Assembly (NCBI GenBank): GCA_011051565.1
Contig: DRKX01000089.1
Coordinates: 4,808-68,807 of the forward strand
Direction of reading: 5' to 3'
From: Nitrospirota bacterium
GTDB taxonomy: Bacteria > Nitrospirota > Thermodesulfovibrionia > Thermodesulfovibrionales > JdFR-85
DNA: 64,000 bases
Below the pieces are notes generated by a model. The model did no database searches, had not been told where the DNA came from, and saw only the letters and a program-made list of their open reading frames with translations. The position numbers and the translations under genes were made by a program. Positions 1 through 64,000 of the stretch are shown here, in pieces. Each line of letters starts with the position of its first letter. Positions within the stretch are counted from its first letter, which is position 1.

Positions 1-1
1 C

Positions 2-619
2 ATCGCCGCAGCCGCGGCGGTCGTCTTCTACAACCGGAGCCTCAGCGAACAGGCCGAGTCCCTGCAGTACGAGGGCTACAAGCTCTACCACAACCTCTAC
101 CAGGGGGAGGAAAAGAAGGCCGACGAGGAGACCCTGAAAGAGGCCCTGGCGAGATTCGAGGCGGCATACCAGAAGAAGTCCTCGCCGATAACCCTCCTCT
201 ACATTGCAAACACACAGTTTGCGCTCGGCCGTAACGAGGAGGCGCTCAAGACACTCGACGAGTTCACAAGAAAGTATCCGCGCAACGAAGAACTACTCCC
301 GTTGGCCTACTACAAGATCGCCGCGATCCAGGCCAAGGAGGGCAGGCGTGAAGAGGCGCTCAAGACACTCGATACACTTTACGGGCTCAAGGCGAGTCCG
401 TTTCTGAAAGACGTCGCCCTCTACGAGTCGGCAGCCCTCCTCGAGAAGATGGGTAGGAAGGAGGAGGCACTCAAGCGGTACGAGGAACTCGTGGAGAAGC
501 ATCCCGGTTCGCCCTACTACCAGGCTGCTCTGGCCAAGGTGAAGGAAGAGGAGAAGAAGAAGGCCGAGAAGAAGGATGACTCAGGCAAGGGGAAGCCTTC
601 GGGGAAGAAGAGCAAGTGA
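2..619 (+). CDS. TPR-repeat protein, 5' end outside the window, with a Lys/Glu-rich C-terminal tail
   Basis: The frame is open from position 2 to the stop at 617-619. The translation starts IAAAAVVFYN (hydrophobic anchor). It continues with TPR-like helices (ALKTLDEFTRKYP, ALKTLDTLYG, ALKRYEELVEKHPGSPYYQAALAK) and ends in a KEEEKKKAEKKDDSGKGKPSGKKSK tail. The ORF track shows only the part after an internal TTG at 302. Confidence 0.55.
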   Translation: MAAAAAVVFYNRSLSEQAESLQYEGYKLYHNLYQGEEKKADEETLKEALARFEAAYQKKSSPITLLYIANTQFALGRNEEALKTLDEFTRKYPRNEELLPLAYYKIAAIQAKEGRREEALKTLDTLYGLKASPFLKDVALYESAALLEKMGRKEEALKRYEELVEKHPGSPYYQAALAKVKEEEKKKAEKKDDSGKGKPSGKKSK

Positions 620-626
620 CCTTGGC

Positions 627-2147
627 TCACTTCAGGGGCACGTAGATGATCGAGCCGGGCCTCAGCCTCGTGGGGTCGATCCCCCGGTTGAGTGCATAGA
701 GCGCCTTCTGCCTTATCCCGAGCCTCTTGGCTATGTCCCAGAGCGTGTCGCCCTTCCTGATGATATAAGGGGTCTTGGGGACGCTCAGGGCCTCCAGCGT
801 GTCGTCGGACGGAGGCAGGTAGAGTATCGAACCCGGCCTCAGCCTCTTCGGGTCGATCCCCCTGTTTAGTGCGTAGAGCTCCCTGCGCGTGACGCGGAAG
901 GTGTTTGCTATGTCCCAGAGCGTGTCGCCCTTCTTGATTATGTAGGGTATCTTCGGCATCCGCTCCTTGGGCGAGGCGTTGTTGAAGCACTCGGTGAACC
1001 TGCCTGCGGTCCCCTCGGGTATGCGGACCGTGTAGGTCCTGAGGTCCGGCGGTGTACACCACCTCTTCAGCTCGGGGTTCAGCTCCCGTATCTTCCTTAT
1101 CGTCGACTCCGTGCACTTGGCGATGAAGGAGAGGGAGACGGGGCTGTTGATCTCCACCTCGTCGAACCTCATGGGTTCGTGGTAGTCGATGTCGGTGAAG
1201 CCGTACTTCTCCGGCTCGGATGCGATCTTGCCGGCTGCTATGAACTTCGATACATAGTCCTTTGTCTCACGCTTGAGGTACCCGGTCCTGATGATGCGCC
1301 AGTAGCTGTCCGACCTCGTCTTGCGGAGCGCCCTCCTGATTCTGCCCTCACCTGCATTGTAAGCGGCGAGAGCGAGCGGCCATGAACCGAACCGGTTGTA
1401 CAGGTCTTTCAGGTAGCGTGCCGCCGCCACGGTGGACTTGATCGGGTCTCGTCTCTCGTCACGCCAGTAGTCCATCTTCAGGCCGTAGCTCCTGCCGGTC
1501 GACGGTATGAACTGCCACGGGCCCACGGCATGCGCGCTTGAGCGTGCATCCGTGCTGAAGCCGCTCTCTATGAGCGGCAGGTAGACGAGGTCTTCGGGCA
1601 GGTCGTTCTCTCTCAGTATCGCCTTGATCGTATCGAGGTACCTGCCGGAGCGCTGAAGCCATGTCGCGAAAGACCTCCTCTTGCGGGTGGTGTAGAGGTA
1701 TATGTGCCTCTCCACGAGGCTCCGGGCTGAATCGTCGTCTTTGTAGGAGGCGAGGAGCAGGAACTCACGCTTTGCAGGCCCGGACTCTCCAGGAGCGTCC
1801 GTGATCGGCTGCCTGCAGAGATAGGGCGTGAGCTCGGCTGCGGAGATGGACAAGAGGAAGTCGTCTATTGAAAGGCCTTTCAGCAGGCTGAACGTCTGCT
1901 CGAAGAGGCTGGACTGGACGAGATCGTCCACGACGCCGTTTAGAACGCCCTCTCCGGAGTCTGGCAACCGGACATCGTCCGAAGTGCCGCCCCATGCCTT
2001 GCCCTCGTGGTCTGAAATCATGCTGAGGATGAGGAGGGTGAGGAGGATTGCGATCCTGCGGCCCCTTCTTGACACGGGTCTCTCCGAAGCGGTCGAATTA
2101 CGGAAAATCATGATTTCTATATTAATTGAAGCGCGTTTTTTTGTCAA
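627..2147 (-). CDS. Membrane-bound lytic murein transglycosylase (MltD-like): SLT domain plus two C-terminal LysM domains
   Basis: SLT motifs are present (YLPLIESGFSTDARSSAHAVGPWQFIPSTG, ALAAYNAGEGRIRRA). There are two LysM repeats (YIIKKGDTLWDIANTF...LRPGSILYLP and YIIRKGDTLWDIAKRL...LRPGSIIYVP). The start is uncertain: TTG at 2147 or ATG at 2111 (MIFRNST..., signal-peptide-like). Confidence 0.85.
   Translation of the reverse strand: MTKKRASINIEIMIFRNSTASERPVSRRGRRIAILLTLLILSMISDHEGKAWGGTSDDVRLPDSGEGVLNGVVDDLVQSSLFEQTFSLLKGLSIDDFLLSISAAELTPYLCRQPITDAPGESGPAKREFLLLASYKDDDSARSLVERHIYLYTTRKRRSFATWLQRSGRYLDTIKAILRENDLPEDLVYLPLIESGFSTDARSSAHAVGPWQFIPSTGRSYGLKMDYWRDERRDPIKSTVAAARYLKDLYNRFGSWPLALAAYNAGEGRIRRALRKTRSDSYWRIIRTGYLKRETKDYVSKFIAAGKIASEPEKYGFTDIDYHEPMRFDEVEINSPVSLSFIAKCTESTIRKIRELNPELKRWCTPPDLRTYTVRIPEGTAGRFTECFNNASPKERMPKIPYIIKKGDTLWDIANTFRVTRRELYALNRGIDPKRLRPGSILYLPPSDDTLEALSVPKTPYIIRKGDTLWDIAKRLGIRQKALYALNRGIDPTRLRPGSIIYVPLK
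642..957. repeat. Tandem 177-bp internal duplication encoding the two LysM domains
   Basis: Copy A starts near 642 and copy B near 819, a period of 177 nt (59 codons). An identical 27-mer, gctatgtcccagagcgtgtcgcccttc, lies at 730-756 and 907-933. The flanking blocks (cggcctcagcctc..gggtcgatccc) are also conserved. Confidence 0.75.
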
Positions 2148-2252
2148 TCACGGCATTTATGTTAAAATGTAATTATTTCCAGTGTTTTGATTTGTGTTTG
2201 CAGGATTTCACGCATTCAGGCAGTGTGGAAGCGCGATTGCCTTTGGAGGGAT

Positions 2253-3029
2253 ATGGCAGAGGCCCTGAGACATCTGAGATGGCAGGATATTCTGGACATC
2301 ATTGTCGTGGCCGTTGTCCTTTACAGGGTGCTCCTGATAATAAACGGGACGAGGGCCGTCCAGATGCTGATAGGCCTTGGTGTCCTGCTCGGCGCCTTCT
2401 TCCTCTCCAGCTACCTCAAGCTCCACACCATGTACTGGATCATCCAGAGCCTGTGGGCCCAGGTCGTACTTGCGCTGATAATACTCTTCCAGCCGGAGAT
2501 ACGCAAGGCCCTCGCCCAGATGGGGGAGACATCGTTTCTGCCCTCCCTCACTTCGGCCTCAGAACTGAAGTCCCTCGAGGAGATAGTGAGGGCGACCGTG
2601 GCCCTGTCGAGCAGGAAGATAGGCTCGCTCATAGTGATCGAGAGGGATACGTCGCTCAAGGACTTCATAGAGATAGGGACTCCGCTCGATGCAAAGGTCT
2701 CGAAGGAGATCCTGCTCAGCATCTTTCACCCGAGTTCGCCGATGCATGACGGGGCCGTGATCATACGGATCGACAGGATCGTGGCTGCAGGCTGCTTTCT
2801 GCCGATAACCTTCAGAACCGACATAAGCCGGTCACTCGGCACGAGGCACCGGGCGGCGATCGGCATAACCGAGGAGACGGACGCCGTAGCGATAACGACC
2901 TCCGAGGAGACGGGCATGATCTCCTTCGCAATCAACGGAGAGCTGGAGACACACATGGACATGGGTCACCTGCGGGATATACTCACGGAGATATTCACCG
3001 AGGGGAAGAAGGGCAAGGGGAGGAGATGA
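2253..3029 (+). CDS. cdaA: Diadenylate cyclase CdaA (c-di-AMP synthase), membrane-anchored
   Basis: An N-terminal region with three predicted TM helices is followed by a DAC domain with DGA and RHR motifs (MHDGAVIIRIDRIVAAGCFLP, LGTRHRAAIGITEETDAVAITTSEETG). ATG 2253 is preceded by GGAGGG. The track ORF begins at an upstream TTG (2187). Confidence 0.9.
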   Translation: MAEALRHLRWQDILDIIVVAVVLYRVLLIINGTRAVQMLIGLGVLLGAFFLSSYLKLHTMYWIIQSLWAQVVLALIILFQPEIRKALAQMGETSFLPSLTSASELKSLEEIVRATVALSSRKIGSLIVIERDTSLKDFIEIGTPLDAKVSKEILLSIFHPSSPMHDGAVIIRIDRIVAAGCFLPITFRTDISRSLGTRHRAAIGITEETDAVAITTSEETGMISFAINGELETHMDMGHLRDILTEIFTEGKKGKGRR

Positions 3030-3676
3030 GGCAACTGCTCTTCAGGAACCTCGGTCTCAAGATACTCGCACTATGCCTCGCCGTTGTGCTCTGGTTCCTC
3101 ATTTCGGGCAGGGGGGTCTCGGAGATCACCCTCGAGGTGCCCATTGAGTACGTCAACATCCCGCCCGGCTACGAGATAGTGAAGAAGGACCGCGATACAG
3201 TGAGGGTGAGCCTCTTCGGCAGCGAGGTGGTGCTGAGGTCGATCAAGCCCGAGGACCTGAGGGTCTATGTCGACCTCAAGGACGCACAGCCTGCAGAGGG
3301 TTCCTACAGGATAAAGAAGCGCAACATAAAGGTGCCGCCGGCCCTGACCATCTCGAACGTGACCCCGCCGAGCGTGAACGTCGTGATAGAGAAGACGGTC
3401 AGGAAGGAGGTCCCGGTCCGGCCGGACATAACCGGTGAGCCTGCAGCCGGGAGGCACATAAGCGAGGTGACGATCAAGCCCGATCGGGTGGTGGTGGAAG
3501 GCCCGGAGAGTGTTCTGAGGAGGCTTACATACGTCAGGACCGAGCCCATAGACGTAACGGGTCTGGACAGTGACAGCGTGATGAAGGTGAACGTGGTATC
3601 GGATGTGACCGCTGCAAGGCTGATGACCGGAAAGGTCGATGTACATATCAAGATCAAGGAAGGTAACGAGAGATGA
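3026..3676 (+). CDS. cdaR: CdaR / YbbR-domain regulator of CdaA
   Basis: The gene has an ATGA overlap with cdaA. It has an N-terminal TM helix and repeated beta-rich YbbR-like modules (VPIEYVNIPPGYEIV..., VNVVIEKTVRKEVPV..., VTIKPDRVVVEGPESVL). It sits in the conserved cdaA-cdaR-glmM position. Confidence 0.75.
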   Translation: MRQLLFRNLGLKILALCLAVVLWFLISGRGVSEITLEVPIEYVNIPPGYEIVKKDRDTVRVSLFGSEVVLRSIKPEDLRVYVDLKDAQPAEGSYRIKKRNIKVPPALTISNVTPPSVNVVIEKTVRKEVPVRPDITGEPAAGRHISEVTIKPDRVVVEGPESVLRRLTYVRTEPIDVTGLDSDSVMKVNVVSDVTAARLMTGKVDVHIKIKEGNER

Positions 3677-5022
3677 GACTATTTGGAACTGACGGTATCC
3701 GCGGGCGTGTCAACAGGAGCCCGATGACCCCTGAACTGGTACTGAAGGTCGGAATGGCCGCGGCAAAGGTGTTGAGGAAAGAGGAGGGGAGAAACCTCGT
3801 CCTCATCGGCAAGGATACCCGCATTTCAGGCTATATGATCGAGAGCGCCCTGACATCCGGGATATGCTCGATGGGCATGAACGTCATACTCGTCGGTCCC
3901 ATCCCCACTCCGGGCATAGCCTTCCTGACGAGGACGATGAGGCTCGATGCAGGGGTGGTCATCTCCGCATCGCACAACCCGTTCGAGGACAACGGCATAA
4001 AGTTCTTCTCCTTCGACGGCTTCAAGCTGCCCGACAGTGTCGAGAGGGAGATAGAGTCCCTCGTCAAGGACGACGACTTCCTTGCAAAGAGGCCGACCGG
4101 TGCGTCGATAGGAAAGACCTACAGGCTCGAGGATGCGACCGGGCGGTACATAGAGTTCATCAAGTCCACCATCCCAAAGGGCATGAACCTCGAGGGACTC
4201 AAGGTGGTGGTTGACTGTGCCAACGGAGCGGCTTACAAGATCACCCCAGAGGTCCTTACCGAGCTCGGCGCCCGGGTCATCACCATCAACAACACCCCCG
4301 ACGGTACTAACATCAACCACTGCTGCGGCTCCACGGACCTCTCGCACCTGAAGGAGGAGGTGCTGCGAAACGCCGCGCATGTCGGGGTTGCACACGACGG
4401 TGACGCCGACAGGACCCTCTTCGTGGACGAGACCGGCAGGGAGGTCGACGGGGACAAGGTCCTGGCCGTCTGGGCCGTGGAGCTGAAGAAGGAGGGGAGG
4501 CTCAAGAATGACGCCGTGGTCGCAACGGTCATGAGCAACCTCGGCATCGAGCACTATCTCGAGAGAAAGGGGATCAAGCTCATAAGGACGAAGGTCGGCG
4601 ACAGGTTCGTGGTGGAGGAGATACAGAGGGGAGGATACAACCTCGGCGGTGAGCAGTCCGGCCACATCATCTTCTTCGACTACAACACGACCGGCGACGG
4701 CCCTGTCACCGCCCTCCAGATGCTATACCTCATGAAGAAGACCGGGGTGCCCCTGTCAGAGATGGTCTCGGACATATTCCTCTATCCACAGATACTCGAA
4801 AACGTGAGGGTGAAGAGGAAGGACGTCATCAAGAAACCCGGTGTCGTCAAGAAGATCAGGGAGGCCGAAAAGGTACTCGACGGCAAGGGACGGGTGCTGG
4901 TGAGGCCCTCGGGTACGGAGCAGAAGATCAGGGTCATGGTTGAGGGGAGCGACAGGGAGACCATCCAGGCCGTCGCCTCCGGGATCGTGAAGACGATACT
5001 CTCGGCAAGCGGCAAGGAGTAG
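3673..5022 (+). CDS. glmM: Phosphoglucosamine mutase
   Basis: The N-terminus is MRLFGTDGIRG. The active-site loop is GVVISASHNPFEDNGIKFF. The metal-binding motif is AHDGDADR. It has an ATGA overlap with cdaR. Confidence 0.95.
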   Translation: MRLFGTDGIRGRVNRSPMTPELVLKVGMAAAKVLRKEEGRNLVLIGKDTRISGYMIESALTSGICSMGMNVILVGPIPTPGIAFLTRTMRLDAGVVISASHNPFEDNGIKFFSFDGFKLPDSVEREIESLVKDDDFLAKRPTGASIGKTYRLEDATGRYIEFIKSTIPKGMNLEGLKVVVDCANGAAYKITPEVLTELGARVITINNTPDGTNINHCCGSTDLSHLKEEVLRNAAHVGVAHDGDADRTLFVDETGREVDGDKVLAVWAVELKKEGRLKNDAVVATVMSNLGIEHYLERKGIKLIRTKVGDRFVVEEIQRGGYNLGGEQSGHIIFFDYNTTGDGPVTALQMLYLMKKTGVPLSEMVSDIFLYPQILENVRVKRKDVIKKPGVVKKIREAEKVLDGKGRVLVRPSGTEQKIRVMVEGSDRETIQAVASGIVKTILSASGKE

Positions 5023-5079
5023 CCGTCAAGGTTCGGGTATCCGGGGGATCAGGCGGCGCACCGGGGTCTCAACCGCAGC

Positions 5080-7386
5080 ATGAGTCCGGCCCTTCCCTAC
5101 ATATGCTTCGTCTCAGGCATCGGGGCCTTTCTTCTGTGCCGGTACTTTCCGACCCTGACCCTCAGCCTCCTGTTGCTGCTACTGTCGATCCTCTTCAGGA
5201 ACTACGGCAGGCAGGCCGCGGTGTACGCCGCCGTGGTGCTCGCAGCCTTCGGCTATGCCTGGCTTAGGGACGTGCCTGCGCATGTGAAGCCTCCCGAGGT
5301 TCGCGCACCCGGGGAGGAACCCCGCGCCTTCTCGGGTGTTGTCTCAGGGCTGCCGGTCTCATCGCGCAGCGGATACATACAGGAGATACGGCTCCGGCAT
5401 CCTCGAACAGGACTGAAGAGTCTCCTCTCAACCGGAAGCCCGCTTGAGCCCGGCACGGTCCTTCAGGGATTTGCATACATGAGAATCAGCCAACCGCGCC
5501 GGAACCCCGGCGGCCGGTTCACGGAACCCGCGCTCTTTCTGAAGACCGAGGGCTCTCTCCTCTTGAGCAGGGCTGACTCCATCCGCTGGTTTCCGCAGCG
5601 CATGAGGTGGAGGCTGTACAGGTACTTCCAGGAGGAGTTCAGCCCGGGTGCAGCCGCCCTCCTGTCCGCCGTCGTGATCGGTCACAGGGGAGGCGGCGAC
5701 CGCGGTCTCTACGATGCATATGCCGGTGCCGGGCTCGCCCACCTCATGAGCATCTCGGGTACGCACTTCGGCCTCTTCACGCTCCTGTGCTTCTTCCTCG
5801 TCCGCCGGGCGGCGGGACGGCTGCCCTACGGGTGGCTCGTGCGGCTGACCGGCCGGCTGAGCCTCGACGAGGCCGCTGCCCTCTTCACGGCCCCCCTCGT
5901 GCTGCTGTACCTCATGCTTTCAGGAGGCCGCATACCTGCAGTCAGGTCCTTCCTGATGATAAACGTCTTTCTACTGGGACTCCTGACAGGCAGAAGGGGG
6001 TGGTGGCTCAACAGCCTCTTGTTCGCCGCTTCCGTCATCCTGCTGATCGATCCCGCATCCCTGAAGGCCGTCTCCTTCCAGCTCTCCTTTCTCGCGGTAT
6101 TCTTCATAGGCATCACCCTTGAGGCCTTCGAAGGGCATATCGAGGGGGCCGGCCCTGTGGCGCAGAGGTTTCTGAGGCTCCTCCTGGTCACGTCGGGTGC
6201 ATTGATCGGCACTTCACCGCTCGTCCTCTACTACTTCCACACCATCCCGACATTGGGCCTGCCTGCCAACCTCGTCTTCACCCCATTGGTCTGCTTTTCG
6301 ATCCTGCCTGCCGGGGTGTTCGGCTCCATGATCTACCTTGCGACCGGATACTTCCCCCTCAAGGGCCTGCTTCAGGGCATGGCGGAGGTCGTGAATTCCT
6401 CGGTCGCCGCCGTTTCCGGTATCGATTACGCCGCCGTCTCCATCGGGGCCTTTCCGGCGCCGCTCCTCATCTTCGTATATGCCGCAGCTTACCTTGCGCT
6501 GAAGAGGAGGCGCGCGTGGTTCCTCGTCAGCGCCTCTGCCTTGACGGCAGCCGCCCTCCTCAGTTTCGCCACTGCTGGTGGGAGTCTCCCGAGGGTGACA
6601 TTCCTCGATGTCGCCCAGGGCGATGCAGCGGTTGTCGAGACCTCGGACGGAAGGACCGTCGTGGTCGATACCGGCTACACCGGCAGGGAAGTAGTGGACT
6701 TCCTGCGGTACAGGGGCGTGAGAGAGGTGGATGCAGTCGTCATAACGCACTCTGACAGTGATCACTCGGGCGGTCTGTGGAACCTTCTGAGGTCCTTCCG
6801 GGTCAGGGAGGTCTGGGACAACGGCCGCATCGAGTACAGCCCGCAGCTTGGCCGGACGGTGCGCCGCAGGCGGCTTGAGGCCGGTGCCGTTCTGAGGTCC
6901 GGAGGGGCCGAATTCCTGGTGCTTCACCCCCCGAGGGGCTACTATGCCGAGGACAATGATTCCTCTCTGGTCCTGAGGTTTCAGGACCGCGGCCTCTCGG
7001 TCCTCTTTACCGGCGACATAGAGGCGGATGCCGAGGAAGTCCTCCTCGGACTCGGGAGCCGCCTCGCAAGCGACGTGCTCAAGGTGGCACACCACGGCAG
7101 CGCCACGTCGAGTACTACGCCCTTCGTCTCTTTGGTCAGGCCCCGGGCGGCTGTCATCAGCGTGGGTGCAGGAAACCCGTACGGCCATCCGCACAGGGCT
7201 GCACTCCGGAGGCTCTCGGGCATCGATCTCTTCAGGACGGACCTGAGCGGTGCAGTCGGGGTGAGCACCGCCGAGGCCGGAGGAGTCGTGGTGAAGCGGT
7301 TCGCGGACTTCAGGCTGAAGAGGGTGGAGGGTCTCGGCATGCGGGAGGAGTTCGAGAACCTCAGAAGATCAGTCCTTCTCTGGTAG
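5080..7386 (+). CDS. comEC: ComEC/Rec2 DNA internalisation channel with C-terminal metallo-beta-lactamase domain
   Basis: A polytopic competence domain (GLAHLMSISGTHFGLF) is followed by an MBL domain (VTFLDVAQGDAAVVE, VVITHSDSDHSGG, KVAHHGS). Confidence 0.85.
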   Translation: MSPALPYICFVSGIGAFLLCRYFPTLTLSLLLLLLSILFRNYGRQAAVYAAVVLAAFGYAWLRDVPAHVKPPEVRAPGEEPRAFSGVVSGLPVSSRSGYIQEIRLRHPRTGLKSLLSTGSPLEPGTVLQGFAYMRISQPRRNPGGRFTEPALFLKTEGSLLLSRADSIRWFPQRMRWRLYRYFQEEFSPGAAALLSAVVIGHRGGGDRGLYDAYAGAGLAHLMSISGTHFGLFTLLCFFLVRRAAGRLPYGWLVRLTGRLSLDEAAALFTAPLVLLYLMLSGGRIPAVRSFLMINVFLLGLLTGRRGWWLNSLLFAASVILLIDPASLKAVSFQLSFLAVFFIGITLEAFEGHIEGAGPVAQRFLRLLLVTSGALIGTSPLVLYYFHTIPTLGLPANLVFTPLVCFSILPAGVFGSMIYLATGYFPLKGLLQGMAEVVNSSVAAVSGIDYAAVSIGAFPAPLLIFVYAAAYLALKRRRAWFLVSASALTAAALLSFATAGGSLPRVTFLDVAQGDAAVVETSDGRTVVVDTGYTGREVVDFLRYRGVREVDAVVITHSDSDHSGGLWNLLRSFRVREVWDNGRIEYSPQLGRTVRRRRLEAGAVLRSGGAEFLVLHPPRGYYAEDNDSSLVLRFQDRGLSVLFTGDIEADAEEVLLGLGSRLASDVLKVAHHGSATSSTTPFVSLVRPRAAVISVGAGNPYGHPHRAALRRLSGIDLFRTDLSGAVGVSTAEAGGVVVKRFADFRLKRVEGLGMREEFENLRRSVLLW

Positions 7387-7828
7387 GCAGGTAGGTCTCG
7401 ACCACCATCCACTTCATGCGTTCTTTCTTCAGCGTGAGGAAGACCGACTCGTAGACTTCCTCGGTGCCGAGTATGTATTCCCTGTCGCCGTCTCTTATCC
7501 CCACCGCCTTGAGCAGGAACTTCGCCTCGGCCGTCCCGGCTTCGGAGTCGACATCGACCCGCAGCCGCTTCAGGTCGATCTCGAAGGAGTCGTAGTTCTC
7601 GAACAGCCGCTTGAGCGACTCCTTGAGATAGAGGTATGAGAATCCGTAGCGGTCCCTGTAGTTGTAGGAGACGAGGGCCATCACCGCCTGCAGGTCCTTC
7701 CGCGCAACCGCATCCCCGCCCTGCCTGACGAGCTTCCTGATCCTCTTTGCATCAGAGGGTGTCAGGAGGTATACGGCGAGCGGGACGGAGACCAGCAGAA
7801 TCAGTATGATCACGGTCCTTCTTCGCAT
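7361..7828 (-). CDS. Hypothetical membrane-anchored protein (possible NTF2-like fold)
   Basis: The likely start is MRRRTVIILILLVSVPLAVYLL, a single TM helix. The remainder alternates beta and alpha elements with no motif I recognise. The 3' end overlaps the comEC 3' end convergently by 26 nt. Confidence 0.4.
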   Translation of the reverse strand: MRRRTVIILILLVSVPLAVYLLTPSDAKRIRKLVRQGGDAVARKDLQAVMALVSYNYRDRYGFSYLYLKESLKRLFENYDSFEIDLKRLRVDVDSEAGTAEAKFLLKAVGIRDGDREYILGTEEVYESVFLTLKKERMKWMVVETYLPTREGLIF

Positions 7829-8017
7829 CACCTCGGTCCCATGTCTGAAACCCGGCTCGACTCGATACCATAAAAGTAGCACATCGGCCCCGAACAATCA
7901 AGGTGCCGCCAAACGAGGGAGTCAGCCCCCTCGGGCCCGCCCGGTTCGTCCAGGCCGCTGCTTTTTCAGGGCGGTGACGTCACGGCCCCTCAATCCACTC
8001 CTGTCGCCTGCACACAC

Positions 8018-8046
8018 TTGTCTGTTGCTCGTAAATCTGATATAAT
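8018..8046 (+). promoter_or_regulatory. Putative sigma70-type promoter upstream of selA
   Basis: TTGTCT (8018-8023), a 17-nt spacer, then TATAAT (8041-8046). This implies a leader of about 170 nt before the selA ATG. Confidence 0.35.
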
Positions 8047-8225
8047 CCATGATGGCCGCTCCCAGGGTATGCTTTTGGCGCATCCGGATGCCTCGAACAC
8101 GTGAGGGAAGGATCACAGACAAGCGAGGGGAGACCGGATGAACCCTACATCGAGAGGCAGCAGCTTCTTGCAGGGAGACTTCCCTCGGCGGACTGTGACA
8201 AGGAGAGAACCGTCAGGAATACCGG

Positions 8226-9617
8226 ATGAAGCAGCAGGAACTCCTTAGAAGACTTCCATCGGTGGACGAGGTGCTGAAGAGCCCACGTGGAGCCGGATGG
8301 CTCGATGCCCATCCCAAAAGGTACGTGCTCCAGGCGGTCAGGGAGGTCATCGCCTTCAAGAGGATGGAGATACTCGCCGGCGGCACCCCTGATGTGAGTC
8401 CCGACGCCGTGGCAACTGATGTGGAACTGCGTATCGAGAGGCTCACGGCAAAGAGGCTCAGGCCGGTAATAAACGCCACGGGCGTGGTGATTCATACCAA
8501 CCTCGGCCGTGCACCGCTGCCGCCGGACGTGCTCAGGAACGTCGTGGAAGTCGCCCGTGGATACTCCAACCTCGAGTACGATCTCGATTCCGGAACGAGG
8601 GGGGAGCGGTATGACCACGTGAGGTGGATACTGAGGGAGATCACAGGGGCCGAGGACGCGCTCGTTGTGAACAACAATGCAGCAGCCGTGCTGCTCTGCC
8701 TGAGCACACTCGCAAGGGGCAGGGAGGTCGTCGTCTCGAGGGGGGAACTCATTGAGATCGGCGGGGCCTTCAGGATCCCCGACGTCATGCTCCAAAGCGG
8801 TGCTGTCTTGAGGGAGGTCGGGACGACGAACAAGACGAACCTCGGTGACTATGAGGGCGCCGTCGACCGAGAGAGGACGGCACTGCTGCTGAAGATACAC
8901 CAGTCCAACTACAGGGTGATCGGGTTCACCGAGGACGTTCCGATCGGTGAACTCGTCGGGCTCGGCAGGAGAGAGGGTGTTCCGGTCATGTTCGATCTCG
9001 GCAGCGGCTGTCTCACCGACCTCAGACCCTACGGCATACATGACGAACCTCTTGTTCACGATGTGGTCGGCGCAGGGGTGGACATCGTGACCTTCAGCGG
9101 CGACAAGCTCCTCGGCGGTCCGCAGGCCGGAATAATCGTCGGCAGGAAGGACCTCACCGACAGGATAGCCGCGCATCCCCTGGCAAGGGCCGTTAGGGTT
9201 GACAAGCTCACCCTTGCCGCCCTGGAGTCGACGCTGCTGTGTCATGCCGACCCCGAGAAGGCGAAGGAGAAGATCCCGGTGCTCAGGACCCTCTTGCAGG
9301 GTGAGGAAGCGATAAGGAGGCGCGCAAAGAGGATCATGCTGCTGCTGAAGAGGAGCCTTGGGGATGCCGAGGTGTCTGTTGAGCAGGACGAGTCCCAGGC
9401 CGGAGGAGGCGCTCTGCCGGGAGTGAGCCTGCCCACGTACGTTGTCACGCTGAAGGTGAGAGGTGTCTCGGCCCGCCACATCGAGCAGAGTCTAAGAAGG
9501 GGGCCGGTCGGAGTGATCGCGAGGATAAAGTCGGGCCGCGTGGTCTTCGACGCAAGGACGATAAGGGATTCAGAGGTGAAACCCCTCGTACAGGCGGTCA
9601 GAGAGGCGGCTGGTTGA
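8226..9617 (+). CDS. selA: L-seryl-tRNA(Sec) selenium transferase
   Basis: The protein is colinear with SelA over its full length. Motifs include LRPVINATGVVIHTNLGRAPL and the PLP-lysine motif FSGDKLLGGPQAGIIVG. Confidence 0.9.
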   Translation: MKQQELLRRLPSVDEVLKSPRGAGWLDAHPKRYVLQAVREVIAFKRMEILAGGTPDVSPDAVATDVELRIERLTAKRLRPVINATGVVIHTNLGRAPLPPDVLRNVVEVARGYSNLEYDLDSGTRGERYDHVRWILREITGAEDALVVNNNAAAVLLCLSTLARGREVVVSRGELIEIGGAFRIPDVMLQSGAVLREVGTTNKTNLGDYEGAVDRERTALLLKIHQSNYRVIGFTEDVPIGELVGLGRREGVPVMFDLGSGCLTDLRPYGIHDEPLVHDVVGAGVDIVTFSGDKLLGGPQAGIIVGRKDLTDRIAAHPLARAVRVDKLTLAALESTLLCHADPEKAKEKIPVLRTLLQGEEAIRRRAKRIMLLLKRSLGDAEVSVEQDESQAGGGALPGVSLPTYVVTLKVRGVSARHIEQSLRRGPVGVIARIKSGRVVFDARTIRDSEVKPLVQAVREAAG

Positions 9618-9626
9618 TTTTTTTTC

Positions 9627-9655
9627 TTGACAAAAAATTTTTTTCTTGCTACTGT
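9627..9655 (+). promoter_or_regulatory. Putative promoter of hup with extended -10
   Basis: A perfect -35 TTGACA (9627-9632) is followed by TGcTACTGT (9647-9655). The spacer to TACTGT is 17 nt. Confidence 0.45.
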
Positions 9656-9705
9656 TATTCAAGAACCGTTTATCGACCGCAAAACCCACTGAAATTCATA
9701 TTCCC

Positions 9706-9733
9706 GGTCCCCTTGGCGCAGAGGGCCTTTTTT
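9706..9733 (+). terminator. Intrinsic-terminator-like hairpin inside the hup leader
   Basis: GGUCCCCU (9706-9713), loop UGGCGC, then AGAGGGCC (9720-9727). Seven of eight positions pair, including one G-U. A run of six T follows at 9728-9733. Confidence 0.35.
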
Positions 9734-9884
9734 GTCTGAATCCGAACGCCGGTGGCGAGGGTGAGACGTCGTGCGACTTGCAGGAGGTGGAATGCAGCAG
9801 AGCCGGACCACCGGGAGTCTTGTTTTTTGCCGGGAGAACGAACAACAGAACAATCTCACAAGAGAAAGGGGGGAAGAAGAGTAG

Positions 9885-10157
9885 ATGACAAAGTCTGATC
9901 TTATTGACAAGGTTGCTTCAGATGCCGGATTGAGCAAGGCAGATGCGAGCAGGGCACTGGATGCCGTGCTGGATAACATCAAGAAGTCTCTCAAGAAGAA
10001 CCAGAAGGTGACGCTTGTCGGCTTCGGCACCTTCTCGGTCACCAAGAGGAAGGCGAGGAAGGGCCGCAATCCGAGAACAGGCGAGGAGATCAAGATAGCC
10101 GCTGCCAAGGTCCCGAAGTTCATACCGGGTAAGGGCTTGAAGGATGCCATCAAATAA
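9885..10157 (+). CDS. hup: DNA-binding protein HU
   Basis: The 90-aa product reads [11 protein letters not shown]...[48 protein letters not shown]. This is canonical HU/IHF. Confidence 0.95.
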
Positions 10158-10172
10158 CTCATTATTTCATTC

Positions 10173-10199
10173 CGGGGGATGGACCTCTTCCATCCCCCG
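10173..10199 (+). terminator. Rho-independent terminator after hup
   Basis: A 10-bp perfect stem, CGGGGGATGG / CCATCCCCCG, with a 7-nt loop. It is followed by gttccgcttttc. Confidence 0.55.
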
Positions 10200-10304
10200 T
10201 TCCGCTTTTCACAACGACGGCGACCCGCGTCAAGGGAATCAGACACTTGAAGTATTCGCGCATGTCGACATTGTCAGCCTTTAAAACCGCCAAGGAGGTG
10301 GCCA

Positions 10305-10610
10305 ATGTTAGCAGAGTTCAGCATAATCCCCCTCGGTGCAGGCAGCAGCATAGGGGATTATCTTGCCGACGTGCTCAGGATCGTCGACGAGAGCGGACTC
10401 CCCTACAAGGTGAACCCCATGGGGACGTGCGTGGAAGGGGAGTGGACGGAGATAATGAGGCTCATCAGGAAGTGCCACACTGCAGTGATGAAGAAGGCGG
10501 ACAGGGCCGTCATAAACATCTCGATCGACGACCGGAAGGGAAAACCGAACAGACTCGAACTCAAGGTCAAGTCAGTAGAGAAGAGGCTCGGCAGGAAACT
10601 CAAAAAATAG
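10305..10610 (+). CDS. MTH1187/YkoF-family (thiamine-binding-like, DUF77) small protein
   Basis: The 101-aa product reads MLAEFSIIPLGAGSSIGDYLADVLRIVDESGLPYKVNPMGTCVEGEW, typical of the family. The RBS is AAGGAGGT. It ends 9 nt upstream of the next gene. Confidence 0.75.
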   Translation: MLAEFSIIPLGAGSSIGDYLADVLRIVDESGLPYKVNPMGTCVEGEWTEIMRLIRKCHTAVMKKADRAVINISIDDRKGKPNRLELKVKSVEKRLGRKLKK

Positions 10611-10619
10611 GAGGTTGAG

Positions 10620-11717
10620 ATGTCCGACAAGATCACCCTCAGTGTCATCAAGGCCGATGTAGGCGGTTATGTCGGCCACTCGAGCATCCACCAGAACCTT
10701 GTCGACGTCGCCCGTGAGAGGCTCGCCAAGGCCAAGGAGCGGGGGGACCTCGCAGACTTTCACGTCACGCGTGTCGGTGATGACATCGAGCTCATCATGA
10801 CACATACGCGTGGAGTCGACAACGAGGATATCCACCAGCTTGCGTGGGACACCTTCGTCGCTGCAACCGAAGAGGCGAGGAGGCTCAAGCTCTATGGTGC
10901 AGGCCAGGACCTTCTCAGTGATGCGTTCGCCGGGAACGTGAGGGGCATGGGCCCAGGCGTGGCCGAGATGGAGTTCGTCGAGAGGAAGTCCGAGCCCGTG
11001 ATCGTCTTCATGGCCGACAAGACATCCCCCGGCGCCTGGAATCTCCCCCTCTACAAGACCTTTGCAGACCCTTTCAACACCGCGGGACTCGTGATAGACC
11101 CAACCATGCACGAAGGGTTCAGGTTCGAGGTGGTCGACGTATACGGGCACAAGTCCATTACGCTCTCGTGCCCTGAGGAGATGTACGACCTCCTGATGTT
11201 CATAGGTGCCATGAGGAGGTACCTGATAAGGCGCATCTACAGGAAGGACGGAGAGATATGTGCCGCTGCCTCCACGCAGAAGCTGAGCCTGATCGCGGGC
11301 AGGTACGTGGGAAAGGACGACCCGGTGCTGATAGTCAGGTGCCAGTCGGGTATGCCAGCCGTCGGCGAGGTGCTCGAGCCCTTCACGCTTCCTCACCTGG
11401 TCGAGGGCTGGATGCGCGGCTCTCACCACGGCCCCTTGATGCCGGTGCCGTTCTATGAGGCCAATCCATCGAGGTTCGACGGTCCGCCGAGGGTGACGGC
11501 CGCGGGATTCCAGATCAGCAATGGACGTCTCGTGGGCCCGAGGGACCTCTTTGACGACCCGGCGTTCGACAGGGCGAGGAGGCTCTGTAACGAGGTCAGC
11601 GACTACATGAGGGCTCACGGCCCCTTCGAGCCCCACAGGCTCGGCCTCGACGACCTCGAGTACACGACGATGCCTCAGTTGATGAAGAAGCTCGAGGAGA
11701 GGTTTCAGCCCGAGTGA
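10620..11717 (+). CDS. fbp: Bifunctional fructose-1,6-bisphosphate aldolase/phosphatase (class V FBPase)
   Basis: The N-terminus is ITLSVIKADVGGYVGHSSIH. The 365-aa product is colinear with the archaeal/deep-branching bacterial FBP aldolase/phosphatase family (FBPase_3). Confidence 0.9.
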   Translation: MSDKITLSVIKADVGGYVGHSSIHQNLVDVARERLAKAKERGDLADFHVTRVGDDIELIMTHTRGVDNEDIHQLAWDTFVAATEEARRLKLYGAGQDLLSDAFAGNVRGMGPGVAEMEFVERKSEPVIVFMADKTSPGAWNLPLYKTFADPFNTAGLVIDPTMHEGFRFEVVDVYGHKSITLSCPEEMYDLLMFIGAMRRYLIRRIYRKDGEICAAASTQKLSLIAGRYVGKDDPVLIVRCQSGMPAVGEVLEPFTLPHLVEGWMRGSHHGPLMPVPFYEANPSRFDGPPRVTAAGFQISNGRLVGPRDLFDDPAFDRARRLCNEVSDYMRAHGPFEPHRLGLDDLEYTTMPQLMKKLEERFQPE

Positions 11718-12322
11718 GCGAGGATGTCCTCTATGTGCCTCAGGGCACCCTGCAGGCCTTTCTCCCTGAGGATTTCCAGTACATCCCTGCTGCCGAGCCT
11801 CTTGAGGATGCGGGTCCTTCTCTCCGGGGGCGCCAGGTCCTTCCTCACCACGGCAAGGTGCTGGAGAAGGACGCCGACATCCTCGGTGTAGAGTTCCTCT
11901 ATCTCCTCCCTGATGCTCCTCGCCAGGGCGGGGCTCGCCCCTGATGTTGAGACCGCTATCGTGAGGTCGCCCCTCCTCACTACTGAAGGCACGATGAAGG
12001 TGCATAGGTCGGGTACATCCACCACGTTTACCGGGATGTTCCCGGCATCCCTCGATACCCTCCGGTTTACGTCCATGTCGGACGTTGCGGCGATGACGAC
12101 GAATGCCCCTTCGAGGTCTCCGCTGCGGTACTTCCTCTCCGAGTGACTGATCCGGCCGGCCCTCTTCAGTGCCTCGAGGCCCTCCGTGAGTTCCGGACTG
12201 ATCACGGTCACCTCAGCCCCTGCATCCAGCAGCGCGAGCACCTTTCTTTCGGCGACCCCGCCGCCGCCGACCACGACGCACCTCTTGCCTCGAATATCGA
12301 GAAAGACGGGATAGTACCTCAC
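11705..12322 (-). CDS. Precorrin-2 dehydrogenase / sirohydrochlorin ferrochelatase (SirC, CysG N-terminal type)
   Basis: The N-terminus is MRYYPVFLDIRGKRCVVVGGGGVAERKV (Rossmann fold). The motif VNVVD is also present. The 205-aa length fits the stand-alone enzyme. Confidence 0.8.
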   Translation of the reverse strand: MRYYPVFLDIRGKRCVVVGGGGVAERKVLALLDAGAEVTVISPELTEGLEALKRAGRISHSERKYRSGDLEGAFVVIAATSDMDVNRRVSRDAGNIPVNVVDVPDLCTFIVPSVVRRGDLTIAVSTSGASPALARSIREEIEELYTEDVGVLLQHLAVVRKDLAPPERRTRILKRLGSRDVLEILREKGLQGALRHIEDILAHSG

Positions 12323-13077
12323 TTTGAACTCTCGGCCATGAGCTTTTCCGCCTTTTCTGCGAATTCAGAGTCGGGGAAGCGCCTGATCAGCTCGGCGAGG
12401 TACTTGACGGAGTCCTCCGGGCGGTTCAGTCTCCTGTAGGAGAGGCCCGTGAGGTATAGGACCTCGGGAGCCCTCTTGTAGTCGGGAAACTCCTTGAGCA
12501 GGCCGACGAACCTCCCGACGGCGGCAGCGTATGAGCCCTTCTTGTAGTAGAACCTGCCCACGTGGAACTCGTACTCGGCGATGAGGTTGCGGCACTCCCT
12601 TATCTTCAGCTCGACAGCCTCCCTGTAGGGGTTTCTCGGATACAGCCTCAGGAGCTTCTGGAACTCCTCCAGGGCCTTCCTCGCCCCGCCGGCACCCCTC
12701 TCCGGGCCCTCTATCTGCCTGAAGTACACCAGGGCGATCTGGTACTGTGCAAAGGGCGCACGCGGATGGTCCGGATACATCTGGAGAAACCGCCTGTACT
12801 CCTCGACCGCGAGCTCAGGCTGTCCCTCCTTTACGTAGGATTCGGCTATCTTCAGCTGTGCGAGCGGGGCGTATCTCTTCGAGAGGTCCCGGTTCTTCAC
12901 TTCAAAGAGTATCTTCCTCGCCTCTTCGTACTCGTCCACCTCTATGAACCTGCTCGCCTGCTGGAGCATTGCCTTGGGATCGAACGCCTCCTGCCTGACG
13001 GACTTCTCCGGGGCACATGAGGACAAGAGCAGCGCCGGCACGATCAGGAGCAGTGGAAAGAGTCTCTTTTTCATCAC
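12319..13077 (-). CDS. bamD: Outer-membrane protein assembly factor BamD (TPR lipoprotein)
   Basis: A lipobox is present (LLLSSC). The 252-aa product has TPR repeats throughout (AQYQIALVYF, EFHVGRFYYKKGSYAAA, ALYLTGLSYRRL). Confidence 0.7.
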   Translation of the reverse strand: MMKKRLFPLLLIVPALLLSSCAPEKSVRQEAFDPKAMLQQASRFIEVDEYEEARKILFEVKNRDLSKRYAPLAQLKIAESYVKEGQPELAVEEYRRFLQMYPDHPRAPFAQYQIALVYFRQIEGPERGAGGARKALEEFQKLLRLYPRNPYREAVELKIRECRNLIAEYEFHVGRFYYKKGSYAAAVGRFVGLLKEFPDYKRAPEVLYLTGLSYRRLNRPEDSVKYLAELIRRFPDSEFAEKAEKLMAESSK

Positions 13078-13253
13078 GTTATTTAATCCTCATCAGTATG
13101 AATTAGTCAAGCACCCGGAGCCTGATATCCGCTGGCCTCCCGTATTTGCCCGTGGATGTCCAAGGGCCTCGGCCGGATGATGAATCCGATGGAGGGGCAT
13201 CGCCCGTTGTGACAGGACCTCGAGGCGGGTGTGAGTGCTGCAGGCGTTCGCAT

Positions 13254-15587
13254 TCAGATGTTTTCTTCCATCTCCCAGACGCCGCAGGGACAGATGCCCG
13301 CACAGAAGCCGCAGCCTATGCAGAGTGCGTCGTCGACCACGTAGGCATAGGAGCCGTCACTGTACTCCTGTCTGCTGATGGCACCGTAGTAGCACGTCGC
13401 CTCACACATGTGGCAGTCCCTGCATACGGCACACGACATGCACCGGTTCGCCTCTGACTCGGGCTTGAACGGCTCGCCGCGGCAGACGTCGTAGTATGCG
13501 GTCTTTATCTTGTCGTATGGTATGACGGGCCTCGGCGCGGGCCTGTAGAAAGACCTTCCCGACAGCAGGGCATGGACCGCCATGGCCGCCCTTCTGCCGT
13601 GGCCTATGGCATGGGTGACGAGGCCGAGCCTCGTGGCATCGCCGATTGCGAATATCTTCGGGTCAGAGGTGTGTCCGGCCTCGTCCGCCTCTATCCATCC
13701 GTTCCTGTCCGTATGGACCGAGGGCGGCAGGAAGTCTGTCACGGGCGAGTCCCCGATGGAGACGACCACGAGGTCGGCCTCGATGGAGGAGCCGTCGGTG
13801 AAGTAGACCTTCTTCTCGGCCTTCACGTACTTTTCGGTGAACTTCGGCCAGACGATCTTCGTCCCGAGCGCCTCTGCGATCTCGAGCTCCTTGCCGAAGG
13901 CCGCTGGTTTCTGGACGTCGACGGCCGTCACCTCTTCGGCTCCGCAGTGAAAGGCCTCTGCGGCAACGTCCATGCCCACGTTTCCTGCGCCGATTATCAC
14001 CACGCGCATGCCTTTGAGGTCCGGTGGGTTGCCGGTGTTGATCTCCCTCAGGAAGTCGTATGCCGTCACCATGTCTTCAGCACCCGGCACGTTCAGCCTC
14101 CTCGGCCTGTGGGCACCGCAGGCCACTACGACTGCGTCATGGGTCTTGTATATCTCTTCGAATCTCTCCTTGTCCACCCTCACGCCGGTATGCACGCTGA
14201 CGCCCACCTCCTCGAACCTGTCGAGTTCGCTCCTGAGCACGTCCTGCGGGAGCCGCTCCCTCGGTATGGAGAATTCGAGCTTTCCGCCGAGCTTCTCCTC
14301 GGCCTCGTAGAGGTCGACGTCGTGACCTTCGAGGGCGAGCTGCCAGGCTGCAGAGAGCCCGCCCGGCCCTCCGCCTATGACCGCCACCTTCCGGCCGGTC
14401 TTCTCCTTCGGCTTCGGAGCCGCTGCTTCACGGCTTGCCTTGCCGAGGCCCTTGATGTTGAGCGGTTCGTCGACGATCGCCCTTGTACAGGCCTCCATGC
14501 AGGGGTTCGGGCATATCTCGCCGCAGACCGTAGCCGGAAGCGGGCTGTACCTGAGCACGAGCTCGAGGGCCTCGAGTATCCTGCCCGACCTCAAGAGCTC
14601 CGCGCGTCTTCTGGTCGGTATGCCGCTGGGGCAGTTGTACTCGCATGGGGGAGCGTACTTTTCGTTGTTCCAGACAGGCCTGTACCTCCGGTCAGAACCT
14701 GTCGTGATGTATGGAAGCACGGTGGTCGGGTGGGTTATGTATTCTGCAAAAATCCCTCCCTTGCCTACGCCGGCCTCCCATATCTCGGACCGGAACTCGG
14801 AGATGGTCTTCTTGAAGGGCTTTCTCTTAGCCCTCTCCTGGGCGGTATACGGAATGAGCTTCTTCCACTCCCGGATCGAGCTCGTCAGTTCGTCATAGTA
14901 GTCGGAGCGCTCTATGGCCTCGAGATAGGGCTTCATGTGCGTGGTGAGCCACTGCCAGTCCTGGTCGGTTAGGTCGAGCAGCTTCACGTCGGTCTCGCTG
15001 TAGCCCTCTATGGGACCACGGAAGTAAATTATCCCCTCGACCATGCCGACGCACGGGCGGTAGCCGAGTATGTTCTTCGGGTTTCTCGGGTTCACCCCGC
15101 AGACTACGGCGATGCCGCCGGCCTTGAACTCTGCGAACGTATCGCCCACGTCCCTGAAGTACCACGACTGCGGCGGGTCGAACCTCGGGTTGTGCTTCGT
15201 CATCGTGTCGCAGCGTGCTCCGCCGCTGCCCTGCACGTAGAGTATGCCCTGGGCTGCAGCGTTGTGGGCGCCGTTGGTGACGTCGCCGAGTACCGTTATC
15301 TTTGCCCCGCAGTTGAGCCAGCCGACGTCGTCCGAGGCACTGCCCTTGACCACGATCTCGGTGCCGAACATCCCCATGCTGCCGAGCCTCTGTCCCACCG
15401 GCCCCTCGACCGTGATCTTCACCGTCTCGGGCCTCGGCCATATACGGCCGCCGATGCCGTGCTGGCCGTCGGCTATGATCAGGAGCTCGCGCGCACCCTG
15501 CCTGACGGCCTCCTGAATCTCCTCTTCGAAGACCCTCGAGGGGACCCTCTTTCCGTCTACCGTTCCCTTGATCGTGACCTTGCTCAT
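13254..15587 (-). CDS. Glutamate synthase subunit: GXGXG domain fused to a GltD-like NAD(P)H flavin oxidoreductase and a 2x[4Fe-4S] ferredoxin
   Basis: The N-terminal GXGXG domain shows IADGQHGIGGRIW and VQGSGGARCDTM. The Rossmann motif is GRKVAVIGGGPGGLSAAWQLALEGHDVDLYE. The C-terminal Cys clusters are CMSCAVCRDCHMC and CIGCGFCAGICPC. Confidence 0.8.
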   Translation of the reverse strand: MSKVTIKGTVDGKRVPSRVFEEEIQEAVRQGARELLIIADGQHGIGGRIWPRPETVKITVEGPVGQRLGSMGMFGTEIVVKGSASDDVGWLNCGAKITVLGDVTNGAHNAAAQGILYVQGSGGARCDTMTKHNPRFDPPQSWYFRDVGDTFAEFKAGGIAVVCGVNPRNPKNILGYRPCVGMVEGIIYFRGPIEGYSETDVKLLDLTDQDWQWLTTHMKPYLEAIERSDYYDELTSSIREWKKLIPYTAQERAKRKPFKKTISEFRSEIWEAGVGKGGIFAEYITHPTTVLPYITTGSDRRYRPVWNNEKYAPPCEYNCPSGIPTRRRAELLRSGRILEALELVLRYSPLPATVCGEICPNPCMEACTRAIVDEPLNIKGLGKASREAAAPKPKEKTGRKVAVIGGGPGGLSAAWQLALEGHDVDLYEAEEKLGGKLEFSIPRERLPQDVLRSELDRFEEVGVSVHTGVRVDKERFEEIYKTHDAVVVACGAHRPRRLNVPGAEDMVTAYDFLREINTGNPPDLKGMRVVIIGAGNVGMDVAAEAFHCGAEEVTAVDVQKPAAFGKELEIAEALGTKIVWPKFTEKYVKAEKKVYFTDGSSIEADLVVVSIGDSPVTDFLPPSVHTDRNGWIEADEAGHTSDPKIFAIGDATRLGLVTHAIGHGRRAAMAVHALLSGRSFYRPAPRPVIPYDKIKTAYYDVCRGEPFKPESEANRCMSCAVCRDCHMCEATCYYGAISRQEYSDGSYAYVVDDALCIGCGFCAGICPCGVWEMEENI

Positions 15588-15620
15588 ATCCCGAGCCTCT
15601 CAAAAGCGCGTCCGCGGCGT

Positions 15621-17282
15621 CTAACACGCATAGCTTATCTCCAGCCGCTCTGCAACCGCAGGGTCGTCCGCACTGATGCCGTCGGACATCCCGATCGGCA
15701 GCTCCGTGCTCCTCCCCATCGGCGCGAATATCTTCTTCAGCTCTACATCGAGGGCCTTGAAGACCTCAACGACCCTTTCAGCCACGTTGTCGGGGTCGAG
15801 CCTCCTGTAGAGCCTCGGGTCCTGAGTGGTGATGCCCCTCGGACACTTCCCGATGTTACAGATGTTGCAGCGGTTGTACTCGTCGCCGAGGCAGCCTGCA
15901 GCGGCCTGCATTATGTACTTTCCTATCGACACGGCCGAGGCCCCGAGCATGAAGAGGGCTGCCGAGTTCGCCGCGAGATTGCCCTTCTTGCCCACGCCTC
16001 CGGCTGCAATGAGCGGCAGTTCGTTCTGCTTGCCCTGTTTCACCAGGTCGAGGTAACACTCCCTCAGGTTGGAGGCGATCGGATGGCCCATCTTGTCCAT
16101 CGATACATTGTAAGCCGCGCCTGTGCCGCCGTCTTCACCGTCGATGGAGAGGGCTGCGGCGTAAGGGTTTCTCACGAGGTTGTTGAGTACGGCCCGTGCA
16201 GTCCTCGATCCGGATATCTTCGGGTATACGGGCACCCTGAAACCCCATGCCATGGACATCGACTGTATCATCTTCGCCACAGACTCCTCTATCGAGTACT
16301 TGGTCTGGTGCGTGGGCGGTGACGGAAGGTCTACGCCCATGGGGACCCCCCTTATCTCGGCGATCAGCCTGAGCACCTTGTGCGCCATCAGGAGGCCGCC
16401 GTCACCCGGCTTTGCGCCCTGGCCGTACTTTATCTCTATTGCGCACGGGTCTTCCACCATGTGAGGGATCGCCCTCACGATCTCGTCCCACCCGAAGTAG
16501 CCAGATGCTATCTGCAGGATGAAGTACTTGATGAACCTCGACTTCAGGAGCCGTGCGGGCATCCCGCCCTCGCCCGAGCACATTACCACTGGCATGCCCT
16601 CGACCTCGTTGAGATATGTGATACCCATGGCGAGTCCCTCCCACATGGTGGGAGAGAGGGCGCCTATGGACATGCTGCCTATCATCACGGGATATATCTC
16701 CCTGACCGGCGGGATGAAGTCCGCCGAGGTCCTGTCCACTTCGAGCCTGCCGTCGACCACCTTCAGCGGCAGCTCATCCGGCGGCAGTATCCTTCCGAGG
16801 TACGTCCTGATCCTGAACTCGTGCCTGCCTGCGTCGAGGGCCGGGTCTGTGAGCATGGATATCCGGGTGAACTTCAGCCTGTCGAGAGTGCCGGGCTCGG
16901 GGTCGTTCCTCCTGCCGCCCCTCCGGTAGGGGTGGCCTCCCCTGTTCTTGTGGAATATGAACTTGTGCTGCGGATTGTACTCCGGCTCTATGGCGTCGTT
17001 GGGACATACAAGGGTGCAGGTGCCGCAGCCGGTGCAGTAACGGCTGATGTCACTCGTCTGCCTCACGACCGTTGCCGTGCTCCTCGAGACCCTCGGCTGC
17101 GGGACTGGCCCCTCGGAGCTGACGCTCCTCTTCACGACCACCGCCGGCTCTATCGAGAGCATGGGGCAGACGGCGGTGCACCTGCCGCAGCGCTTGCACC
17201 TGTCGTCACGCCACCTGACTATGTACGGGAAGTCCTTTATCGTCAGCTCATAGTTGTGGTCCAACCTTGAAGCTGGTTCCAT
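15621..17282 (-). CDS. Glutamate synthase FMN/Fe-S (Glu_synthase) domain subunit with N-terminal ferredoxin
   Basis: The preferred start is MEPASRLD, with RBS GAGGAGGT 6 nt upstream. Ferredoxin motifs are CKRCGRCTAVCP and CTGCGTCTLVCP. The TIM-barrel core shows IDGEDGGTGAAY and IAAGGVG. It overlaps the upstream gene by 40 nt. Confidence 0.85.
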   Translation of the reverse strand: MEPASRLDHNYELTIKDFPYIVRWRDDRCKRCGRCTAVCPMLSIEPAVVVKRSVSSEGPVPQPRVSRSTATVVRQTSDISRYCTGCGTCTLVCPNDAIEPEYNPQHKFIFHKNRGGHPYRRGGRRNDPEPGTLDRLKFTRISMLTDPALDAGRHEFRIRTYLGRILPPDELPLKVVDGRLEVDRTSADFIPPVREIYPVMIGSMSIGALSPTMWEGLAMGITYLNEVEGMPVVMCSGEGGMPARLLKSRFIKYFILQIASGYFGWDEIVRAIPHMVEDPCAIEIKYGQGAKPGDGGLLMAHKVLRLIAEIRGVPMGVDLPSPPTHQTKYSIEESVAKMIQSMSMAWGFRVPVYPKISGSRTARAVLNNLVRNPYAAALSIDGEDGGTGAAYNVSMDKMGHPIASNLRECYLDLVKQGKQNELPLIAAGGVGKKGNLAANSAALFMLGASAVSIGKYIMQAAAGCLGDEYNRCNICNIGKCPRGITTQDPRLYRRLDPDNVAERVVEVFKALDVELKKIFAPMGRSTELPIGMSDGISADDPAVAERLEISYAC

Positions 17283-18370
17283 ACCTTTACCTCCTCGGCG
17301 CCGGGTGATACGACGACCATATCGTACTTCATCGGGAATATGTCGTTGGAGCGCTCCCTGTCGGGTATGGCCTTGTCGAGACCGCACTCCTCGGACATGA
17401 GCGCATACTTGCCCTTCACCCCCCCGACGACTCCGGGCCTGAGCTTCTTTGAGTCCTGCACCATGAAACAGGTGCCGTCCGGTGTGAACCCTATCACGCA
17501 GTTAGGGCCGTCGATGCAGAGGGGCCTCAGCGATATCCTTAGGAAATTGACCGCCTCGCTGTCCGGCCTCGTCTCTATCTCCGAAGCCTTCAGCGGCGTG
17601 ATGACGTCCTTGTAGTACGTCATCGGGTAGCCGAGCCGCCTGCACGTGTAGTGGAGGATGTGCGTGAAGACCTCGCTGTCGCTGTTGTAGCCCATGTAGC
17701 CCGGGAATCCGCGGCTCATCAGGAACTCCCTTATCGGGACGAAGGCCGTGTTCTCCCCGTTCGTCATGGACCCGTAGCCCTGGATGAAGAAGGGGTGGCA
17801 GGCATACAGGTTTATGGCGTAGTTCGTGTTCTGCCTCCCCTGTGCAAGGATGATCCTCGCCTTGAGCGTGGAGTTGTCGAGGCCGAAGAACTCCCCGAGC
17901 TGCAGCGGGTCCCCGACCTCCTTGAGGGTGATGATGTCGGGATAGAAGGAGAAGACGATGATCGACTCGTCAGCCTCTCCCATCCTCCTCAGGGCTATCC
18001 TCGTGCTGAGCAGCAGCGACTCCTTCTCTTCGGTGTCCTTCTCGCGGTATTCGTCAGGATACTCATAGACGCGCGCGAAGTAATAGTCACGCCTCTCGAT
18101 CCCCTTGACCGGCTTGATCTTCGGTGTCCATGTGTACTTGAGCTGAAAGCCGAGACCGTCCATGTAGCTGTCGAGGGCGTGAAGTCCGTCCTTTGAACAG
18201 ATGCCCGACAGTATGGGGTAGTCCTTCAGCTCCTCGAACTCTCCACCGAGGTCCTTGAGGATGAGACCCATTCCGGAGCCGTCATGCCCCTCCTTCATGG
18301 TCTCGAGGGCGAGGATGTTCTCCATGGGAGATATGTATTCCGACGACGTAATAGCTGACAGACGGCACAT
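17243..18370 (-). CDS. Glutamate synthase glutamine amidotransferase (class II, Ntn) subunit
   Basis: The N-terminus is MC (MCRLSAITS). The Cys directly after the initiator Met is the hallmark nucleophile of class II GATases. HDGSGMG is also present. Confidence 0.85.
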   Translation of the reverse strand: MCRLSAITSSEYISPMENILALETMKEGHDGSGMGLILKDLGGEFEELKDYPILSGICSKDGLHALDSYMDGLGFQLKYTWTPKIKPVKGIERRDYYFARVYEYPDEYREKDTEEKESLLLSTRIALRRMGEADESIIVFSFYPDIITLKEVGDPLQLGEFFGLDNSTLKARIILAQGRQNTNYAINLYACHPFFIQGYGSMTNGENTAFVPIREFLMSRGFPGYMGYNSDSEVFTHILHYTCRRLGYPMTYYKDVITPLKASEIETRPDSEAVNFLRISLRPLCIDGPNCVIGFTPDGTCFMVQDSKKLRPGVVGGVKGKYALMSEECGLDKAIPDRERSNDIFPMKYDMVVVSPGAEEVKVWNQLQGWTTTMS

Positions 18371-18465
18371 CTCAAAACTCCTCTGAGGGAAAACGCATCC
18401 CTGACGTCAGGATAACCACAGACGGGAGGCCCCTTCTGTGACGCAGGCTGTTTCAGCCGTCCGTA

Positions 18466-18495
18466 ATGATAAAATTAATCCCGCGCTTTTGTCAA
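18466..18495 (-). promoter_or_regulatory. Putative promoter of the glutamate synthase operon
   Basis: On the minus strand: TTGACA (plus 18490-18495), an 18-nt spacer, then TATCAT (plus 18466-18471). Confidence 0.45.
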
Positions 18496-18531
18496 ATAGA
18501 CATAAAAAACAAAGGGTTCCGGGGTCCTGCA

Positions 18532-19473
18532 TCATCCGGGCATGAAGGGGCTCTTGAGAAACTCGTTTCTCTGCGCCGAGCGGACGGTGTTCTCCAGGAG
18601 CATGGCGATGGTGACCGGTCCGACCCCGCCTGGAACTGGGGTGATGAAAGATGCCTTCTTCTCTACGGACTCGAAGTCGACGTCGCCGACGATGCTGCCG
18701 TCGCCGAGGACGTTGATCCCTATGTCCACCACCACGGCGCCCTCCTTCACCATGTCTCCGGTTATCAACCCCTGCACGCCTGTCGCCGAGCATATTATGT
18801 CCGCCTGGCGGGTGAAGGCCCCCAGGTCGCGCGTCTCCCTGTGACAGACGGTCACGGTGGCCTCCTTTGCGAGGAGCATTAGGGAGAGCGGCTTGCCCAC
18901 GGCGAGGCTCTTGCCGATGACGACCGCGTGCTTCCCCCTTATCGCCGCGCCGTAATGCTCAAGCAGCCTTATTACGCCGAACGGTGTGCAGGGCAGGAAG
19001 CTCGAGACCGTCGGCATGAACCTGCATTCATAGAGCATCTCGTAGTATCCCTCCTTGAATATCTGGAAGGTGGACTCGTCCGCTGCGAGCCGCCCCACCG
19101 AGAGCGAGCCGAGGCCGTCGATGTCCTTCTCCGGGGCTATCTCGTTTACGACCCTCCTGGCATTGATCCTCGGCGGGAGGGGGAACAGGATCAGCAGGCC
19201 GTTGACCCGCTCGTCCCTGTTTACCGAGTGGACGACGTTGAGTATCTCGTTCAGCGAGGCGCTCTCTGGGAGCCTGTAGCGGTACGTGGTGACTCCGACC
19301 TTGCTGCATGCCTTCTCGGTGGCGTGGAAGTACTGTATCGATGCGGGGTTCTCTCCCACGAGCAGGAGCCCCAAACCGACCTCGAGGCCGTACTGCCTCA
19401 ATTTCTCGATATCCTCCCTTACCTTCTCTCTTATCCCTTCGGCAAGGGCGTGACCGTCCATAATCCGTGCCAT
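18532..19473 (-). CDS. folD: Bifunctional 5,10-methylene-THF dehydrogenase / methenyl-THF cyclohydrolase
   Basis: The start MARIMDGHALA has RBS AAGGAGGA. Motifs are ILFPLPP, EKDIDG, PCTPFGV, AVVIGKSLAVGKP and PVPGGVGPVTIAML. Confidence 0.9.
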   Translation of the reverse strand: MARIMDGHALAEGIREKVREDIEKLRQYGLEVGLGLLLVGENPASIQYFHATEKACSKVGVTTYRYRLPESASLNEILNVVHSVNRDERVNGLLILFPLPPRINARRVVNEIAPEKDIDGLGSLSVGRLAADESTFQIFKEGYYEMLYECRFMPTVSSFLPCTPFGVIRLLEHYGAAIRGKHAVVIGKSLAVGKPLSLMLLAKEATVTVCHRETRDLGAFTRQADIICSATGVQGLITGDMVKEGAVVVDIGINVLGDGSIVGDVDFESVEKKASFITPVPGGVGPVTIAMLLENTVRSAQRNEFLKSPFMPG

Positions 19474-19689
19474 AGAGCCTTCCTCCTTGACAGTTTCGTG
19501 CTCGTGCTGGTTCGCCTGTCCCGCCAAGGCTTCCGGTCCTCGGAAGACCGGGCGGCAGACTTCAATTATAACCTAATTTCCACCGCAAGGTATAAATGAA
19601 GGCAGGCGGTGCGTCTTCGGAATGCAGGTAAAGGCGCGGCCGGGCTCGTGATGGACTGAACTTCGGCAGGGTGGGCCGAGCCGTGGGCC

Positions 19690-20283
19690 CTATGCGCACC
19701 TGTCGTAGAGGTCCCTCTCGATCAGCATCTCGGCTATGGTCTTTCGGAACCTTGCGGTATGGTTCAAGGCGCGCCTCAGCCGGCCTTCTATGTCGGCTAT
19801 CCCGACATAGAAGGGGGTGCGGTCGATCAGGTGGGTCCATTCCTTGCTGCAGGTCTCGTTGAATACCTTGCACCCGGTGAATCGCTGGCTGCCCTTCGCC
19901 GGGTGGTCGAACCTTCCCGGAAAGCCGTGTATCCTGCAGATGAGGGGCCTGTGTTCATATATCCTGCAGAGACCGTCGAAGTTGAGGGGACACATCAGGT
20001 CGAGCTCCTCCTCTCCGCCTCTGCCCTGGGCGAGTTTGTCGAGATACGCCCGTCCCTTCTGCATGCTTTCGTCGCGGATCCGGGCCGGCAGCCTGTCGAA
20101 CCCTTCGAGGAGTCCGAAGTACTCGATCAGTGTGTAGTGGTAGAAGACGGTCCGGCAGCAGTTGTCCTCGCAGCCGTCGCAGCTGAAACCGTAGTGGTCG
20201 GCGGCTTCCCTGAATGCATCGTCGATCCCGCTGTATATGCGGAAGAGCCTGCCTGTGAAGAGTGCCTTGTCGAGCGCCATCAC
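19690..20283 (-). CDS. YkgJ-family zinc/iron-chelating Cys-cluster protein (CxxCxxCC)
   Basis: The motif FSCDGCEDNCCRTVFYH is followed by downstream Cys residues (CPLNFDGLCRIYEHRPLICR). Confidence 0.7.
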   Translation of the reverse strand: MMALDKALFTGRLFRIYSGIDDAFREAADHYGFSCDGCEDNCCRTVFYHYTLIEYFGLLEGFDRLPARIRDESMQKGRAYLDKLAQGRGGEEELDLMCPLNFDGLCRIYEHRPLICRIHGFPGRFDHPAKGSQRFTGCKVFNETCSKEWTHLIDRTPFYVGIADIEGRLRRALNHTARFRKTIAEMLIERDLYDRCA

Positions 20284-20456
20284 TGGCCGCCTTCGCTCTC
20301 ACTGCAGTCGCTGCAGGGGAAATAGACGTTGACCGCCTCCCTGATTCTCCTCAGCGTCTCCTCCTCGGTCCTGCCGCAGGCCTTGTAGCCGGGGAGGCGC
20401 GCAGTCTCGGCGACCCAGAGGCCGTCCTCTCTCCGGTACATTATTATTTCCTTCAT
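20280..20456 (-). CDS. Small HicB-like / UPF0150-fold protein
   Basis: The 58-aa product reads MKEIIMYRREDGLWVAETARLPGYKACGRTEEETLRRIREAVNVYF. This resembles the N-terminal domain of HicB-family antitoxins. The RBS is GAGGAGGG. It overlaps the downstream ykgJ-like gene by 4 nt. Confidence 0.5.
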   Translation of the reverse strand: MKEIIMYRREDGLWVAETARLPGYKACGRTEEETLRRIREAVNVYFPCSDCSESEGGQ

Positions 20457-20509
20457 GAAACCGCCCTCCTCATCCCTCATCAAGACAGCTGAAGCCGTCG
20501 CAGGCATCG

Positions 20510-20989
20510 TTACGCCGGTGATTCCCGCTTCAGCAGGGCCACGGCCATTGCCGCGATACCCTCACCGCGTCCCACGAAGCCCATGCCCTCGTTGGACTTG
20601 GCCTTTATGTTCACCACGCCGTCCGGCACGCCTGTCTTCTCGATCGACCGGATCATCTCCGGTATGAAGGGTGCAAGGCGCGGCCTTTCGGCGATGACGG
20701 TCGAGTCTATCCAGGCCACCTCGAAGTCGTTCATTCTGACGAGCTCGACGATGTATTTCAGCATGTCGAGGCTCGATGCATCCTTCCACTGCGGGTCTGT
20801 GTCTGGAAAGTGCCTCCCGATGTCGCCCGTGCCGAGAGCGCCGATCAGGGAGTCGATTATGGCATGGACGAGCACGTCACCGTCGGAGTGCCCGAGCAGT
20901 CCCATCTCGAAAGGGATGTTCACGCCCCCTATCACGAGGGCCCTGCCGCGGACGAGCCTGTGGGAGTCGTATCCCGTGCCTATACGCAT
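20510..20989 (-). CDS. ispF: 2-C-methyl-D-erythritol 2,4-cyclodiphosphate synthase
   Basis: Motifs are MRIGTGYDSHRL and GHSDGDVLVHAIIDSLIGA. Confidence 0.95.
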   Translation of the reverse strand: MRIGTGYDSHRLVRGRALVIGGVNIPFEMGLLGHSDGDVLVHAIIDSLIGALGTGDIGRHFPDTDPQWKDASSLDMLKYIVELVRMNDFEVAWIDSTVIAERPRLAPFIPEMIRSIEKTGVPDGVVNIKAKSNEGMGFVGRGEGIAAMAVALLKRESPA

Positions 20990-20994
20990 GAGGC

Positions 20995-21678
20995 TCAGGC
21001 GCGGCTCCCGAGGAAGGCCTCAGCCAGGACGAGGTCTTCGCGGGTCGTTATCTTGATGTTGGAGTAATCTCCCTCTATCACCTTCACCCTCCCGCCGCAG
21101 TGCTCGACCAGTGCTGCGTCGTCGGTGAAGTGCAAGCCCGAACGGAGGGCCTCTGCATATGCCTGCATGAGGACCCTGCAGGGGAAGACCTGCGGTGTCT
21201 GGACCGCGAAGAGCCTCTTTCTGTCGAGGGTCTTCTTGACCATGCCGTCACTGACCTCCTTGATCGTATCCTTTACGGCGACCGCGGTGACCACACCGTC
21301 GAGGTCTCCGAGGGCCGAGACGGCCCTGCGTATAATCGAGGGAGTGACGAGGGGCCTCACGCCGTCGTGCACCAGTACGATACAGTTCTTCCGTTCGACG
21401 AGGGCGAGCCCGTGAGATACGGACTCCTGCCTTTCCCTGCCGCCGGGCGCGATCTTCTTGACCTTAGTGAACCCGTATCTCTCCACGATATCGAGCGCCT
21501 TCTCCATCTCTTCATTGCGCATCACTGGTATGATCTCGACTACCTCGTCCACTGCCTGGAGCGCACCGAGGGTGTGGGCTATGACCGGCATTCCGTTGAG
21601 GTCGAGCAGGGTCTTGCCCCCGCCGAATCTCCTGCCCGATCCAGCGGAGGGCACTATGGCGACAACGGGTTTCATCAT
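20995..21678 (-). CDS. ispD: 2-C-methyl-D-erythritol 4-phosphate cytidylyltransferase
   Basis: Motifs are [13 protein letters not shown] and VLVHDGVRP. It lies immediately upstream of ispF. Confidence 0.9.
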
Positions 21679-22682
21679 CCCCTCTGGAGTCTCAGCTCCT
21701 CCCTCTCGTGCTCGTCCTTCAGCTTGGAGAAGATCATCCTCCCCGCCGTGGTCTGCAGCACGCTCGTCACGGCGACGTCCACCTTCTTTCCTATGAACCT
21801 CCTGCCGTTCTCTACGACGACCATCGTGCCGTCGTCGAGGTAGGCCACACCCTGATTATACTCCTTTCCCTCCTTGAGTACAAAAACGTTCATCGTCTCG
21901 CCCGGAAGGACGACCGGCTTGAGTGTGTTGGCGAGCTCGTTGATGTTGAGCACTGAGACGCCCTGCAGCTCTGCAACCTTGTTGAGGTTGAAGTCGTTCG
22001 TCATGACCTTCGCATCGAGCATCTTGGCGAGGGCGACGAGCTTTGCATCGACCTCCTTGATGTTCGGGAAGTCCTCCTCCACTATCTTCACCGAGATGGA
22101 GGGCATCTTCTGAATGCGGTGCAGTATGTCGAGGCCGCGCCTCCCGCGGGCCCTCTTGTGCGGATCGGGTGAATCAGCGATGTGCTGGAGTTCCTGGAGG
22201 ATGAACTGCGGGATTATGAAGGTCCCCTCGATGAAGCCTGTCTCGCAAATGTCCGCTATCCTGCCGTCGATGATGACGCTGGTGTCGAGAATCTTGAGGT
22301 TGCCCTCCAGGGCCTGACCCTTGAAGAGCCTGAGGATGCCCGAGACCGTGAGGTTTTTCCCCCTGTTGGCCCCGATTAGTAGTCCGCCGTATCCGAGTAT
22401 GGCGTCCAGGGCGAAAGAGAGGGTGCCTGTATTGTCGGCAAGCACGGGTGCGATGGGGATCAGGGCGAGCCTCGAAAAGAGCAGGCCGAAAAGAAGACCT
22501 ATGAATGCACCGATGAATCTTCCAGGTTTGACCTTCTGGAGAATAGTGTCGGACAAAAGGGTTAGTATCCCCAGGACGACGCCTGCCCCGGCACCCCAGA
22601 ACTCGTGACCGTACCTGCCGCCCATGAAAAAACCACCGGATACAAAGGCGGCAAGAATCAAAAGCTTCATAAGTAACAGCAT
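21675..22682 (-). CDS. Membrane-anchored PIN + TRAM domain protein (YacL-like)
   Basis: The N-terminus has TM helices. A PIN domain ([12 protein letters not shown]..., MTNDFNL) is followed by a C-terminal TRAM-like beta domain. It overlaps ispD by 4 nt. The yacL-ispD-ispF order is conserved in other bacteria. Confidence 0.8.
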
Positions 22683-22745
22683 TACTCACCTCCTCCCCTC
22701 GACCGGCGATGCAGGCCCGTCGGTCCCTGTGCCGGCCGATGACCG

Positions 22746-24206
22746 CTATGGCTTAAGTGCCACGTAGAACTTCCGTCCCCCCCTGTTTATGAACATGACC
22801 ACCATTTCGTCGGGTTCTATCTCCGAGACGATCTTCTTCCAGTCGTCGATGCCGAGGATCCTCTCCCTGTCGATCTCCTGTATCACGTCGCCCTTCTTTA
22901 TGCCTGCCTCCTGGGCGGCACTGCCGGGTTCGACGTTGAGGACCACGACCCCTCTTTCCGACTGGCTTATCCCGAGCTGCTTCGCGATCGCGCCGGTCAA
23001 TTCCGTTACGGTGATCCCGGCGAGGGCCTTGACGTCGTCAGGCCTCTCGTCTGGCAGAGCAGAGGATACCTCGGAGAACTCCTTCGGGAGCTCGTCGATC
23101 GTGATCCTGAGCTTGTTGCTCCGGCCCTCGCGTACGATCGTGACAACCACCTCGGAGCCGACCTTGCTCTGTGCGACCATGTTCCTGAGGGACGAGACCC
23201 CCGTTACCGCCCTTCCGTCGTAAGCGGTTATCACGTCCCCCCTCTTTATGCCGGCCTTGTGCGCAGGGCTGTCCTTGAAGACCTCGCTCACGAGCGCGCC
23301 GGCCGTGGTCTTGAGGCCGAACTTCTGGGCGAGTTCCGGAGTCATGTCCTGGATCGTCACGCCGAGCCAGCCCCTGATGACCTTGCCCTCCTTGCGGAGC
23401 TGCTCCATCACGCGCCGCACCATGTTGCTCGGCACTGCAAACCCTATCCCCTGGTAACCGCCGCTTCTTGAGAATATGGCGGTGTTTATGCCGATGAGCT
23501 CCCCGTGTATGTTGACGAGGGGCCCGCCGGAGTTGCCGGGGTTGATGGCGGCATCGGTCTGTATGAAGTCCTCGTAGTCGGCTATGCCCACATCGGCCCT
23601 GCCGACGGCGCTGACGATGCCCATGGTCACCGTGTGGCTGAGGCCGAAGGGGTTGCCTATCGCGAGGACGAACTCGCCTACCTTCAGCTTTTCAGCGTCA
23701 CCCCACGGAATCGTGGGCAGGCCCCTGACGTCTATCTTTACGAGCGCGATGTCGGTCTTCGGGTCGGCGCCGACCACCTTGCCCGTGAGGGTCCGCCTGT
23801 CGTATAGGGTCACCTTTATCTCGTCGGCCTGCTCGACCACGTGGTTGTTCGTTATGATGTAGCCGTCATCCGAGACGATGACGCCCGAGCCGAGGCTCTG
23901 CTCCTTCCACTTCCTCGGAATCTCCTGGAAGGGGTTTATGAAGTCGAAGAACGGGTCGTTGAAGAGCGAAGGCCGCTCTCTCCTTACGGTCTTCTTGGTG
24001 GATATGTTTACGACCGACGGAGAGACCGCCTCGACGACCTCTGCAAAGGCCCTGCTCGTGTCCACCACCTTCTCCGACAGCACCGGCGGTGTATGGACGC
24101 TCCTCTGCGGTATCCTTACACGCTCATATATCGAGTAGTAGGTGAGCCCTCCGATAAGGAATCCTATAAGTAATGTTAATAACCCGAAAAGTATCTTCTT
24201 TTTCAT
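22746..24206 (-). CDS. Periplasmic serine endoprotease DegP/HtrA with two PDZ domains
   Basis: The catalytic triad contexts are TNNHVV, DIALVKI and GNSGGPLVN. Two PDZ-like segments follow. Confidence 0.9.
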   Translation of the reverse strand: MKKKILFGLLTLLIGFLIGGLTYYSIYERVRIPQRSVHTPPVLSEKVVDTSRAFAEVVEAVSPSVVNISTKKTVRRERPSLFNDPFFDFINPFQEIPRKWKEQSLGSGVIVSDDGYIITNNHVVEQADEIKVTLYDRRTLTGKVVGADPKTDIALVKIDVRGLPTIPWGDAEKLKVGEFVLAIGNPFGLSHTVTMGIVSAVGRADVGIADYEDFIQTDAAINPGNSGGPLVNIHGELIGINTAIFSRSGGYQGIGFAVPSNMVRRVMEQLRKEGKVIRGWLGVTIQDMTPELAQKFGLKTTAGALVSEVFKDSPAHKAGIKRGDVITAYDGRAVTGVSSLRNMVAQSKVGSEVVVTIVREGRSNKLRITIDELPKEFSEVSSALPDERPDDVKALAGITVTELTGAIAKQLGISQSERGVVVLNVEPGSAAQEAGIKKGDVIQEIDRERILGIDDWKKIVSEIEPDEMVVMFINRGGRKFYVALKP

Positions 24207-24303
24207 TACTTTTATTATAATAGTCAGTCCGGGATAAATGCAAAAACGGAAAAATTTCCTGATGCTACATCAAGCAGAGACAGGGAGGAAAAAGGGGAGA
24301 GAT

Positions 24304-25386
24304 ATGTCACGAGTGTTCAATTTCAGTGCAGGGCCTGCCATGCTGCCCGAGGAGGTGCTGGAGCAGGCGTCGGCGGAGATGACGGACTGGCGCGGCACGG
24401 GCATGTCCGTGATGGAGATGAGTCACCGCGGCAAGGAGTTCTCGTCCATTGCCGAGAGGGCCGAGGAGGACTTGAGGGAACTGCTCTCGGTGCCCGACAA
24501 CTACAGGTGTCTCTTCCTGCAGGGCGGAGCGTCGAGCCAGTTCGCCATGGTCCCGATGAACCTGCTCAGGGGCAGGGAGAGCGCGGACTATATCAATACG
24601 GGCTCGTGGTCCAAGAAGGCCATTGCGGAGGCCGGGCGTTTCTGCAGGGTGAACGTTGCTGCAACGTCGGAGGCGAGCAACTTCACCACTATCCCGCCCC
24701 GCGAGCAGTGGTCCCTGAACCCCGAGGCCGCCTATGTCCACTATACGCCCAACGAGACGATCGGCGGGGTGGAGTTCCACGGCATACCGGATGTCGGGGA
24801 CGTCCCCCTTGTGGCCGACATGTCGTCGACCATACTGTCGCGGCCGCTGGATGTCTCGAAGTTCGGCGTGATCTATGCCGGTGCACAGAAGAACATCGGG
24901 CCCGCCGGTCTGACCATAGTGATAGTAAGGGACGACCTGATAGGAGAGGTCCTCCCGGGCACGCCCACGATGTTCGACTACGGGGTGCATGCAAAGGCGG
25001 GTTCCATGTACAACACGCCTCCCACGTACGCCTGGTACATAGCCGGACTGGTGTTCGCGTGGATCAAGCAGCGGGGCGGTCTCGAGGCTATGGCCGAGGT
25101 CAACAAGCGGAAGGCCGACAAGCTCTACAGGTTCATCGACGGCTCGGACTTCTACAGCAACCCGGTTGATCCGGCATGCCGCTCGTGGATGAACGTCCCG
25201 TTCGTACTCGCCGACCCCGGCCTGGACGGCAGGTTTCTCGAGCTTGCCAGGGATGCAGGACTCGTGAACCTCAAGGGCCACCGGTCAGTGGGCGGCATGC
25301 GTGCAAGCATATACAATGCAATGCCCGAGGAGGGTGTCGATGCATTGATCGGTTTCATGGCCGAGTTCGAGAGGAGACATGCCTGA
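24304..25386 (+). CDS. serC: Phosphoserine aminotransferase
   Basis: The start is MSRVFNFSAGPAMLPEEVL. The protein is colinear with SerC over its full length. The track ORF starts at an upstream in-frame ATG (24238), but the RBS GGAGGAAAAAGGGGAGAG precedes 24304. Confidence 0.9.
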   Translation: MSRVFNFSAGPAMLPEEVLEQASAEMTDWRGTGMSVMEMSHRGKEFSSIAERAEEDLRELLSVPDNYRCLFLQGGASSQFAMVPMNLLRGRESADYINTGSWSKKAIAEAGRFCRVNVAATSEASNFTTIPPREQWSLNPEAAYVHYTPNETIGGVEFHGIPDVGDVPLVADMSSTILSRPLDVSKFGVIYAGAQKNIGPAGLTIVIVRDDLIGEVLPGTPTMFDYGVHAKAGSMYNTPPTYAWYIAGLVFAWIKQRGGLEAMAEVNKRKADKLYRFIDGSDFYSNPVDPACRSWMNVPFVLADPGLDGRFLELARDAGLVNLKGHRSVGGMRASIYNAMPEEGVDALIGFMAEFERRHA

Positions 25387-25501
25387 GGTGCAGGCCTTGG
25401 AAGAGCGTCCGCCGGTCCTCGGCCGAACTCGAAGGTGCATTCTTGTGCTTCCGAGATGATGATAAAGTCCAAAAAGATAAAGATGAGGAGGATTCAAGAT
25501 A

Positions 25502-27079
25502 ATGAAGGTTCTCGTTAGTGACAACATCTCTCCCAAGGGTGTGGAGCTTATGAAGAAGGCCGGCATTCACGTGGATGTCAGGACCGGCCTGACCCCCGAG
25601 GAGCTGAAGTCGTGCATATCGGAGTATCACGGCCTCGTCATAAGGAGTGCCACGAAGGTGACGGCGGAGATCATAGCGGCGGCAGACAGCCTCAAGGTGA
25701 TAGGCAGGGCCGGCTCGGGTCTCGACAATGTCGACAAGGAGGCCGCCACCAAGCGCGGCATAGTGGTGATGAACACCCCGGGTGGAAACACCATAACGAC
25801 GGCCGAGCATGCCATTGCGTTGATGTTCGCGCTTGCGAGGAACATCCCGCAGGCCACCCTCTCCATGAAGGAGGGGAAGTGGGAGAAGAAGAAGTTCATG
25901 GGGGTCGAACTCTTCAACAAGACGTTAGGCATCCTCGGGCTCGGAAACATAGGTTCCCAGGTGGCGAGGCGAGCGCATGCGTTCGAGATGAACGTGATCG
26001 GATACGACCCCTTCCTGAGCGATGAAAAGGCGAGGGAACTCGGGGTGGAGAAGGTGAGCATAGACGAACTCTTCAGGCGCTCGGACTTCATAACGATCCA
26101 CACGCCGCTTACTCCTGAGACGAAGAATCTCGTCAGCCGCGACTCCATAGAGACGATGAAGGACGGGGTGTATATCATAAACTGTGCAAGGGGCGGTATC
26201 GTCAACGAGAAGGACCTCTACGACGCCATAGAGTCGGGTAAGGTCGGGGGCGCGGCGCTGGACGTCTTCGAGAAGGAACCGCCCGAGGACTTCAGCCTGA
26301 TAAGGCTCGACCGTGTCATCTGTACGCCGCACCTTGCCGCATCCACGCGGGAGGCACAGGAGAACGTGGCCATAGCCATAGCCGAGCAGGTGGTCGACTA
26401 CCTGTTGAACGGCACCATACGCAATGCCGTCAACTTCCCTTCCATCCCAGCAGACCAACTGCCGAGGCTCAGGCCCTACATCACGCTCGCCGAGGCGCTC
26501 GGCAGTTTTGCTGCACAGGTGTACGAGGGAGGTATAACCGAGGTGACCGTGGAGTTCAGGGGCGAGGCCGGTGAGATAGATACGAAACCCGTCACCATCG
26601 CCGCGCTTAAGGGGTTGCTGACGCCCATCCTGACCGAGACCGTGAACTTCGTCAATGCGCCGCTCATAGCCAGGGAGCGCGGCATTGAGGTGAGGGAGAT
26701 GAAGAGCCCGGACTCTGGTGACTTCCATAACATGCTCGTCCTCAAGGTGAAGGCCGACGGGAAGGAGAGCGCCGTCTACGGCACGCTCTACGGCAAGAAG
26801 GAGCCGCGCATAATACGCGTCGACAGCTTCCCCGTGGAGATCATTCCCGAGGGCACGATGCTCTACATACACAACAAGGACCGGCCGGGAGTGATAGGAA
26901 ACATCGGGACCCTGCTCGGCAGGAACGACATAAACATAGCCAGGATGCACTTCGGGCGCGAGTCCGCCGCGGGTATGGCCATATCGGTCGTCAGCGTGGA
27001 CGCCGAGGTGAACCCCGCGTTGCTTGATGAGATAAGGGAGCTGCCGAATATCATTTCTGTCAGGCTTATCCGATTGTAA
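25502..27079 (+). CDS. serA: D-3-phosphoglycerate dehydrogenase with C-terminal ACT domain
   Basis: Motifs are GRAGSGLDNVD, GLGNIGSQVA and the catalytic HLAAST. The 525-aa length fits the long form with ASB and ACT domains. Confidence 0.9.
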   Translation: MKVLVSDNISPKGVELMKKAGIHVDVRTGLTPEELKSCISEYHGLVIRSATKVTAEIIAAADSLKVIGRAGSGLDNVDKEAATKRGIVVMNTPGGNTITTAEHAIALMFALARNIPQATLSMKEGKWEKKKFMGVELFNKTLGILGLGNIGSQVARRAHAFEMNVIGYDPFLSDEKARELGVEKVSIDELFRRSDFITIHTPLTPETKNLVSRDSIETMKDGVYIINCARGGIVNEKDLYDAIESGKVGGAALDVFEKEPPEDFSLIRLDRVICTPHLAASTREAQENVAIAIAEQVVDYLLNGTIRNAVNFPSIPADQLPRLRPYITLAEALGSFAAQVYEGGITEVTVEFRGEAGEIDTKPVTIAALKGLLTPILTETVNFVNAPLIARERGIEVREMKSPDSGDFHNMLVLKVKADGKESAVYGTLYGKKEPRIIRVDSFPVEIIPEGTMLYIHNKDRPGVIGNIGTLLGRNDINIARMHFGRESAAGMAISVVSVDAEVNPALLDEIRELPNIISVRLIRL

Positions 27080-27081
27080 CG

Positions 27082-28365
27082 ATGACCGCCCCGATCTCAG
27101 ACCGCCCCCTGAGCCCCAGGGGGTGCATGAACCTCCTGCCCGTATACGCCGAGAAAAAGCGGGCTGTGGAGACCCTCTGTCTTGATGTCATGAGGACGTG
27201 GGGTTACAGGGAGGTTATCACCCCGATATTCGAGTATCTCGACGTGATAGCGCGCGGCGCCGGCGAGGACCTCATTGAGAGCGGTTACAAGCTGACCGAC
27301 CGGCAGAGCGGCCGCGTCATGATCCTGAGGCCCGACGTGACGCCTCAGATTGCGAGGCTGGCCGGTACGGCCCTGCGCCGGGCCCGTCCGCTGCGCCTCT
27401 CCTACTGCCTGAACGTCTTCAGATACGAGAGAGTGCACGGCGGCAGGCAGCGCGAAAGCTTTCAGCTCGGGGCCGAGCTGATAGGCGTAAGGGAGCCGGA
27501 GGGTGACGCCGAGATCATTTCACTCTTCACAGAGGTGCTCAGTTCCGCCCGCCTGAATGACTACAGGATATCCATGGGGCAGAGGGACTTCCTCAGGGGC
27601 TTCTGGGAGCAGGAGAGGCTCCTTCCCCATATCGGGACGCTCAAGTCCGTCTTCGTCCGCAAGGATGCCTCTGGCCTGCTCGACCTCCACAGGGCCGGTG
27701 TCCTTACCGGCAAGGAACTCGGACTCTTCGAGGAGATAATGTACCTCTACGGAGACGAGGGCATACTCGACAAGGCCGAGTCCCTCGTGGACAATCCCGT
27801 CTCAGAGGCCGCGCTGAGGAACCTGAGGGAGGTGTACGGGTTCATGAAGACCCACGGTGTCCACGGGAAGGTCATATTCGACCTCTCGGAGGCGAGGGGG
27901 TTCGATTATCACACAGGCGTCTTCTTCGAGGCCTTTGTCCCGGACAGGGGGCTCTTGATTGGTTGCGGCGGCAGGTATGACACTCTGGTCGGCTCCTTCG
28001 GCGAGGATTCGCCTGCTACGGGGTTCTCCATAGACCTTGGAAGCCTCATGGGTGTTTCGGCCCTGGCGGTTCCCGAGAGGACATCGGTGCTCATAGTCGA
28101 CCTTACAGCCGACAAGGCCCTCGCCCTGAGCCTGGCAAGGGAGTTGCGCAGTAAGGGGTTTGATGCAGTGAGGGACATCATAAGGAGGCCGCTCGAGAGC
28201 TCCTTCGAGTATGCGAGACTCAATGGAATCAGCTACGTGGTAAAGATAGAGGGAGCAGCGGAGGGGAGAAAACTGCTATCATTACTCTGCACGAGACCCG
28301 GCAGCGCGGCGGAAGACCCGCGCTACGAAGAGTTAAGGACGGTTGTGGAGAGTTTCGGCGGATGA
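27082..28365 (+). CDS. hisZ: HisRS-like protein, most likely ATP phosphoribosyltransferase regulatory subunit HisZ
   Basis: The class II aaRS core resembles HisS/HisZ (VFRYERVHGGRQRESFQLGAELIG, ARGFDYHTG, GGRYD). The hisZ-purA adjacency is a known conserved pair. I cannot fully exclude a genuine HisS. Confidence 0.6.
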   Translation: MTAPISDRPLSPRGCMNLLPVYAEKKRAVETLCLDVMRTWGYREVITPIFEYLDVIARGAGEDLIESGYKLTDRQSGRVMILRPDVTPQIARLAGTALRRARPLRLSYCLNVFRYERVHGGRQRESFQLGAELIGVREPEGDAEIISLFTEVLSSARLNDYRISMGQRDFLRGFWEQERLLPHIGTLKSVFVRKDASGLLDLHRAGVLTGKELGLFEEIMYLYGDEGILDKAESLVDNPVSEAALRNLREVYGFMKTHGVHGKVIFDLSEARGFDYHTGVFFEAFVPDRGLLIGCGGRYDTLVGSFGEDSPATGFSIDLGSLMGVSALAVPERTSVLIVDLTADKALALSLARELRSKGFDAVRDIIRRPLESSFEYARLNGISYVVKIEGAAEGRKLLSLLCTRPGSAAEDPRYEELRTVVESFGG

Positions 28366-29715
<1,350 letters not shown>

Positions 29716-30210
29716 ATGACCAAGAGGAGACACAAGCGTTATACAAAACGGGTCGAGACCGAATTCAGCGCTGCAGACAAGGTCTTCAAGGGCATATCAT
29801 CCGACTTCTCGGAGAAGGGGATATTCATAAGGACCAATCACGGCTTCGTCCCCGACACGGTGGTCGAGATAAGTCTGCTGCTGCCCGACGGCACCACGTC
29901 GCGGCTGAAGGGTATTGTGAGGCATACGGTGAAGAGCCAGCTCAAGATGGTGAAGAACGGCATGGGTATTGAGATCATAGAGAGTGACGACGCCTATGCG
30001 AGGTTCCTCCGGGAAGAGCTCATCGGCATGCCGCAGGACGGCCGAGACTCCGCCGGCGCACGTGATCTCCAGACTACACGGACTCCGGACGCTGAAGAAG
30101 AGGAGTACATAGTGAGGGAGTGTCGAGCCTGCGGGACGAAGAACAGGATCGCCGCCTCTAAGCTCTCCCTCGGGCCGAAGTGCGGCAGATGTGGAAGCTC
30201 CTTGACCTGA
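29716..30210 (+). CDS. PilZ-domain protein with C-terminal CxxC-x17-CxxC zinc ribbon
   Basis: The start codon directly follows the purA stop. The canonical c-di-GMP motifs are RRHKR (RxxxR) and DFSEKG (DxSxxG). The C-terminal zinc ribbon is CRACGTKNRIAASKLSLGPKCGRCG. Confidence 0.75.
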   Translation: MTKRRHKRYTKRVETEFSAADKVFKGISSDFSEKGIFIRTNHGFVPDTVVEISLLLPDGTTSRLKGIVRHTVKSQLKMVKNGMGIEIIESDDAYARFLREELIGMPQDGRDSAGARDLQTTRTPDAEEEEYIVRECRACGTKNRIAASKLSLGPKCGRCGSSLT

Positions 30211-30890
30211 TACTGCCTGCGAGGTGTCCCGCTTGCGGCAGGCCTTCGGACAGCCGTAGGCATGCACCCTTCTGCAGCGGCTGCTGGAGCTCGGTGACCC
30301 GTGCCCCGGAAGTAAAGCGGTGCACTACATGCGGTGTGGCGCTGCCCTCGGACTACTCCTTCAAGTGCCTCTCCTGCATAAAAGAGAGCCCTCACTACAG
30401 GAGGGCATACGTCTTCGGTGACTACAGCGGAACGCTGAAGGCGGCGATAAACCTCCTGAAGTTCGAAGGGCTCCGGAGACTCTCGGTCCCGCTCGGGGCC
30501 CTCCTCTGTTCCCTGCCCCTTCCCCCCGTCGACCTCATCTTGCCCGTGCCGCTCAGCAGGGAGAGGCTCGTACAGAGGGGATTCAACCAGAGCCACCTGC
30601 TCGGCCTCCGCCTTTCAAGGGGCCTCTCCGTCCCCCTCGAGCCGGCCCTGCTGATCAGGTCGAAGGATACAGTGCCGCAGAGCACCCTGTCGAGGGATGA
30701 GCGCCTGAAGAACCCCAGAGGCGCCTTCTCGGTCTCAGCATCCGCGAGGAGGAGGCTTCCGCGGCGTGTCGTCATAGTCGACGATGTGATGACGACCGGG
30801 GCCACCCTGAACGAGTGCGCGAGGGTCCTCGTACGCGAAGGGGTCGAGGAGGTCCATGCAGCCGTCCTTGCACGGACGAGGACCGAATGA
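30180..30890 (+). CDS. comF: ComF-family protein (ComFC-like phosphoribosyltransferase-fold)
   Basis: The N-terminus has Zn-finger Cys pairs (CPACG...CSGCW, CTTCG...CLSC). The PRTase motif is VVIVDDVMTTGATLNE. Confidence 0.8.
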   Translation: MRQMWKLLDLILPARCPACGRPSDSRRHAPFCSGCWSSVTRAPEVKRCTTCGVALPSDYSFKCLSCIKESPHYRRAYVFGDYSGTLKAAINLLKFEGLRRLSVPLGALLCSLPLPPVDLILPVPLSRERLVQRGFNQSHLLGLRLSRGLSVPLEPALLIRSKDTVPQSTLSRDERLKNPRGAFSVSASARRRLPRRVVIVDDVMTTGATLNECARVLVREGVEEVHAAVLARTRTE

Positions 30891-31118
30891 CGCCCCGCCT
30901 CACACGGTTGCTTGCTTTTTTTAATTGAAAAAGTTTTTAATAATTATAATTACTAAAGCGCCTGATCGTAGGGGACCTCTGCAGCCTCTGACCGAGGATT
31001 GGCAGCAACGATAATCCTTTGATACCCACGTCGTAAAAATTAAGCAGGGGGCTTGCCGCCACTGCAGCGGCGGGGTAATCATCACACTATGATGGGTTGA
31101 ACGTAGCGGGTTGCCGGG

Positions 31119-31568
31119 ATGAAAGAGAAGAAGAAGCCGAGAAAAGAGATGACCGAAGAGGAGAAGATGGCACTGCCTCTCTATCCGATAGGCATTGTGG
31201 CGGAGCTGATCGGGACCACAGACCAGACCCTCCGGCTGTACGAGAAGCACGGCCTGATCAAGCCCGCGCGCAGGAACAAGAACCGGTACTATTCCGAAAA
31301 CGACATCAAGTGGCTGAAATGCCTCAGGGAACTTATCCACATAAAGAAGATCAGCATCGAGGGGATCAAGAAGCTCCTCGAGTACGCCCCGTGCTGGGAG
31401 ATAACCGACTGTCCGGAGAAGACGAGGGACCTCTGTTCGGCCTACATCGACAAGAGCAAGCCCTGCTGGGAGCTCAACCGCATGATATGCAACAGTGAAC
31501 CGGACAGGATATGCGAGGACTGCATAGTCTATATCTCACAGGTGACGCGTAAAGATATAGGGTCCTGA
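31119..31568 (+). CDS. MerR-family (HspR-like) transcriptional regulator with Cys-rich C-terminal domain
   Basis: The HTH region is YPIGIVAELIGTTDQTLRLYEKHGLIKPARRNKNRYYSENDI. The C-terminal region is PCWEITDCPEKTRDLCSAYIDKSKPCWELNRMICNSEPDRICEDC. The start could also be the in-frame ATG at 31149. Confidence 0.75.
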   Translation: MKEKKKPRKEMTEEEKMALPLYPIGIVAELIGTTDQTLRLYEKHGLIKPARRNKNRYYSENDIKWLKCLRELIHIKKISIEGIKKLLEYAPCWEITDCPEKTRDLCSAYIDKSKPCWELNRMICNSEPDRICEDCIVYISQVTRKDIGS

Positions 31569-31886
31569 TCAGGGTTTGGCACGGTCGAAGTCTATCTTTT
31601 CGGGCTTGAAGTCAGGTGCCACGAGATATGCCTCGTCGAAATACTTCATCGCCTCCTCGTACCTGCCGAGCTCATACAGGGCGTATCCCATGAGGTAGTA
31701 TGCCGACGGTTCCGGCCTCCTCCGGAGATAGTCACCGAGCAGTTCGACCGCCTCCTTGAACCTGCCCTCCTTGTAGAGGTAGAGTGCGCGGTCGTAAGTG
31801 CCGTTGGGCTGGGCGTTCAGGATGCCCGGCGCCGTAATGAGCGACAGAGTTACGACTATGACAACGATGCGCAAGACCCTTTTCAT
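31569..31886 (-). CDS. Small secreted TPR-repeat protein
   Basis: A signal peptide (MKRVLRIVVIVVTLSLITAPGILNA) is followed by two or three TPR-like helices (ALYLYKEGRFKEAVELL, YYLMGYALYELGRYEEAMKYF). Confidence 0.5.
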   Translation of the reverse strand: MKRVLRIVVIVVTLSLITAPGILNAQPNGTYDRALYLYKEGRFKEAVELLGDYLRRRPEPSAYYLMGYALYELGRYEEAMKYFDEAYLVAPDFKPEKIDFDRAKP

Positions 31887-31904
31887 ACCGTCCTCCTTGT
31901 TCCT

Positions 31905-34238
31905 TTATTTGTCGTCACCGCTTCTGCCGAACAGACCTCTCAACAGCCTTCTCAACCTGTTCATGTACTTCCACTCTGGTTCGGTCCCCTTGATGAAATA
32001 CTCCTCGACGGCGTTTGCCGAGTCCCTGAGGACCTGCAGGCCGGTCTCTTTATCTATGTAGTATTTTACAACATTGTCCGGTTTAATGAAATCCCCTGCG
32101 CCGCTTCTTGTCACTGCCCTCATGAAACTCAGCCATATGGGAGCAGCCACCCTGCCGCCGCTCATGCCTTCACCGAGGGATACAGGGTCGTCATAGCCGA
32201 CCCATACTCCTGCAAGCAGCTCCGGCGTGTAGCCGACGAACCAGGCATCCATGAAGTTGTCCGTGGTGCCGGTCTTCCCGGCTGACGGCACTGTGAGGCC
32301 GGCGGCCCTCGTGCCCGTGCCCCTCCGGATCACGTCCTGGAGGATGGTGGTCACGAGGTATGCCACCTCTGGCGAGGTCACCCTCTTGCCCTCGGGTATG
32401 TTGAACTCGAGGATGCGCCCGTCTGAGGAGACCACCTGCTTTATGGCCACGGGATTCATTCTGATCCCCCTGTTTGCAAAGACAGTATAGCACATCGTGA
32501 GCTGCAGTGGAGAGACCGTCAGGGACCCGAGGGCGAGGCTCAGGTCGTAGGGGATGGCTCCGTCGAATCCGCACGCCTTTGCAAAGGAGACTATGTCGTC
32601 GACGCCGATCGATTCGGCGAGCCTGACGGTGGCCACGTTGAGCGAGTTTACGAGCGCCTCCCGCAGTCTCACCGGGCCGGAATACTTCCTGTTGTAATTG
32701 ACGGGGGTCCACTCTCCGCCGTCACCGGTAGGATAGCTCACGGGTTCGTCCTTTATTATGGTGGCCGGGGTCATGCCCTGTTCAAGGGCGAGTGCGTAGA
32801 CGATCGGCTTGAAGGCCGACCCAGCCTGTCTCCTTGCATTCACGGCGCGGTTGAACTGGCTTCTCCTGAAGTCGTAGCCCCCTGCCATGGCCTCTATGTA
32901 TCCTGTCGCGGGCTGCACAGCGATGAGAGCGCCCTGGACCATCGGCTCCTGCTCGAGCGACACATAGGCTATTCCGTCCGATATACTTATCAGCTTCACG
33001 AGGATCACGTCCCCTGCGGTGATGATCCTCCTGAGGTTGAAGTCCTTTATGTAATAGGAAGTCCTCTTTTCGGGATCAAAGACCTTTCTTGCCCACATGG
33101 CATCCTTGAGGCGCAGTACGGCGTAGGCGCCGTTGACCTTGAGGATGGCCCTGTCGCGGTATACCCTGAGGACCGTCGCCCTGAGCAGTTCCCCCTTCAG
33201 GGAGGCGAGCACGTCCGCCTTCGCCACAGAGCCGAGTTCCTTCTGAACGTCGAGTCCCTCGATGTGCCCGGCCACACCGCGCCAGCCCCTCTCTTTGTCC
33301 ACGGCCTCGAGTCCCTCCCTGAGCGCCCTTCTGGCCTGGATCTGGGCCCACCTCCTCAGGGTGGTGTAGACGCGGAGGCCGCCCTTGTAGACCGTCTCGG
33401 TGCCGTACTCCTCTTCGAGGTAGTTGCGCACGTAACTCAAGAAGTAGCCGTAACCCTCTTTTCTGACGCTTGCATTGAGGAGCTTCAGGCCCTTTCTTGC
33501 GGCTTCGATCCGTTCCGAGGGCCTCAGGAACCCCTCCTTCTCCATCCTCTTCAGTACGAGTTTCATGCGGTCTTCAGCCCGCTTTATGTCCTTGTATGGC
33601 GAGTAGTACGAGGGTGATTTGAGAAGCCCGGCGAGCATCGCAGCCTCGGTGAGGTCCACCTCGCTCACAGGCTTTCCGAAGTAGACCCTCGAAGCCATCT
33701 CGACACCGTAAGCGCCTTCACCGAAGTAGGCCCTGTTCAGGTACAGCTCCAGTATCTCTTCCTTCGTGAGCTCCCGCTCTATTCTCGTTGCGAGTATCGC
33801 CTCCCGGAGCTTGCGCCTGAGAGTCTTCTCGTGGGAGAGGTAGAGTATCTTGGCGAGCTGCTGTGTGATCGTGCTTCCTCCCTCCTTGAATCTCCTGTGG
33901 ATTATGTCCTTTGCGAGGGCGCGGAGGAGGGCGAAGTAGTCGAGCCCCCTGTGCTCGAAGAACCTCGAATCCTCTGTCGCGATCACAGCGTAGACGAGGT
34001 ACTGCGGGATATCGTCTATGCCCACATACCTGCCCCGCTCCATCTTGAACTCACCTATGAGCACGCCGTCGTCGGCGTAGACCTTCGTGGCCGCCGGGGG
34101 CCTGTAGGACTTCAACTGTTCAACCGAGGGCAGGTCCCTCAGGATGAAGAGATAAAAGGCCCCTGCCGACAGTGTGAACAGGATGAGGGAGAGCTTGATG
34201 GCGGTCCTTAGCTTCACGGCCCTTATATGATAACCCAA
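31905..34238 (-). CDS. mrcA: Penicillin-binding protein 1A (bifunctional glycosyltransferase/transpeptidase)
   Basis: The GT51 motif is EDSRFFEHRGLD. The transpeptidase motifs are SAFKPIVY (SxxK) and KTGTT. The start is uncertain: TTG at 34238 or GTG at 34217. Confidence 0.9.
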   Translation of the reverse strand: MGYHIRAVKLRTAIKLSLILFTLSAGAFYLFILRDLPSVEQLKSYRPPAATKVYADDGVLIGEFKMERGRYVGIDDIPQYLVYAVIATEDSRFFEHRGLDYFALLRALAKDIIHRRFKEGGSTITQQLAKILYLSHEKTLRRKLREAILATRIERELTKEEILELYLNRAYFGEGAYGVEMASRVYFGKPVSEVDLTEAAMLAGLLKSPSYYSPYKDIKRAEDRMKLVLKRMEKEGFLRPSERIEAARKGLKLLNASVRKEGYGYFLSYVRNYLEEEYGTETVYKGGLRVYTTLRRWAQIQARRALREGLEAVDKERGWRGVAGHIEGLDVQKELGSVAKADVLASLKGELLRATVLRVYRDRAILKVNGAYAVLRLKDAMWARKVFDPEKRTSYYIKDFNLRRIITAGDVILVKLISISDGIAYVSLEQEPMVQGALIAVQPATGYIEAMAGGYDFRRSQFNRAVNARRQAGSAFKPIVYALALEQGMTPATIIKDEPVSYPTGDGGEWTPVNYNRKYSGPVRLREALVNSLNVATVRLAESIGVDDIVSFAKACGFDGAIPYDLSLALGSLTVSPLQLTMCYTVFANRGIRMNPVAIKQVVSSDGRILEFNIPEGKRVTSPEVAYLVTTILQDVIRRGTGTRAAGLTVPSAGKTGTTDNFMDAWFVGYTPELLAGVWVGYDDPVSLGEGMSGGRVAAPIWLSFMRAVTRSGAGDFIKPDNVVKYYIDKETGLQVLRDSANAVEEYFIKGTEPEWKYMNRLRRLLRGLFGRSGDDK

Positions 34239-34346
34239 AATCCGCGCAAAGGTGGAGCGCCCGGCGCCTCACGGGTCTTTGAGCCGGGGCTGCTTTTACC
34301 CAAAGGCGGCGTTTCCGCACATGGCACCGAGTCTTTCGGCCTTGCG

Positions 34347-34376
34347 TTGACGAAAGAAGAGACAACCCTGTAAAAT
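34347..34376 (+). promoter_or_regulatory. Dedicated promoter of tRNA-Sec
   Basis: TTGACG (34347-34352), an 18-nt spacer, then TAAAAT (34371-34376). The first nucleotide of the tRNA lies 8 nt downstream of the -10. Confidence 0.55.
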
Positions 34377-34383
34377 CAAGCAT

Positions 34384-34481
34384 GGGAGCGGATGGGGCTC
34401 TGGTGTCCCCCTCGGACTTCAAATCCGGTGTTCCCTGCCAAAAGCGGGGAAGGTGGGTTCGATTCCCACACGCTCCCGCCA
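34384..34481 (+). tRNA. selC: tRNA-Sec (anticodon UCA), CCA encoded
   Basis: The 98-nt sequence is GGGAGCGG...CGCTCCCGCCA. The anticodon loop CUUCAAA carries UCA. The long variable arm has an 8-bp stem (TTCCCTGC / GCGGGGAA) with loop CAAAA. The T arm is GTGGG-TTCGATT-CCCAC (5 bp). The acceptor stem is extended, the discriminator is G, and the 3' end is CCA. Confidence 0.9.
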
Positions 34482-34799
34482 ATGAGACCCTCCAAAACAG
34501 TGGACTTCCAAAACATGCCGCTGCCGGCAGACTCACGGTGTGTCGACCGGTACAGACACGGTCTCTTAAAGTTTGTACATCTCCGTCCGATAAGTATCTC
34601 AGAGCGCCTTTCAGGGCGAGCAATTTTTGATGGTATTTCAAGGCAGGCTGTTCTATAATATTAATACCATGCCATGCATTTGCTCAACCGAGGCGGTGGA
34701 TGCGGCATGATCGGCGCCTGATGCACCGCCGGGAAGTCTCGCAGATTGGGGGCAGGAGGGTATTTTTTAGTGACTTGAAATGCCGGAGGGGGCACTTCA

Positions 34800-37280
34800 A
34801 TGCCGTCTATCAACCAGTCGAATCCTTCAGCCGGCCGGCCGTACGCGCCGGATGTCCGTGTATTTGCGCTCGACGGCCTGCCCCACGGGATGCCTCTGTC
34901 GGAGATGCCGTCCGGATGCACGGAGCATCAGATCGTGGTCGTGGGCAGGGACATGAAGGTGAGGTATCTCAATCATGCCGCAAGGGCCGCTGCAGGCATC
35001 AAGGAGGGAGACACCGGAACCTACTTCTGCTATCAAGTCACCCATCGCAGGGACACGCCGTGCGATGCAGGCGGTGAGATATGCCCGGTGAAAGAGGTCT
35101 TCAGGACGGGCAGGCCCCTCACCGTGCACCACGAGTACTTCGACGGCGAGAGAAAAGGTTCCCTTCTCGAGGTCTACGCATTTCCCATATTCAGCGAAGA
35201 CGGCGAGGTCCTGGAGGTCACGGAGTTCATCAAGGAGGTGACCAAGAGGGACTTGTCCGAGAGGACACTGCTGTCCGAGGAGCGGTTCCGCAACCTCGTG
35301 GAGTCGACTCCGGATGCGATCATCACGGCCGATTCGAACGGGATAATCGTCTCGTGCAACAGCGCCGTCAATAACATCTTCGGCTACTCCCCGGCGGAAC
35401 TGATGGACAGGCCCGTGACCGTCATCATACCGGAGAGGTTTCATGAGAAACATTCAGAGGGGATGAGGCTGGTGCGTGACGGCCGAAAGCCGATACTTGC
35501 CGGAGAGACGATGGAACTGGTTGCCCTCAAGAAGGACGGGACGGAATTCCCCGTCGAACTCTCGCTCTCTTTATGGGCATCAAAGGGGGAGGTGTACTTC
35601 ACCGCCATCATAAGGGATATCACCATGCGCAAGAACGTCGAGGCGTCGCTTATAGAGGAGAAGCAGCGTCTCGAGTCGGTCCAGAGAGAACTCGTGAAAA
35701 AGCACGAAGAACAGGGCGTCCTATTCAGACAGGTGGAGGTTGCCAAGAAGGAGTGGGAGCGTACGGCTGACTGCCTCGACGACATGATCATACTCGCCGA
35801 CAGCGAGGGCAGGATAAGGAGGTGCAACAAGAGTGTCAGGGAGTTCTCCGGACTCTCGTATGATGAACTCATCGGAAGGAAATGGGAGGACCTGCTGAGT
35901 GAGCAGGGGGTCGAGGCATACAAGCTCTACCGCCACAGCGTGGAACTGAGACACAAGTCCACAGGCAGGCATTTCGTCCTGAGGTTCTATCCTTTCAAGG
36001 CCCTGAACAGTTATGAGAGCCCGGGCATCGTCATAACCATTCACGACCTGACGGAGCTCAAAAATGCTGCAGAGGTGCTCGAGAAAAAGAACAGGGAGAT
36101 AGACGAAAACCGGCGGAAGCTCCAGACCGCCCTTGATGAGATATCCTACCTGATCCAGAGGGTTACGCACGAGAAGGACTTCAGCATCAGGTTCGCCAAC
36201 CCCCACCTGAAGAGATGCAGCAAGGAGATGAACTGTACCGAGGAAGACTGCCCGTGTCATGGAGAAGCGGCCGCGCGGTGCTGGCAGGTGGTGGGCTCGC
36301 AATGCGGCGGTGACGCCAAGGGATACTTCGCGAAGCAACACGGGGACTGTTCGCGCTGTCCCGTGTTCAAAAGCGCCACGACGGACCCCATATACCAGAT
36401 CGGCGAGCACTTCAACAACATGATGCACATACTCGAGTTGCAGAACAGGGAACTCGAGACCGCATACACAGAGCTCAAGGCAACACAGACGAAGATCCTC
36501 CAGCAGGAAAAGATGGCGTCCATCGGACAGCTTGCAGCAGGCGTTGCACACGAGATCAACAACCCCATAGGCTTTATATCGAGCAACCTCGGTACTCTCG
36601 ACAAGTACGTCAGCAAACTCACGGAGTTCATCGATGCCCAGGCGGAAATCATCGCCGCCCTCGGCTCGGAGGAGTTCGAGAGGATTCTCGGTGAAAGGCG
36701 GCGGAAGCTCAAGCTCGACTACGTCATACCGGACATAAGGGCGCTCATCGAGGAATCGCTCGACGGCGCCGACAGGGTGAGGAAGATAGTCCAGGACCTC
36801 AAGAGTTTCTCCCGTGTCGACGAGGCCGAGTACAAGCATGCGGACATAAACGAGTGCATCGAGAGCACCATAAACATAGTCTGGAACGAACTCAAGTACA
36901 AGGCGGAGCTGAAGAAGGACTATGGAGAACTGCCCCTCACGAAGTGTTTCCCCCAGCAGCTGAACCAGGTCTTCATGAACCTCCTTGTCAATGCAGCGCA
37001 TGCCATAGAGAAGCAGGGCGAGATAACCGTGAGGACGAGCCATCAGGACGGTTCCATTTTCGTTGAGATATCGGACACCGGTGTCGGGATTCCCGAGGAG
37101 AACCTCGGCAGGATATTCGATCCGTTCTTCACGACTAAGGAGATAGGCAAGGGCACCGGTTTGGGCCTGAGCATAACCTACGACATCGTGAAGAAGCACA
37201 ACGGCGAGATCACTGTCCATAGCGAGGTGGGTGAGGGGACGACGTTTACTGTGAGAATCCCCGTGATGGATGGAAGGTGA
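34800..37280 (+). CDS. Cytoplasmic multi-PAS sensor histidine kinase with a Cys-rich module (HK1)
   Basis: There are three PAS-like segments and coiled coils. A Cys-rich block lies at aa 472-523. The HisKA H-box is [21 protein letters not shown]. HATPase_c shows [16 protein letters not shown] and GTGLGLS. The RBS GGAGGGGG lies 7 nt before ATG 34800. Confidence 0.85.
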
Positions 37281-37286
37281 CGGCAT

Positions 37287-38111
37287 ATGGATACGGGTGT
37301 GAGGATACTCTGCGTGGACGACGAAAGGAACGTCCTCAGGGCCATAGAGAGGCTCTTCCTCGACGACGACTACGAGATCATCACCGCTGCATCCGGCGAC
37401 GAGGGGCTTGATGTGCTGAGAGAGGTCTCACCCGTCCAGATCGTTTTGTCAGACTACAGGATGCCGGGGATGAACGGCGTCGATTTTCTCAAGGAGGTCT
37501 GCGAGCACTGGCCCGAGACGGTCAGGATCGTGCTCTCCGGTTATGCGGACACCGCGGCCGTGGTGTCCGCAATAAACGAGGGCCGTATATACAAGTTCAT
37601 ACCGAAGCCCTGGAACGACGACGAGCTCAAGGTCACGATATCCAATGCCATAGAGCGCTACATGCTGCACGAGAGGAACGCGGAACTCGCCAGGGAACTT
37701 CAGAAGAAGAACGAGGAGCTCCAGAAGGTGAACGACAACCTCGAGAGGCTCGTTGCGGAGAGGACCTCGGAGCTGATCTTTCAGAACAGGGCGTTGACCC
37801 ATTCTCAGAACATCCTCGACGCGCTTCCGGTCGCCGTGCTCGGCATAGATTCAGACGGACTGATAGTCCAGTGCAACGAGAAGGGCGTGGAGATGTTCGG
37901 AAGCGGCGGCGCTACGATACTCGGCATGGACAGGACGGCCGTGCTCTCCGAGGAGCTGAACGGCATGATAGACGGCGCCGTCAGGGACGGGCTTCAAACC
38001 GGTGACTTCCGCATCGGGGGGGTATCGATGGTCAGATTTGCGTCCATGAGGTATCCGGACGGGCAGGAGGGAGTGGTTCTGATCTTTTTTGGCGAGGGTG
38101 ATCATGCCTGA
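37287..38111 (+). CDS. Response regulator: REC + coiled coil + PAS-like domain, no enzymatic output
   Basis: REC motifs are ILCVDDERNV, LSDYRMPGMNG and KPWNDDEL. The C-terminal PAS-like segment reads ILDALPVAVLGIDSDGLIVQCNEKGVEMFG. Confidence 0.8.
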   Translation: MDTGVRILCVDDERNVLRAIERLFLDDDYEIITAASGDEGLDVLREVSPVQIVLSDYRMPGMNGVDFLKEVCEHWPETVRIVLSGYADTAAVVSAINEGRIYKFIPKPWNDDELKVTISNAIERYMLHERNAELARELQKKNEELQKVNDNLERLVAERTSELIFQNRALTHSQNILDALPVAVLGIDSDGLIVQCNEKGVEMFGSGGATILGMDRTAVLSEELNGMIDGAVRDGLQTGDFRIGGVSMVRFASMRYPDGQEGVVLIFFGEGDHA

Positions 38112-39099
38112 CACGGTGCTGCTCGTAGATGACGAGGAGTATGTCCTCAACTCGATAGAGCGGCTGCTCGTCTGCTGTGACGGCATCAGGGTGCTGAAGG
38201 CCGCTTCTGCAGACGAGGCCCTCGGTCTCATTGCTGAGGAGGCAGTGGCCGTGATCGTATCCGACAACATGATGCCCGGCATGAAGGGCATAGAGCTCCT
38301 CACGAGGGTCAGGGGGATATCTCCCGACACGGTGAGGATACTCCTTACCGCCTATGCCGACTTTCCGACGGCCATGGAGGCGATAAACAGCGGAGAGGTC
38401 TTCAGGTTCATCGTCAAGCCCTGGGACGACGACCTCCTGGTCAGGACCGTGCAGGAGGCCGCCGGCCGCCACCATATCATCCGCTCCCTCAGGGTGAAGG
38501 ACAAGGCCATACTGCTTTCGCTCGCCCAGACGATTGAGCTCAAGGACCCCTACACGAGGGGACACTGCGAGAGGGTTGCGGCCTATGCCCTCATGATAGC
38601 GGAAGCCCTCGGCCTCCCCGAGGCCTCGAAGAAAGACATAAAATACGGCAGCTGGCTTCACGACTGCGGTAAGGTGGGCGTTCCGGAGCAGATACTCAAC
38701 AACAGCTGTGGTATCGACGAGGAGGACTTCGAGGTCATAAAGCGACATCCAGTCTGGGGGGCTGACGTGGCGCGGCAGGCCCAGATGTCAGAGGTGATCG
38801 TGAATATCATACTCTACCACCACGAGAAGTTCAACGGCACGGGCTATCCGTCCGCGATCGAGGGGGAGAGCATCCCTGTAGAGGCAAGGATAGTGGCCGT
38901 AGCCGACGTCTTCGACGCCCTGACGACCGACAGGCCTTACAGGGCCGGGCTCAGCGAGGAGGAGGCGGTCGAGATAATCGCATCCTTGAGGGGTGAGAGC
39001 CTCGATCCCGAGATAGTCAACGTCTTTCTCTCGGAGCTGAAGCGCCGTTCCGGAGGGGATCGGCTGGTTAAGGAGGCAGGTCTGCATGAACAGCACTGA
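38104..39099 (+). CDS. Response regulator with HD-GYP c-di-GMP phosphodiesterase domain (RpfG-like) 1
   Basis: REC motifs are VLLVDDEEYV, VSDNMMPGMKG and KPWDDDLL. HD-GYP motifs are HDCGKVGVP and HHEKFNGTGYP. ATG 38104 overlaps the previous stop by 8 nt. Confidence 0.85.
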   Translation: MPDTVLLVDDEEYVLNSIERLLVCCDGIRVLKAASADEALGLIAEEAVAVIVSDNMMPGMKGIELLTRVRGISPDTVRILLTAYADFPTAMEAINSGEVFRFIVKPWDDDLLVRTVQEAAGRHHIIRSLRVKDKAILLSLAQTIELKDPYTRGHCERVAAYALMIAEALGLPEASKKDIKYGSWLHDCGKVGVPEQILNNSCGIDEEDFEVIKRHPVWGADVARQAQMSEVIVNIILYHHEKFNGTGYPSAIEGESIPVEARIVAVADVFDALTTDRPYRAGLSEEEAVEIIASLRGESLDPEIVNVFLSELKRRSGGDRLVKEAGLHEQH

Positions 39100-40405
39100 G
39101 ACAGTCACGGCCGTGAAGATACTGGTGGTCGACGACGAGGAGAACATACTCCGGGCGATAAGCAGGTTGCTGATGGACGAAGACCTCGACGTCCTGACCG
39201 CCACATCCGGCGAGGAGGCGTTGAGGATACTCGGATCCAACCGGGACGTGGGAGTCATCGTCTCGGACCAGCGCATGCCCGGTCTCACCGGCGTGGACTT
39301 CCTGGAGAAGGCGAGGAGGATCACCCCTGACACTATAAGGATCATGCTGACCGGGTACGCCGACGTGAACGCTGCCGTGGACGCTATAAACAGGGGCGGG
39401 GCGTACAGGTACGTGGCCAAGCCGTGGAAGGACGAAGAGCTCGTGCAGATCATAAGGGAGGCGGCGCAGAGGTTCTTCCTGACCAGGGAGAACAAGCGGC
39501 TGTCGGAGATGCTCAAGAAGAAGAACGAGGAACTAAGGGACTGGAACTCAAAGCTCGAGCTCTACGTGCAGGAGCAGACCAAGGAGATACAGAAGAACAA
39601 CGAGGAACTGCAGTCGCTGAACGAGCGGCTGAGGAAGAATTTCCAGAACTCGATCATAGCATTCTCGGGCCTCATAGAACTGCGTGACAGTGCGGTCAGG
39701 AACCACTCGAGGAACGTCGCCGAGGTCTCGAGAAAGGCGGCGGAGTCTTTGGGGTTGCCGGCCAGGGAGGTCGACACGATCACCATTGCGTCGCTCCTTC
39801 ATGATATCGGCAAGATCGGCATACCGGACGTCCTTCTCCGCAAGGGACTCGGAGACATGAGCCCCGAGGAACTCAAGGAGTACAGGCTCCACCCCGTAAG
39901 GGGGCAGGCCGCCATCGACTCCATAGAGGACCTGAGAGAGGCCGGTACACTCATAAGGCATCACCACGAATCATACGACGGAAGCGGGTTCCCGGACGGG
40001 CTCAAGGGGAGCGGGATACCCGTAGGTTCGCGGATCATCGGCATGGTGGACGCTGTGGACAAGGCCATGGGCAGCCTCTTGAGCGACAGCGCCGTGCAGG
40101 CGGCGCTGAAGGGCGTCAAGGATGCGCTGGGCAGGAGGTTCGCCCCCGGTCTGTACAAGCATGTCAGGGCCGCGGTCGAGGATACGTACTCGAAGGTCGT
40201 GGTCGAGACGGCCGTGGTCGAGCTCGAGCTGCATCCCGACAACCTCGAGGCGGGCATGGTCATCTCTCGTGACGTCTACAGCGGCACGGGCCTGCTGCTG
40301 CTCAGCAAGGGGCTGCAGCTCAACGAGAAGAACATACAGGCGATCAGGCGTTACTACCGGATCGATCCATCCAGGAGCGGTGTCTTCGTGATGGTGAAGA
40401 GGTAG
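39086..40405 (+). CDS. Response regulator with HD-GYP-type domain 2 (GFP variant) and a C-terminal extension
   Basis: REC motifs are ILVVDDEENI, VSDQRMPGLTG and KPWKDEEL. A coiled coil follows. HD-domain motifs are HDIGKIGIPD and HHESYDGSGFPDGL. A tail of about 70 aa follows. It overlaps the previous gene by 14 nt, with RBS AAGGAGG. Confidence 0.85.
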   Translation: MNSTETVTAVKILVVDDEENILRAISRLLMDEDLDVLTATSGEEALRILGSNRDVGVIVSDQRMPGLTGVDFLEKARRITPDTIRIMLTGYADVNAAVDAINRGGAYRYVAKPWKDEELVQIIREAAQRFFLTRENKRLSEMLKKKNEELRDWNSKLELYVQEQTKEIQKNNEELQSLNERLRKNFQNSIIAFSGLIELRDSAVRNHSRNVAEVSRKAAESLGLPAREVDTITIASLLHDIGKIGIPDVLLRKGLGDMSPEELKEYRLHPVRGQAAIDSIEDLREAGTLIRHHHESYDGSGFPDGLKGSGIPVGSRIIGMVDAVDKAMGSLLSDSAVQAALKGVKDALGRRFAPGLYKHVRAAVEDTYSKVVVETAVVELELHPDNLEAGMVISRDVYSGTGLLLLSKGLQLNEKNIQAIRRYYRIDPSRSGVFVMVKR

Positions 40406-40408
40406 TCC

Positions 40409-41068
40409 ATGATCGAGTTCGACAGGGAAGAGAAGAGGATGGTGCTGAAACTCGTATTCTACGGGCCGGCCCTTTCGGGCAAGACGACCAATCTCCTGAG
40501 GCTTCACGACCTCCTTGCACGCGAGGGCCGGGGGGAGTTGATGGTGCTCGATACGAGGGACGACAGGACGATCTTCTTCGATCTCCTCCCGTTCTTTCTC
40601 GTCACCCCGGGGGGACTGAAGATAAAGTTGAAGGTCTATACGGTTCCGGGCCAGGTGAAACACGATGCAACGAGGAAGGCCGTACTGCAGAGGGCGGACG
40701 GAGTGGCCTTCATCGCTGACTCCCGGCTGTCGGAGACGGCTAACAATTATTCGAGCTTCGAGAACCTCGAAAAGAACCTCGCCTTTGTCGGGATCGACAT
40801 CGAGACCGTCCCCCTCGTGATCCAGTTCAACAAGAGGGACCTCAGCGAGATCGTCCCCGAGACCGACATAGAACGCCTGTGGCGGCCCACGGGCATACCC
40901 GTCTTCATGGCCTCGGCCCTTCAGGGCTGGGGAGTAGTGGAGACCTTCGGCAGACTGGTGGAACTCACCTACGACGCCGTAGACAGAAAATGGGGCCTGC
41001 GCGAAGGATACGGACTCGAGAGGGAGGAGTTCGTTCGGCGGCTGACTCTGAGGGAGCAGGGTCGGTGA
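40409..41068 (+). CDS. MglA-type small Ras-like GTPase
   Basis: The P-loop is GPALSGKT. Switch II is TVPGQ, with Thr in place of the canonical Asp of DxxG, which is the MglA hallmark. G4 is NKRD. The start lies 3 nt after the previous stop. Confidence 0.8.
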   Translation: MIEFDREEKRMVLKLVFYGPALSGKTTNLLRLHDLLAREGRGELMVLDTRDDRTIFFDLLPFFLVTPGGLKIKLKVYTVPGQVKHDATRKAVLQRADGVAFIADSRLSETANNYSSFENLEKNLAFVGIDIETVPLVIQFNKRDLSEIVPETDIERLWRPTGIPVFMASALQGWGVVETFGRLVELTYDAVDRKWGLREGYGLEREEFVRRLTLREQGR

Positions 41069-41104
41069 GTGGACGTTCCCGGCTGCAGGAAAGGGGATGC
41101 TCGA

Positions 41105-42421
41105 ATGAATGAAGACCGTGAGGGTGCGGGCGGTATCGAGTACGTGGTCGGGGCCGAGAAGAGACTCTGCGAGATTCTCGGGGATGAAGAGATAATGCCG
41201 ATCCTGAGGAGTGCACTCCGCGCTGGGGTGTCGAGGATCGAGGTGAGGGACTCCAAGGGCAGGGTGCTCTGGGCCTGCGGTGATCCCACTGGCGGGGGAG
41301 GCCGTGCAAGGGAGGTCGCACCGCTCTGTCTCGAGGGCGAGCCTGCCGGCAGCATCATGGTCGAGATTCCCTCAAGCGGGCGACTGCGTCTCCGTGACTT
41401 CACAGGCCTGCTGAGCGAAGTGATGAACACGATGATAACCAACAACCTGAAGAGGATGCTGACGGCCGAGATACACACCACCGTGGTCGACCAGACCCAC
41501 GAGGAACTGATCGAGACGAACAGGAGGCTGCGCGCGTCCGAGTCGAGGTACCGAGAGCTCGCAGAGAGCCTCGACAGGAAGGTCCAGGAGCGTACGGAGG
41601 AGCTGAAGAGGATTCACACGAGGCTCATCCAGCAGGAGAAGGCCGCATCCATAGGGCTGCTGGCAGCGGGTGTGGCACACGAGATAAACACCCCACTCGG
41701 GTTCATATCGAGCAATCTCAACACCCTGAAGAGATACATGTCGAGATTCACCGAGATGCTGGACTTCTACCGCCGCATAGTCGGGGAGGCCGGCGACGGT
41801 GTCGCCGAGGAGGCCGCCAAGAAGTGGAGCGATCTCAAGCTCGGCTTCGTGGTAAGAGACGTCGGAGAGCTGATCAGCCAGAGCCTCGACGGAGCCGAGA
41901 GGGTGAGGAGGATCGTCGCGGACCTCAAGGGGTTTTCCCATGTCGATGACAGCAAGGAAGACGTCGTCGACCTTAACACGGAGATAGAGAGGACCTTCAG
42001 CGTGCTCGCCCACGAGATACCCGAAGACGCCGAGATCGAGAGGGACTACGGGTCGTTGCCTGGTTTTCTCTGCGATCCGGCCCTCGTCTGCCAGGTCTTC
42101 CTCAACATCATACTGAACTCCCTGCAGGCGAAGAAAGGGGGACTCAAGCTGCACGTGAGCACGAGGTTCGCCGGCGGAGACATAACGGTTGCGTTCACGG
42201 ACAACGGGCCCGGCATCCCCGATGACATCAGAGGGAGGATATTCGAGCCGTTCTTCACCACGAAGGACGTCGGCGAGGGTACGGGGCTTGGCCTGACCGT
42301 CACACGTGACATAGTGACCGCCTACGGCGGTGACATCGAGGTCGAAAGCCGGCCGGGTGCCGGCACGACCTTTCTCGTAAGGCTTCCGGCCGAGGGGGGG
42401 CGGGATGTCGAGGTACGCTGA
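41105..42421 (+). CDS. Cytoplasmic histidine kinase (HK2) with an uncharacterised ~130-aa N-terminal domain
   Basis: The H-box is [21 protein letters not shown], paralogous to HK1. HATPase_c shows NIILNSLQA, DNGPGI and GTGLGLT. ATG 41105 has RBS AAAGGGGA 7 nt upstream. GTG 41069 is the alternative start. Confidence 0.8.
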   Translation: MNEDREGAGGIEYVVGAEKRLCEILGDEEIMPILRSALRAGVSRIEVRDSKGRVLWACGDPTGGGGRAREVAPLCLEGEPAGSIMVEIPSSGRLRLRDFTGLLSEVMNTMITNNLKRMLTAEIHTTVVDQTHEELIETNRRLRASESRYRELAESLDRKVQERTEELKRIHTRLIQQEKAASIGLLAAGVAHEINTPLGFISSNLNTLKRYMSRFTEMLDFYRRIVGEAGDGVAEEAAKKWSDLKLGFVVRDVGELISQSLDGAERVRRIVADLKGFSHVDDSKEDVVDLNTEIERTFSVLAHEIPEDAEIERDYGSLPGFLCDPALVCQVFLNIILNSLQAKKGGLKLHVSTRFAGGDITVAFTDNGPGIPDDIRGRIFEPFFTTKDVGEGTGLGLTVTRDIVTAYGGDIEVESRPGAGTTFLVRLPAEGGRDVEVR

Positions 42422-44816
42422 GCTCTTCAGGTCCATAACCCCGGGTGCGACCGCCGCGGTCGAGTCTCTGCAGGAGGGCGGAGGCCCCGCCGAGCCGTTC
42501 ACGCTCCTCTTTCTCGACGACGAGCATGAAGTGCTCAACGCCCTGAAGAGGATATTCATAGATGAGAACTACCGGATACTCACGGCCGCATCCGTTGGCG
42601 AGGCCTTGGATTTGATGGAGCACGAGAGGGTCCACCTCGTCATATCCGACTACAGGATGCCGAAGGTGACCGGCGCCGAGTTCCTCAGGGAGGTGAAGCA
42701 GAGGTGGCCTGATACGATCAGGATAATGCTCACGGGACATGCGGACATACAGTCCATAATGGGGGCGGTGAACGACGGGGCGGTCTACAAGTTCATAACG
42801 AAGCCGTGGAACGACGAGGACCTGAGGCTCACCGTCAGTCTTGCGCTCCAGCAGTACGTGCTCATACAGGAGAACCGGAAGCTAAAGGAACTGACGAGGG
42901 AGCAGCAGCGCAGGATCAGGAACTACTCCGCCCACTTCAACGAAAACCGCGGGATCATGGGTGATATACTCGTCAAGTCGGGGACGATAAGCAGGGCCGA
43001 CCTGGATACGGCCTTGAAGGAGAAGGGGGATCAGGAATTCCTGGGCGAGACACTCGTGAGGCTCGGCCTGACCACTGAATCGAAGATAGTGAGGGCACTG
43101 CAGGAGCACCTGAACCTCGATTACATAGACCTGAGGGAGGTGAACCTGAGCCCGGCCGTAGTGGGCTTCCTGCCGCGTGACCTCTGCGAGAGGAACAGGC
43201 TGATCCCGGTGAAGGTGGCGGACAAGCAGATCACGATAGCCATGGCCGATCCATCCGATATATTCAAGTGCGACAACATAGCCCTGATGACCGGTCTCAA
43301 GGTGGTGCCGCTCGTTGCAAAGAGCTCGGACATCATGTTCCACTTGGGGAGGGCATACGACGGCTCCTCTGAGGCTGCCTTTGAAATGGACGGTATCTCA
43401 GCCATAGAGCCTCTCGATGAGATCGACATCATAATTGAGGAAGAGGATCCGGAGTTCAACGTGCAGGAGCTGATAGGCTCATCAGAGGTGCCGCCGGTCA
43501 TAAGGATTGTGAATGCGATAATCTCCGAGGCGATCCGCTACAAGGCGAGTGACATACACGTGGAGCCCAAGACGAAGTATTCCGTGATACGCTACCGGAT
43601 AGACGGCATGCTCCACAACAAGATCAAGATACCCTCCGACCTCCATCCCGCGACCATATCGAGGATAAAGATACTCGCCAAGATGGACATCGCCGAGAGG
43701 CGCAAGCCCCAGGACGGCCGGATAACGGTCAAGTCAGGCACGAGGATCGTGGACATAAGGGTCTCCACGATGCCGACCATCAACGGCGAGAAGGTGGTCA
43801 TGAGGATACTCGACAAGAATGCAGCCATCAAGCGGCTGAACGAACTCGGCGTCTCGCCCGCCGACCTCGACAAGCTCTATGCCCTTATCAAGAAGCCCCA
43901 GGGCATAATCATCTCCACTGGCCCCACAGGCAGCGGGAAGACGACGATGCTCTACTCCATACTGAACGAGATGCTCCAGAGCACGAAGAACTTCGAGACC
44001 ATCGAGGACCCTGTGGAGTATTTTCTCGAGGAGGCGAGCCAGGTCTATGTGAGGGAGAAGATAGGGCTCTCCTTTGCCTCTGTACTGCGGGCCACCCTGA
44101 GGCAGGACCCCGACGTCATCCTCGTCGGAGAGATACGTGACCACGAGACCGCCGACGTGGCGTTCAAGGCCGCCCTGACAGGTCACATGGTGCTGACGAC
44201 CCTCCATACGAACAATTCTGTGGCTTCAGTGACGCGGCTTATAGACATGGGCGTCAAACCCTACCTCATAGCTTCTGCCCTCGAGGGCATACTCGCGCAG
44301 AGGCTCGTCCGGAAGGTCTGCAGGTACTGCAGGAGGGAGGCCCCGCCGGACAGGGATTTGATGAGGCTGCTCAAGATACCTCCGGACTCCCTCGGTGACA
44401 GGACGTTCAGGGGGACCGGATGCGAGAGGTGCAATCACACGGGTTATCTCGGGAGGACCGGGATATTCGAGGTCTTCATCATGAACGACGACTTCAGGCA
44501 CTTCATTAGCAGTGCGTACAAGGAGGCGGAACTCCTGAACATGGCCCGCTCAGCGGGGATGAAGACCCTCATGGAAGACGGCATAGACAAGGTGAGGCAG
44601 GGAGAGACCACGCTCGATGAACTGCTTAGGGTGATAGGAACACAGACGAGACACGAACGCACGTGCGAGGAGTGCGGGAGGCTGATCGATGCAAAGTTCC
44701 TGTTCTGTCCCTACTGCGGCAGCTTCAAGCAGAACTTCTGCAGACAGTGCCGGATGCCCCTCGAGGACGACTGGCGGTTGTGCCCGTTCTGCGGCGGCGG
44801 CAGGGTCGGCCGGTGA
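42405..44816 (+). CDS. REC - T2SSE_N/MshEN-like - PilB/GspE-family hexameric ATPase - double zinc ribbon fusion protein
   Basis: REC spans about aa 33-150 (LLFLDDEHEV, ISDYRMPKVTG, KPWNDEDL). The N-terminal GspE domain carries two 24-aa MshEN-like repeats. Walker A is GPTGSGKTT. Walker B and the Asp/His boxes are DPDVILVGEIRD and TGHMVLTTLHTN. The canonical tetra-Cys motif is CRYC...CERC. An extra C-terminal segment reads CEECG..CPYCG..CRQC..CPFCG. It overlaps HK2 by 17 nt. Confidence 0.85.
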   Translation: MSRYAELFRSITPGATAAVESLQEGGGPAEPFTLLFLDDEHEVLNALKRIFIDENYRILTAASVGEALDLMEHERVHLVISDYRMPKVTGAEFLREVKQRWPDTIRIMLTGHADIQSIMGAVNDGAVYKFITKPWNDEDLRLTVSLALQQYVLIQENRKLKELTREQQRRIRNYSAHFNENRGIMGDILVKSGTISRADLDTALKEKGDQEFLGETLVRLGLTTESKIVRALQEHLNLDYIDLREVNLSPAVVGFLPRDLCERNRLIPVKVADKQITIAMADPSDIFKCDNIALMTGLKVVPLVAKSSDIMFHLGRAYDGSSEAAFEMDGISAIEPLDEIDIIIEEEDPEFNVQELIGSSEVPPVIRIVNAIISEAIRYKASDIHVEPKTKYSVIRYRIDGMLHNKIKIPSDLHPATISRIKILAKMDIAERRKPQDGRITVKSGTRIVDIRVSTMPTINGEKVVMRILDKNAAIKRLNELGVSPADLDKLYALIKKPQGIIISTGPTGSGKTTMLYSILNEMLQSTKNFETIEDPVEYFLEEASQVYVREKIGLSFASVLRATLRQDPDVILVGEIRDHETADVAFKAALTGHMVLTTLHTNNSVASVTRLIDMGVKPYLIASALEGILAQRLVRKVCRYCRREAPPDRDLMRLLKIPPDSLGDRTFRGTGCERCNHTGYLGRTGIFEVFIMNDDFRHFISSAYKEAELLNMARSAGMKTLMEDGIDKVRQGETTLDELLRVIGTQTRHERTCEECGRLIDAKFLFCPYCGSFKQNFCRQCRMPLEDDWRLCPFCGGGRVGR

Positions 44817-44873
44817 ATACATCCTGGACAAGGGGGGCTTATGTATCCAAAACAACTCAAGGAGGACGGTTTA

Positions 44874-45431
44874 ATGGAAGACTGCATACTCCTGGTGGAT
44901 GACGAACCCAACATCATATCTTCACTCAAGAGGGTCCTCATGGACGAGCAATACACTATATTCTCGGCCAACAGCGGAGCCGAGGCCCTCGATATCCTGA
45001 AGGAACAGAGGATAAAGGTGGTGATCTCCGACGAGCGCATGCCGGGCATGTCAGGGGCTGAGTTCCTCTCGATCGTGAGGAACCGGTTTCCCGGGGTCGT
45101 CAGGATCGTCCTGACGGGTCATGCGAGCATAGAGGCTGCCATGAGTGCGGTCAACAACGGGGAGATATACAGGTTCTTCACAAAGCCTTGGAACGATGTG
45201 GAACTGAAGCTCTCGATACGCTCGGCCGTCGAGAAACACGACCTCGAGGCAGAGAACAGGAGGCTCCTCAGCATAGTGAGGACCCAGGCGCTCGAGCTGA
45301 AGCTGCTCGAGAAGCGATATCCGAACATCACGAAGATCGAGCGCGACGACGACGGAAACCTGATCCTGCCCGACATCTCGGACGAGGATCTCTCCGCGAT
45401 CGTCGCCCAGTGTGAGAGGGAGTTTACATGA
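44874..45431 (+). CDS. Stand-alone response regulator (REC plus a ~70-aa C-terminal helix-rich tail)
   Basis: The start MEDCILLVDDEPNI has RBS AAGGAGGA 7 nt upstream. ATG 44841 is the alternative. REC motifs are ISDERMPGMSG and KPWNDVEL. Confidence 0.8.
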   Translation: MEDCILLVDDEPNIISSLKRVLMDEQYTIFSANSGAEALDILKEQRIKVVISDERMPGMSGAEFLSIVRNRFPGVVRIVLTGHASIEAAMSAVNNGEIYRFFTKPWNDVELKLSIRSAVEKHDLEAENRRLLSIVRTQALELKLLEKRYPNITKIERDDDGNLILPDISDEDLSAIVAQCEREFT

Positions 45432-46291
45432 GCAAGAGCCGCAACATAGAGACGTTCGTTTCAGGGGTGAAGGACCTGCCGACCCTTCCCTCCGTCGTGC
45501 TCAAGGTCAACCAGGCACTGATGGACAGCTCGGCGACCATCGACTCGGTCAGCAGCATAGTCGAGAGGGACCCGGCCCTTACAGCCAAGGTGCTCAGGTT
45601 GGCCAACTCGAGCTACTACGGGTTTTCCTCCTCCGTGGACACCCTGTCGAGGGCCGTCACCGTCCTCGGTTTCAACACCATAAGGAGTCTTGCGACCACG
45701 GTCTCCGTCTTCAAGATATTCAAGAGGGAGCCGTCGGGCTCCTTCGACATGCATGGCCTGTGGCTTCACAGCCTCGGCTGTGCGATCGCCTCGAAGGTCC
45801 TCGTCCACGCGATGGGGACTGCACTTCGAGAGAAGGCCTTCGTTTGCGGCCTGATACACGACATAGGAAAGGTCGTCATCGCGCAGAACCTTCCTGACGA
45901 GACGGCGGAGGTCCTGAGGCGCCTCGAGGATGACGGTTCCCCGGACATGGCTGAGGTGGAAGAGGAGGTCATAGGGTTCGCCCACACCGGTGTGGGTGCG
46001 CTCATAGCCGAGAGGTGGCATTTCCCGAGGGAGCTCTCCGAGGCCATCAGGCTTCACCACAGGTCCGGAGACGATCCGGACGAGGCGCATCCGGTCTTGA
46101 CGTATGCCGTGTATGCCGGAAACCAGATTGCAAAGGAGCGCGGGCTCGGCAGGAGCCAGAACAGGAAGGTCCGTGAGGTCCAGGCGTGGGTGCGGGAGAG
46201 GCTGGGCGTGTCTGTGGAGGATCTGCCGGGGCTGCTTGAGAGGACCGAGTATGACTTCAACACTGTGGTGAACTCGTGGGACCTCGCTTGA
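45428..46291 (+). CDS. HDOD-domain protein
   Basis: It has an ATGA overlap with the previous gene. Motifs are LPTLPSVVLKVNQAL, LANSSYYGF and GLIHDIGKVVI, typical of HDOD. Confidence 0.8.
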   Translation: MSKSRNIETFVSGVKDLPTLPSVVLKVNQALMDSSATIDSVSSIVERDPALTAKVLRLANSSYYGFSSSVDTLSRAVTVLGFNTIRSLATTVSVFKIFKREPSGSFDMHGLWLHSLGCAIASKVLVHAMGTALREKAFVCGLIHDIGKVVIAQNLPDETAEVLRRLEDDGSPDMAEVEEEVIGFAHTGVGALIAERWHFPRELSEAIRLHHRSGDDPDEAHPVLTYAVYAGNQIAKERGLGRSQNRKVREVQAWVRERLGVSVEDLPGLLERTEYDFNTVVNSWDLA

Positions 46292-46391
46292 AAGCCGCAG
46301 ACCATGCAGACCGCGAGTCGTCGGTCAGGTGTGCCGGCCGACATCATGGTATGCAGGGGGTGTTGTCGCGTGGAATATTAGGTGGAATATA

Positions 46392-46423
46392 GAAAGTCCC
46401 TTTGCTGTCACAGAGGGACTTTC
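46392..46423 (-). terminator. Hairpin terminator between the convergent HDOD and csp genes
   Basis: A 10-bp perfect stem, GAAAGTCCCT (46392-46401) / AGGGACTTTC (46414-46423), with a 12-nt loop. It lies 22 nt past the csp stop. Confidence 0.5.
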
Positions 46424-46444
46424 CCGGTCGTTTACAGGTGTTGT

Positions 46445-46645
46445 TTACTGCTTGACCACATTGACCGCCTTGGGGCCCTTCGGGCCTTCTTCGATATCGA
46501 AGCTGACCGACTCTCCCTCGGCGAGTGACTTGAAGCCGTCGTCCTGGATAGAGGAGTAGTGAACGAAGACGTCACTGCCGTCTTCACTCGTGATGAATCC
46601 AAAACCCTTAGACTCGTTGAACCACTTCACTGTTCCATTAGCCAT
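46445..46645 (-). CDS. cspA: Cold-shock protein (CspA family)
   Basis: The 66-aa product reads [34 protein letters not shown], containing the RNP1 and RNP2 motifs. The RBS is AAGGAGG. The upstream in-frame extension shown in the track is implausible. Confidence 0.95.
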
Positions 46646-46771
46646 CTCTCTCGTACCTCCTTGCTGAATACTTTGAAGTCTCGGAACTACACCGCTCCTA
46701 AACAAAAAGGCCACCAAGCTAAAAGTCTTTGTGGCCTTACGCGTAACAAAAACTTCCAAAACTCTATACAA

Positions 46772-46801
46772 AGAGTAACACACCCGGTGGTCGATAGTCA
46801 A
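46772..46801 (-). promoter_or_regulatory. Putative csp promoter with extended -10
   Basis: On the minus strand: TTGACT (plus 46796-46801), then TGtTACTCT (TACTCT = plus 46772-46777), with an 18-nt spacer. This implies a 5' UTR of about 120 nt. Confidence 0.4.
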
Positions 46802-46884
46802 CACAAAAATAACCCCCCGTATAGATCAGCCTCGCGGACGGGCGGGCCGCGAAGGGCGGCGTCACCCGGGCGGGATCGCCTTCT

Positions 46885-46913
46885 TTGACTTTAAGGAAGT
46901 CCCTGTGTATATA
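46885..46913 (+). promoter_or_regulatory. Putative promoter of lysA-dapF-pilZ-dapA
   Basis: TTGACT (46885-46890), a 17-nt spacer, then TATATA (46908-46913). TATAAT follows at 46910-46915. Confidence 0.5.
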
Positions 46914-46953
46914 ATATAAGGTTTGATAACGAGGCCGTTCGAGGGGAGGACCC

Positions 46954-48210
46954 ATGGATTACTTCAGATATGTAAGGGGAGAGCTCTTTGCCGAAGACGT
47001 GCCTGTTGAGGCCCTCATCGAAGAGTACGGCACGCCCCTGTACGTTTACAGCCACAGGACGCTCGCGAGGCACTTGGATGCATACGCTCATGCATTCGCC
47101 GAGGTCCCTCACATCGTGTGCTTTGCAGCTAAGGCCAACTCGAACAGTGCAATACTGCGCCTGGTGGCGCGGCACGGCGGCGGTGCCGACATCGTATCCG
47201 GAGGAGAGCTCTACAGGGCCCTCCGCGTGGGCATACCCCCGGAAAAGATAGTCTATGCCGGCGTGGGCAAGACGGATGACGAGATACGGTATGCCCTCGG
47301 CAAGAGGATATTGATGTTCAATGTCGAGTCCGGTCAGGAGCTCGAGAGGATCAACGCCGTAGCAGGCCGTATGGGGGTCAAGGCTCCGGTGGCGCTGAGG
47401 ATAAACCCTGATATCGATCCCGAGACCCATCCATACATATCGACCGGCCTCAGGAAGCACAAGTTCGGCATTCCTATAGAGAACGCCCTCGAGTACTACA
47501 GGCTGGCGAAACGGCTCGAGAATGTCGAGATCATAGGGGTGCACAAGCATATCGGTTCCCAGATAACCCGCGTGAGTCCCTTTGTCGACGCCCTCCAGAG
47601 GGTGCTCGTTCTCGTGGAGAGCCTGAGGGCCGAGGGGATCGGGCTGAGATATCTGGACATAGGAGGCGGGCTTGGGATACAATATAACGACGAAAGACCG
47701 CCCCATCCGAAGGAGTTGGCACGAAGACTCCTGCCGCTCCTCAGGGGACGGGAGATAACCCTGATCATGGAGCCGGGACGCTCCATTGCCGGGAATGCGG
47801 GCATCCTTCTCACCAAGGTGCTCTACCTGAAGAGGGGGGATGACAGGGAGTTCGTGATAGTGGATGCCGGGATGAACGACCTGATGAGGCCCACGCTGTA
47901 CGACGCCTATCACCACATAGCCCCTGTCAGAAAGAACAGGCGCAGGAAGATCACGGCGGATATCGTCGGTCCCGTATGTGAGTCTGGTGATTTCCTTGCA
48001 AGGAACAGGGAGATCAACCGGGTCGAGCAGGGCGAGTATCTCGCCGTCATGAGTGCCGGGGCCTATGGTTTCTCCATGAGCTCCAACTACAACAGCCGTC
48101 CACGGCCGGCCGAGGTGCTCGTCAGGGGCGGCGAACACTATGTCATAAGAAAACGGGAGACATACAGGGACCTCGTCCGCGGCGAGGTGATCCCCGACTT
48201 CTTGCAGTAG
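46954..48210 (+). CDS. lysA: Diaminopimelate decarboxylase
   Basis: The protein is colinear with LysA over its full length. Motifs are FAAKANSN (PLP Lys), GGGLGI, EPGRSI and CESGD. Confidence 0.95.
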   Translation: MDYFRYVRGELFAEDVPVEALIEEYGTPLYVYSHRTLARHLDAYAHAFAEVPHIVCFAAKANSNSAILRLVARHGGGADIVSGGELYRALRVGIPPEKIVYAGVGKTDDEIRYALGKRILMFNVESGQELERINAVAGRMGVKAPVALRINPDIDPETHPYISTGLRKHKFGIPIENALEYYRLAKRLENVEIIGVHKHIGSQITRVSPFVDALQRVLVLVESLRAEGIGLRYLDIGGGLGIQYNDERPPHPKELARRLLPLLRGREITLIMEPGRSIAGNAGILLTKVLYLKRGDDREFVIVDAGMNDLMRPTLYDAYHHIAPVRKNRRRKITADIVGPVCESGDFLARNREINRVEQGEYLAVMSAGAYGFSMSSNYNSRPRPAEVLVRGGEHYVIRKRETYRDLVRGEVIPDFLQ

Positions 48211-48247
48211 ATTCGGGATGATGATGGATCTCACGGTGATATGAAGT

Positions 48248-49141
48248 ATGAAGATCGAGTTCACAAAGATGCACGGTCTCGGAAACGACTTTGTCGTGAT
48301 AGACACGCTCAGGGAGTCGTCACTGGCCGGGCTGGATACGGATGAACTGTCGAGTCTCGCGGCACATCTGTGCAACAGGAGGCTCGGCATAGGTGCGGAT
48401 CAGCTTCTTCTGCTCTGCCAGTCGCACGAGGCTGATTTCAGGATGAGGATCTTCAATGCCGACGGCTCTGAGGTCGAGATGTGCGGCAACGGCATCCGCT
48501 GTCTTGCCAGGTACATCTGGGAGAGGGGGCTGAGCGACAAGGCGGTCCTCGACATCGAGACCCTTGCCGGCATAATCCGGCCCGAGGCACGAGGAGAGAT
48601 GGTGAGGGTCGACATGGGAATGCCGGAGTTCTCGCCGGAGAAGATACCGGTGGACATACGCGAGTCGGACCGCACTGTCCTTCCGGAGACGGCGGTCTTC
48701 CTGGATTACCCTCTCGAGATAGAGGGGCGAGTCTTCGATGTCACCTGCCTCTCGATGGGCAACCCTCACTGCGTGACGGTCATAGATGAGGTGGAGACCT
48801 TTCCCGTGAGTTACTACGGGCCCCTGATCGAGAACCACCGGATGTTTCCCGCCCGCACGAACGTGGAGTTCATAGAGATACTCAACGACAGGGAGATCAG
48901 GATGAGGGTCTGGGAGAGGGGCGCCGGCGAGACTATGGCCTGCGGGACCGGGGCCTCTGCGGCTGCCGTGGCGGCGTCGCTTAAGGGGTCGACGGGAAGG
49001 GACGTCACGGTCCGCCTGCTCGGCGGAGACCTCACCATCGAATGGGCGGAGGACGGACACGTGTACATGACCGGTCCGGCAGTGACCGTCTTCGACGGGG
49101 TCATCGACACGGAGATATTAGTGGGGGAAGAGATATGTTAG
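48248..49141 (+). CDS. dapF: Diaminopimelate epimerase
   Basis: Motifs are FTKMHGLGNDFVVID and the catalytic Cys contexts EMCGNG and MACGTG. Confidence 0.95.
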   Translation: MKIEFTKMHGLGNDFVVIDTLRESSLAGLDTDELSSLAAHLCNRRLGIGADQLLLLCQSHEADFRMRIFNADGSEVEMCGNGIRCLARYIWERGLSDKAVLDIETLAGIIRPEARGEMVRVDMGMPEFSPEKIPVDIRESDRTVLPETAVFLDYPLEIEGRVFDVTCLSMGNPHCVTVIDEVETFPVSYYGPLIENHRMFPARTNVEFIEILNDREIRMRVWERGAGETMACGTGASAAAVAASLKGSTGRDVTVRLLGGDLTIEWAEDGHVYMTGPAVTVFDGVIDTEILVGEEIC

Positions 49142-49434
49142 AGGAGAAGAGGCGTGTTTCGAGACAGGCTACCCGCCTGAACATCAGGTTTGCGGTGACC
49201 GAGGTGGGCGGCAGGGATGCCACGCGGGTCGAGGCCGACGGCTCGATCGTCGACATATCGGAGCAGGGCTTCTGCATGATAACGACCTATCCCTTGCAGA
49301 AGGGGCATGCAATAACCATAAGGGACAGGGGAGACGATAAGATGCCGGCCTACGGGCTTGTAAGGTGGACGGAGAAGGAGGGCTCCACGTACAGGGCCGG
49401 CCTTTATCACAGTCATCCGGCGAGCGGCATTTGA
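49135..49434 (+). CDS. Single-domain PilZ protein
   Basis: The 99-aa product carries RRVSR (RxxxR) and DISEQG (DxSxxG). ATG 49135 overlaps the dapF stop (ATGTTAG). Confidence 0.7.
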   Translation: MLEEKRRVSRQATRLNIRFAVTEVGGRDATRVEADGSIVDISEQGFCMITTYPLQKGHAITIRDRGDDKMPAYGLVRWTEKEGSTYRAGLYHSHPASGI

Positions 49435-49557
49435 GGAGACTCTTTTCGCCGGGATGTCTCGATCCGGGGAATGAGTCGTCCGGCAGCCGGCATTTAAAAA
49501 CTCTTTTCGTGCCCGCGGCGGCGGGAGCGCCTTGCAGTTCTCAAGGAGGAGGTTTCG

Positions 49558-50430
49558 ATGTTCAAGGGTTCGATAGTAGCGCTGGTCACGCCGTTCAAGA
49601 ACGGCGCGGTGGACGAGAAGGCGTTGTCAGAGCTGATCGAGTGGCATATAGCAGAGGGTACGAACGGCATAGTGCCCTGCGGCACCACGGGTGAGTCGGC
49701 GACCCTGACATACGAAGAGCACTACGGTGTGATAAAGACCACGGTAGAGGTGGTAAACAAGAGGGTCCCGGTCATAGCAGGCACCGGCGCCAACTCGACG
49801 GAAGAGACGATCGTCATGACGCGGGAGGCGCAGAGGCTCGGGGCCGATGCGGCACTGCTCGTCGCGCCGTACTACAACAAGCCCTCGCAGGAGGGCCTGT
49901 ACAGGCATTACAGGGCGGTGGCGGAGGCCGTAGACCTTCCGCTCGTTCTCTACAACGTCCCAGGGCGCACTGCGGTCAACATCCTCCCGCAGACGGTCGA
50001 GCGGCTTGCTGAGATAGAAAACGTCGTCGCCATCAAGGAAGCCACCGGCGACATGAGACAGGTGAGCGACGTCCTGAGGCGGTGCGGCGAGAGGATCACC
50101 GTGCTCTCAGGAGACGACTTCACCACATACACACTCCTCGCCCTCGGCGGCAAGGGAGTGATCTCGGTGACCGCCAATGTGATGCCGCGGGATGTCTCCC
50201 GGATGTGCGCACTCTACGAGGAGGGGCGTTACGACGACGCTCGGCAGCTCCACTTCAGGCTCGAACCGCTCAATGCAGCCATGTTCCTCGAGACCAACCC
50301 CATTCCCGTCAAGACGGCCCTGTCGATGATGGGCAGGACTACCGCGGAACTCCGCCTCCCGCTGTGTGAGATGTCGGAGGCGAACAAGGAGAGCCTCAGG
50401 AGGACCCTGCTCTCGTACGGCCTGGTCTGA
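49558..50430 (+). CDS. dapA: 4-hydroxy-tetrahydrodipicolinate synthase
   Basis: Motifs are PCGTTGES, YNVPGRT and the Schiff-base Lys in AIKEATG. The RBS is GGAGGAGG. Confidence 0.95.
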   Translation: MFKGSIVALVTPFKNGAVDEKALSELIEWHIAEGTNGIVPCGTTGESATLTYEEHYGVIKTTVEVVNKRVPVIAGTGANSTEETIVMTREAQRLGADAALLVAPYYNKPSQEGLYRHYRAVAEAVDLPLVLYNVPGRTAVNILPQTVERLAEIENVVAIKEATGDMRQVSDVLRRCGERITVLSGDDFTTYTLLALGGKGVISVTANVMPRDVSRMCALYEEGRYDDARQLHFRLEPLNAAMFLETNPIPVKTALSMMGRTTAELRLPLCEMSEANKESLRRTLLSYGLV

Positions 50431-50500
50431 GGAACGCGCGGTACAATCGTGTCCTGTAACAAGGGCCTGTTTGCGGGGTTCGGAGAAGGCGGAGTCTTCC

Positions 50501-50530
50501 TTGAAAATCCTGATACCTATCTGGTAGTAT
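50501..50530 (+). promoter_or_regulatory. Putative promoter placed for a leaderless transcript of the RDD gene
   Basis: TTGAAA (50501-50506), an 18-nt spacer, then TAGTAT (50525-50530). The A of ATG 50536 lies 6 nt downstream of the -10. No Shine-Dalgarno sequence is present. Confidence 0.45.
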
Positions 50531-50535
50531 TTTAG

Positions 50536-50958
50536 ATGACAACCCCTGCAGGACTTCTCTCCCGTGTGGTCGCAAAGGTCGTAGACCTCGTGCTGGCTGC
50601 CGTGGCCGTCGAGCTGTTACATGAGACGGGCCTGATTGCAGGGCTTGTATATATCCTGACAGCCGACGGCTTCTTCAACGGGAGGAGTCCCGGCAAGATG
50701 CTCCTTGGGCTGAGCGTGGTAAGGGCGGATGGGGGGCGCTGCACCGTCAAGGAATCCATATTGAGAAACCTGACCGTTGCCCTTGGTTTCCTGCTCTGGA
50801 GGGTCCCGTTGATAGGATGGCTTCTCTTCCTCGCCGTGCTCGCTTTTGAGTTCATAGTGCTTTACGGGAGTGATACGAACAGGCGTCTCGGTGACGAGAT
50901 AGCAAAAACCAATGTAATGGAAGTGGCAGGCGATAAAGGGGATGTTGGGGGCGGCTGA
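50536..50958 (+). CDS. RDD-family membrane protein
   Basis: The product reads LLSRVVAKVVDLVLAAV...GRSPGKMLLGLSVV...RNL...RRLGDEIAKT. The hydrophobic segments follow the RDD pattern. Confidence 0.6.
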   Translation: MTTPAGLLSRVVAKVVDLVLAAVAVELLHETGLIAGLVYILTADGFFNGRSPGKMLLGLSVVRADGGRCTVKESILRNLTVALGFLLWRVPLIGWLLFLAVLAFEFIVLYGSDTNRRLGDEIAKTNVMEVAGDKGDVGGG

Positions 50959-51008
50959 TCAAGGGCCGCCGGCTGAGACCGCTTACTGCTGCTGCGTCAG
51001 GAGGGTAG

Positions 51009-52037
<1,029 letters not shown>

Positions 52038-52044
52038 TGTTGAG

Positions 52045-52824
52045 ATGAGGAACAGACGGGTTGTCTTGCTTTTCCTTGTCGTTGTCGTATCCGCCTCCCT
52101 TATGACTTTTCAGAGCACGAGGGGACCGTTCAAGCCGCTGAGTGCTCTTCAGACCCCGCTGTACCGGCTGGAGAAGACCTTTGCCGCAATCCTGAAGATC
52201 ATCAAGTCGCCTTTCCTGTACTATTTCAAGCTGGAGAACGAGAACCGCCTGCTCAGGGAGGAACTCGTCCGGATGAAGATGAAAGAGCAGGAGTACAGCG
52301 AACTCAAGATCGAGAACGAGAGGCTGAGGACCATACTGAAGATCAGGGAGGCGGAGCCGCGATTCGTGTCGGCTGCGCGTGTCATATCCTCAGGGATAAG
52401 GCAGTGGCCTGAGCTTATGATCATCGACAAGGGGGCGGCGAGCGGCATCCGGAAGGACATGGCCGTGAGGACGCCAGACGGACTGGTGGGAAAGACCACA
52501 GAGGTCATGCCGGGGTTCTCCAAGGTCCTGCTCGTGACGGACGTGAGTTTCTCCGTATCCGTGAGACTCCAGGATTCGAGGATAGAGGGAGTGCTCTCGG
52601 GCAGGGGGGATGGTTCGTGCGTGTTGAAGTACATCCCGAGGGATGAAGTGGTCGAGCCCGGGACACTGCTGATCACCTCTGGGCTCGACGGGGTCTTCCC
52701 GAAGGGGATTCCCGTGGGGTACATAACCGGGGTGAAGAAGGGAAGCGAGCTCTTCCTCGATGTCGAGGTCGAACCGATAATAAGGGCGTCCATGATCGAA
52801 GAGGTCATGGTCTTCAAGAAATAG
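52045..52824 (+). CDS. mreC: Rod-shape-determining protein MreC
   Basis: It has an N-terminal TM helix, a coiled coil (LENENRLLREELVRMK) and a beta domain (VVEPGTLLITSGLDGVFPKGIPVG). It sits directly after mreB. Confidence 0.85.
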   Translation: MRNRRVVLLFLVVVVSASLMTFQSTRGPFKPLSALQTPLYRLEKTFAAILKIIKSPFLYYFKLENENRLLREELVRMKMKEQEYSELKIENERLRTILKIREAEPRFVSAARVISSGIRQWPELMIIDKGAASGIRKDMAVRTPDGLVGKTTEVMPGFSKVLLVTDVSFSVSVRLQDSRIEGVLSGRGDGSCVLKYIPRDEVVEPGTLLITSGLDGVFPKGIPVGYITGVKKGSELFLDVEVEPIIRASMIEEVMVFKK

Positions 52825-52835
52825 GACCCGGGCGG

Positions 52836-53297
52836 ATGAACGTGACCATGAAGAAGGCGGCCCTCTGGAGCGTGATCGGTGTAGGCGTGTTCCTGCTACA
52901 GTCCGTGATCTCGGTAGGGCCGATGAAGCTGAATCTGACGCTGCTTCTCGTCTATTACGCAGGCCTCAGGAGGGGCGAGCTGGCGGGTGTTGCAATCGGA
53001 ATACCCGTGGGCTTCCTCGAGGACGCCCTGTCAGGAGGCTTGATCGGTCCCGGTATGCTCGGAAAGGGGCTCGTGGGCATACTGCCTGCGTATCTCTCCG
53101 AGGGCTTCTTCATATGGACGCCGATCCTCGGGATGCTTGCAGTCTTCACGCTCACCGTCATCGACGAGACCGTGGTATACACGTCGTTAGCCCTCTTTTC
53201 ACAGAGGCCTGCGCCTGTCCTGGACTTCCTGGCCCTCACCCTGCTGAAGGCATCCATCAACGCCCCATTCGGGTGGCTCTTGAGGACAGGGAAATGA
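52836..53297 (+). CDS. mreD: Rod-shape-determining protein MreD
   Basis: A small polytopic membrane protein in the conserved mreBCD position. It has an ATGA overlap with mrdA. Confidence 0.7.
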   Translation: MNVTMKKAALWSVIGVGVFLLQSVISVGPMKLNLTLLLVYYAGLRRGELAGVAIGIPVGFLEDALSGGLIGPGMLGKGLVGILPAYLSEGFFIWTPILGMLAVFTLTVIDETVVYTSLALFSQRPAPVLDFLALTLLKASINAPFGWLLRTGK

Positions 53298-55072
53298 GAG
53301 ACAAGAGGAAGACGATAACGGTCCTGACTTACATCACAATAGCGGTCTTCGTCGTCTTCCTTCTCAGGCTCTGGCAGCTCCAGATACTGAAGGGCGGTTA
53401 CTACAGGAAGCTGTCCGAGAAGAACAGGGTCAGGGTCTTCAAGATTCCTGCGCCGAGGGGCATAATATACGACAGAAACGGCATACCCCTCGTGAAGAAC
53501 GCCCCGTATTTCATAGCCTCGTTGATCCCGGACCTCTCCAAGGAGGGACTCGACCTCGAAGGCCTCGCGCGGCTCCTGGACATGCCGGTCGATGAGCTGT
53601 CGAAGAAGATAGCGAAACAGAAGAGGCACGTGCTCGAGCCCATAAGGCTGAAAGAGGGGCTGGACTTCGCAGAGGTCGCCAGGATTGAGGCGAGGAGGTC
53701 GGACTTTCCGGGCCTCGTGGTGGAGACCGAGATAACGAGGGCATACCCTTACGGCAGCACCGGGGCGCACCTGATAGGATACCTGAGCCTGCCCACCGAG
53801 GCACAGTTGCGCAAGGGGCTCTTTGCCGGAGTTCCAAAGGGGACCTTCGTAGGGCAGTGGGGTGTCGAGGCCCTCTACGACAAGAGGCTGAGGGGGGTCC
53901 CTGGAAAGAGGTTCATCGAGGTCGACGCACTCGGAAGGCAGTTGCGCACTCTCAGGGTGGTTCCCCCGCGCAAGGGTGAAGACCTGACGCTCAGCGTGGA
54001 CATCCGCACACAGAAGGCCGCAGAGGAGGCGTTCAGGGGAAAGGCGGGTGCGCTCCTGGCACTCGATCCCGATGACGGAGAGGTCCTTGCGCTGGTGAGC
54101 CTGCCCTCATTTGATCCCAACCTCTTCGTGCGCGGTATATCGCCGAGGCAATGGCGCAGGCTGCAGAGACATCCAGGCCATCCCTTTCTGAACAGGGTTT
54201 TCCAGAGCCAGTACCCCCCGGGATCGATTTTCAAGATAGTCACTGCCATAGCAGCCCTCGAGGAGGGGGTCGTGGACGAGAACTTCTCGGTGGAGTGCAC
54301 GGGAGCGATCAACGTGGGGATCTGGAAGTTCAGCTGCTGGAAGGGACAGGGCCATGGAACGACGGCGCTCAGAAAGGCCCTCGTCGAGTCCTGCGACGTC
54401 TACTTCTACGAGGTGGGCAGGCTCCTCGGCATGGACAGGATTGCCAAGTATGCAAACGCACTGGGGTTGGGAACCGCCCCCGGAGTCAACCTGAGTGCGG
54501 AGAAGGAGGGGCTCATACCGACTACGTCGTGGAAGCTGAGGAAGAAGGGGATTCCCTGGTACCTCGGAGAGACCTTCAATGCAGCGATAGGCCAGGGGTA
54601 CGTCTCCGTCACCCCTGCCCAGGCAGCCCTCATGATATCCGCCCTTGCAAACGGCGGCACCGTCTACAGGCCGGAGCTTCTCAAGGTCTCTTCCGGCACT
54701 GAACCCATGACAAAGCTCAGCCTCAGCCGGAGAACGCTCCGGCTGATCAGGGACTCACTCGTCGGTGTGGTCGATGACCCAAAGGGCACGGGGGGAGATG
54801 CGAAGTCGGAGATCGTGAGGATCGCCGGCAAGACCGGTACGGCACAGGTGGTAAAGATACCCGAATCGGTGAAGAGGAAGCTCGCAAGAAAATACAAGGA
54901 TCATGCGTGGTTCGTTGCTTACGCGCCGGCCGCGAATCCCATGATAGCTCTCTCGGTGTTCGTCGAGCACGGAGGACACGGAGGAGAGACCGCCGGTCCC
55001 ATTGCAAAGGCGACCATCGAGGCGTACATGAGGTCTTCAGGATACCATGCTGAAAGACAGGCTGAAAATTAG
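53294..55072 (+). CDS. mrdA: Penicillin-binding protein 2 (elongasome transpeptidase)
   Basis: The start is MRDKRKTITVLTYITIAVFVV. Motifs are PRGIIYDRNG, the SxxK motif GSIFKIVTA, and KTGTAQV. The track ORF extends upstream to 53114, inside mreD. Confidence 0.9.
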   Translation: MRDKRKTITVLTYITIAVFVVFLLRLWQLQILKGGYYRKLSEKNRVRVFKIPAPRGIIYDRNGIPLVKNAPYFIASLIPDLSKEGLDLEGLARLLDMPVDELSKKIAKQKRHVLEPIRLKEGLDFAEVARIEARRSDFPGLVVETEITRAYPYGSTGAHLIGYLSLPTEAQLRKGLFAGVPKGTFVGQWGVEALYDKRLRGVPGKRFIEVDALGRQLRTLRVVPPRKGEDLTLSVDIRTQKAAEEAFRGKAGALLALDPDDGEVLALVSLPSFDPNLFVRGISPRQWRRLQRHPGHPFLNRVFQSQYPPGSIFKIVTAIAALEEGVVDENFSVECTGAINVGIWKFSCWKGQGHGTTALRKALVESCDVYFYEVGRLLGMDRIAKYANALGLGTAPGVNLSAEKEGLIPTTSWKLRKKGIPWYLGETFNAAIGQGYVSVTPAQAALMISALANGGTVYRPELLKVSSGTEPMTKLSLSRRTLRLIRDSLVGVVDDPKGTGGDAKSEIVRIAGKTGTAQVVKIPESVKRKLARKYKDHAWFVAYAPAANPMIALSVFVEHGGHGGETAGPIAKATIEAYMRSSGYHAERQAEN

Positions 55073-56177
55073 CTACCAGGGCATAAGGAACTTCGACTGG
55101 CTGATGTTCTCCATACCGCTTCTGCTGACGCTGCTGGGGATAATGACGATATACAGTGCCACCAGGTCCGTCCTCGACGCCCAGCCGTCGTTCTACGTCA
55201 GGCAGTCTGTATGGCTGTTACTGAGTGTGACGGCCCTCTTCGTCTCTGCAAGCTTCGACTACAGAAAGCTGATGAACGTTGCTTACCATCTCTACGGCAT
55301 AGGCCTGATCCTGCTCTTTCTGACCATTGTGCTCGGACATACGGGCATGGGTGCGCAGAGATGGCTCCGGGTGGGGTCGTTCAGCTTTCAGCCCTCGGAG
55401 GTGTTCAGGATAGCCATAATCGTCGTCGTTGCCAAATACCTGAGCATAAAACGCTCTCCTCTCACCGCTTCTCCCCTTGCGATGCTCGTCCTCCTGTTCG
55501 TGCTCATCCCCTTCTTCCTCCTCTACAGGCAGCCGGACCTCGGCACAGCGATAACACTGGTCGGGATCGTGGTGCTGATGACGCTGGTGAAGGGCGTGCA
55601 GAGACGCATACTCGTCAGCCTGATCCTGGTGGTCGTCATCTCGCTTCCCTTTGCCGGGAACATCCTGTGGGAGGGCCTCAAGGAATACCAGCGCAACAGG
55701 CTGGTCGCGTTCATCGACCCGAAGGTCGATCCAAAGGGGATAGGCTACCAGATCGAGCAGTCGAAGATCACGATAGGCTCGGGCAGGTTGTTCGGCAAGG
55801 GGTACCTGAGGGGCACGCAGGGCCCGTTCCGGTTCCTCCCCGAGAAGCATACGGACTTCATATTCTCTGTCTTCTCAGAGGAGTGGGGGGCGGTGGGTTC
55901 CGTATTCGTGATCAGCCTCTACATGCTGCTGATCATCCGGGGGTACGAGACCGCCTTCTATGCAAAGGACGAGTTCGGAACACTGCTGTCGATCGGGATA
56001 AGCACGATGTTCCTCTTCTATGTCTTCATAAACATCGGCATGACCATGGGCCTGATGCCTGTTGTGGGCATACCCCTGCCCTTCTTCAGCTACGGCGGCA
56101 CCGCACTGCTTGCAAACTTCATCTGTGTGGGCCTGCTCATAAACGTGAGGATGAGGCGCTTCATACTCTTTTATTAA
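55047..56177 (+). CDS. rodA: SEDS-family peptidoglycan glycosyltransferase RodA
   Basis: A polytopic FtsW/RodA/SpoVE-family protein (PEKHTDFIFSVFSEEWG, GIPLPFFSYGGT). It lies downstream of mrdA. Confidence 0.9.
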   Translation: MLKDRLKISYQGIRNFDWLMFSIPLLLTLLGIMTIYSATRSVLDAQPSFYVRQSVWLLLSVTALFVSASFDYRKLMNVAYHLYGIGLILLFLTIVLGHTGMGAQRWLRVGSFSFQPSEVFRIAIIVVVAKYLSIKRSPLTASPLAMLVLLFVLIPFFLLYRQPDLGTAITLVGIVVLMTLVKGVQRRILVSLILVVVISLPFAGNILWEGLKEYQRNRLVAFIDPKVDPKGIGYQIEQSKITIGSGRLFGKGYLRGTQGPFRFLPEKHTDFIFSVFSEEWGAVGSVFVISLYMLLIIRGYETAFYAKDEFGTLLSIGISTMFLFYVFINIGMTMGLMPVVGIPLPFFSYGGTALLANFICVGLLINVRMRRFILFY

Positions 56178-56225
56178 GGCTCGTTTTTCTGTTATAATTA
56201 CCTTCACGTTCAAACGGATGATCAC

Positions 56226-56302
56226 GGCGGTGTAGCTCAGTTGGTAAGAGCATGCGGCTCATATCCGCAGGGTCGGGGGTTCGAATCCCTCCACCGCCAC
56301 CA
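56226..56302 (+). tRNA. tRNA with CAT anticodon (elongator Met; Ile2/lysidine type not excluded), CCA encoded
   Basis: The cloverleaf is acceptor GGCGGTG/CACCGCC, D arm GCTC-AGTTGGTAA-GAGC, anticodon arm TGCGG-CTCATAT-CCGCA and T arm GGGGG-TTCGAAT-CCCTC. G1:C72 argues against an initiator. TATAAT lies at 56193-56198 upstream. Confidence 0.9.
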
Positions 56303-56328
56303 GCCGTCGTCATTCTCTCCTTGGCCCA

Positions 56329-59300
56329 TCAGACCTGCGGACGCGCCTGCACCACATAATAGGCATTCCCTGCAAAGGCTCCCTCGATATCCTGTGGAGA
56401 GCCCATCGCGGTTTCGACGGCCGTTCCGGCATCAGCGATGCGGTTCAGTATCTCCAGCCTGAACTTCTCGTCCCAGACGAGGGGTTCATCCGTGTAATCG
56501 AGCGGCACCTCCCTGGGCGGGGCCAGCATGACGCTGTCGTAGAGGCCTGCTCCTGCGTATCCGCTGAGGTCCTCGCCGTTTGAGTCCGAGCGGAATATGA
56601 GGCCTCCACCATAGAGTCCGGTGCCCTTGTTCGGATATGAAGTGATGCGGAGGCCGGGCCGCGTCTTATTCCTGGTGAAGCCGAGGGCCCTGCCCGGGTA
56701 GTTGCCGACGAGGGTCTCACCGAGGCCGAGAACGACCTCTGCAAAGAGCTCGTCGGTGTCGCCGGTGAATGGGTTGACGGTGTGAATGACGAATGAATAC
56801 TCCGCCTCCACGACCTGTTGGACGAGCACGGCCATGTAGAGGTCCTCGTCCGGGATGCCCGCCGCCCTCCGGCTGAGATACGCCCTCTCGTTCCACTTCG
56901 ACGCCCAGACACGCTTGATGCAGGTCCAGGCCTCGTCCCATTCCGGCCATGCAAGCCCAGCCCCTTCCATGACGCTGCGGAGCCTGGCGGGGAGCTCTTC
57001 GGGGTATTCGAGCTCGAGCACGGTCTTGCGTATCTCTGCGAGTGTCTCTCCTGCATCGCGGTCGAGCCTCGAGGCCAGCTCCAGGCAGCGTTGCCTGACC
57101 CCGCTGTTGGCCTCCAGGTCGAGGACCCTTTCGAACACTCCGAAGGGCAGTGCAACCGATGCGGGCAGGCGTATCCAGTCCGGCAGCCTGCCTCGGAGCC
57201 GGGTCAGGTTGAGGGACTTGCCGCCGACCACACCCTCCCTGAAGTCCTCTTCAGAGAGGGCATAGGCAGTGAACTCAGGCCGCGACACCTTCCTGAACCC
57301 CAGCCGTATCCGTGGCGGCAGGGCCGCCTTGTCGTCTCCGGTCTCCTCGAACTCGAGGTCTCCGGAGGGGGTTACTGTGAAGCTGAGCAGCCGTCCCCTG
57401 AGAGACTTGAGGCGTTCGAGGCACTTCGAGTCGTAACAGACGGCGAAGAGGAGTCCGGCGTTGCGTGCGCGTACGGCCACGTGCGATACGAGGTCGACGG
57501 CATCCGGAGTGATGACCGCGGTCACCCCCTCGGGCGGTTCTTCGTCACCCCGCACCCTGTCTGCAACGATGACAACAGGGGTCTCGAACCTTCGGCCCTG
57601 GACGTCCCCCAGTGAGCCGACCGTCTCCACGCGTCCGACACCCCGGCCCGGGCTGATCACCTGCCAGTCGCCGAGTTCGGCCCTCCTTCGCAGTACAGGG
57701 TCGAGGCGGCGCAGGAGCATGGATAGGACGAAAGCGGGCCTGCCGCGTACGATCTCTTCGGTGAAGAGGGTGATGGACCATGGATCGGCATTGAAAGCCT
57801 TGCCGAGCAGCTCGGCCTTGGGTTGGAACATCCGGTAATAGTGGTCGATGAAGGCGCCCACAGCGCGTCCGGCCCTGTCGAGTACGGCCTTTGCATGAAG
57901 TGACCAGTCACGGCCGGGGCTGTACTCCTGCTCGAGGCGTTTCCACTCACGGAGACACCCTGAGAGGTCGGCACTGTCATGGGTGAACCGGATGTTCTCG
58001 ATCACCGGTCCGACGAGCCGGACGAGCCGTTCCGTTTCAGTGCGGCGGTGGATGTTGCGCTCAACTGCAATCCGCATGAACTCCTCGAGAGCAAGGTCGA
58101 GATACAGCAGGTCCCGCACCCTTGCATGATCCCTCTCTGCGCCGAGCATCCGGTTGATGATCCTCCGCACCCGCGTGATCACCTCTACGAGGTCCACCAC
58201 AACTGCGCCCTGGTCGTCCCTGTGTGCCAGTATGAAGTCGAGCAGCCCGCCTGTCCCGCCATCCAGCAGGTACCTTGCGGCATTGACGGCGCTTTCGAGA
58301 TCGGTGCCGGAGTGAACCGACCTCAGCAGTTTCAGGTATTCCTCGAAGTCGTGTATGAGGGCGTCCTTGAGATGGGGGACGAAGTCCGGAGGGGTCTTGA
58401 TGGGCCGGTCAAAGCTCTCGAGACGCTCCTTCGTGACACCGCCGGCCTCGAGCACCCTGTAGAATGTGTCGAGGTCTCCGTCGTTTCTGAGGAACTCCAG
58501 GTAGGCCTCACATATGACGATATCGTCAGGGGTGGCGTTGTTGTGGAGTTTCTGGTGCCATTCCTCGAGGAAGTGGCCGGATACCTCCTTTATGTGGTGC
58601 CTGTGCATTATGTGCAGTATCTCGTCGCGTATGCGCTGGCCTTCACCGCCCCTGCCGAGCGTGGTCATCATAAGGCGTATCAGCTCGCGGCTCTCGGCCT
58701 CGTCCACGTAGAGACCGGCGAGCTTCAGGGTGAGGCGGTCCTGTGCGTGGGTCAGCTCTCGCGGCTTTGTGTTATACTTCCGCTGCCATACCAGCTGCCT
58801 GATGGCTGAGAAGCGGAGCCACACGAACAGCATTGCCATGCCTTCGGCGTCGCCCCTGGCGTCGTCCAGCAGGTCGTGACAGAGGTTGAACCTGTGCATG
58901 AGCGTCCAGGAGTGGTCGCCCGTCTCGGCCCTGATGATCTCCTCTGCAAGGTGTGTGTGGGGCCTCTCCGCCTCCATGGTGACCGGCACGAAGAAGTCCC
59001 GCCCCCTCTCCTTGATCCAGCGGCCGGTGTCAGGCTGCCTCAGCACGAAGTCGATCCCAAGCGGGGCATCCTCCGGCGCGAAGTCGAGGATCAGGCGGTT
59101 CAGGCCCTCGTGCATGACGAAAGGCGTCTCTGCGGACCCGTCGCCCGGCAGGGTCGTTCCCTGTGGAAGCATGGAAGCCGGGGGCGTCAGCCACTCATTC
59201 CGTCTGTGCACCGCCACACCCCAGTGCAGTAAGAGCGGGCCGGGCATGTCCGTGACGAGGACGAGCCTGCAGGTGCCGTCGCCTCTCCTGCCGAGGGCTG

Positions 59301-59775
59301 CTGCGAGCCGGCCGTCAGGGCCGAGTCCGTAGACCCTCTGAAAAGCGACATCCAGGTCCACTGTCTCGGCCTTCAAGGCCTCCTCGGGCGAGGGGCCTTT
59401 CGGCCCGGGCAGGGAGAGCCTCACGCGGTAGTTCCTGCCGCTGTTGTTGTCCCAGCGGTCCTCCTCAGGGAAGTAGAGGACGAAGTTCAGGACCGGGAGT
59501 CTCAGGTCCCGGCCGAGCCGTAAGGTTACCCGGCTCCCGCCGTTGTCGGGCATGAAGGGTGTCTGCAGGGCGTTCCGGCCGAATGCCCTGCTGCCCTCGG
59601 GCCGGAGCGCGCTCGGTGGTATCTGCCAGGGGGCATCCTCATGCAGTGAGAGGCCCCAGTGGAGGATGCACCTCCTCCTGTCTCTCATCCGCAGCGAAAC
59701 CTCGATGCCCCTCTCCGCCTCCCGGCTCTCCACTGTCAGGGTGATTCCGCTCTTCGTCCTTATCTCTCCGGTCAT
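56329..59775 (-). CDS. Alpha-glucan,water dikinase (GWD)-like protein: tandem CBM45-like modules + central GWD region + phosphohistidine domain + PPDK_N-type nucleotide-binding domain
   Basis: There are two N-terminal repeats with an LHWG/W..PP signature (CILHWGLSLHEDAPWQIPPS and LLLHWGVAVHRRNEWLTPPA). The central motif is EEWHQKLHNNATPDDIVICEA. The phosphohistidine context is VDLVSHVAVRARNAGLLFAVCYD (His765, codon 57481-57483). The C-terminal ATP-grasp domain shows GGKSLNL, WASKWNERAYLSRR, MAVLVQQVV and GSPQDIEGA. Confidence 0.8.
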   Translation of the reverse strand: MTGEIRTKSGITLTVESREAERGIEVSLRMRDRRRCILHWGLSLHEDAPWQIPPSALRPEGSRAFGRNALQTPFMPDNGGSRVTLRLGRDLRLPVLNFVLYFPEEDRWDNNSGRNYRVRLSLPGPKGPSPEEALKAETVDLDVAFQRVYGLGPDGRLAAALGRRGDGTCRLVLVTDMPGPLLLHWGVAVHRRNEWLTPPASMLPQGTTLPGDGSAETPFVMHEGLNRLILDFAPEDAPLGIDFVLRQPDTGRWIKERGRDFFVPVTMEAERPHTHLAEEIIRAETGDHSWTLMHRFNLCHDLLDDARGDAEGMAMLFVWLRFSAIRQLVWQRKYNTKPRELTHAQDRLTLKLAGLYVDEAESRELIRLMMTTLGRGGEGQRIRDEILHIMHRHHIKEVSGHFLEEWHQKLHNNATPDDIVICEAYLEFLRNDGDLDTFYRVLEAGGVTKERLESFDRPIKTPPDFVPHLKDALIHDFEEYLKLLRSVHSGTDLESAVNAARYLLDGGTGGLLDFILAHRDDQGAVVVDLVEVITRVRRIINRMLGAERDHARVRDLLYLDLALEEFMRIAVERNIHRRTETERLVRLVGPVIENIRFTHDSADLSGCLREWKRLEQEYSPGRDWSLHAKAVLDRAGRAVGAFIDHYYRMFQPKAELLGKAFNADPWSITLFTEEIVRGRPAFVLSMLLRRLDPVLRRRAELGDWQVISPGRGVGRVETVGSLGDVQGRRFETPVVIVADRVRGDEEPPEGVTAVITPDAVDLVSHVAVRARNAGLLFAVCYDSKCLERLKSLRGRLLSFTVTPSGDLEFEETGDDKAALPPRIRLGFRKVSRPEFTAYALSEEDFREGVVGGKSLNLTRLRGRLPDWIRLPASVALPFGVFERVLDLEANSGVRQRCLELASRLDRDAGETLAEIRKTVLELEYPEELPARLRSVMEGAGLAWPEWDEAWTCIKRVWASKWNERAYLSRRAAGIPDEDLYMAVLVQQVVEAEYSFVIHTVNPFTGDTDELFAEVVLGLGETLVGNYPGRALGFTRNKTRPGLRITSYPNKGTGLYGGGLIFRSDSNGEDLSGYAGAGLYDSVMLAPPREVPLDYTDEPLVWDEKFRLEILNRIADAGTAVETAMGSPQDIEGAFAGNAYYVVQARPQV

Positions 59776-59868
59776 ACGGGTTATTATACCTCTTTTTGCA
59801 GCGGATACGTATTCGATCGCAACCTGCCGAAACCAGAGTCCGCTGCTCGGGCGGAACGGCGTTTTCTG

Positions 59869-59898
59869 TTGACGATTTCAGCGCCGTAATAATACAGT
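59869..59898 (+). promoter_or_regulatory. Putative promoter of the GH57-malQ unit
   Basis: TTGACG (59869-59874), an 18-nt spacer, then TACAGT (59893-59898). Confidence 0.3.
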
Positions 59899-59984
59899 AT
59901 ACCTAAGTGATGAGATCGTTGAGTAGAGGTTCGATGCCGTACCGTCACGCAGCGGTCGGCGTAGAGAGAGGGGATCGGTGAGGG

Positions 59985-62414
59985 ATGGAACGCTATATCT
60001 GCATACACGGGCATTTCTACCAGCCTCCGAGGGAGAACCCCTGGCTCGATAGGATCGAGGCCCAGGAGTCCGCATACCCGTACCATGACTGGAACGAGAG
60101 GGTCAATGCCGAGTGCTACGCGCCGATAGCCGTATCGAGGATACTGGACGGTGCGGGCAGGATCATCCGTATCGTGAACAACTACGAGAAGATAAACTTC
60201 AACTTCGGCCCCACGCTCCTCAGCTGGATAGAGTGGCACTCACCCCACATATACGGGAAGATCATCGAGGCCGACAGGCTGAGCCTCGCGAGCCGCTCAG
60301 GGCATGGGAACGCAATGGCCCAGGCATACAACCACATGATAATGCCCCTCGCCGGGAGGCGGGACAAGGTGACGCAGGTCGTCTGGGGCGTGCGTGACTT
60401 CAGCAGGAGGTTCGGCCGCCACCCCGAGGGCATGTGGCTTCCGGAGGCTGCAGTGGATACAGAGACGCTCGAGATAATGAGCGGACTCGGCATCCGGTTC
60501 ACGATACTATCCCCCGGGCAGGCGAGGGCCGTCAGGCCCTTGGGACGGGAAGAGTGGACCGCGGTGCCTGGCGGCTCGATAGATACCACGAGGCCCTACC
60601 TCTGCAGGCTGCCCTCAGGGGCCGAGATGAACATCATCTTCTATGACGGCGGTATCTCGCACGATGTCTCCTTCGGTGATCTGCTCAACAGCGGCGAGGC
60701 CTTTGCAAAGAGGCTCTTCGAGGCCTCGACGGCTGCGTCGGACCACTCTCCAATAATCAATATAGCCACTGATGGAGAGACCTACGGGCACCATCACAAG
60801 TTCGGTGAGATGGCCCTCGCCTATGCAGTAGACCGTATCGAGGGCGACCCTGGAGTGAGGCTGACCAACTACGCCGAGTACCTCTCCCAGAACAGCCCGG
60901 CCCACGAGGTGCAGATAGTCGAGAACACCTCGTGGAGCTGTGCGCACGGTGTCGAGAGGTGGCGCTCTGACTGCGGCTGTTCCACAGGGGGACACCCGGA
61001 GTGGAACCAGCAGTGGAGGGCCCCTCTCCGCAGGAGCCTGGACCGGCTGAGAGAGAGGCTCGCCGGTGTTTACGAGGAGTTCTCGTCCGGCCTCCTCAGG
61101 GATCCGTGGGAGGCGAGGAACGATTACATAGACGTGATACTGGAGCGGACCGAGGGTGTAAAGGATGCCTTCCTCAAGGAGCATGCCGTGAAGCCCCTGA
61201 ACAGTCTCGATCGGGTCACGGCCTTCAGGCTCCTCGAGATGCAGAGGAACGCCATGCTCATGTATACGAGCTGCGGCTGGTTCTTCGAGGACATCTCGGG
61301 GATCGAGACGGTCCAGATACTACGCTACGCCGCCCGCGCGATTGAGCTCGCCGCTGAGGTCTCGGGCCGGTGGTTCGAAGAGGAGTTCCTCTCGGGACTG
61401 TCTGAGGCGAAGAGCAATGTGGAGGAACTCGGCAACGGGGCGGACATATACAGGAGGTCGGTGCTGCCCTCGAGGGCGGACCTCAGGAGGGCCGCGGTTC
61501 ATGTTGCCATAAGCTCCTTCTTTGAAGACTATCCTGAAAAGACCGAGCTCTACTGTTACGGGGTGGAGAGGCTGGCGTATGAGAAGCTGAAACACGACGA
61601 TACAGAGGTTGCGATAGGGAGGCTCCGCGTCTCCTCCCTGATAACCGAGGAGGCGAAGAGCCTCGTGTTCGCGGCCCTTCAGCTCGGCTCGTACGACTAC
61701 AACTGCGCCGTCACCGACGATACGGGCGGAGAGTCGTACACGCGGATGAAGGAGGAGATACTCAGCGGTTTCTCCAGGGGAGACCTGCCGGGAGTGCTCA
61801 GGGTCGTGCAGCGCTGTTTCGGGCCCGAGCGGTATACGATAAAGGACCTCTTCAAGGACGAGCAGCACAGGCTGCTCGACGTCATCATGAGGGACACGAT
61901 TGATGATATCGAGAGAAACTTCGAGGGCGTGTACGAAAAGAATGCCTTCCTGATGGGCCTGCTCGAGGAGTTCGGCCACAGGATTCCCGGTGTCCTCAAG
62001 ATGGCGACAGAGATAGCCCTCAAGAGGGAGCTCCAGCAGGCCGTACAGGACAGCAGGGTGGATACGGAGAGGATCGGCTACCTGCTCAGGGAGATGAAGA
62101 GGTGGCATGTAGAGCTCGACCGGAAGTGGCTGGAGATGCTCCTGAGGCGGAGGCTCGAGGAGGAGATGCGGAGGTTCAGCGAGACCCCTGACACGGAACA
62201 CCTCGATAGGGTCAACGAGGTGCTCAGCACGGTCTTCCTCTTCCCGGTCGAGGTCAACCTCTGGACGGCTCAGAACATATACCACGAGATGCTGCTCAGT
62301 GTGTATCCCGAGGTGCTGAGGTGTGAAGAATCCGGCATCAGGGTCTGGAGAGAGGGGTTCCTGCACCTCGGCAAGAGGCTCTTCTTCAACATAGAGGAGA
62401 TTACGCGTTCCTGA
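59985..62414 (+). CDS. Glycoside hydrolase family 57 enzyme with large C-terminal helical domain (DUF3536-type architecture)
   Basis: The GH57 N-terminus is MERYICIHGHFYQPPRENPW. The nucleophile region is GMWLPEAAV. The acid/base region is ATDGETYGHH. About 400 aa of additional C-terminal sequence follow. Confidence 0.85.
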   Translation: MERYICIHGHFYQPPRENPWLDRIEAQESAYPYHDWNERVNAECYAPIAVSRILDGAGRIIRIVNNYEKINFNFGPTLLSWIEWHSPHIYGKIIEADRLSLASRSGHGNAMAQAYNHMIMPLAGRRDKVTQVVWGVRDFSRRFGRHPEGMWLPEAAVDTETLEIMSGLGIRFTILSPGQARAVRPLGREEWTAVPGGSIDTTRPYLCRLPSGAEMNIIFYDGGISHDVSFGDLLNSGEAFAKRLFEASTAASDHSPIINIATDGETYGHHHKFGEMALAYAVDRIEGDPGVRLTNYAEYLSQNSPAHEVQIVENTSWSCAHGVERWRSDCGCSTGGHPEWNQQWRAPLRRSLDRLRERLAGVYEEFSSGLLRDPWEARNDYIDVILERTEGVKDAFLKEHAVKPLNSLDRVTAFRLLEMQRNAMLMYTSCGWFFEDISGIETVQILRYAARAIELAAEVSGRWFEEEFLSGLSEAKSNVEELGNGADIYRRSVLPSRADLRRAAVHVAISSFFEDYPEKTELYCYGVERLAYEKLKHDDTEVAIGRLRVSSLITEEAKSLVFAALQLGSYDYNCAVTDDTGGESYTRMKEEILSGFSRGDLPGVLRVVQRCFGPERYTIKDLFKDEQHRLLDVIMRDTIDDIERNFEGVYEKNAFLMGLLEEFGHRIPGVLKMATEIALKRELQQAVQDSRVDTERIGYLLREMKRWHVELDRKWLEMLLRRRLEEEMRRFSETPDTEHLDRVNEVLSTVFLFPVEVNLWTAQNIYHEMLLSVYPEVLRCEESGIRVWREGFLHLGKRLFFNIEEITRS

Positions 62415-62460
62415 CCCGTTCGTGGGGATGCGCCGGAGCAAGGGGGGAGGCTTGATTTTC

Positions 62461-64000
62461 ATGGAAATCCGTAGACTCATAGATGAACTCTCTGAACTCT
62501 GCGGCTTCGTGTCCGAGTACAGTGACGCATGGGGCAGGCGCAGGGCCGTTCCGCTCGAGACCAAGGCGGCCGCCCTCAGGGCCGTTGGCTATGACACGGA
62601 AGATGCGGAAGGGTTGAGGAAGGCGATAGAGGGGCTGAGGTGGGAGAGGTACCGTGAGCTGATAGAGCCGGTGAAGGTCGTCTCGGTGAACGCCCAGCCC
62701 GGCGTGCTCCGCATCTTCATCCCGGCTGACGAGGCCGACGGGAAGACGCGGCTCAGGTGGCGTGTCACCGGAGAGGAGGAGAACGATACCGAGGTCCGAG
62801 AGGCTCTGCTCTCGGATGTCGGGCAGACGGCGGTGAAAGAGTTCGGCGGCAGGAGGGTCATAGAGGCACTGGTCGCCGACAGGGATGACCGGCCGCCGGG
62901 TTATTACGACGTAGGGGTCGAGGCCGTGCTCCAGGGGCGGACGCTGTCAGGGCGGATGCGGCTCATCGTGACGCCTGACAGGGCCTACCTGCCACCTGCG
63001 CTGGCCGGCGGGGGCAGGGCGTGGGGCCTTGGAATAAGCCTCTACGCGCTCCGCTCCGGCGGCAACCAGGGAGCGGGTGACCTCGGAGACCTCGGCCGGG
63101 TGCTCGAGTGGACGGGCGGCAGGCTCGGCGGAGACTTCGTGGCTATAAACCCGCTGCACAGCATCACCAACCGGCTGCCTGCCGGCGTGAGCCCTTACTC
63201 TCCGCTCAGCCGGCTTTATTGCAACATGATATACATCGATATCAATGCCGTTGAAGACATCCGGGACTCGAGACGGGCAAGGGCGGTCATGGAGAGTCCG
63301 GAGTTCGGTGAAGAGCTCGAAAGGCTGAGGCAGTCCGAGCTGATCGACTACGAGGGGGTTGCAAGGCTCAAGACCCGGGTGCTCAGTGCCGCGTTCCAGT
63401 ACTTTTACGAGGAACACCTCCTTCAATCAACAGCGAGGGGCCGGAGGTTCAGGGCTTTCGTCGCTTCCGAGGGCAGGGCGCTCGACGACTACGCAACCTT
63501 TATGGCCCTTCATGAAGAGTTCGGCAGCCGGGGGATCCGCCACTGGAGGGACTGGCCCCGCGGATACCACAGTCCCGACACCCATGAGGTCAGGATGTTC
63601 AGAGAGAGGCATGAACGGGCCGTTACCTACCACAAGTATATCCAGTGGCTGATCGATGAACAGCTTGCCGATGCATCAGAGAAGGCCGCAGGGGCCGGCA
63701 TGTCCATAGGCCTGTACAGGGACCTCGCAGTCGGCTCGCTCACTGAAGGCAGTGATGTGTGGGCCAACCAGGATATATTCGCCATGGACGTAGACGTCGG
63801 AGCACCACCGGACGCTTTCAGCCTGAGGGGCCAGAACTGGGGCTTCCCTCCGCTGGTCCCCTCGAGGCTCAGGGCCCAGGGCTACGAGTTCTTCATAGAG
63901 ATGATCAGGAGGAACCTCAGGCATGCCGGGGCCATCCGCATAGACCATGCCTTGGGCCTTTTCAGGCTCTTCTGGATACCGCGGGGTTTTAAGCCGCAGG
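62461..64000 (+). CDS. malQ: 4-alpha-glucanotransferase (amylomaltase, GH77) with N-terminal extension; 3' end outside the window
   Basis: The frame is open from ATG 62461 to the window end and is absent from the ORF track because it has no stop. Motifs are WGLGISLYALRS, VSPYSPLSR, GAPPDAFSLRGQNWGFPP and IRIDHALGLFRLFWIP. The RBS GGGGGGAGG lies upstream. Confidence 0.85.
   Translation, partial: MEIRRLIDELSELCGFVSEYSDAWGRRRAVPLETKAAALRAVGYDTEDAEGLRKAIEGLRWERYRELIEPVKVVSVNAQPGVLRIFIPADEADGKTRLRWRVTGEEENDTEVREALLSDVGQTAVKEFGGRRVIEALVADRDDRPPGYYDVGVEAVLQGRTLSGRMRLIVTPDRAYLPPALAGGGRAWGLGISLYALRSGGNQGAGDLGDLGRVLEWTGGRLGGDFVAINPLHSITNRLPAGVSPYSPLSRLYCNMIYIDINAVEDIRDSRRARAVMESPEFGEELERLRQSELIDYEGVARLKTRVLSAAFQYFYEEHLLQSTARGRRFRAFVASEGRALDDYATFMALHEEFGSRGIRHWRDWPRGYHSPDTHEVRMFRERHERAVTYHKYIQWLIDEQLADASEKAAGAGMSIGLYRDLAVGSLTEGSDVWANQDIFAMDVDVGAPPDAFSLRGQNWGFPPLVPSRLRAQGYEFFIEMIRRNLRHAGAIRIDHALGLFRLFWIPRGFKPQ

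Follow-up and report, generated by a model that had tools for sequence, protein, structure and literature searches.

The window, a 64-kb stretch of DNA from a Nitrospirota-like bacterium, contains an ORF that probably encodes a genuine, intact and cytoplasmic alpha-glucan, water dikinase (GWD) of the GWD1/GWD2 type, with a mechanism predicted by homology with potato GWD1 (StGWD1). It adds a new bacterial protein, so far uncharacterised, to a family that is already known; our literature search found no biochemical study or activity assay of any bacterial GWD. The reading frame starts with ATG, encodes 1148 residues and has a single terminal stop. An AGAGG motif is located about 12-17 nt 5' of the ATG. 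Coordinates are collected in the table.

Table. Features of the GWD locus in the window (AF2, AF2 model; aa, residues of the GWD ORF)
Feature	Position	Strand	Basis
Complete GWD-family ORF	56329..59775	-	ORF call, 3 Pfam families, PDB match, Gossypium alignment, AF2 model
CBM45-type module 1, beta-sandwich, aa ~22-122	59410..59712	-	PF23166, Trp alignment, AF2
CBM45-type module 2, aa 169-265	58981..59271	-	Best PF23166 stretch, alignments
Central all-helical domain, aa 289-699	57679..58911	-	Match to 9ha9/9qvi, alignment, AF2
Phosphohistidine domain, aa 704-815	57331..57666	-	PF22973, alignment
ATP-binding PPDK_N / ATP-grasp domain, aa 840-1148	56332..57258	-	PF01326, plant identity, Foldseek
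Divergent intergenic region, 209 bp, GWD to GH57 gene	59776..59984	.	Sequence scan
GH57 family protein with DUF3536, 809 aa, divergent from GWD	59985..62414	+	PF03065 1e-18, PF12055 1.7e-110
GH77 4-alpha-glucanotransferase (MalQ), runs past window end	62428..64000	+	PF02446 6.8e-81, MalQ_N, TIGR00217

The initial annotation had described the full plant GWD architecture, in order. This order is confirmed by Pfam, by the PDB match and by alignment with cotton (Gossypium) GWD1. Pfam detects PF23166, PF22973 and PF01326, in that order and all above their gathering scores. Taken with phmmer against the PDB and the AF2 model, they give the succession CBM45, CBM45, central helical, phosphohistidine and ATP-grasp. 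Five domains make up the AF2 model (pLDDT 81): two beta-sandwiches are followed by about 21 helices, then by a His domain of alpha/beta type and by the ATP-grasp domain, which matches the description of StGWD1. Over 1129 aligned positions, 42% of the residues are identical to those of Gossypium GWD1. By domain the identity is 28% for the first CBM45 module, 35% for the second, 44% for the central domain, 44% for the His domain and 53% (309 positions) for the ATP domain. The scores and E-values of the Pfam and PDB matches lie far beyond chance. Across 16 bacterial sequences drawn from different phyla, about 220 columns do not vary, and all the catalytic positions are among them.

Both of the tandem CBM45-type modules claimed earlier were recovered. 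Pfam PF23166 (GWD1 N-terminal Ig-like domain), used here as a proxy for the CAZy CBM45 model, matches two stretches (144.8 bits, gathering score 27). It also covers both CBM45 positions of plant GWDs when compared with the coordinates in PMC13553574. Module 1, whose AF2 strands span residues 2-119, contains the conserved W40, W50 and W108 and the segment LHWGLSLHEDAPWQIPP (aa 38-54). Module 2 contains the conserved W185, W195 and W253 and the segment LHWGVAVHRRNEWLTPP (aa 183-199). The Trp columns of both modules are common to plant, red-algal and glaucophyte GWDs, and those of module 1 are invariant across the 16 bacterial sequences. The linker between the modules is only about 45 residues long. 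Pfam finds no match in it or elsewhere in the protein to the DUF7067 repeats (PF23229), one or two of which are carried by plant linkers.

The central domain of potato GWD1 has been crystallised, and aa 289-699 of the window protein match it (phmmer against the PDB; 9ha9_A, E 7e-97; 9qvi_A, E 2e-96). In StGWD1 this GWD-specific domain covers aa 483-926. AF2 places the 21 or so helices here. The conserved block that the initial annotation had likened to one of plant GWDs is present as EEWHQKLHNNATPDDIVICEA (aa 404-424, nt 58504-58566) and begins with EEWHQKLHNN (aa 404-413). Further on, a FTEEIVR helix carries E673 and R677, which correspond to StGWD1 E900 and R904, two proposed helpers of phosphotransfer (PMC13553574 and preprint). 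E673, E674 and R677 are invariant among the 16 bacterial sequences.

The phosphohistidine domain is recognised by PF22973 (GWD phosphohistidine domain; 114.9 bits, 2e-33), and the motif noted in the initial annotation is found as DLVSHVAVRARNAGLLFAVCYD (aa 761-782, nt 57430-57495). The predicted catalytic residue, His765 (codon nt 57481-57483), lies within SHVAVRARN and aligns with H992, the catalytic histidine of StGWD1. E745, in the sequence GDEEPPEG aligned to plant GEEEIPDG, is probably the counterpart of StGWD1 E971, which assists H992. All the residues so far implicated in plant GWD are present. H765, E745, R769, R771, N772 and C780 are invariant in the bacterial set, as is L776, which belongs to an LFAVC sequence replacing the plant CFATC motif. 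The C-terminal domain had been assigned to the PPDK_N type, in agreement with PF01326 (94.5 bits). It keeps the plant motifs WASKWNERA, GLGETLVG, IFRSDSNGEDL and QDIEG.

On one side, the GWD gene is flanked by mreB/C/D, PBP2 and rodA. On the other side are the GH57-DUF3536 and MalQ genes; the initial annotation had named GH57 and MalQ as neighbours. The GH57 protein shows the signature regions HGHFYQPPR, WLPE and DGETYGHH, which we take to contain its catalytic Glu and Asp. MalQ scores 287.6 bits with TIGR00217 (cut-off 205.65), and its full length in a near-identical contig is 746 residues. In the intergenic region, one sigma-70-like match (59869-59898) is directed at the GH57 gene; it is a consensus match and carries no evidence of function. 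Neither further glycogen genes nor a second, TIM-barrel dikinase gene were found in the window, two absences that count against the main reading.

GWD had been regarded as a hallmark of starch metabolism in plants and algae. At the database level this view is out of date, and the present case is less singular than first supposed: more than 1500 database proteins match the window GWD, GTDB species genomes contain about 321 stretches with a gene for a relative, and bacterial sequences already stand in the GWD tree of Cenci et al. 2018. Carriers include Nitrospirota, anammox Planctomycetota, Verrucomicrobiota, Desulfobacterota and others. GWD genes are common in uncultured anaerobic bacteria, where they lie among glycogen genes. 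Of 81 loci, 46 have one or more alpha-glucan CAZymes in their flanks, as do 33 of the 43 that are 15 kb or longer. Among these enzymes are GH57 branching enzyme, GT5 synthase, GlgB, GH13, phosphorylase and MalQ. Linkage to GH57-DUF3536 and to MalQ is seen in just 13 and 10 of the 81 loci, respectively, which also speaks against the main reading. A TIM-barrel dikinase paralogue, labelled phosphoglucan, water dikinase by JGI, follows GWD in 54 of 70 informative bacterial loci; the window lineage does not have this adjacent partner. The paralogue may hold a role like that of PWD (phosphoglucan, water dikinase) in bacteria. Phosphoglucan phosphatases of the SEX4/LSF2/laforin type do not recur in the neighbourhood of bacterial GWDs in the loci surveyed, a further point against the main reading, so that a full phosphorylation-dephosphorylation cycle would be hypothetical.

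Could the protein be a PEP synthase, a PPDK or a rifampin phosphotransferase (Rph)-type enzyme, and not a glucan dikinase? Close homologues are named 'Phosphoenolpyruvate synthase' or 'PEP/pyruvate-binding domain-containing protein' in NCBI and UniRef records, the sole NCBIfam matches are to PEP synthase and Rph models, and Foldseek gives the Rph ATP domain (E 1.7e-8) and PEP synthase as the closest solved folds for aa ~840-1148. Yet the NCBIfam matches do not exceed 79 bits (the PEP-synthase score against a cut-off of 883), for cut-offs of 598-1700 (598-976 for PEP-synthase models), and they are confined to about 80 residues in the core of the ATP-grasp domain. Pfam detects neither a PEP-utilizer mobile domain nor a C-terminal PEP/pyruvate-binding TIM barrel in the protein, the domain order is that of GWD, and about 410 residues match the GWD-specific central domain. 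On these sequence grounds (scores, domain order and central domain) this identity is effectively refuted and has next to no probability, and the best homologues are GWDs, in line with the initial annotation. Eukaryotic contamination of the metagenomic assembly, or a decaying, functionless relic of a recent algal transfer, would fit with the lateral transfer (LGT) of bacterial GWDs suggested in the Fig. 9 legend of Cenci et al. 2018 (PMC6260743) and with the fact that, outside bacteria, the closest relatives are the GWDs of Archaeplastida (41-44% identity). This is very improbable in turn. The gene sits between rodA/PBP2/mreBCD and GH57/MalQ on one contig of uniform GC (0.58-0.62), a bacterial chromosomal location, and the same arrangement is kept in a 72-kb ENA contig and in several related Nitrospirota MAGs. 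Homologues are also found on closed or Mb-scale bacterial contigs. Bacterial GWDs from at least 7 phyla share only 50-79% identity among themselves, which argues that the family is old in bacteria, and none exceeds about 46% identity to any eukaryotic GWD. Locus, synteny, the intact ORF with its invariant columns and the divergence within bacteria refute contamination and a recent relic alike; a transfer long ago, whichever its direction, is possible.

A reading that we consider unlikely, though far less so than the previous two, retains the chemistry and changes the acceptor or the role. The enzyme might then, for example, act on soluble glycogen or maltodextrins, tuning branching and synthesis instead of initiating breakdown, or on another hydroxyl, or on another intracellular polysaccharide. 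The glucan-binding site of GWD has not been located even in potato, for which reason the sequence does not reveal the acceptor specificity, and conservation with respect to plants is lowest in the CBM45 modules (28-35% identity). Glucan-bound phosphate lowers branching-enzyme affinity (PMC13011383), which would make a biosynthetic role possible, and neighbours in many loci are synthetic (GT5 synthase, GH57/GH13 branching enzymes) rather than degradative. Against this, all the CBM45 aromatic positions and the proposed phosphotransfer residues of the central domain are kept as in plant GWD. Moreover, the GH57 enzyme and MalQ next to the window gene are a counterpart of plant DPE-type disproportionation in degradation. 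A point against the main reading is that plant GWD reportedly has a strong preference for long-chain or crystalline glucan over glycogen (Mikkelsen 2004; Hejazi 2008).

For the favoured GWD1/GWD2-type enzyme, the activity, the acceptor, the phosphorylated position and the role in mobilisation are predicted as follows. The two CBM45-type modules would anchor the enzyme to an intracellular alpha-1,4/1,6-glucan; the lack of a signal peptide or transit peptide in the ORF and the dependence on ATP point to an intracellular substrate. ATP would be bound by the C-terminal ATP-grasp domain. His765 would attack the beta-phosphate, the gamma-phosphate would be transferred to water, and AMP and Pi would be released as products. 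The His domain would then swivel to the central helical domain, facing the E673/R677 helix, and the beta-phosphate would pass to a glucosyl hydroxyl (C6 in plant GWD). The resulting phosphate esters may loosen chain packing and give the GH57 enzyme and MalQ encoded next to GWD access to the polymer. In other lineages, phosphorylase and debranching enzymes may act on the polymer so opened.

A broader scenario, which we put forward as doubtful speculation, is that GWD and the PWD-like dikinase form an ancient bacterial invention. The pair would be a tandem unit inside the glycogen clusters of most carriers, controlling how a phosphorylated storage glucan, perhaps long-chain or semi-crystalline, is turned over. 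It would have passed to Archaeplastida and not the reverse, and the window gene would represent the ancestral type of the plant enzyme in a lineage where GWD has been uncoupled from its partner. The initial annotation had also suggested a semi-crystalline, starch-like polymer and a bearing on the evolutionary origin of the plant enzyme; our computed results lend support to neither inference. The backbone of our tree does not resolve, and bootstraps are below 35% for the relation of Glaucophyta and Rhodophyta GWDs to the bacterial clade.

Starch phosphorylation by GWD is treated as a plant and algal feature in current reviews and structural papers (for structure, PMC13553574), and a passage of Cenci et al. 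2018 (PMC6260743) has GWD only in starch accumulators. Phosphorylation of bacterial glycogen is an open question (PMC13011383), for which bacterial GWDs offer a concrete candidate enzyme. With hundreds of bacterial relatives there is also a large and diverse data set on which the GWD/PWD tree could be rooted and the origin of the starch-phosphorylation machinery addressed anew. The structure of full-length potato GWD1 was not obtained because of flexibility (PMC13553574). Compact orthologues of about 1150 residues without the flexible linker, with nearest relatives from hydrothermal metagenomes, may be tractable for this purpose. In practice, since a GWD model is missing from NCBIfam, NCBI annotation gives these GWD proteins wrong labels (PEP synthase, PEP/pyruvate-binding or hypothetical); many of the bacterial relatives are already named 'alpha-glucan,water dikinase' by IMG auto-annotation at JGI.

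Plant GWD1 (potato R1/StGWD1, Arabidopsis SEX1; EC 2.7.9.4) and cytosolic GWD2 have the same five-domain order as the window protein, which is 39% identical to Nymphaea GWD2. The CBM45 tryptophans, EEWHQKLHNN, FTEEIxR, SHVxVRARN and the ATP-domain motifs are common to all of them. The window GWD is shorter (1148 residues, versus about 1300-1470 in plant GWD1/2) and opens directly at the first CBM45 module, whereas plant GWD1 begins with a transit peptide and the plant inter-CBM linker reaches about 210 residues, with DUF7067. It is a bacterial gene amid glycogen-type genes, and its activity is a predicted one. CFATC, close to the catalytic His in plant GWD1/2, is a thioredoxin-regulated redox motif; with LFAVC in its place, the regulatory disulfide cannot form in the window protein. 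Since CFATC, DUF7067 and the transit peptide are all missing, the protein belongs to the GWD family, outside the plastidial, redox-regulated GWD1 subgroup of Viridiplantae.

The GWDs of Gloeochaete wittrockiana (Glaucophyta; transcript, 1177 residues) and Cyanidium caldarium (Rhodophyta; KAK4537828) are 44% and 41% identical to the window protein, respectively. Like it, they have a compact CBM45 pair without the DUF7067 linker, and an LFATC/VLATC-type motif after the catalytic His, where the first Cys is missing. Unlike it, they are eukaryotic nuclear genes, and the Cyanidium protein is longer at its N-terminus by about 340 additional residues. PWD/GWD3 (EC 2.7.9.5), which acts downstream of GWD in plants, has the same catalytic core, made of the central region, the GWD-type His domain and PPDK_N. 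Its N-terminus carries CBM20, not CBM45; in the window protein, Pfam reports no CBM20 family at E <= 1, and CBM45-type modules are there instead. PEP synthase, PPDK and Rph share with the window GWD the ATP-grasp domain and the swivelling phosphohistidine carrier. Their domain order is different, and the acceptor side of the window GWD consists of the GWD-specific helical domain plus the CBM modules, with no PEP/pyruvate- or rifampin-binding domain. Prior mention of bacterial GWDs is a figure legend raising possible LGT (Cenci et al. 2018, BMC Biol 16:137, Fig. 9), with nothing on architecture, distribution, context or paralogue partner. The bacterial GWDs of that figure and the IMG proteins are of the same family, and the window GWD belongs to this set.

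The gene at the centre of this locus encodes a bacterial protein of the alpha-glucan, water dikinase (GWD) family in which the whole architecture, tandem CBM45 modules included, is present. Its ORF starts with ATG, codes for 1148 residues and has one terminal stop. The GC content is uniform over the region (0.58-0.62). The initial annotation had recognised a homologue of plant GWD from sequence motifs, and translation of the ORF places each of them where it had been proposed: two LHWG...W..PP signatures (aa 38-54 and 183-199), EEWHQKLHNNATPDDIVICEA (aa 404-424) and DLVSHVAVRARNAGLLFAVCYD (aa 761-782). The plant domain order that it deduced is borne out by three Pfam families, PF23166, PF22973 and PF01326, which follow each other in this order with scores far above their gathering values, and by the match of aa 289-699 to the crystallised central domain of potato GWD1 (StGWD1; 9ha9, 9qvi; E 7e-97). 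PF23166 was used as a stand-in for CBM45, since its two matches in plant GWD fragments fit the StGWD1 coordinates of CBM45_1 and CBM45_2. It matches the window protein twice, in agreement with the tandem N-terminal CBM45 modules that had been claimed. The finding is real and was correctly read. ORFs antisense to the GWD gene or overlapping it (e.g. 57979-58809 and 56818-57615, both on the plus strand) are without independent support and are regarded as by-products of the high GC content.

Features of the GWD locus, domains of the GWD protein and examples of the TIM-barrel dikinase at other bacterial loci (L, locus handle)
Feature	Position	Strand	E-value or remark
dapA, then rod-shape cluster	49558-56177	plus	ordinary housekeeping genes
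mreB	51009-52037	plus	
mreC	52045-52824	plus	
mreD	52836-53297	plus	
PBP2-type transpeptidase	~53300-55072	plus	
rodA	55047-56177	plus	86-92% identical in related MAGs
GWD ORF	56329-59775	minus	ATG start, 1148 residues, one terminal stop
PF23166, GWD1 Ig-like N-terminal domain	two stretches		1.8e-42 (Pfam)
PF22973, GWD phosphohistidine domain	aa 704-815		2e-33 (Pfam)
PF01326, PPDK_N	C-terminal to PF22973		1e-26 (Pfam)
GH57 + DUF3536 protein	59985-62414	plus	DUF3536, 1.7e-110
GH77 4-alpha-glucanotransferase (MalQ)	beyond the GH57 gene, running off the window end		above the TIGR00217 cut-off
TIM-barrel dikinase	L036:13476-16910	plus	
TIM-barrel dikinase	L009:13635-17174		
TIM-barrel dikinase	L042:13632-17078		
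TIM-barrel dikinase	L029:13802-17308		
TIM-barrel dikinase	L078:2923-6477		

The window protein was aligned with Gossypium GWD1 (XP_012467413), Nymphaea GWD2, the proteins of Gloeochaete (glaucophyte), Cyanidium (red alga) and Picocystis (green alga), and three bacterial relatives. It is 42% identical to cotton GWD1 over 1129 aligned positions. By domain, the identity is 28% in CBM45_1, 35% in CBM45_2, 44% in both the central and the His domains and 53% in the ATP domain. Several elements are conserved in this alignment and invariant in all 16 bacterial GWD sequences, from several phyla, that we scored. They comprise three tryptophan columns per CBM module (W40/W50/W108 in the first, W185/W195/W253 in the second), EEWHQKLHNN, the FTEEIxR helix, the acidic residue E745 of the GDEE motif (about StGWD1 E971) and the catalytic histidine helix SHVAVRARN, where H765 corresponds to StGWD1 H992. 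In the FTEEIxR helix, E673 and R677 are the equivalents of StGWD1 E900 and R904, for which the preprint of the potato GWD1 structure paper (10.64898/2026.02.06.704335) suggests an assisting role in phosphotransfer. A second cysteine of the window protein, C785, is found five residues past the conserved C780 near the catalytic histidine (CYDSKC, aa 780-785, 57421-57438). C785 is not conserved in the other bacterial sequences, so that a regulatory disulfide seems unlikely.

In an AlphaFold2 model calculated from the alignment (mean pLDDT 81, pTM 0.66), two beta-sandwiches are followed by about 21 helices, then by an alpha/beta His domain and an ATP-grasp domain. The model has in common with StGWD1 the five-domain layout described in the literature. 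Foldseek comparison of the full model with the PDB gave matches to the C-terminal ATP domain only (rifampin phosphotransferase ATP domain and PEP synthase). Matches to the same folds are reported in the potato GWD1 paper (PMC13553574). The StGWD1 central-domain entries are absent from these matches, and homology of the central domain therefore comes from the sequence comparison.

On its downstream side, the GWD gene converges with the rod-shape cluster, the end of which is 152 bp from the GWD stop codon. On the other side, a divergent intergenic region of 209 bp separates it from the GH57-DUF3536 gene. The GH57 signature regions of the latter protein are intact, and it matches no NCBIfam equivalog. 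The GH57 and MalQ neighbours noted at the outset are both present upstream of GWD. The same arrangement, with a 99%-identical GWD and a MalQ of 746 aa, is found on a 72-kb ENA contig. Beyond GWD and a weak GH57 match, the 64-kb window contains no second dikinase paralogue, GlgA, GlgB, GlgP, GH13 enzyme or GH57 branching enzyme. A promoter and terminator scan of the GWD locus returned weak consensus matches only.

Two other accounts of this gene have to be weighed. NCBIfam has no GWD model, and its only matches to the window protein are PEP synthase and rifampin phosphotransferase models, which could suggest a PEP synthase. This assignment is effectively excluded by the scores, at most 79 bits versus cut-offs of 598-1700, and by the short span of the matches, which cover about 80 residues within the ATP-grasp core and nothing else. 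PEP synthase and PPDK, which as best homologues would have refuted the initial annotation by its own account, are thus not the best homologues of the protein. A plant-type enzyme in a bacterial assembly could also point to eukaryotic contamination. The genes on both flanks are bacterial, synteny is conserved in related MAGs and GWD homologues are carried by closed or Mb-scale bacterial contigs, which together effectively exclude this origin as well.

At E <= 1e-10, over 1544 proteins were retrieved by a word-index protein search with the window GWD. The best 120 of these are all full-length, contain the same three Pfam families and are 52-99% identical to the window protein; they come from Nitrospirota, 'Deltaproteobacteria', Ca. 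Scalindua, Verrucomicrobiota and Deferribacteres. When 1.84 billion representatives clustered at 50% identity were searched exhaustively, 594 clusters matched at E <= 1e-30. The closest relatives among the matches listed (79% and 71%) belong to hydrothermal Nitrospirota and Thermodesulfovibrio MAGs. Scanning GTDB, with one genome per species and two GWD-specific peptide patterns, identified 321 confirmed stretches. The best 80 of these are all from MAGs or single-cell-type assemblies, of Nitrospirota/Thermodesulfovibrionia, Scalindua and other anammox Planctomycetota, Verrucomicrobiota, Desulfobacterota, Acidobacteriota and Nitrospinota. The full homologue described in the initial annotation is therefore real but not singular: the family occurs widely among uncultured anaerobes and is automatically annotated in IMG. 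Many of the best 120 relatives are named 'alpha-glucan,water dikinase' by JGI and 'hypothetical', 'PEP/pyruvate-binding domain-containing protein' or 'phosphoenolpyruvate synthase' by NCBI/UniRef, an annotation gap explained by the lack of a GWD or PWD (phosphoglucan, water dikinase) model in NCBIfam. Shorter bacterial GWDs of about 1005-1040 aa have one CBM45, as judged from a single PF23166 match (loci L007:2549-5674, L013 and L017:9926-13024; proteins P0035, P0026, P0017 and P0029). In the remainder of their sequence they share 61-65% identity with the window protein. Bacterial GWDs thus differ in how many CBM45 modules they carry, and so do eukaryotic clades.

We called ORFs in 81 bacterial GWD loci and clustered them with no assumptions made beforehand. 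GH57-DUF3536 accompanies GWD in 13 of the 81 loci and MalQ does so in 10, in both cases only in Thermodesulfovibrionia-like and Scalindua lineages. The neighbours seen in the window are thus a lineage feature rather than a family rule. At least one alpha-glucan CAZyme (GH57 branching enzyme with GH57 and BE_C, GT5 glycogen/starch synthase, GlgB, GH13/hDGE-like enzyme, DUF3417-type phosphorylase or MalQ) occurs in 46/81 loci, and in 33/43 when loci of at least 15 kb are considered. By guilt by association, this is good evidence that bacterial GWDs act on a storage alpha-glucan. No phosphoglucan phosphatase of the SEX4, LSF2 or laforin type was found among the recurrent neighbours of the 81 loci; neighbour cluster 7 proved to contain generic histidine kinases and response regulators. 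In an Acidobacteria MAG, a 1034-aa ORF (L005:5051-8152, plus strand) combines a GH57 branching enzyme (GH57 and BE_C) with a GT5 glycogen/starch synthase and looks like a synthase/branching-enzyme fusion beside GWD.

Downstream sequence is long enough for this comparison at 70 loci. At 54 of them, GWD is directly followed on the same strand by an ORF that begins with a TIM barrel of the xylose-isomerase-like type (PF01261). The full form of this protein, about 1150-1200 aa long, combines the barrel with an incomplete GWD-like central region, a His domain of the GWD type and PPDK_N. Over aa 381-1147 of the window GWD, the two proteins share 26% identity. More than 1200 relatives are found in databases, named 'TIM barrel protein' by NCBI and, through an automated label, 'phosphoglucan, water dikinase' by JGI. 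This enzyme may be a bacterial equivalent of plant PWD in which a TIM barrel replaces CBM20. If the JGI label is true, most carrier bacteria encode in tandem both types of dikinase that act sequentially on plant starch. The window lineage is an exception, with rodA after GWD and no TIM-barrel dikinase. At some loci, ORF calling placed the barrel in an ORF of its own, about 310 aa long and located after GWD (L033:13459-14391, plus strand; likewise L023, L034, L040, L053, L065 and L073). The TIM-barrel dikinase is followed by a conserved ORF of about 350-360 aa (e.g. L036:16910-17989, plus strand), then by a GH13 enzyme. This ORF has no match in Pfam or NCBIfam. Its HLHLHDGH-like motif may point to a second, divergent metal-dependent TIM barrel. 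In some genomes it is seemingly fused to the dikinase, giving proteins of about 1490-1500 aa (L077:3277-7782, 1502 aa).

A neighbour-joining tree (109 sequences, 823 columns, 100 bootstraps) was rooted on the TIM-barrel dikinases. Full-length eukaryotic GWDs were taken from the representative search, as a word-index search with the StGWD1 central domain gave fragments of at most 745 aa. The GWD family separates from the TIM-barrel dikinases with 100% support. Several well-supported deep eukaryotic clades have a single CBM45 (the ciliate Climacostomum, Rhodomonas, a Volvox paralogue). In the crown group, where the bacterial tandem-CBM45 proteins stand with those of Viridiplantae, red algae and a glaucophyte, crown and backbone bootstraps are only 1-33%, with 19% for bacterial monophyly. 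Bacterial GWDs are 50-79% identical across at least seven phyla, and their identity to eukaryotic GWDs does not exceed about 46%; on these values, the family can be said to be old and diverse within bacteria. The tree is compatible both with the eukaryote-to-bacterium transfer of GWD that has been suggested (Cenci et al. 2018, PMC6260743) and with a bacterial origin. The outgroup and the most basal GWD-like sequence, from Ca. Aureabacteria, are bacterial. The Aureabacteria protein (P0348, MBN2143317.1; 1106 aa, single CBM45, sharing only about 32% identity with the main bacterial clade) is at the base of the whole family, with 94% support for the rest, and could be informative for rooting the GWD tree.

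Judging from homology, conserved residues and gene context, the window protein is probably an active, cytoplasmic alpha-glucan, water dikinase; we infer its activity, regiospecificity and physiological role from these. Since GWD requires ATP, and since both it and the GH57 protein lack a signal peptide, the substrate must be intracellular. The polymer would be bound by the CBM45 modules. At the ATP-grasp domain, the beta-phosphate of ATP would be transferred to His765 and the gamma-phosphate to water. The His domain would then swivel to the central domain, where a glucosyl hydroxyl, probably at C6, would be esterified. The loosened glucan would become accessible to the GH57 enzyme, MalQ and phosphorylase. 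The main rival has the same chemistry serve another acceptor or role, for instance the tuning of branching during synthesis; we consider it rather unlikely. The initial annotation suggested a semi-crystalline polymer, a possibility that derives from the known substrate preference of plant GWD; our results speak neither for nor against it.

Bacterial GWD homologues were already known at the database level and from one figure legend (Cenci et al. 2018, BMC Biol 16:137, Fig. 9), the only mention found. The same paper states that starch accumulators were the only organisms in which GWD had been detected. The searchable full-text literature contains no characterised bacterial GWD and, as far as we found, no description of the extent, context or function of these proteins. 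A Desulfotignum match concerns pyruvate, water dikinase instead. The 2026 StGWD1 structure papers (PMC13553574; 10.64898/2026.02.06.704335) and a 2026 review restrict GWD to plants and algae, with no word on bacteria. Phosphorylation of bacterial glycogen is an open question according to a 2025 paper (PMC13011383). The newer material lies outside the window: the tandem of GWD and a TIM-barrel PWD-like dikinase in most loci, and the possible bacterial roots of plant starch phosphorylation.

Comparison with plant GWD1 reveals several differences. The plant enzyme has a transit peptide that the window GWD lacks. The linker between the CBM45 modules has about 45 residues in the window GWD versus about 210 in plant GWD1, and is devoid of the DUF7067 repeats present in the plant GWD1/2 linker. 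Beside the catalytic histidine, plant GWD1 carries CFATC, a thioredoxin-sensitive disulfide motif. The window GWD has LFAVC at this position, so this disulfide cannot form. The aligned glaucophyte and red-algal GWDs share with the window protein the short linker and the missing first cysteine. This makes the long linker and the first cysteine look like gains in Viridiplantae, not losses in bacteria.

Follow-up and report, generated by a model that had tools for sequence, protein, structure and literature searches.

Plants and algae break down transitory starch with GWD1/PWD, followed by BAM/AMY3/ISA3 and then DPE1/DPE2, with the phosphatases SEX4/LSF2. Could a bacterial cluster of a glucan dikinase gene and two genes for alpha-glucan-remodeling enzymes follow a similar logic? 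We considered this question for one end of a 64,000-nt stretch of DNA (the window) and for its 70.5-kb parent contig (L001). The host is a hydrothermal-vent, Thermodesulfovibrionia-like member of Nitrospirota.

Gene Content of the Locus

A GWD-like dikinase gene (positions 56329..59775, minus strand, 1148 aa) is divergent from two plus-strand genes. These are a GH57-DUF3536 glycoside hydrolase/transferase gene (59985..62414, 809 aa) and malQ, encoding a 4-alpha-glucanotransferase (GH77) of the E. coli type (62461..64000, codons 1–513 of 746 inside the window). The divergent intergenic region (59776..59984) is 209 bp long as read from the sequence. These reading frames and coordinates agree with an earlier note made from this DNA, and its naming of the genes as dikinase, GH57, and GH77 MalQ was borne out, with Pfam matches far beyond chance.

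The earlier note had seen no GH13 enzyme, glgA/glgC, phosphorylase, or glucan phosphatase in the window, and had suggested a search for glgP, glgX, glgB, and phosphatase genes downstream of position 64000. Neither the window nor the entire contig carries glgA, glgC, glgB, glgP, glgX, a GH13 gene, or a DSP-type phosphatase gene. Therefore, removal of phosphate must be provided from elsewhere in the genome. As the contig lacks glycogen synthase, branching enzyme, phosphorylase, and phosphatase, we can only infer the polymer itself.

A Possible Glucan Turnover Module

We are somewhat inclined to view the locus as a cytoplasmic module for phosphorylation-assisted turnover of a storage alpha-glucan, formed by GWD and GH57-malQ. 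Two divergent transcription units would share one control region. The GWD-type dikinase would spend ATP to place phosphate esters on glucan chains via phospho-His765, thereby loosening chains that are tightly packed or double-helical. Exposed alpha-1,4 outer chains would be trimmed to short malto-oligosaccharides by the retaining GH57-DUF3536 enzyme (Glu154/Asp263), and these could be disproportionated by MalQ to glucose and longer dextrins for catabolism. The genes would presumably be co-regulated, with the enzymes acting in this order and in the degradative direction, and glucan would be the likely phosphate acceptor of the bacterial dikinase. The N-termini of all three proteins have no leader sequence ahead of the first conserved motif, and hence the glucan substrate is probably intracellular.

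The likeness to plant starch degradation includes the four-part GWD1 architecture and the invariant catalytic histidine of the dikinase, the homology of the GH77 enzyme to DPE, and the place of an alpha-1,4-cleaving enzyme between dikinase and GH77 in the proposed logic. Unlike in plants, the cleaving enzyme is GH57 and not GH14/GH13, the locus has neither PWD nor a DSP-type glucan phosphatase, and the genes are clustered and divergent in a bacterial host. Moreover, the bacterial polymer need not be crystalline.

Conservation of the Gene Arrangement

The earlier note had tied its reading to the occurrence of this synteny in relatives, and the synteny is present. The divergent GWD/GH57-GH77 arrangement was found in all three testable loci of close relatives (GWD identity ≥65%) and, overall, in 12 of the 80 genome loci that carry GWD (11 of the 58 whose upstream flank is 1.5 kb or longer, and L017 in addition). 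Its carriers are close relatives, other Nitrospirota, and the anammox Scalindua; the same divergent core is seen in L010, L018, L021, L059, and the Scalindua loci. GH77 follows GH57 in all eight related loci with a testable flank. The recurring pairing points to a possible phosphate-assisted breakdown of storage glucan in bacteria. What is new here is the context of the bacterial GWD, while GH57 and MalQ themselves are not new.

At the same time, a divergent GH57 is absent from 47 of the 58 testable bacterial GWD loci. Most bacterial GWD genes adjoin genes for an AP_endonuc_2 TIM-barrel protein, a GH13-like enzyme, GlgA, and a GH57 branching enzyme. The first of these is a near-universal partner (61 of 80 loci), but is absent at the window locus and in its clade. 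In other lineages, GWD genes are embedded among those for GlgA, GH57 branching enzyme, GH13-like enzyme, GlgP, and GlgB. These neighbors are alpha-glucan genes and so link the GWD family to alpha-glucan metabolism across five or more phyla. The largest assemblages (e.g., L010 and L033) combine GH77, GH57-DUF3536, GWD, and AP_endonuc_2 or a fused second dikinase with GH57 branching enzyme, GT4-DUF4912, GH13-like enzyme, and GlgA. By contrast, the window clade has the core only, and downstream of its GWD gene rodA-PBP2-mreDCB replaces the AP_endonuc_2 protein and biosynthetic genes of these superclusters.

A less probable, though still serious, explanation is that GH57-DUF3536 and GH77 form a self-contained pair trimming unphosphorylated malto-oligosaccharides or glycogen, while the dikinase serves a purpose of its own, such as marking or solubilizing glucan in synthesis, granule initiation, or regulation. 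The genes would then be adjacent only because alpha-glucan genes tend to cluster, and phosphorylation would not be a step preceding degradation. Consistent with this, Brocadia, Dehalococcoidia, and many metagenome loci have the GH57-DUF3536/GH77 pair with no accompanying GWD, the GH57 subtype of the window is also seen without a nearby GWD (in Desulfobacterota), and GWD in most lineages lies beside biosynthetic genes (GlgA, GH57 branching enzyme, GT4-DUF4912). GH57-DUF3536 is mainly GWD-independent, typically residing in GlgE/TreYZ/GH77 clusters: in 80 diverse metagenome loci with this gene, GWD was nearby in one, and the neighbors included TreY-like (32), TreZ/GlgX-like (23), GlgB (17), GH77 (17), and TreS-Mak (14) genes. 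Still, the divergent arrangement, with tight gaps of 120–180 bp in six loci, is kept while GWD identity drops to about 50–54% and the long type of GH77 gives way to the short one. This persistence would otherwise be hard to explain, which favors selection for joint control. Furthermore, with one exception, the GWD-linked GH57s fall into one sequence subtype.

The plant-like logic of the earlier note (phosphorylate, trim, disproportionate) thus stands as far as gene identities and synteny are concerned, while the C-terminal part of GH57 and the N-terminal part of MalQ, to which it had drawn attention, are not special (see below). Although backed by synteny, this reading is only plausible, as GH57-DUF3536 mostly occurs without GWD and most bacterial GWDs reside elsewhere.

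The GWD-Like Dikinase

Judging by its sequence, the GWD-like protein has the full architecture of plant GWD1, with all four parts present. It starts with two CBM45-type Ig-like repeats (about aa 20–265) with the motifs LHWGLS...W..PP and LHWGVA...W..PP, which are followed by a central helical domain (aa 289–699), a phosphohistidine domain (aa 704–815), and a C-terminal nucleotide-binding domain. The Pfam matches are PF23166 (E 1.8e-42, two stretches), PF22973 (E 2e-33), and PF01326 (E 9.8e-27). The catalytic His765 resides in SHVAVRARN (codon 57481–57483) and is invariant across 16 bacterial homologs. Our literature search found no paper with a functional description of any bacterial GWD.

It is improbable that this protein is instead an enzyme of the PEP-synthase/rifampicin-phosphotransferase type acting on another substrate, its link to GH57-MalQ being a coincidence. 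The names of its homologs at NCBI, only "PEP/pyruvate-binding domain-containing protein" or "phosphoenolpyruvate synthase," would agree with that, as would weak NCBIfam matches to PEP synthase and rifamycin phosphotransferase at aa 945–1024. However, these matches span ∼80 residues and are far under the cut-offs, whereas over the other ∼1000 residues the protein matches Pfam domains specific to GWD and, in the central domain, the plant GWD structures 9ha9/9qvi (E 7e-97). In addition, GWD neighbors alpha-glucan enzymes in several phyla, and JGI names the family alpha-glucan, water dikinase.

The GH57-DUF3536 Protein

The start of the GH57 gene, MERYICIHGHFYQPP, agrees with the family consensus, and the protein matches PF03065 (E 1e-18, aa 40–308) and PF12055 (DUF3536, E 1.7e-110). 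The AF2 model (pLDDT 84, pTM 0.82) has a catalytic barrel (aa 1–311, 59985..60917), a helical domain (aa 345–510, 61017..61514), a small beta-sandwich domain (aa 519–578, 61539..61718), and an all-alpha C-terminal domain (aa 582–809, 61728..62411). The nucleophile Glu154 is in WLPE (codon 60444–60446) and the acid/base Asp263 in TDGETYGHHH (codon 60771–60773). Both residues are invariant in 28 homologs, together with HGHFYQP and SCGWFF (aa 429–434), the latter of which we take to be GH57 conserved region 5. The subtype of the window protein is set by E68, N109, T201, H226, G231, and N422.

The earlier note had singled out about 400 extra C-terminal residues. These proved to be the standard DUF3536 architecture, which 8000 or more protein clusters have in common; about 165 of them form the helical region, the first part of DUF3536. 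The C-terminal domain, modeled separately (pLDDT 89.9), has a conserved NLW..QNIY motif, with W760, Q763, and N764 invariant in the 28 homologs. In the Pfam scan nothing matched past aa 623, and Foldseek found no solved structural relative of this domain (best E 0.16, TM ≤0.31).

For the whole model, the best 25 Foldseek matches in PDB were all GH57 (probability 1.0). The best was the maltose-forming amylase of Pyrococcus sp. ST04 (4cmr, 597 aa; 623 columns, TM 0.57 on target); other solved GH57 structures are T. maritima AmyC (2b5d), branching enzymes (3p0b/5wu7), and T. litoralis 4-alpha-glucanotransferase (1k1w/1k1x). The window protein shares the fold and the Glu/Asp catalytic pair with these, but the identity of only 11–16% is too distant to infer specificity, and none of them has an equivalent of the 230-aa helical domain at its C-terminus.

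Characterized GH57-DUF3536 members are weak on unmodified starch (PMC11206854, PMC4017763), a point against the turnover module proposed above. PoGH57 from Pontibacter sp. SGAir0037 hydrolyzes, trimming branches above DP6 to DP3–4 (PMC11206854), and Amo45 from a Thermocrinis albus-like organism is inactive on starch, pullulan, and amylopectin (PMC4017763). Both have the domain architecture of the window GH57, and alpha-glucan clusters with GH77 nearby. However, they come from GlgE/TreY/TreZ clusters or isolated genes, without a dikinase. By published motifs only, PoGH57 shares HGHFY (CSR-I) and ETYGHH (CSR-IV) with the window protein, and the latter falls into a distinct sequence subtype.

The least probable alternative, that this GH57 is a branching enzyme or glucan-building transferase and the cluster builds phosphorylated glucan, could appeal to the branching enzymes in the GH57 family (one being present in GWD loci of other lineages), to a weak NCBIfam match to the Thermococcales branching enzyme (24.7 bits vs. 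a cut-off of 1000), and to the authors' view of PoGH57 as a glycogen-densifying 4-alpha-glucanotransferase, but PoGH57 makes no new branches (PMC11206854), the window protein lacks the BE_C domain and shows HGHFY and ETYGHH at the sites of the branching-enzyme fingerprints HxHLP and ELF(Y)GHW, and the true branching enzymes of GWD loci are a separate ∼530-aa protein with BE_C. The protein is thus not the synthetic branching enzyme that the earlier note had named as grounds for refutation.

MalQ

The malQ gene starts with the ATG at 62461. Its product matches PF02446 (E 6.5e-81), PF21226 (MalQ_N), and TIGR00217 (287.7 bits, cut-off 205.65). All three GH77 catalytic motifs are present: RIDH with the nucleophile Asp495 (codon 63943–63945) lies inside the window, while AEDLG (Glu543) and THD (Asp596) lie past its end, on the parent contig. 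The N-terminal extension of about 180 aa mentioned in the earlier note is ordinary, being the MalQ_N domain (a beta-sandwich at aa 70–172, with the GH77 domain from aa 193) known from the solved structures of MalQ from E. coli and Corynebacterium; the match to E. coli MalQ (4s3p) has E 2.9e-133, and that to C. glutamicum MalQ (5b68) covers aa 2–709. Domain architecture and catalytic motifs are thus shared with the E. coli maltodextrin system. Unlike there, malQ has no adjacent malP, malT, or transporter genes, being paired with GH57 and facing the dikinase gene.

Control Region

The 46-bp spacer between GH57 and malQ (62415..62460, plus strand) contains a Shine-Dalgarno-like run, AAGGGGGGAG, at 62440–62449. 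We saw neither a terminator-like nor a promoter-like site in it, which suggests that the two genes are co-transcribed. In the 209-bp intergenic region, an Rfam search gave no match, and folding of the 5′UTR was no stronger than in shuffled controls (z −0.22). A consensus scan yielded a sigma-70-like promoter candidate (TTGACG, 18 nt, TACAGT; 59869..59898, plus strand) that may drive the GH57-malQ operon, and its TTGACGATTT and GCCGTAATAATACAGT are identical across the window, L004, and L005. In an alignment of the window with L004, L005, L006, and L017, conserved blocks were found at the GWD start and around the promoter-like element. Before the GH57 start, the window carries about 80 extra nucleotides compared to these loci.

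Organization of the locus

The dikinase gene and the GH57-malQ pair are divergently arranged. The ORF of the GWD-like dikinase (56329-59775, minus strand) encodes 1148 aa, the GH57 ORF (59985-62414, plus strand) encodes 809 aa, and the gap between the two start codons (59776-59984) comprises 209 bp. The ORF listing and direct reading confirmed the ORFs, coordinates and divergent gap of the earlier note. The malQ ORF starts at ATG 62461 (plus strand), 46 bp past the GH57 stop codon and after the AAGGGGGGAG run; 513 of its codons are inside the window, while on the parent contig it encodes the full-length protein of 746 aa. This parent is a 70.5-kb hydrothermal-vent metagenome contig (ENA ERZ940665, k127_19335). 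On the 3' side of the dikinase gene, and convergent with it, are rodA, PBP2, mreD, mreC, and mreB. The G+C content is 0.61-0.62 in 60001-64000, 0.62 in 56001-60000, and ∼0.56-0.62 in the remainder of the window, and, being similar throughout, shows no sign of recent acquisition.

The sole promoter-like match in the 209-bp region is a sigma-70-like site (TTGACG, 18 nt, TACAGT) at 59869-59898 on the plus strand. This site belongs to a block with no differences between the window, L004, and L005; the latter are the two close relatives with an alignable intergenic region. Another conserved intergenic block adjoins the GWD start, and the window has ∼80 additional nucleotides between the sigma-70-like site and the GH57 start. 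An Rfam search of the 209-bp region and of the additional 80-nt 5'UTR yielded no matches at E up to 1, and the folding energy of the 5'UTR was no better than that of shuffled sequences (z = -0.22); the idea of a riboswitch or a structured leader was therefore rejected. Candidate operator-like palindromes or repeats in the intergenic region were also rejected, as all were short matches of 8-14 nt at the chance level. In the GH57-malQ spacer, neither promoter-like nor terminator-like sites were seen. The conserved divergent arrangement and the conserved promoter-like block speak for shared control, and divergent co-regulation of the dikinase gene with GH57-malQ is plausible.

Conservation of the GWD-GH57 linkage

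The bacterial GWD family comprises more than 1500 clusters in the protein search. In 185,579 representative species genomes we found 321 GWD-matching stretches, and the synteny counts are based on 80 loci kept from these. According to the record titles, the 80 loci come from Nitrospirota/Thermodesulfovibrionia, Desulfobacterota, Scalindua and other Planctomycetota, Verrucomicrobiota, Acidobacteriota, and Nitrospinota. The earlier note made its reading depend on synteny in relatives, and such synteny is present. GH57-DUF3536 is encoded upstream and divergently from GWD in 12 of the 80 loci. Of these, 11 belong to the 58 loci whose upstream flank is 1.5 kb or longer, and the twelfth is L017. All three testable loci of the closest clade (GWD identity of at least 65%) are among the 12; in the remaining two of that clade, the contig edge truncates the locus. 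Six loci have a gap of 120-180 bp between GWD and GH57, and the others have one of 0.6-7 kb. All eight loci with sequence beyond GH57 have a GH77 gene there, and in six distant ones (L008, L010, L011, L018, L021, and L059) a short GH77 of ∼500 aa takes the place of the long MalQ. In a neighbor-joining tree, the GWD-linked GH57s form two groups. The 12 loci are not 12 independent events; with one exception (L010), their GH57s probably descend from one GH57 subtype.

Other alpha-glucan genes occur near GWD as well. A GH13/hDGE_amylase-like protein of ∼437 aa (e.g., L022:18089-19399) is encoded as a downstream neighbor of GWD in 28 of 80 loci. The next genes are usually those for GlgA, a branching enzyme of GH57 with the BE_C domain, and a GT4 with DUF4912, and together they form a large alpha-glucan supercluster. 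In some Thermodesulfovibrionia loci, a short second GH57 (∼400 aa; L021:8539-9738, L059:7296-8492), which had no NCBIfam match, is encoded between the dikinase and GH57-DUF3536; three or four further loci, L034, L036, and L043 among them, also encode it close to GWD.

Proposed function

We consider it somewhat probable that the locus is a cytoplasmic storage-glucan turnover unit. The dikinase would phosphorylate glucan chains through phospho-His765, GH57 would trim the exposed alpha-1,4 chains to short oligosaccharides, and MalQ would disproportionate the latter. MalQ needs short malto-oligosaccharides as donors; therefore, the order GH57 then GH77 makes mechanistic sense. What we infer here is that the dikinase acts on glucan, that the enzymes act in this order, that the route is degradative, and that the genes are co-regulated. 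The earlier note had seen in this locus the logic of the plant route, with GWD, then amylases, then DPE. The analysis shows the gene identities, the catalytic residues, the non-branching type of GH57, and the conserved linkage; the plant analogy itself we still infer.

To view the linkage from the GH57 side, we surveyed genes for GH57-DUF3536 proteins of 45-51% identity at 80 diverse loci from metagenomes. The neighbors were TreY-like proteins (32 of 80 loci), CBM48-GH13 proteins similar to TreZ or GlgX (23), GlgB and GH77 (17 each), TreS-Mak (14), GlgE (6), and GWD in a single locus. Annotated examples from Acidobacteria, Dehalococcoidia, and Brocadia have the same GlgE/TreYZ/MalQ clusters around GH57-DUF3536, and the gene context of the Pontibacter enzyme PoGH57 agrees with these clusters (PMC11206854). 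As the commonest companions are genes for trehalose formation from glucan and for the GlgE pathway, the family is a general alpha-glucan processing enzyme, with the GWD pairing as a lineage-restricted special case.

All GWD-linked GH57s except that of L010 carry a signature at six of six positions (E68, N109, T201, H226, G231, and N422), while 80 other GH57-DUF3536 sequences match at most three of the six and none has the full set. About 30 further homologues carry the E-N-T-H-G-N signature. Among the loci encoding it, L085 (Desulfobulbaceae), L171, L172, and L173 have no GWD within 10 kb, which rules out the signature as a mark of GWD-specific coupling; two of these four have GH77 nearby. The signature is a clade marker of a wider subfamily, present also in Desulfobacterota loci, and not proof of GWD coupling. 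Elsewhere in the family its positions are mostly occupied by S/P/R/E/H. In an alignment with the T. litoralis enzyme, residue 109 of the window GH57 pairs with Glu of its GQLEIV motif.

Loci that retain the subtype and GH77 and lack a nearby GWD speak for the main rival explanation, that GH57 and GH77 trim glucan as a pair working on its own, with a different role in glucan metabolism for the dikinase. We regard it as possible, though not probable. On the other side, the divergent arrangement persists at GWD identity down to ∼50% and across the change of the GH77 type, which argues for selection on the linkage. If the linkage is merely generic clustering, the locus would be an ordinary alpha-glucan cluster with one under-studied member. 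If the turnover unit is real, a positive outcome of its testing would mean that bacteria mobilize storage glucan by phosphate esters, would provide a physiological substrate for the large, biochemically obscure DUF3536 family of GH57, and would be relevant to how the starch-degradation pathway of plants arose. A full-length bacterial GWD physically linked to GH57 and GH77 is a concrete three-gene unit for such testing.

The dikinase

GWD1-type enzymes (EC 2.7.9.4) phosphorylate C6 (or C3) hydroxyls of alpha-glucan in an ATP-dependent manner. The GWD-like protein has two copies of the GWD1 Ig-like N-terminal domain (PF23166, E = 1.8e-42), the GWD1 phosphohistidine domain (PF22973, E = 2e-33), and the PPDK_N nucleotide-binding domain (PF01326, E = 9.8e-27). 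The central region (aa 289-699) matches solved fragments of plant chloroplast GWD (9ha9 and 9qvi, E = 7e-97). His765 in SHVAVRARN is invariant among 16 bacterial homologues, and both N-terminal repeats, which are of the CBM45 type, share the LHWG...W..PP pattern. Thus, all elements of the GWD1-type architecture are found: tandem CBM45-type repeats, the central domain, the phosphohistidine domain with its histidine, and the nucleotide-binding domain. The predicted protein therefore has a complete GWD1-type architecture and is not a generic PEP synthase, as the PEP-synthase and rifampicin-phosphotransferase models touch only ∼80 residues, far under their cut-offs.

Database labels of the bacterial family differ, being alpha-glucan, water dikinase at JGI and PEP/pyruvate-binding protein at NCBI. 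The latter would also suit a dikinase acting on a non-glucan substrate, an explanation that we find unlikely for a protein with paired CBM45-type repeats and the central region of plant GWD.

In the searchable literature we found neither a published assay of a bacterial GWD homologue nor a functional or genomic-context study of one. The existence of bacterial GWD has been remarked on in one figure legend as a possible lateral transfer, in a paper according to which GWD is found only in starch accumulators (PMC6260743). Recent reviews treat glucan phosphorylation in bacteria as an open question, and one paper asks if bacterial glycogen carries any phosphate in the first place (PMC13011383).

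In one close relative, L046 (JAADGU01, Nitrospirota M_MetaBat.13), the called GWD protein P0079 has 860 aa and no nucleotide-binding domain, and the best single-frame GWD match (L046:9045-12486) ends at residue 855. This is a frameshift, representing either a pseudogene or an assembly error.

The GH57-DUF3536 protein

The 809-aa protein matches Glyco_hydro_57 (PF03065, aa 40-308, E = 1e-18, 68.1 bits against the cut-off of 21.2) and, over the full model (positions 1-284 of 284), DUF3536 (PF12055, aa 340-623, E = 1.7e-110). A homology search (E = 1e-10) matched at least 8000 clusters. Among the 120 matches listed, all had query coverage of at least 95% and identity of at least 49%; their sources included Nitrospirota, Desulfobacterota, Brocadia, Chloroflexota, Acidobacteria, and Geobacteraceae. 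Judging by these matches, the protein is a typical representative of its very large family. The motifs HGHFYQP, WLPE (Glu154), TDGETYGHHH (Asp263), and SCGWFF are invariant in an alignment of 28 sequences. From established knowledge of GH57, we take Glu154 (CSR-3, W-x-x-E) to be the nucleophile and Asp263 (CSR-4, D-G-E) the acid/base. Hence the features that define CAZy GH57 members, that is, the catalytic-domain model, the fold, and catalytic Glu and Asp, are all present.

The alignment-based AlphaFold model is confident (pLDDT 84, pTM 0.82). In it, aa 1-311 form a catalytic barrel, aa 345-510 a helical domain with the SCGWFF motif, aa 519-578 a small beta-sandwich, and aa 582-809 an all-alpha C-terminal domain. 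The best 25 Foldseek matches of the model in PDB are all GH57 enzymes, with probability 1.0; the top one is the maltose-forming amylase of Pyrococcus ST04 (4cmr, TM 0.57 on target, 623 columns). The ∼400 extra C-terminal residues of the earlier note shrink to a tail of ∼230 aa, typical of the family. When modeled alone, this tail folds with confidence, again as an all-alpha domain (pLDDT 89.9). Foldseek found no solved structural relative for it (best E = 0.16), and a fold assignment was dropped, as the matches were 14-3-3/TPR-like noise.

We found a single paper characterizing a DUF3536-type GH57 in detail, and the criteria for branching enzymes are taken from it (PMC11206854). PoGH57 has HGHFY at CSR-I and ETYGHH at CSR-IV, whereas the fingerprints of branching enzymes in GH57 are HxHLP and ELF(Y)GHW, respectively (PMC11206854). 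The window GH57 has the same HGHFY and ETYGHH strings as PoGH57, and also the other features of the DUF3536-type subfamily, namely, the GH57 domain, full-length DUF3536, and the C-terminal extension. It had no Pfam match to BE_C (PF09210), and scored 24.7 bits against NF041133 (NCBIfam), with the cut-off of 1000. As HxHLP, ELF(Y)GHW, and BE_C are all missing, a branching enzyme, which would have spoken against the reading of the earlier note, is ruled out, and any biosynthetic role of this GH57, of the kind its branching relatives have, is very unlikely.

Little biochemistry has been reported for the family. PoGH57 slowly hydrolyzes amylose and DP18 dextrin, and shortens branches of more than DP6 to DP3-4 but forms none (PMC11206854). 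Amo45, from a Thermocrinis albus-like organism, cleaved only a chromogenic maltotrioside, leaving starch, pullulan, and amylopectin uncut (PMC4017763).

MalQ

The part of MalQ encoded in the window matches Glyco_hydro_77 (PF02446, E = 6.5e-81) and MalQ_N (PF21226, 26.9 against the cut-off of 24.1), and passes the curated threshold of TIGR00217 malQ (287.7 against 205.65 bits). At full length, the protein matches the E. coli MalQ structure 4s3p with E = 2.9e-133 and has RIDH (Asp495), AEDLG (Glu543), and THD (Asp596), of which RIDH falls inside the window. Based on what is known of GH77, we take RIDH, EDLG, and THD to be the motifs of the catalytic triad. Thus, the domain score, MalQ_N, and the triad motifs all place the protein with GH77 of the E. 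coli MalQ type. The Corynebacterium MalQ structure (5b68) aligns with the window MalQ from residue 2, and this alignment together with that of 4s3p identifies the N-terminal 180 residues as the known MalQ_N region. The N-terminal extension singled out in the earlier note is accordingly no special feature, being MalQ_N of an ordinary long-type MalQ. Like the GH57 tail, it is normal for its family. Individually, GH57 and MalQ are ordinary members of known families; the conserved linkage of GWD with GH57-GH77 is a useful, testable lead.

Phosphate removal

Among the Pfam-called genes of the 70.5-kb contig, there are no glgA, glgC, glgB, glgP, glgX, or GH13 genes, and no dual-specificity (DSP) or other obvious phosphatase. 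Similarly, tblastn of representatives of GlgA, GlgB, GlgP, GH13-like proteins, short GH57, and AP_endonuc_2, taken from related loci, against the window yielded no matches. The absence of GH13, glgA/glgC, phosphorylase, and DSP phosphatase, reported earlier for the window, thus holds there and extends to the Pfam calls of the contig. By contrast, plant-type reversible glucan phosphorylation relies on a dedicated DSP of the SEX4/LSF2/laforin type. The downstream search for glgP, glgX, glgB, or a phosphatase, suggested in the earlier note, was run to the end of the parent contig and found past malQ only an MBL-fold gene (L001:14761-15636 in parent contig coordinates, same strand as malQ, 291 aa), after which the contig ends. 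Its product scores 305 bits with the YtnP-type lactonase model, below the cut-off of 425 and clearly within the lactonase group, and the gene is kept after malQ only in the two nearest relatives, L004 and L046. Being YtnP-lactonase-like and kept so narrowly, it is ruled out as the missing glucan phosphatase.

Another gene recurs near bacterial GWD. An AP_endonuc_2 domain, a TIM barrel of the xylose-isomerase-like kind, is encoded directly after GWD in 61 of 80 loci (55 of the 69 with at least 1.5 kb downstream), 10-400 bp away. It is found either as a free protein of ∼268 aa (L013:13562-14365) or as the N-terminal domain of a second dikinase of ∼1170 aa with pHisD and PPDK_N (L033:13482-17003). 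Its best NCBIfam matches, both sub-threshold, are CbiR phosphodiesterase and endonuclease IV. These weak matches make it a candidate phosphoesterase, and one may speculate that it is a phosphoglucan phosphatase or a PWD-like partner. The window clade is precisely the group with no AP_endonuc_2 gene beside GWD.

Phosphorylation of glucan by GWD is considered a hallmark of eukaryotes that accumulate starch. A bolder extension of the turnover reading, which we put forward very tentatively and consider rather doubtful, is that some anaerobic bacteria (Thermodesulfovibrionia-type Nitrospirota, anammox Scalindua, Desulfobacterota, and Verrucomicrobia) have a genuine GWD-dependent cycle of storage-glucan phosphorylation with accessory enzymes of their own. 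The GH57-DUF3536 subtype would play the role of beta- or alpha-amylase on phosphorylated chains, GH77 that of DPE, and phosphate would be removed by a non-DSP enzyme, for which the Endo IV/CbiR-like AP_endonuc_2 protein is the candidate in most lineages. If so, starch-type glucan phosphorylation would not be an invention of plastid-bearing eukaryotes, and would reflect either an older bacterial system or exchange between bacteria and eukaryotes.

Other genes in the window

The gene at 10620-11717 (plus strand) encodes a 365-aa fructose-1,6-bisphosphate aldolase/phosphatase of the archaeal type (Pfam FBPase_3). Its predicted product indicates gluconeogenic capacity, which would be consistent with storage-glucan building in a thermophilic chemolithotroph. 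The region at ∼34800-46000 (plus strand) is a dense signaling block encoding a PAS histidine kinase, several receiver-HD-GYP (HD_5) proteins, an HDOD protein, and a receiver-MshEN-T2SSE ATPase (42405-44816), with a weak PilZ match a few kilobases beyond. This composition suggests a c-di-GMP-linked control module with no visible tie to the glucan genes.
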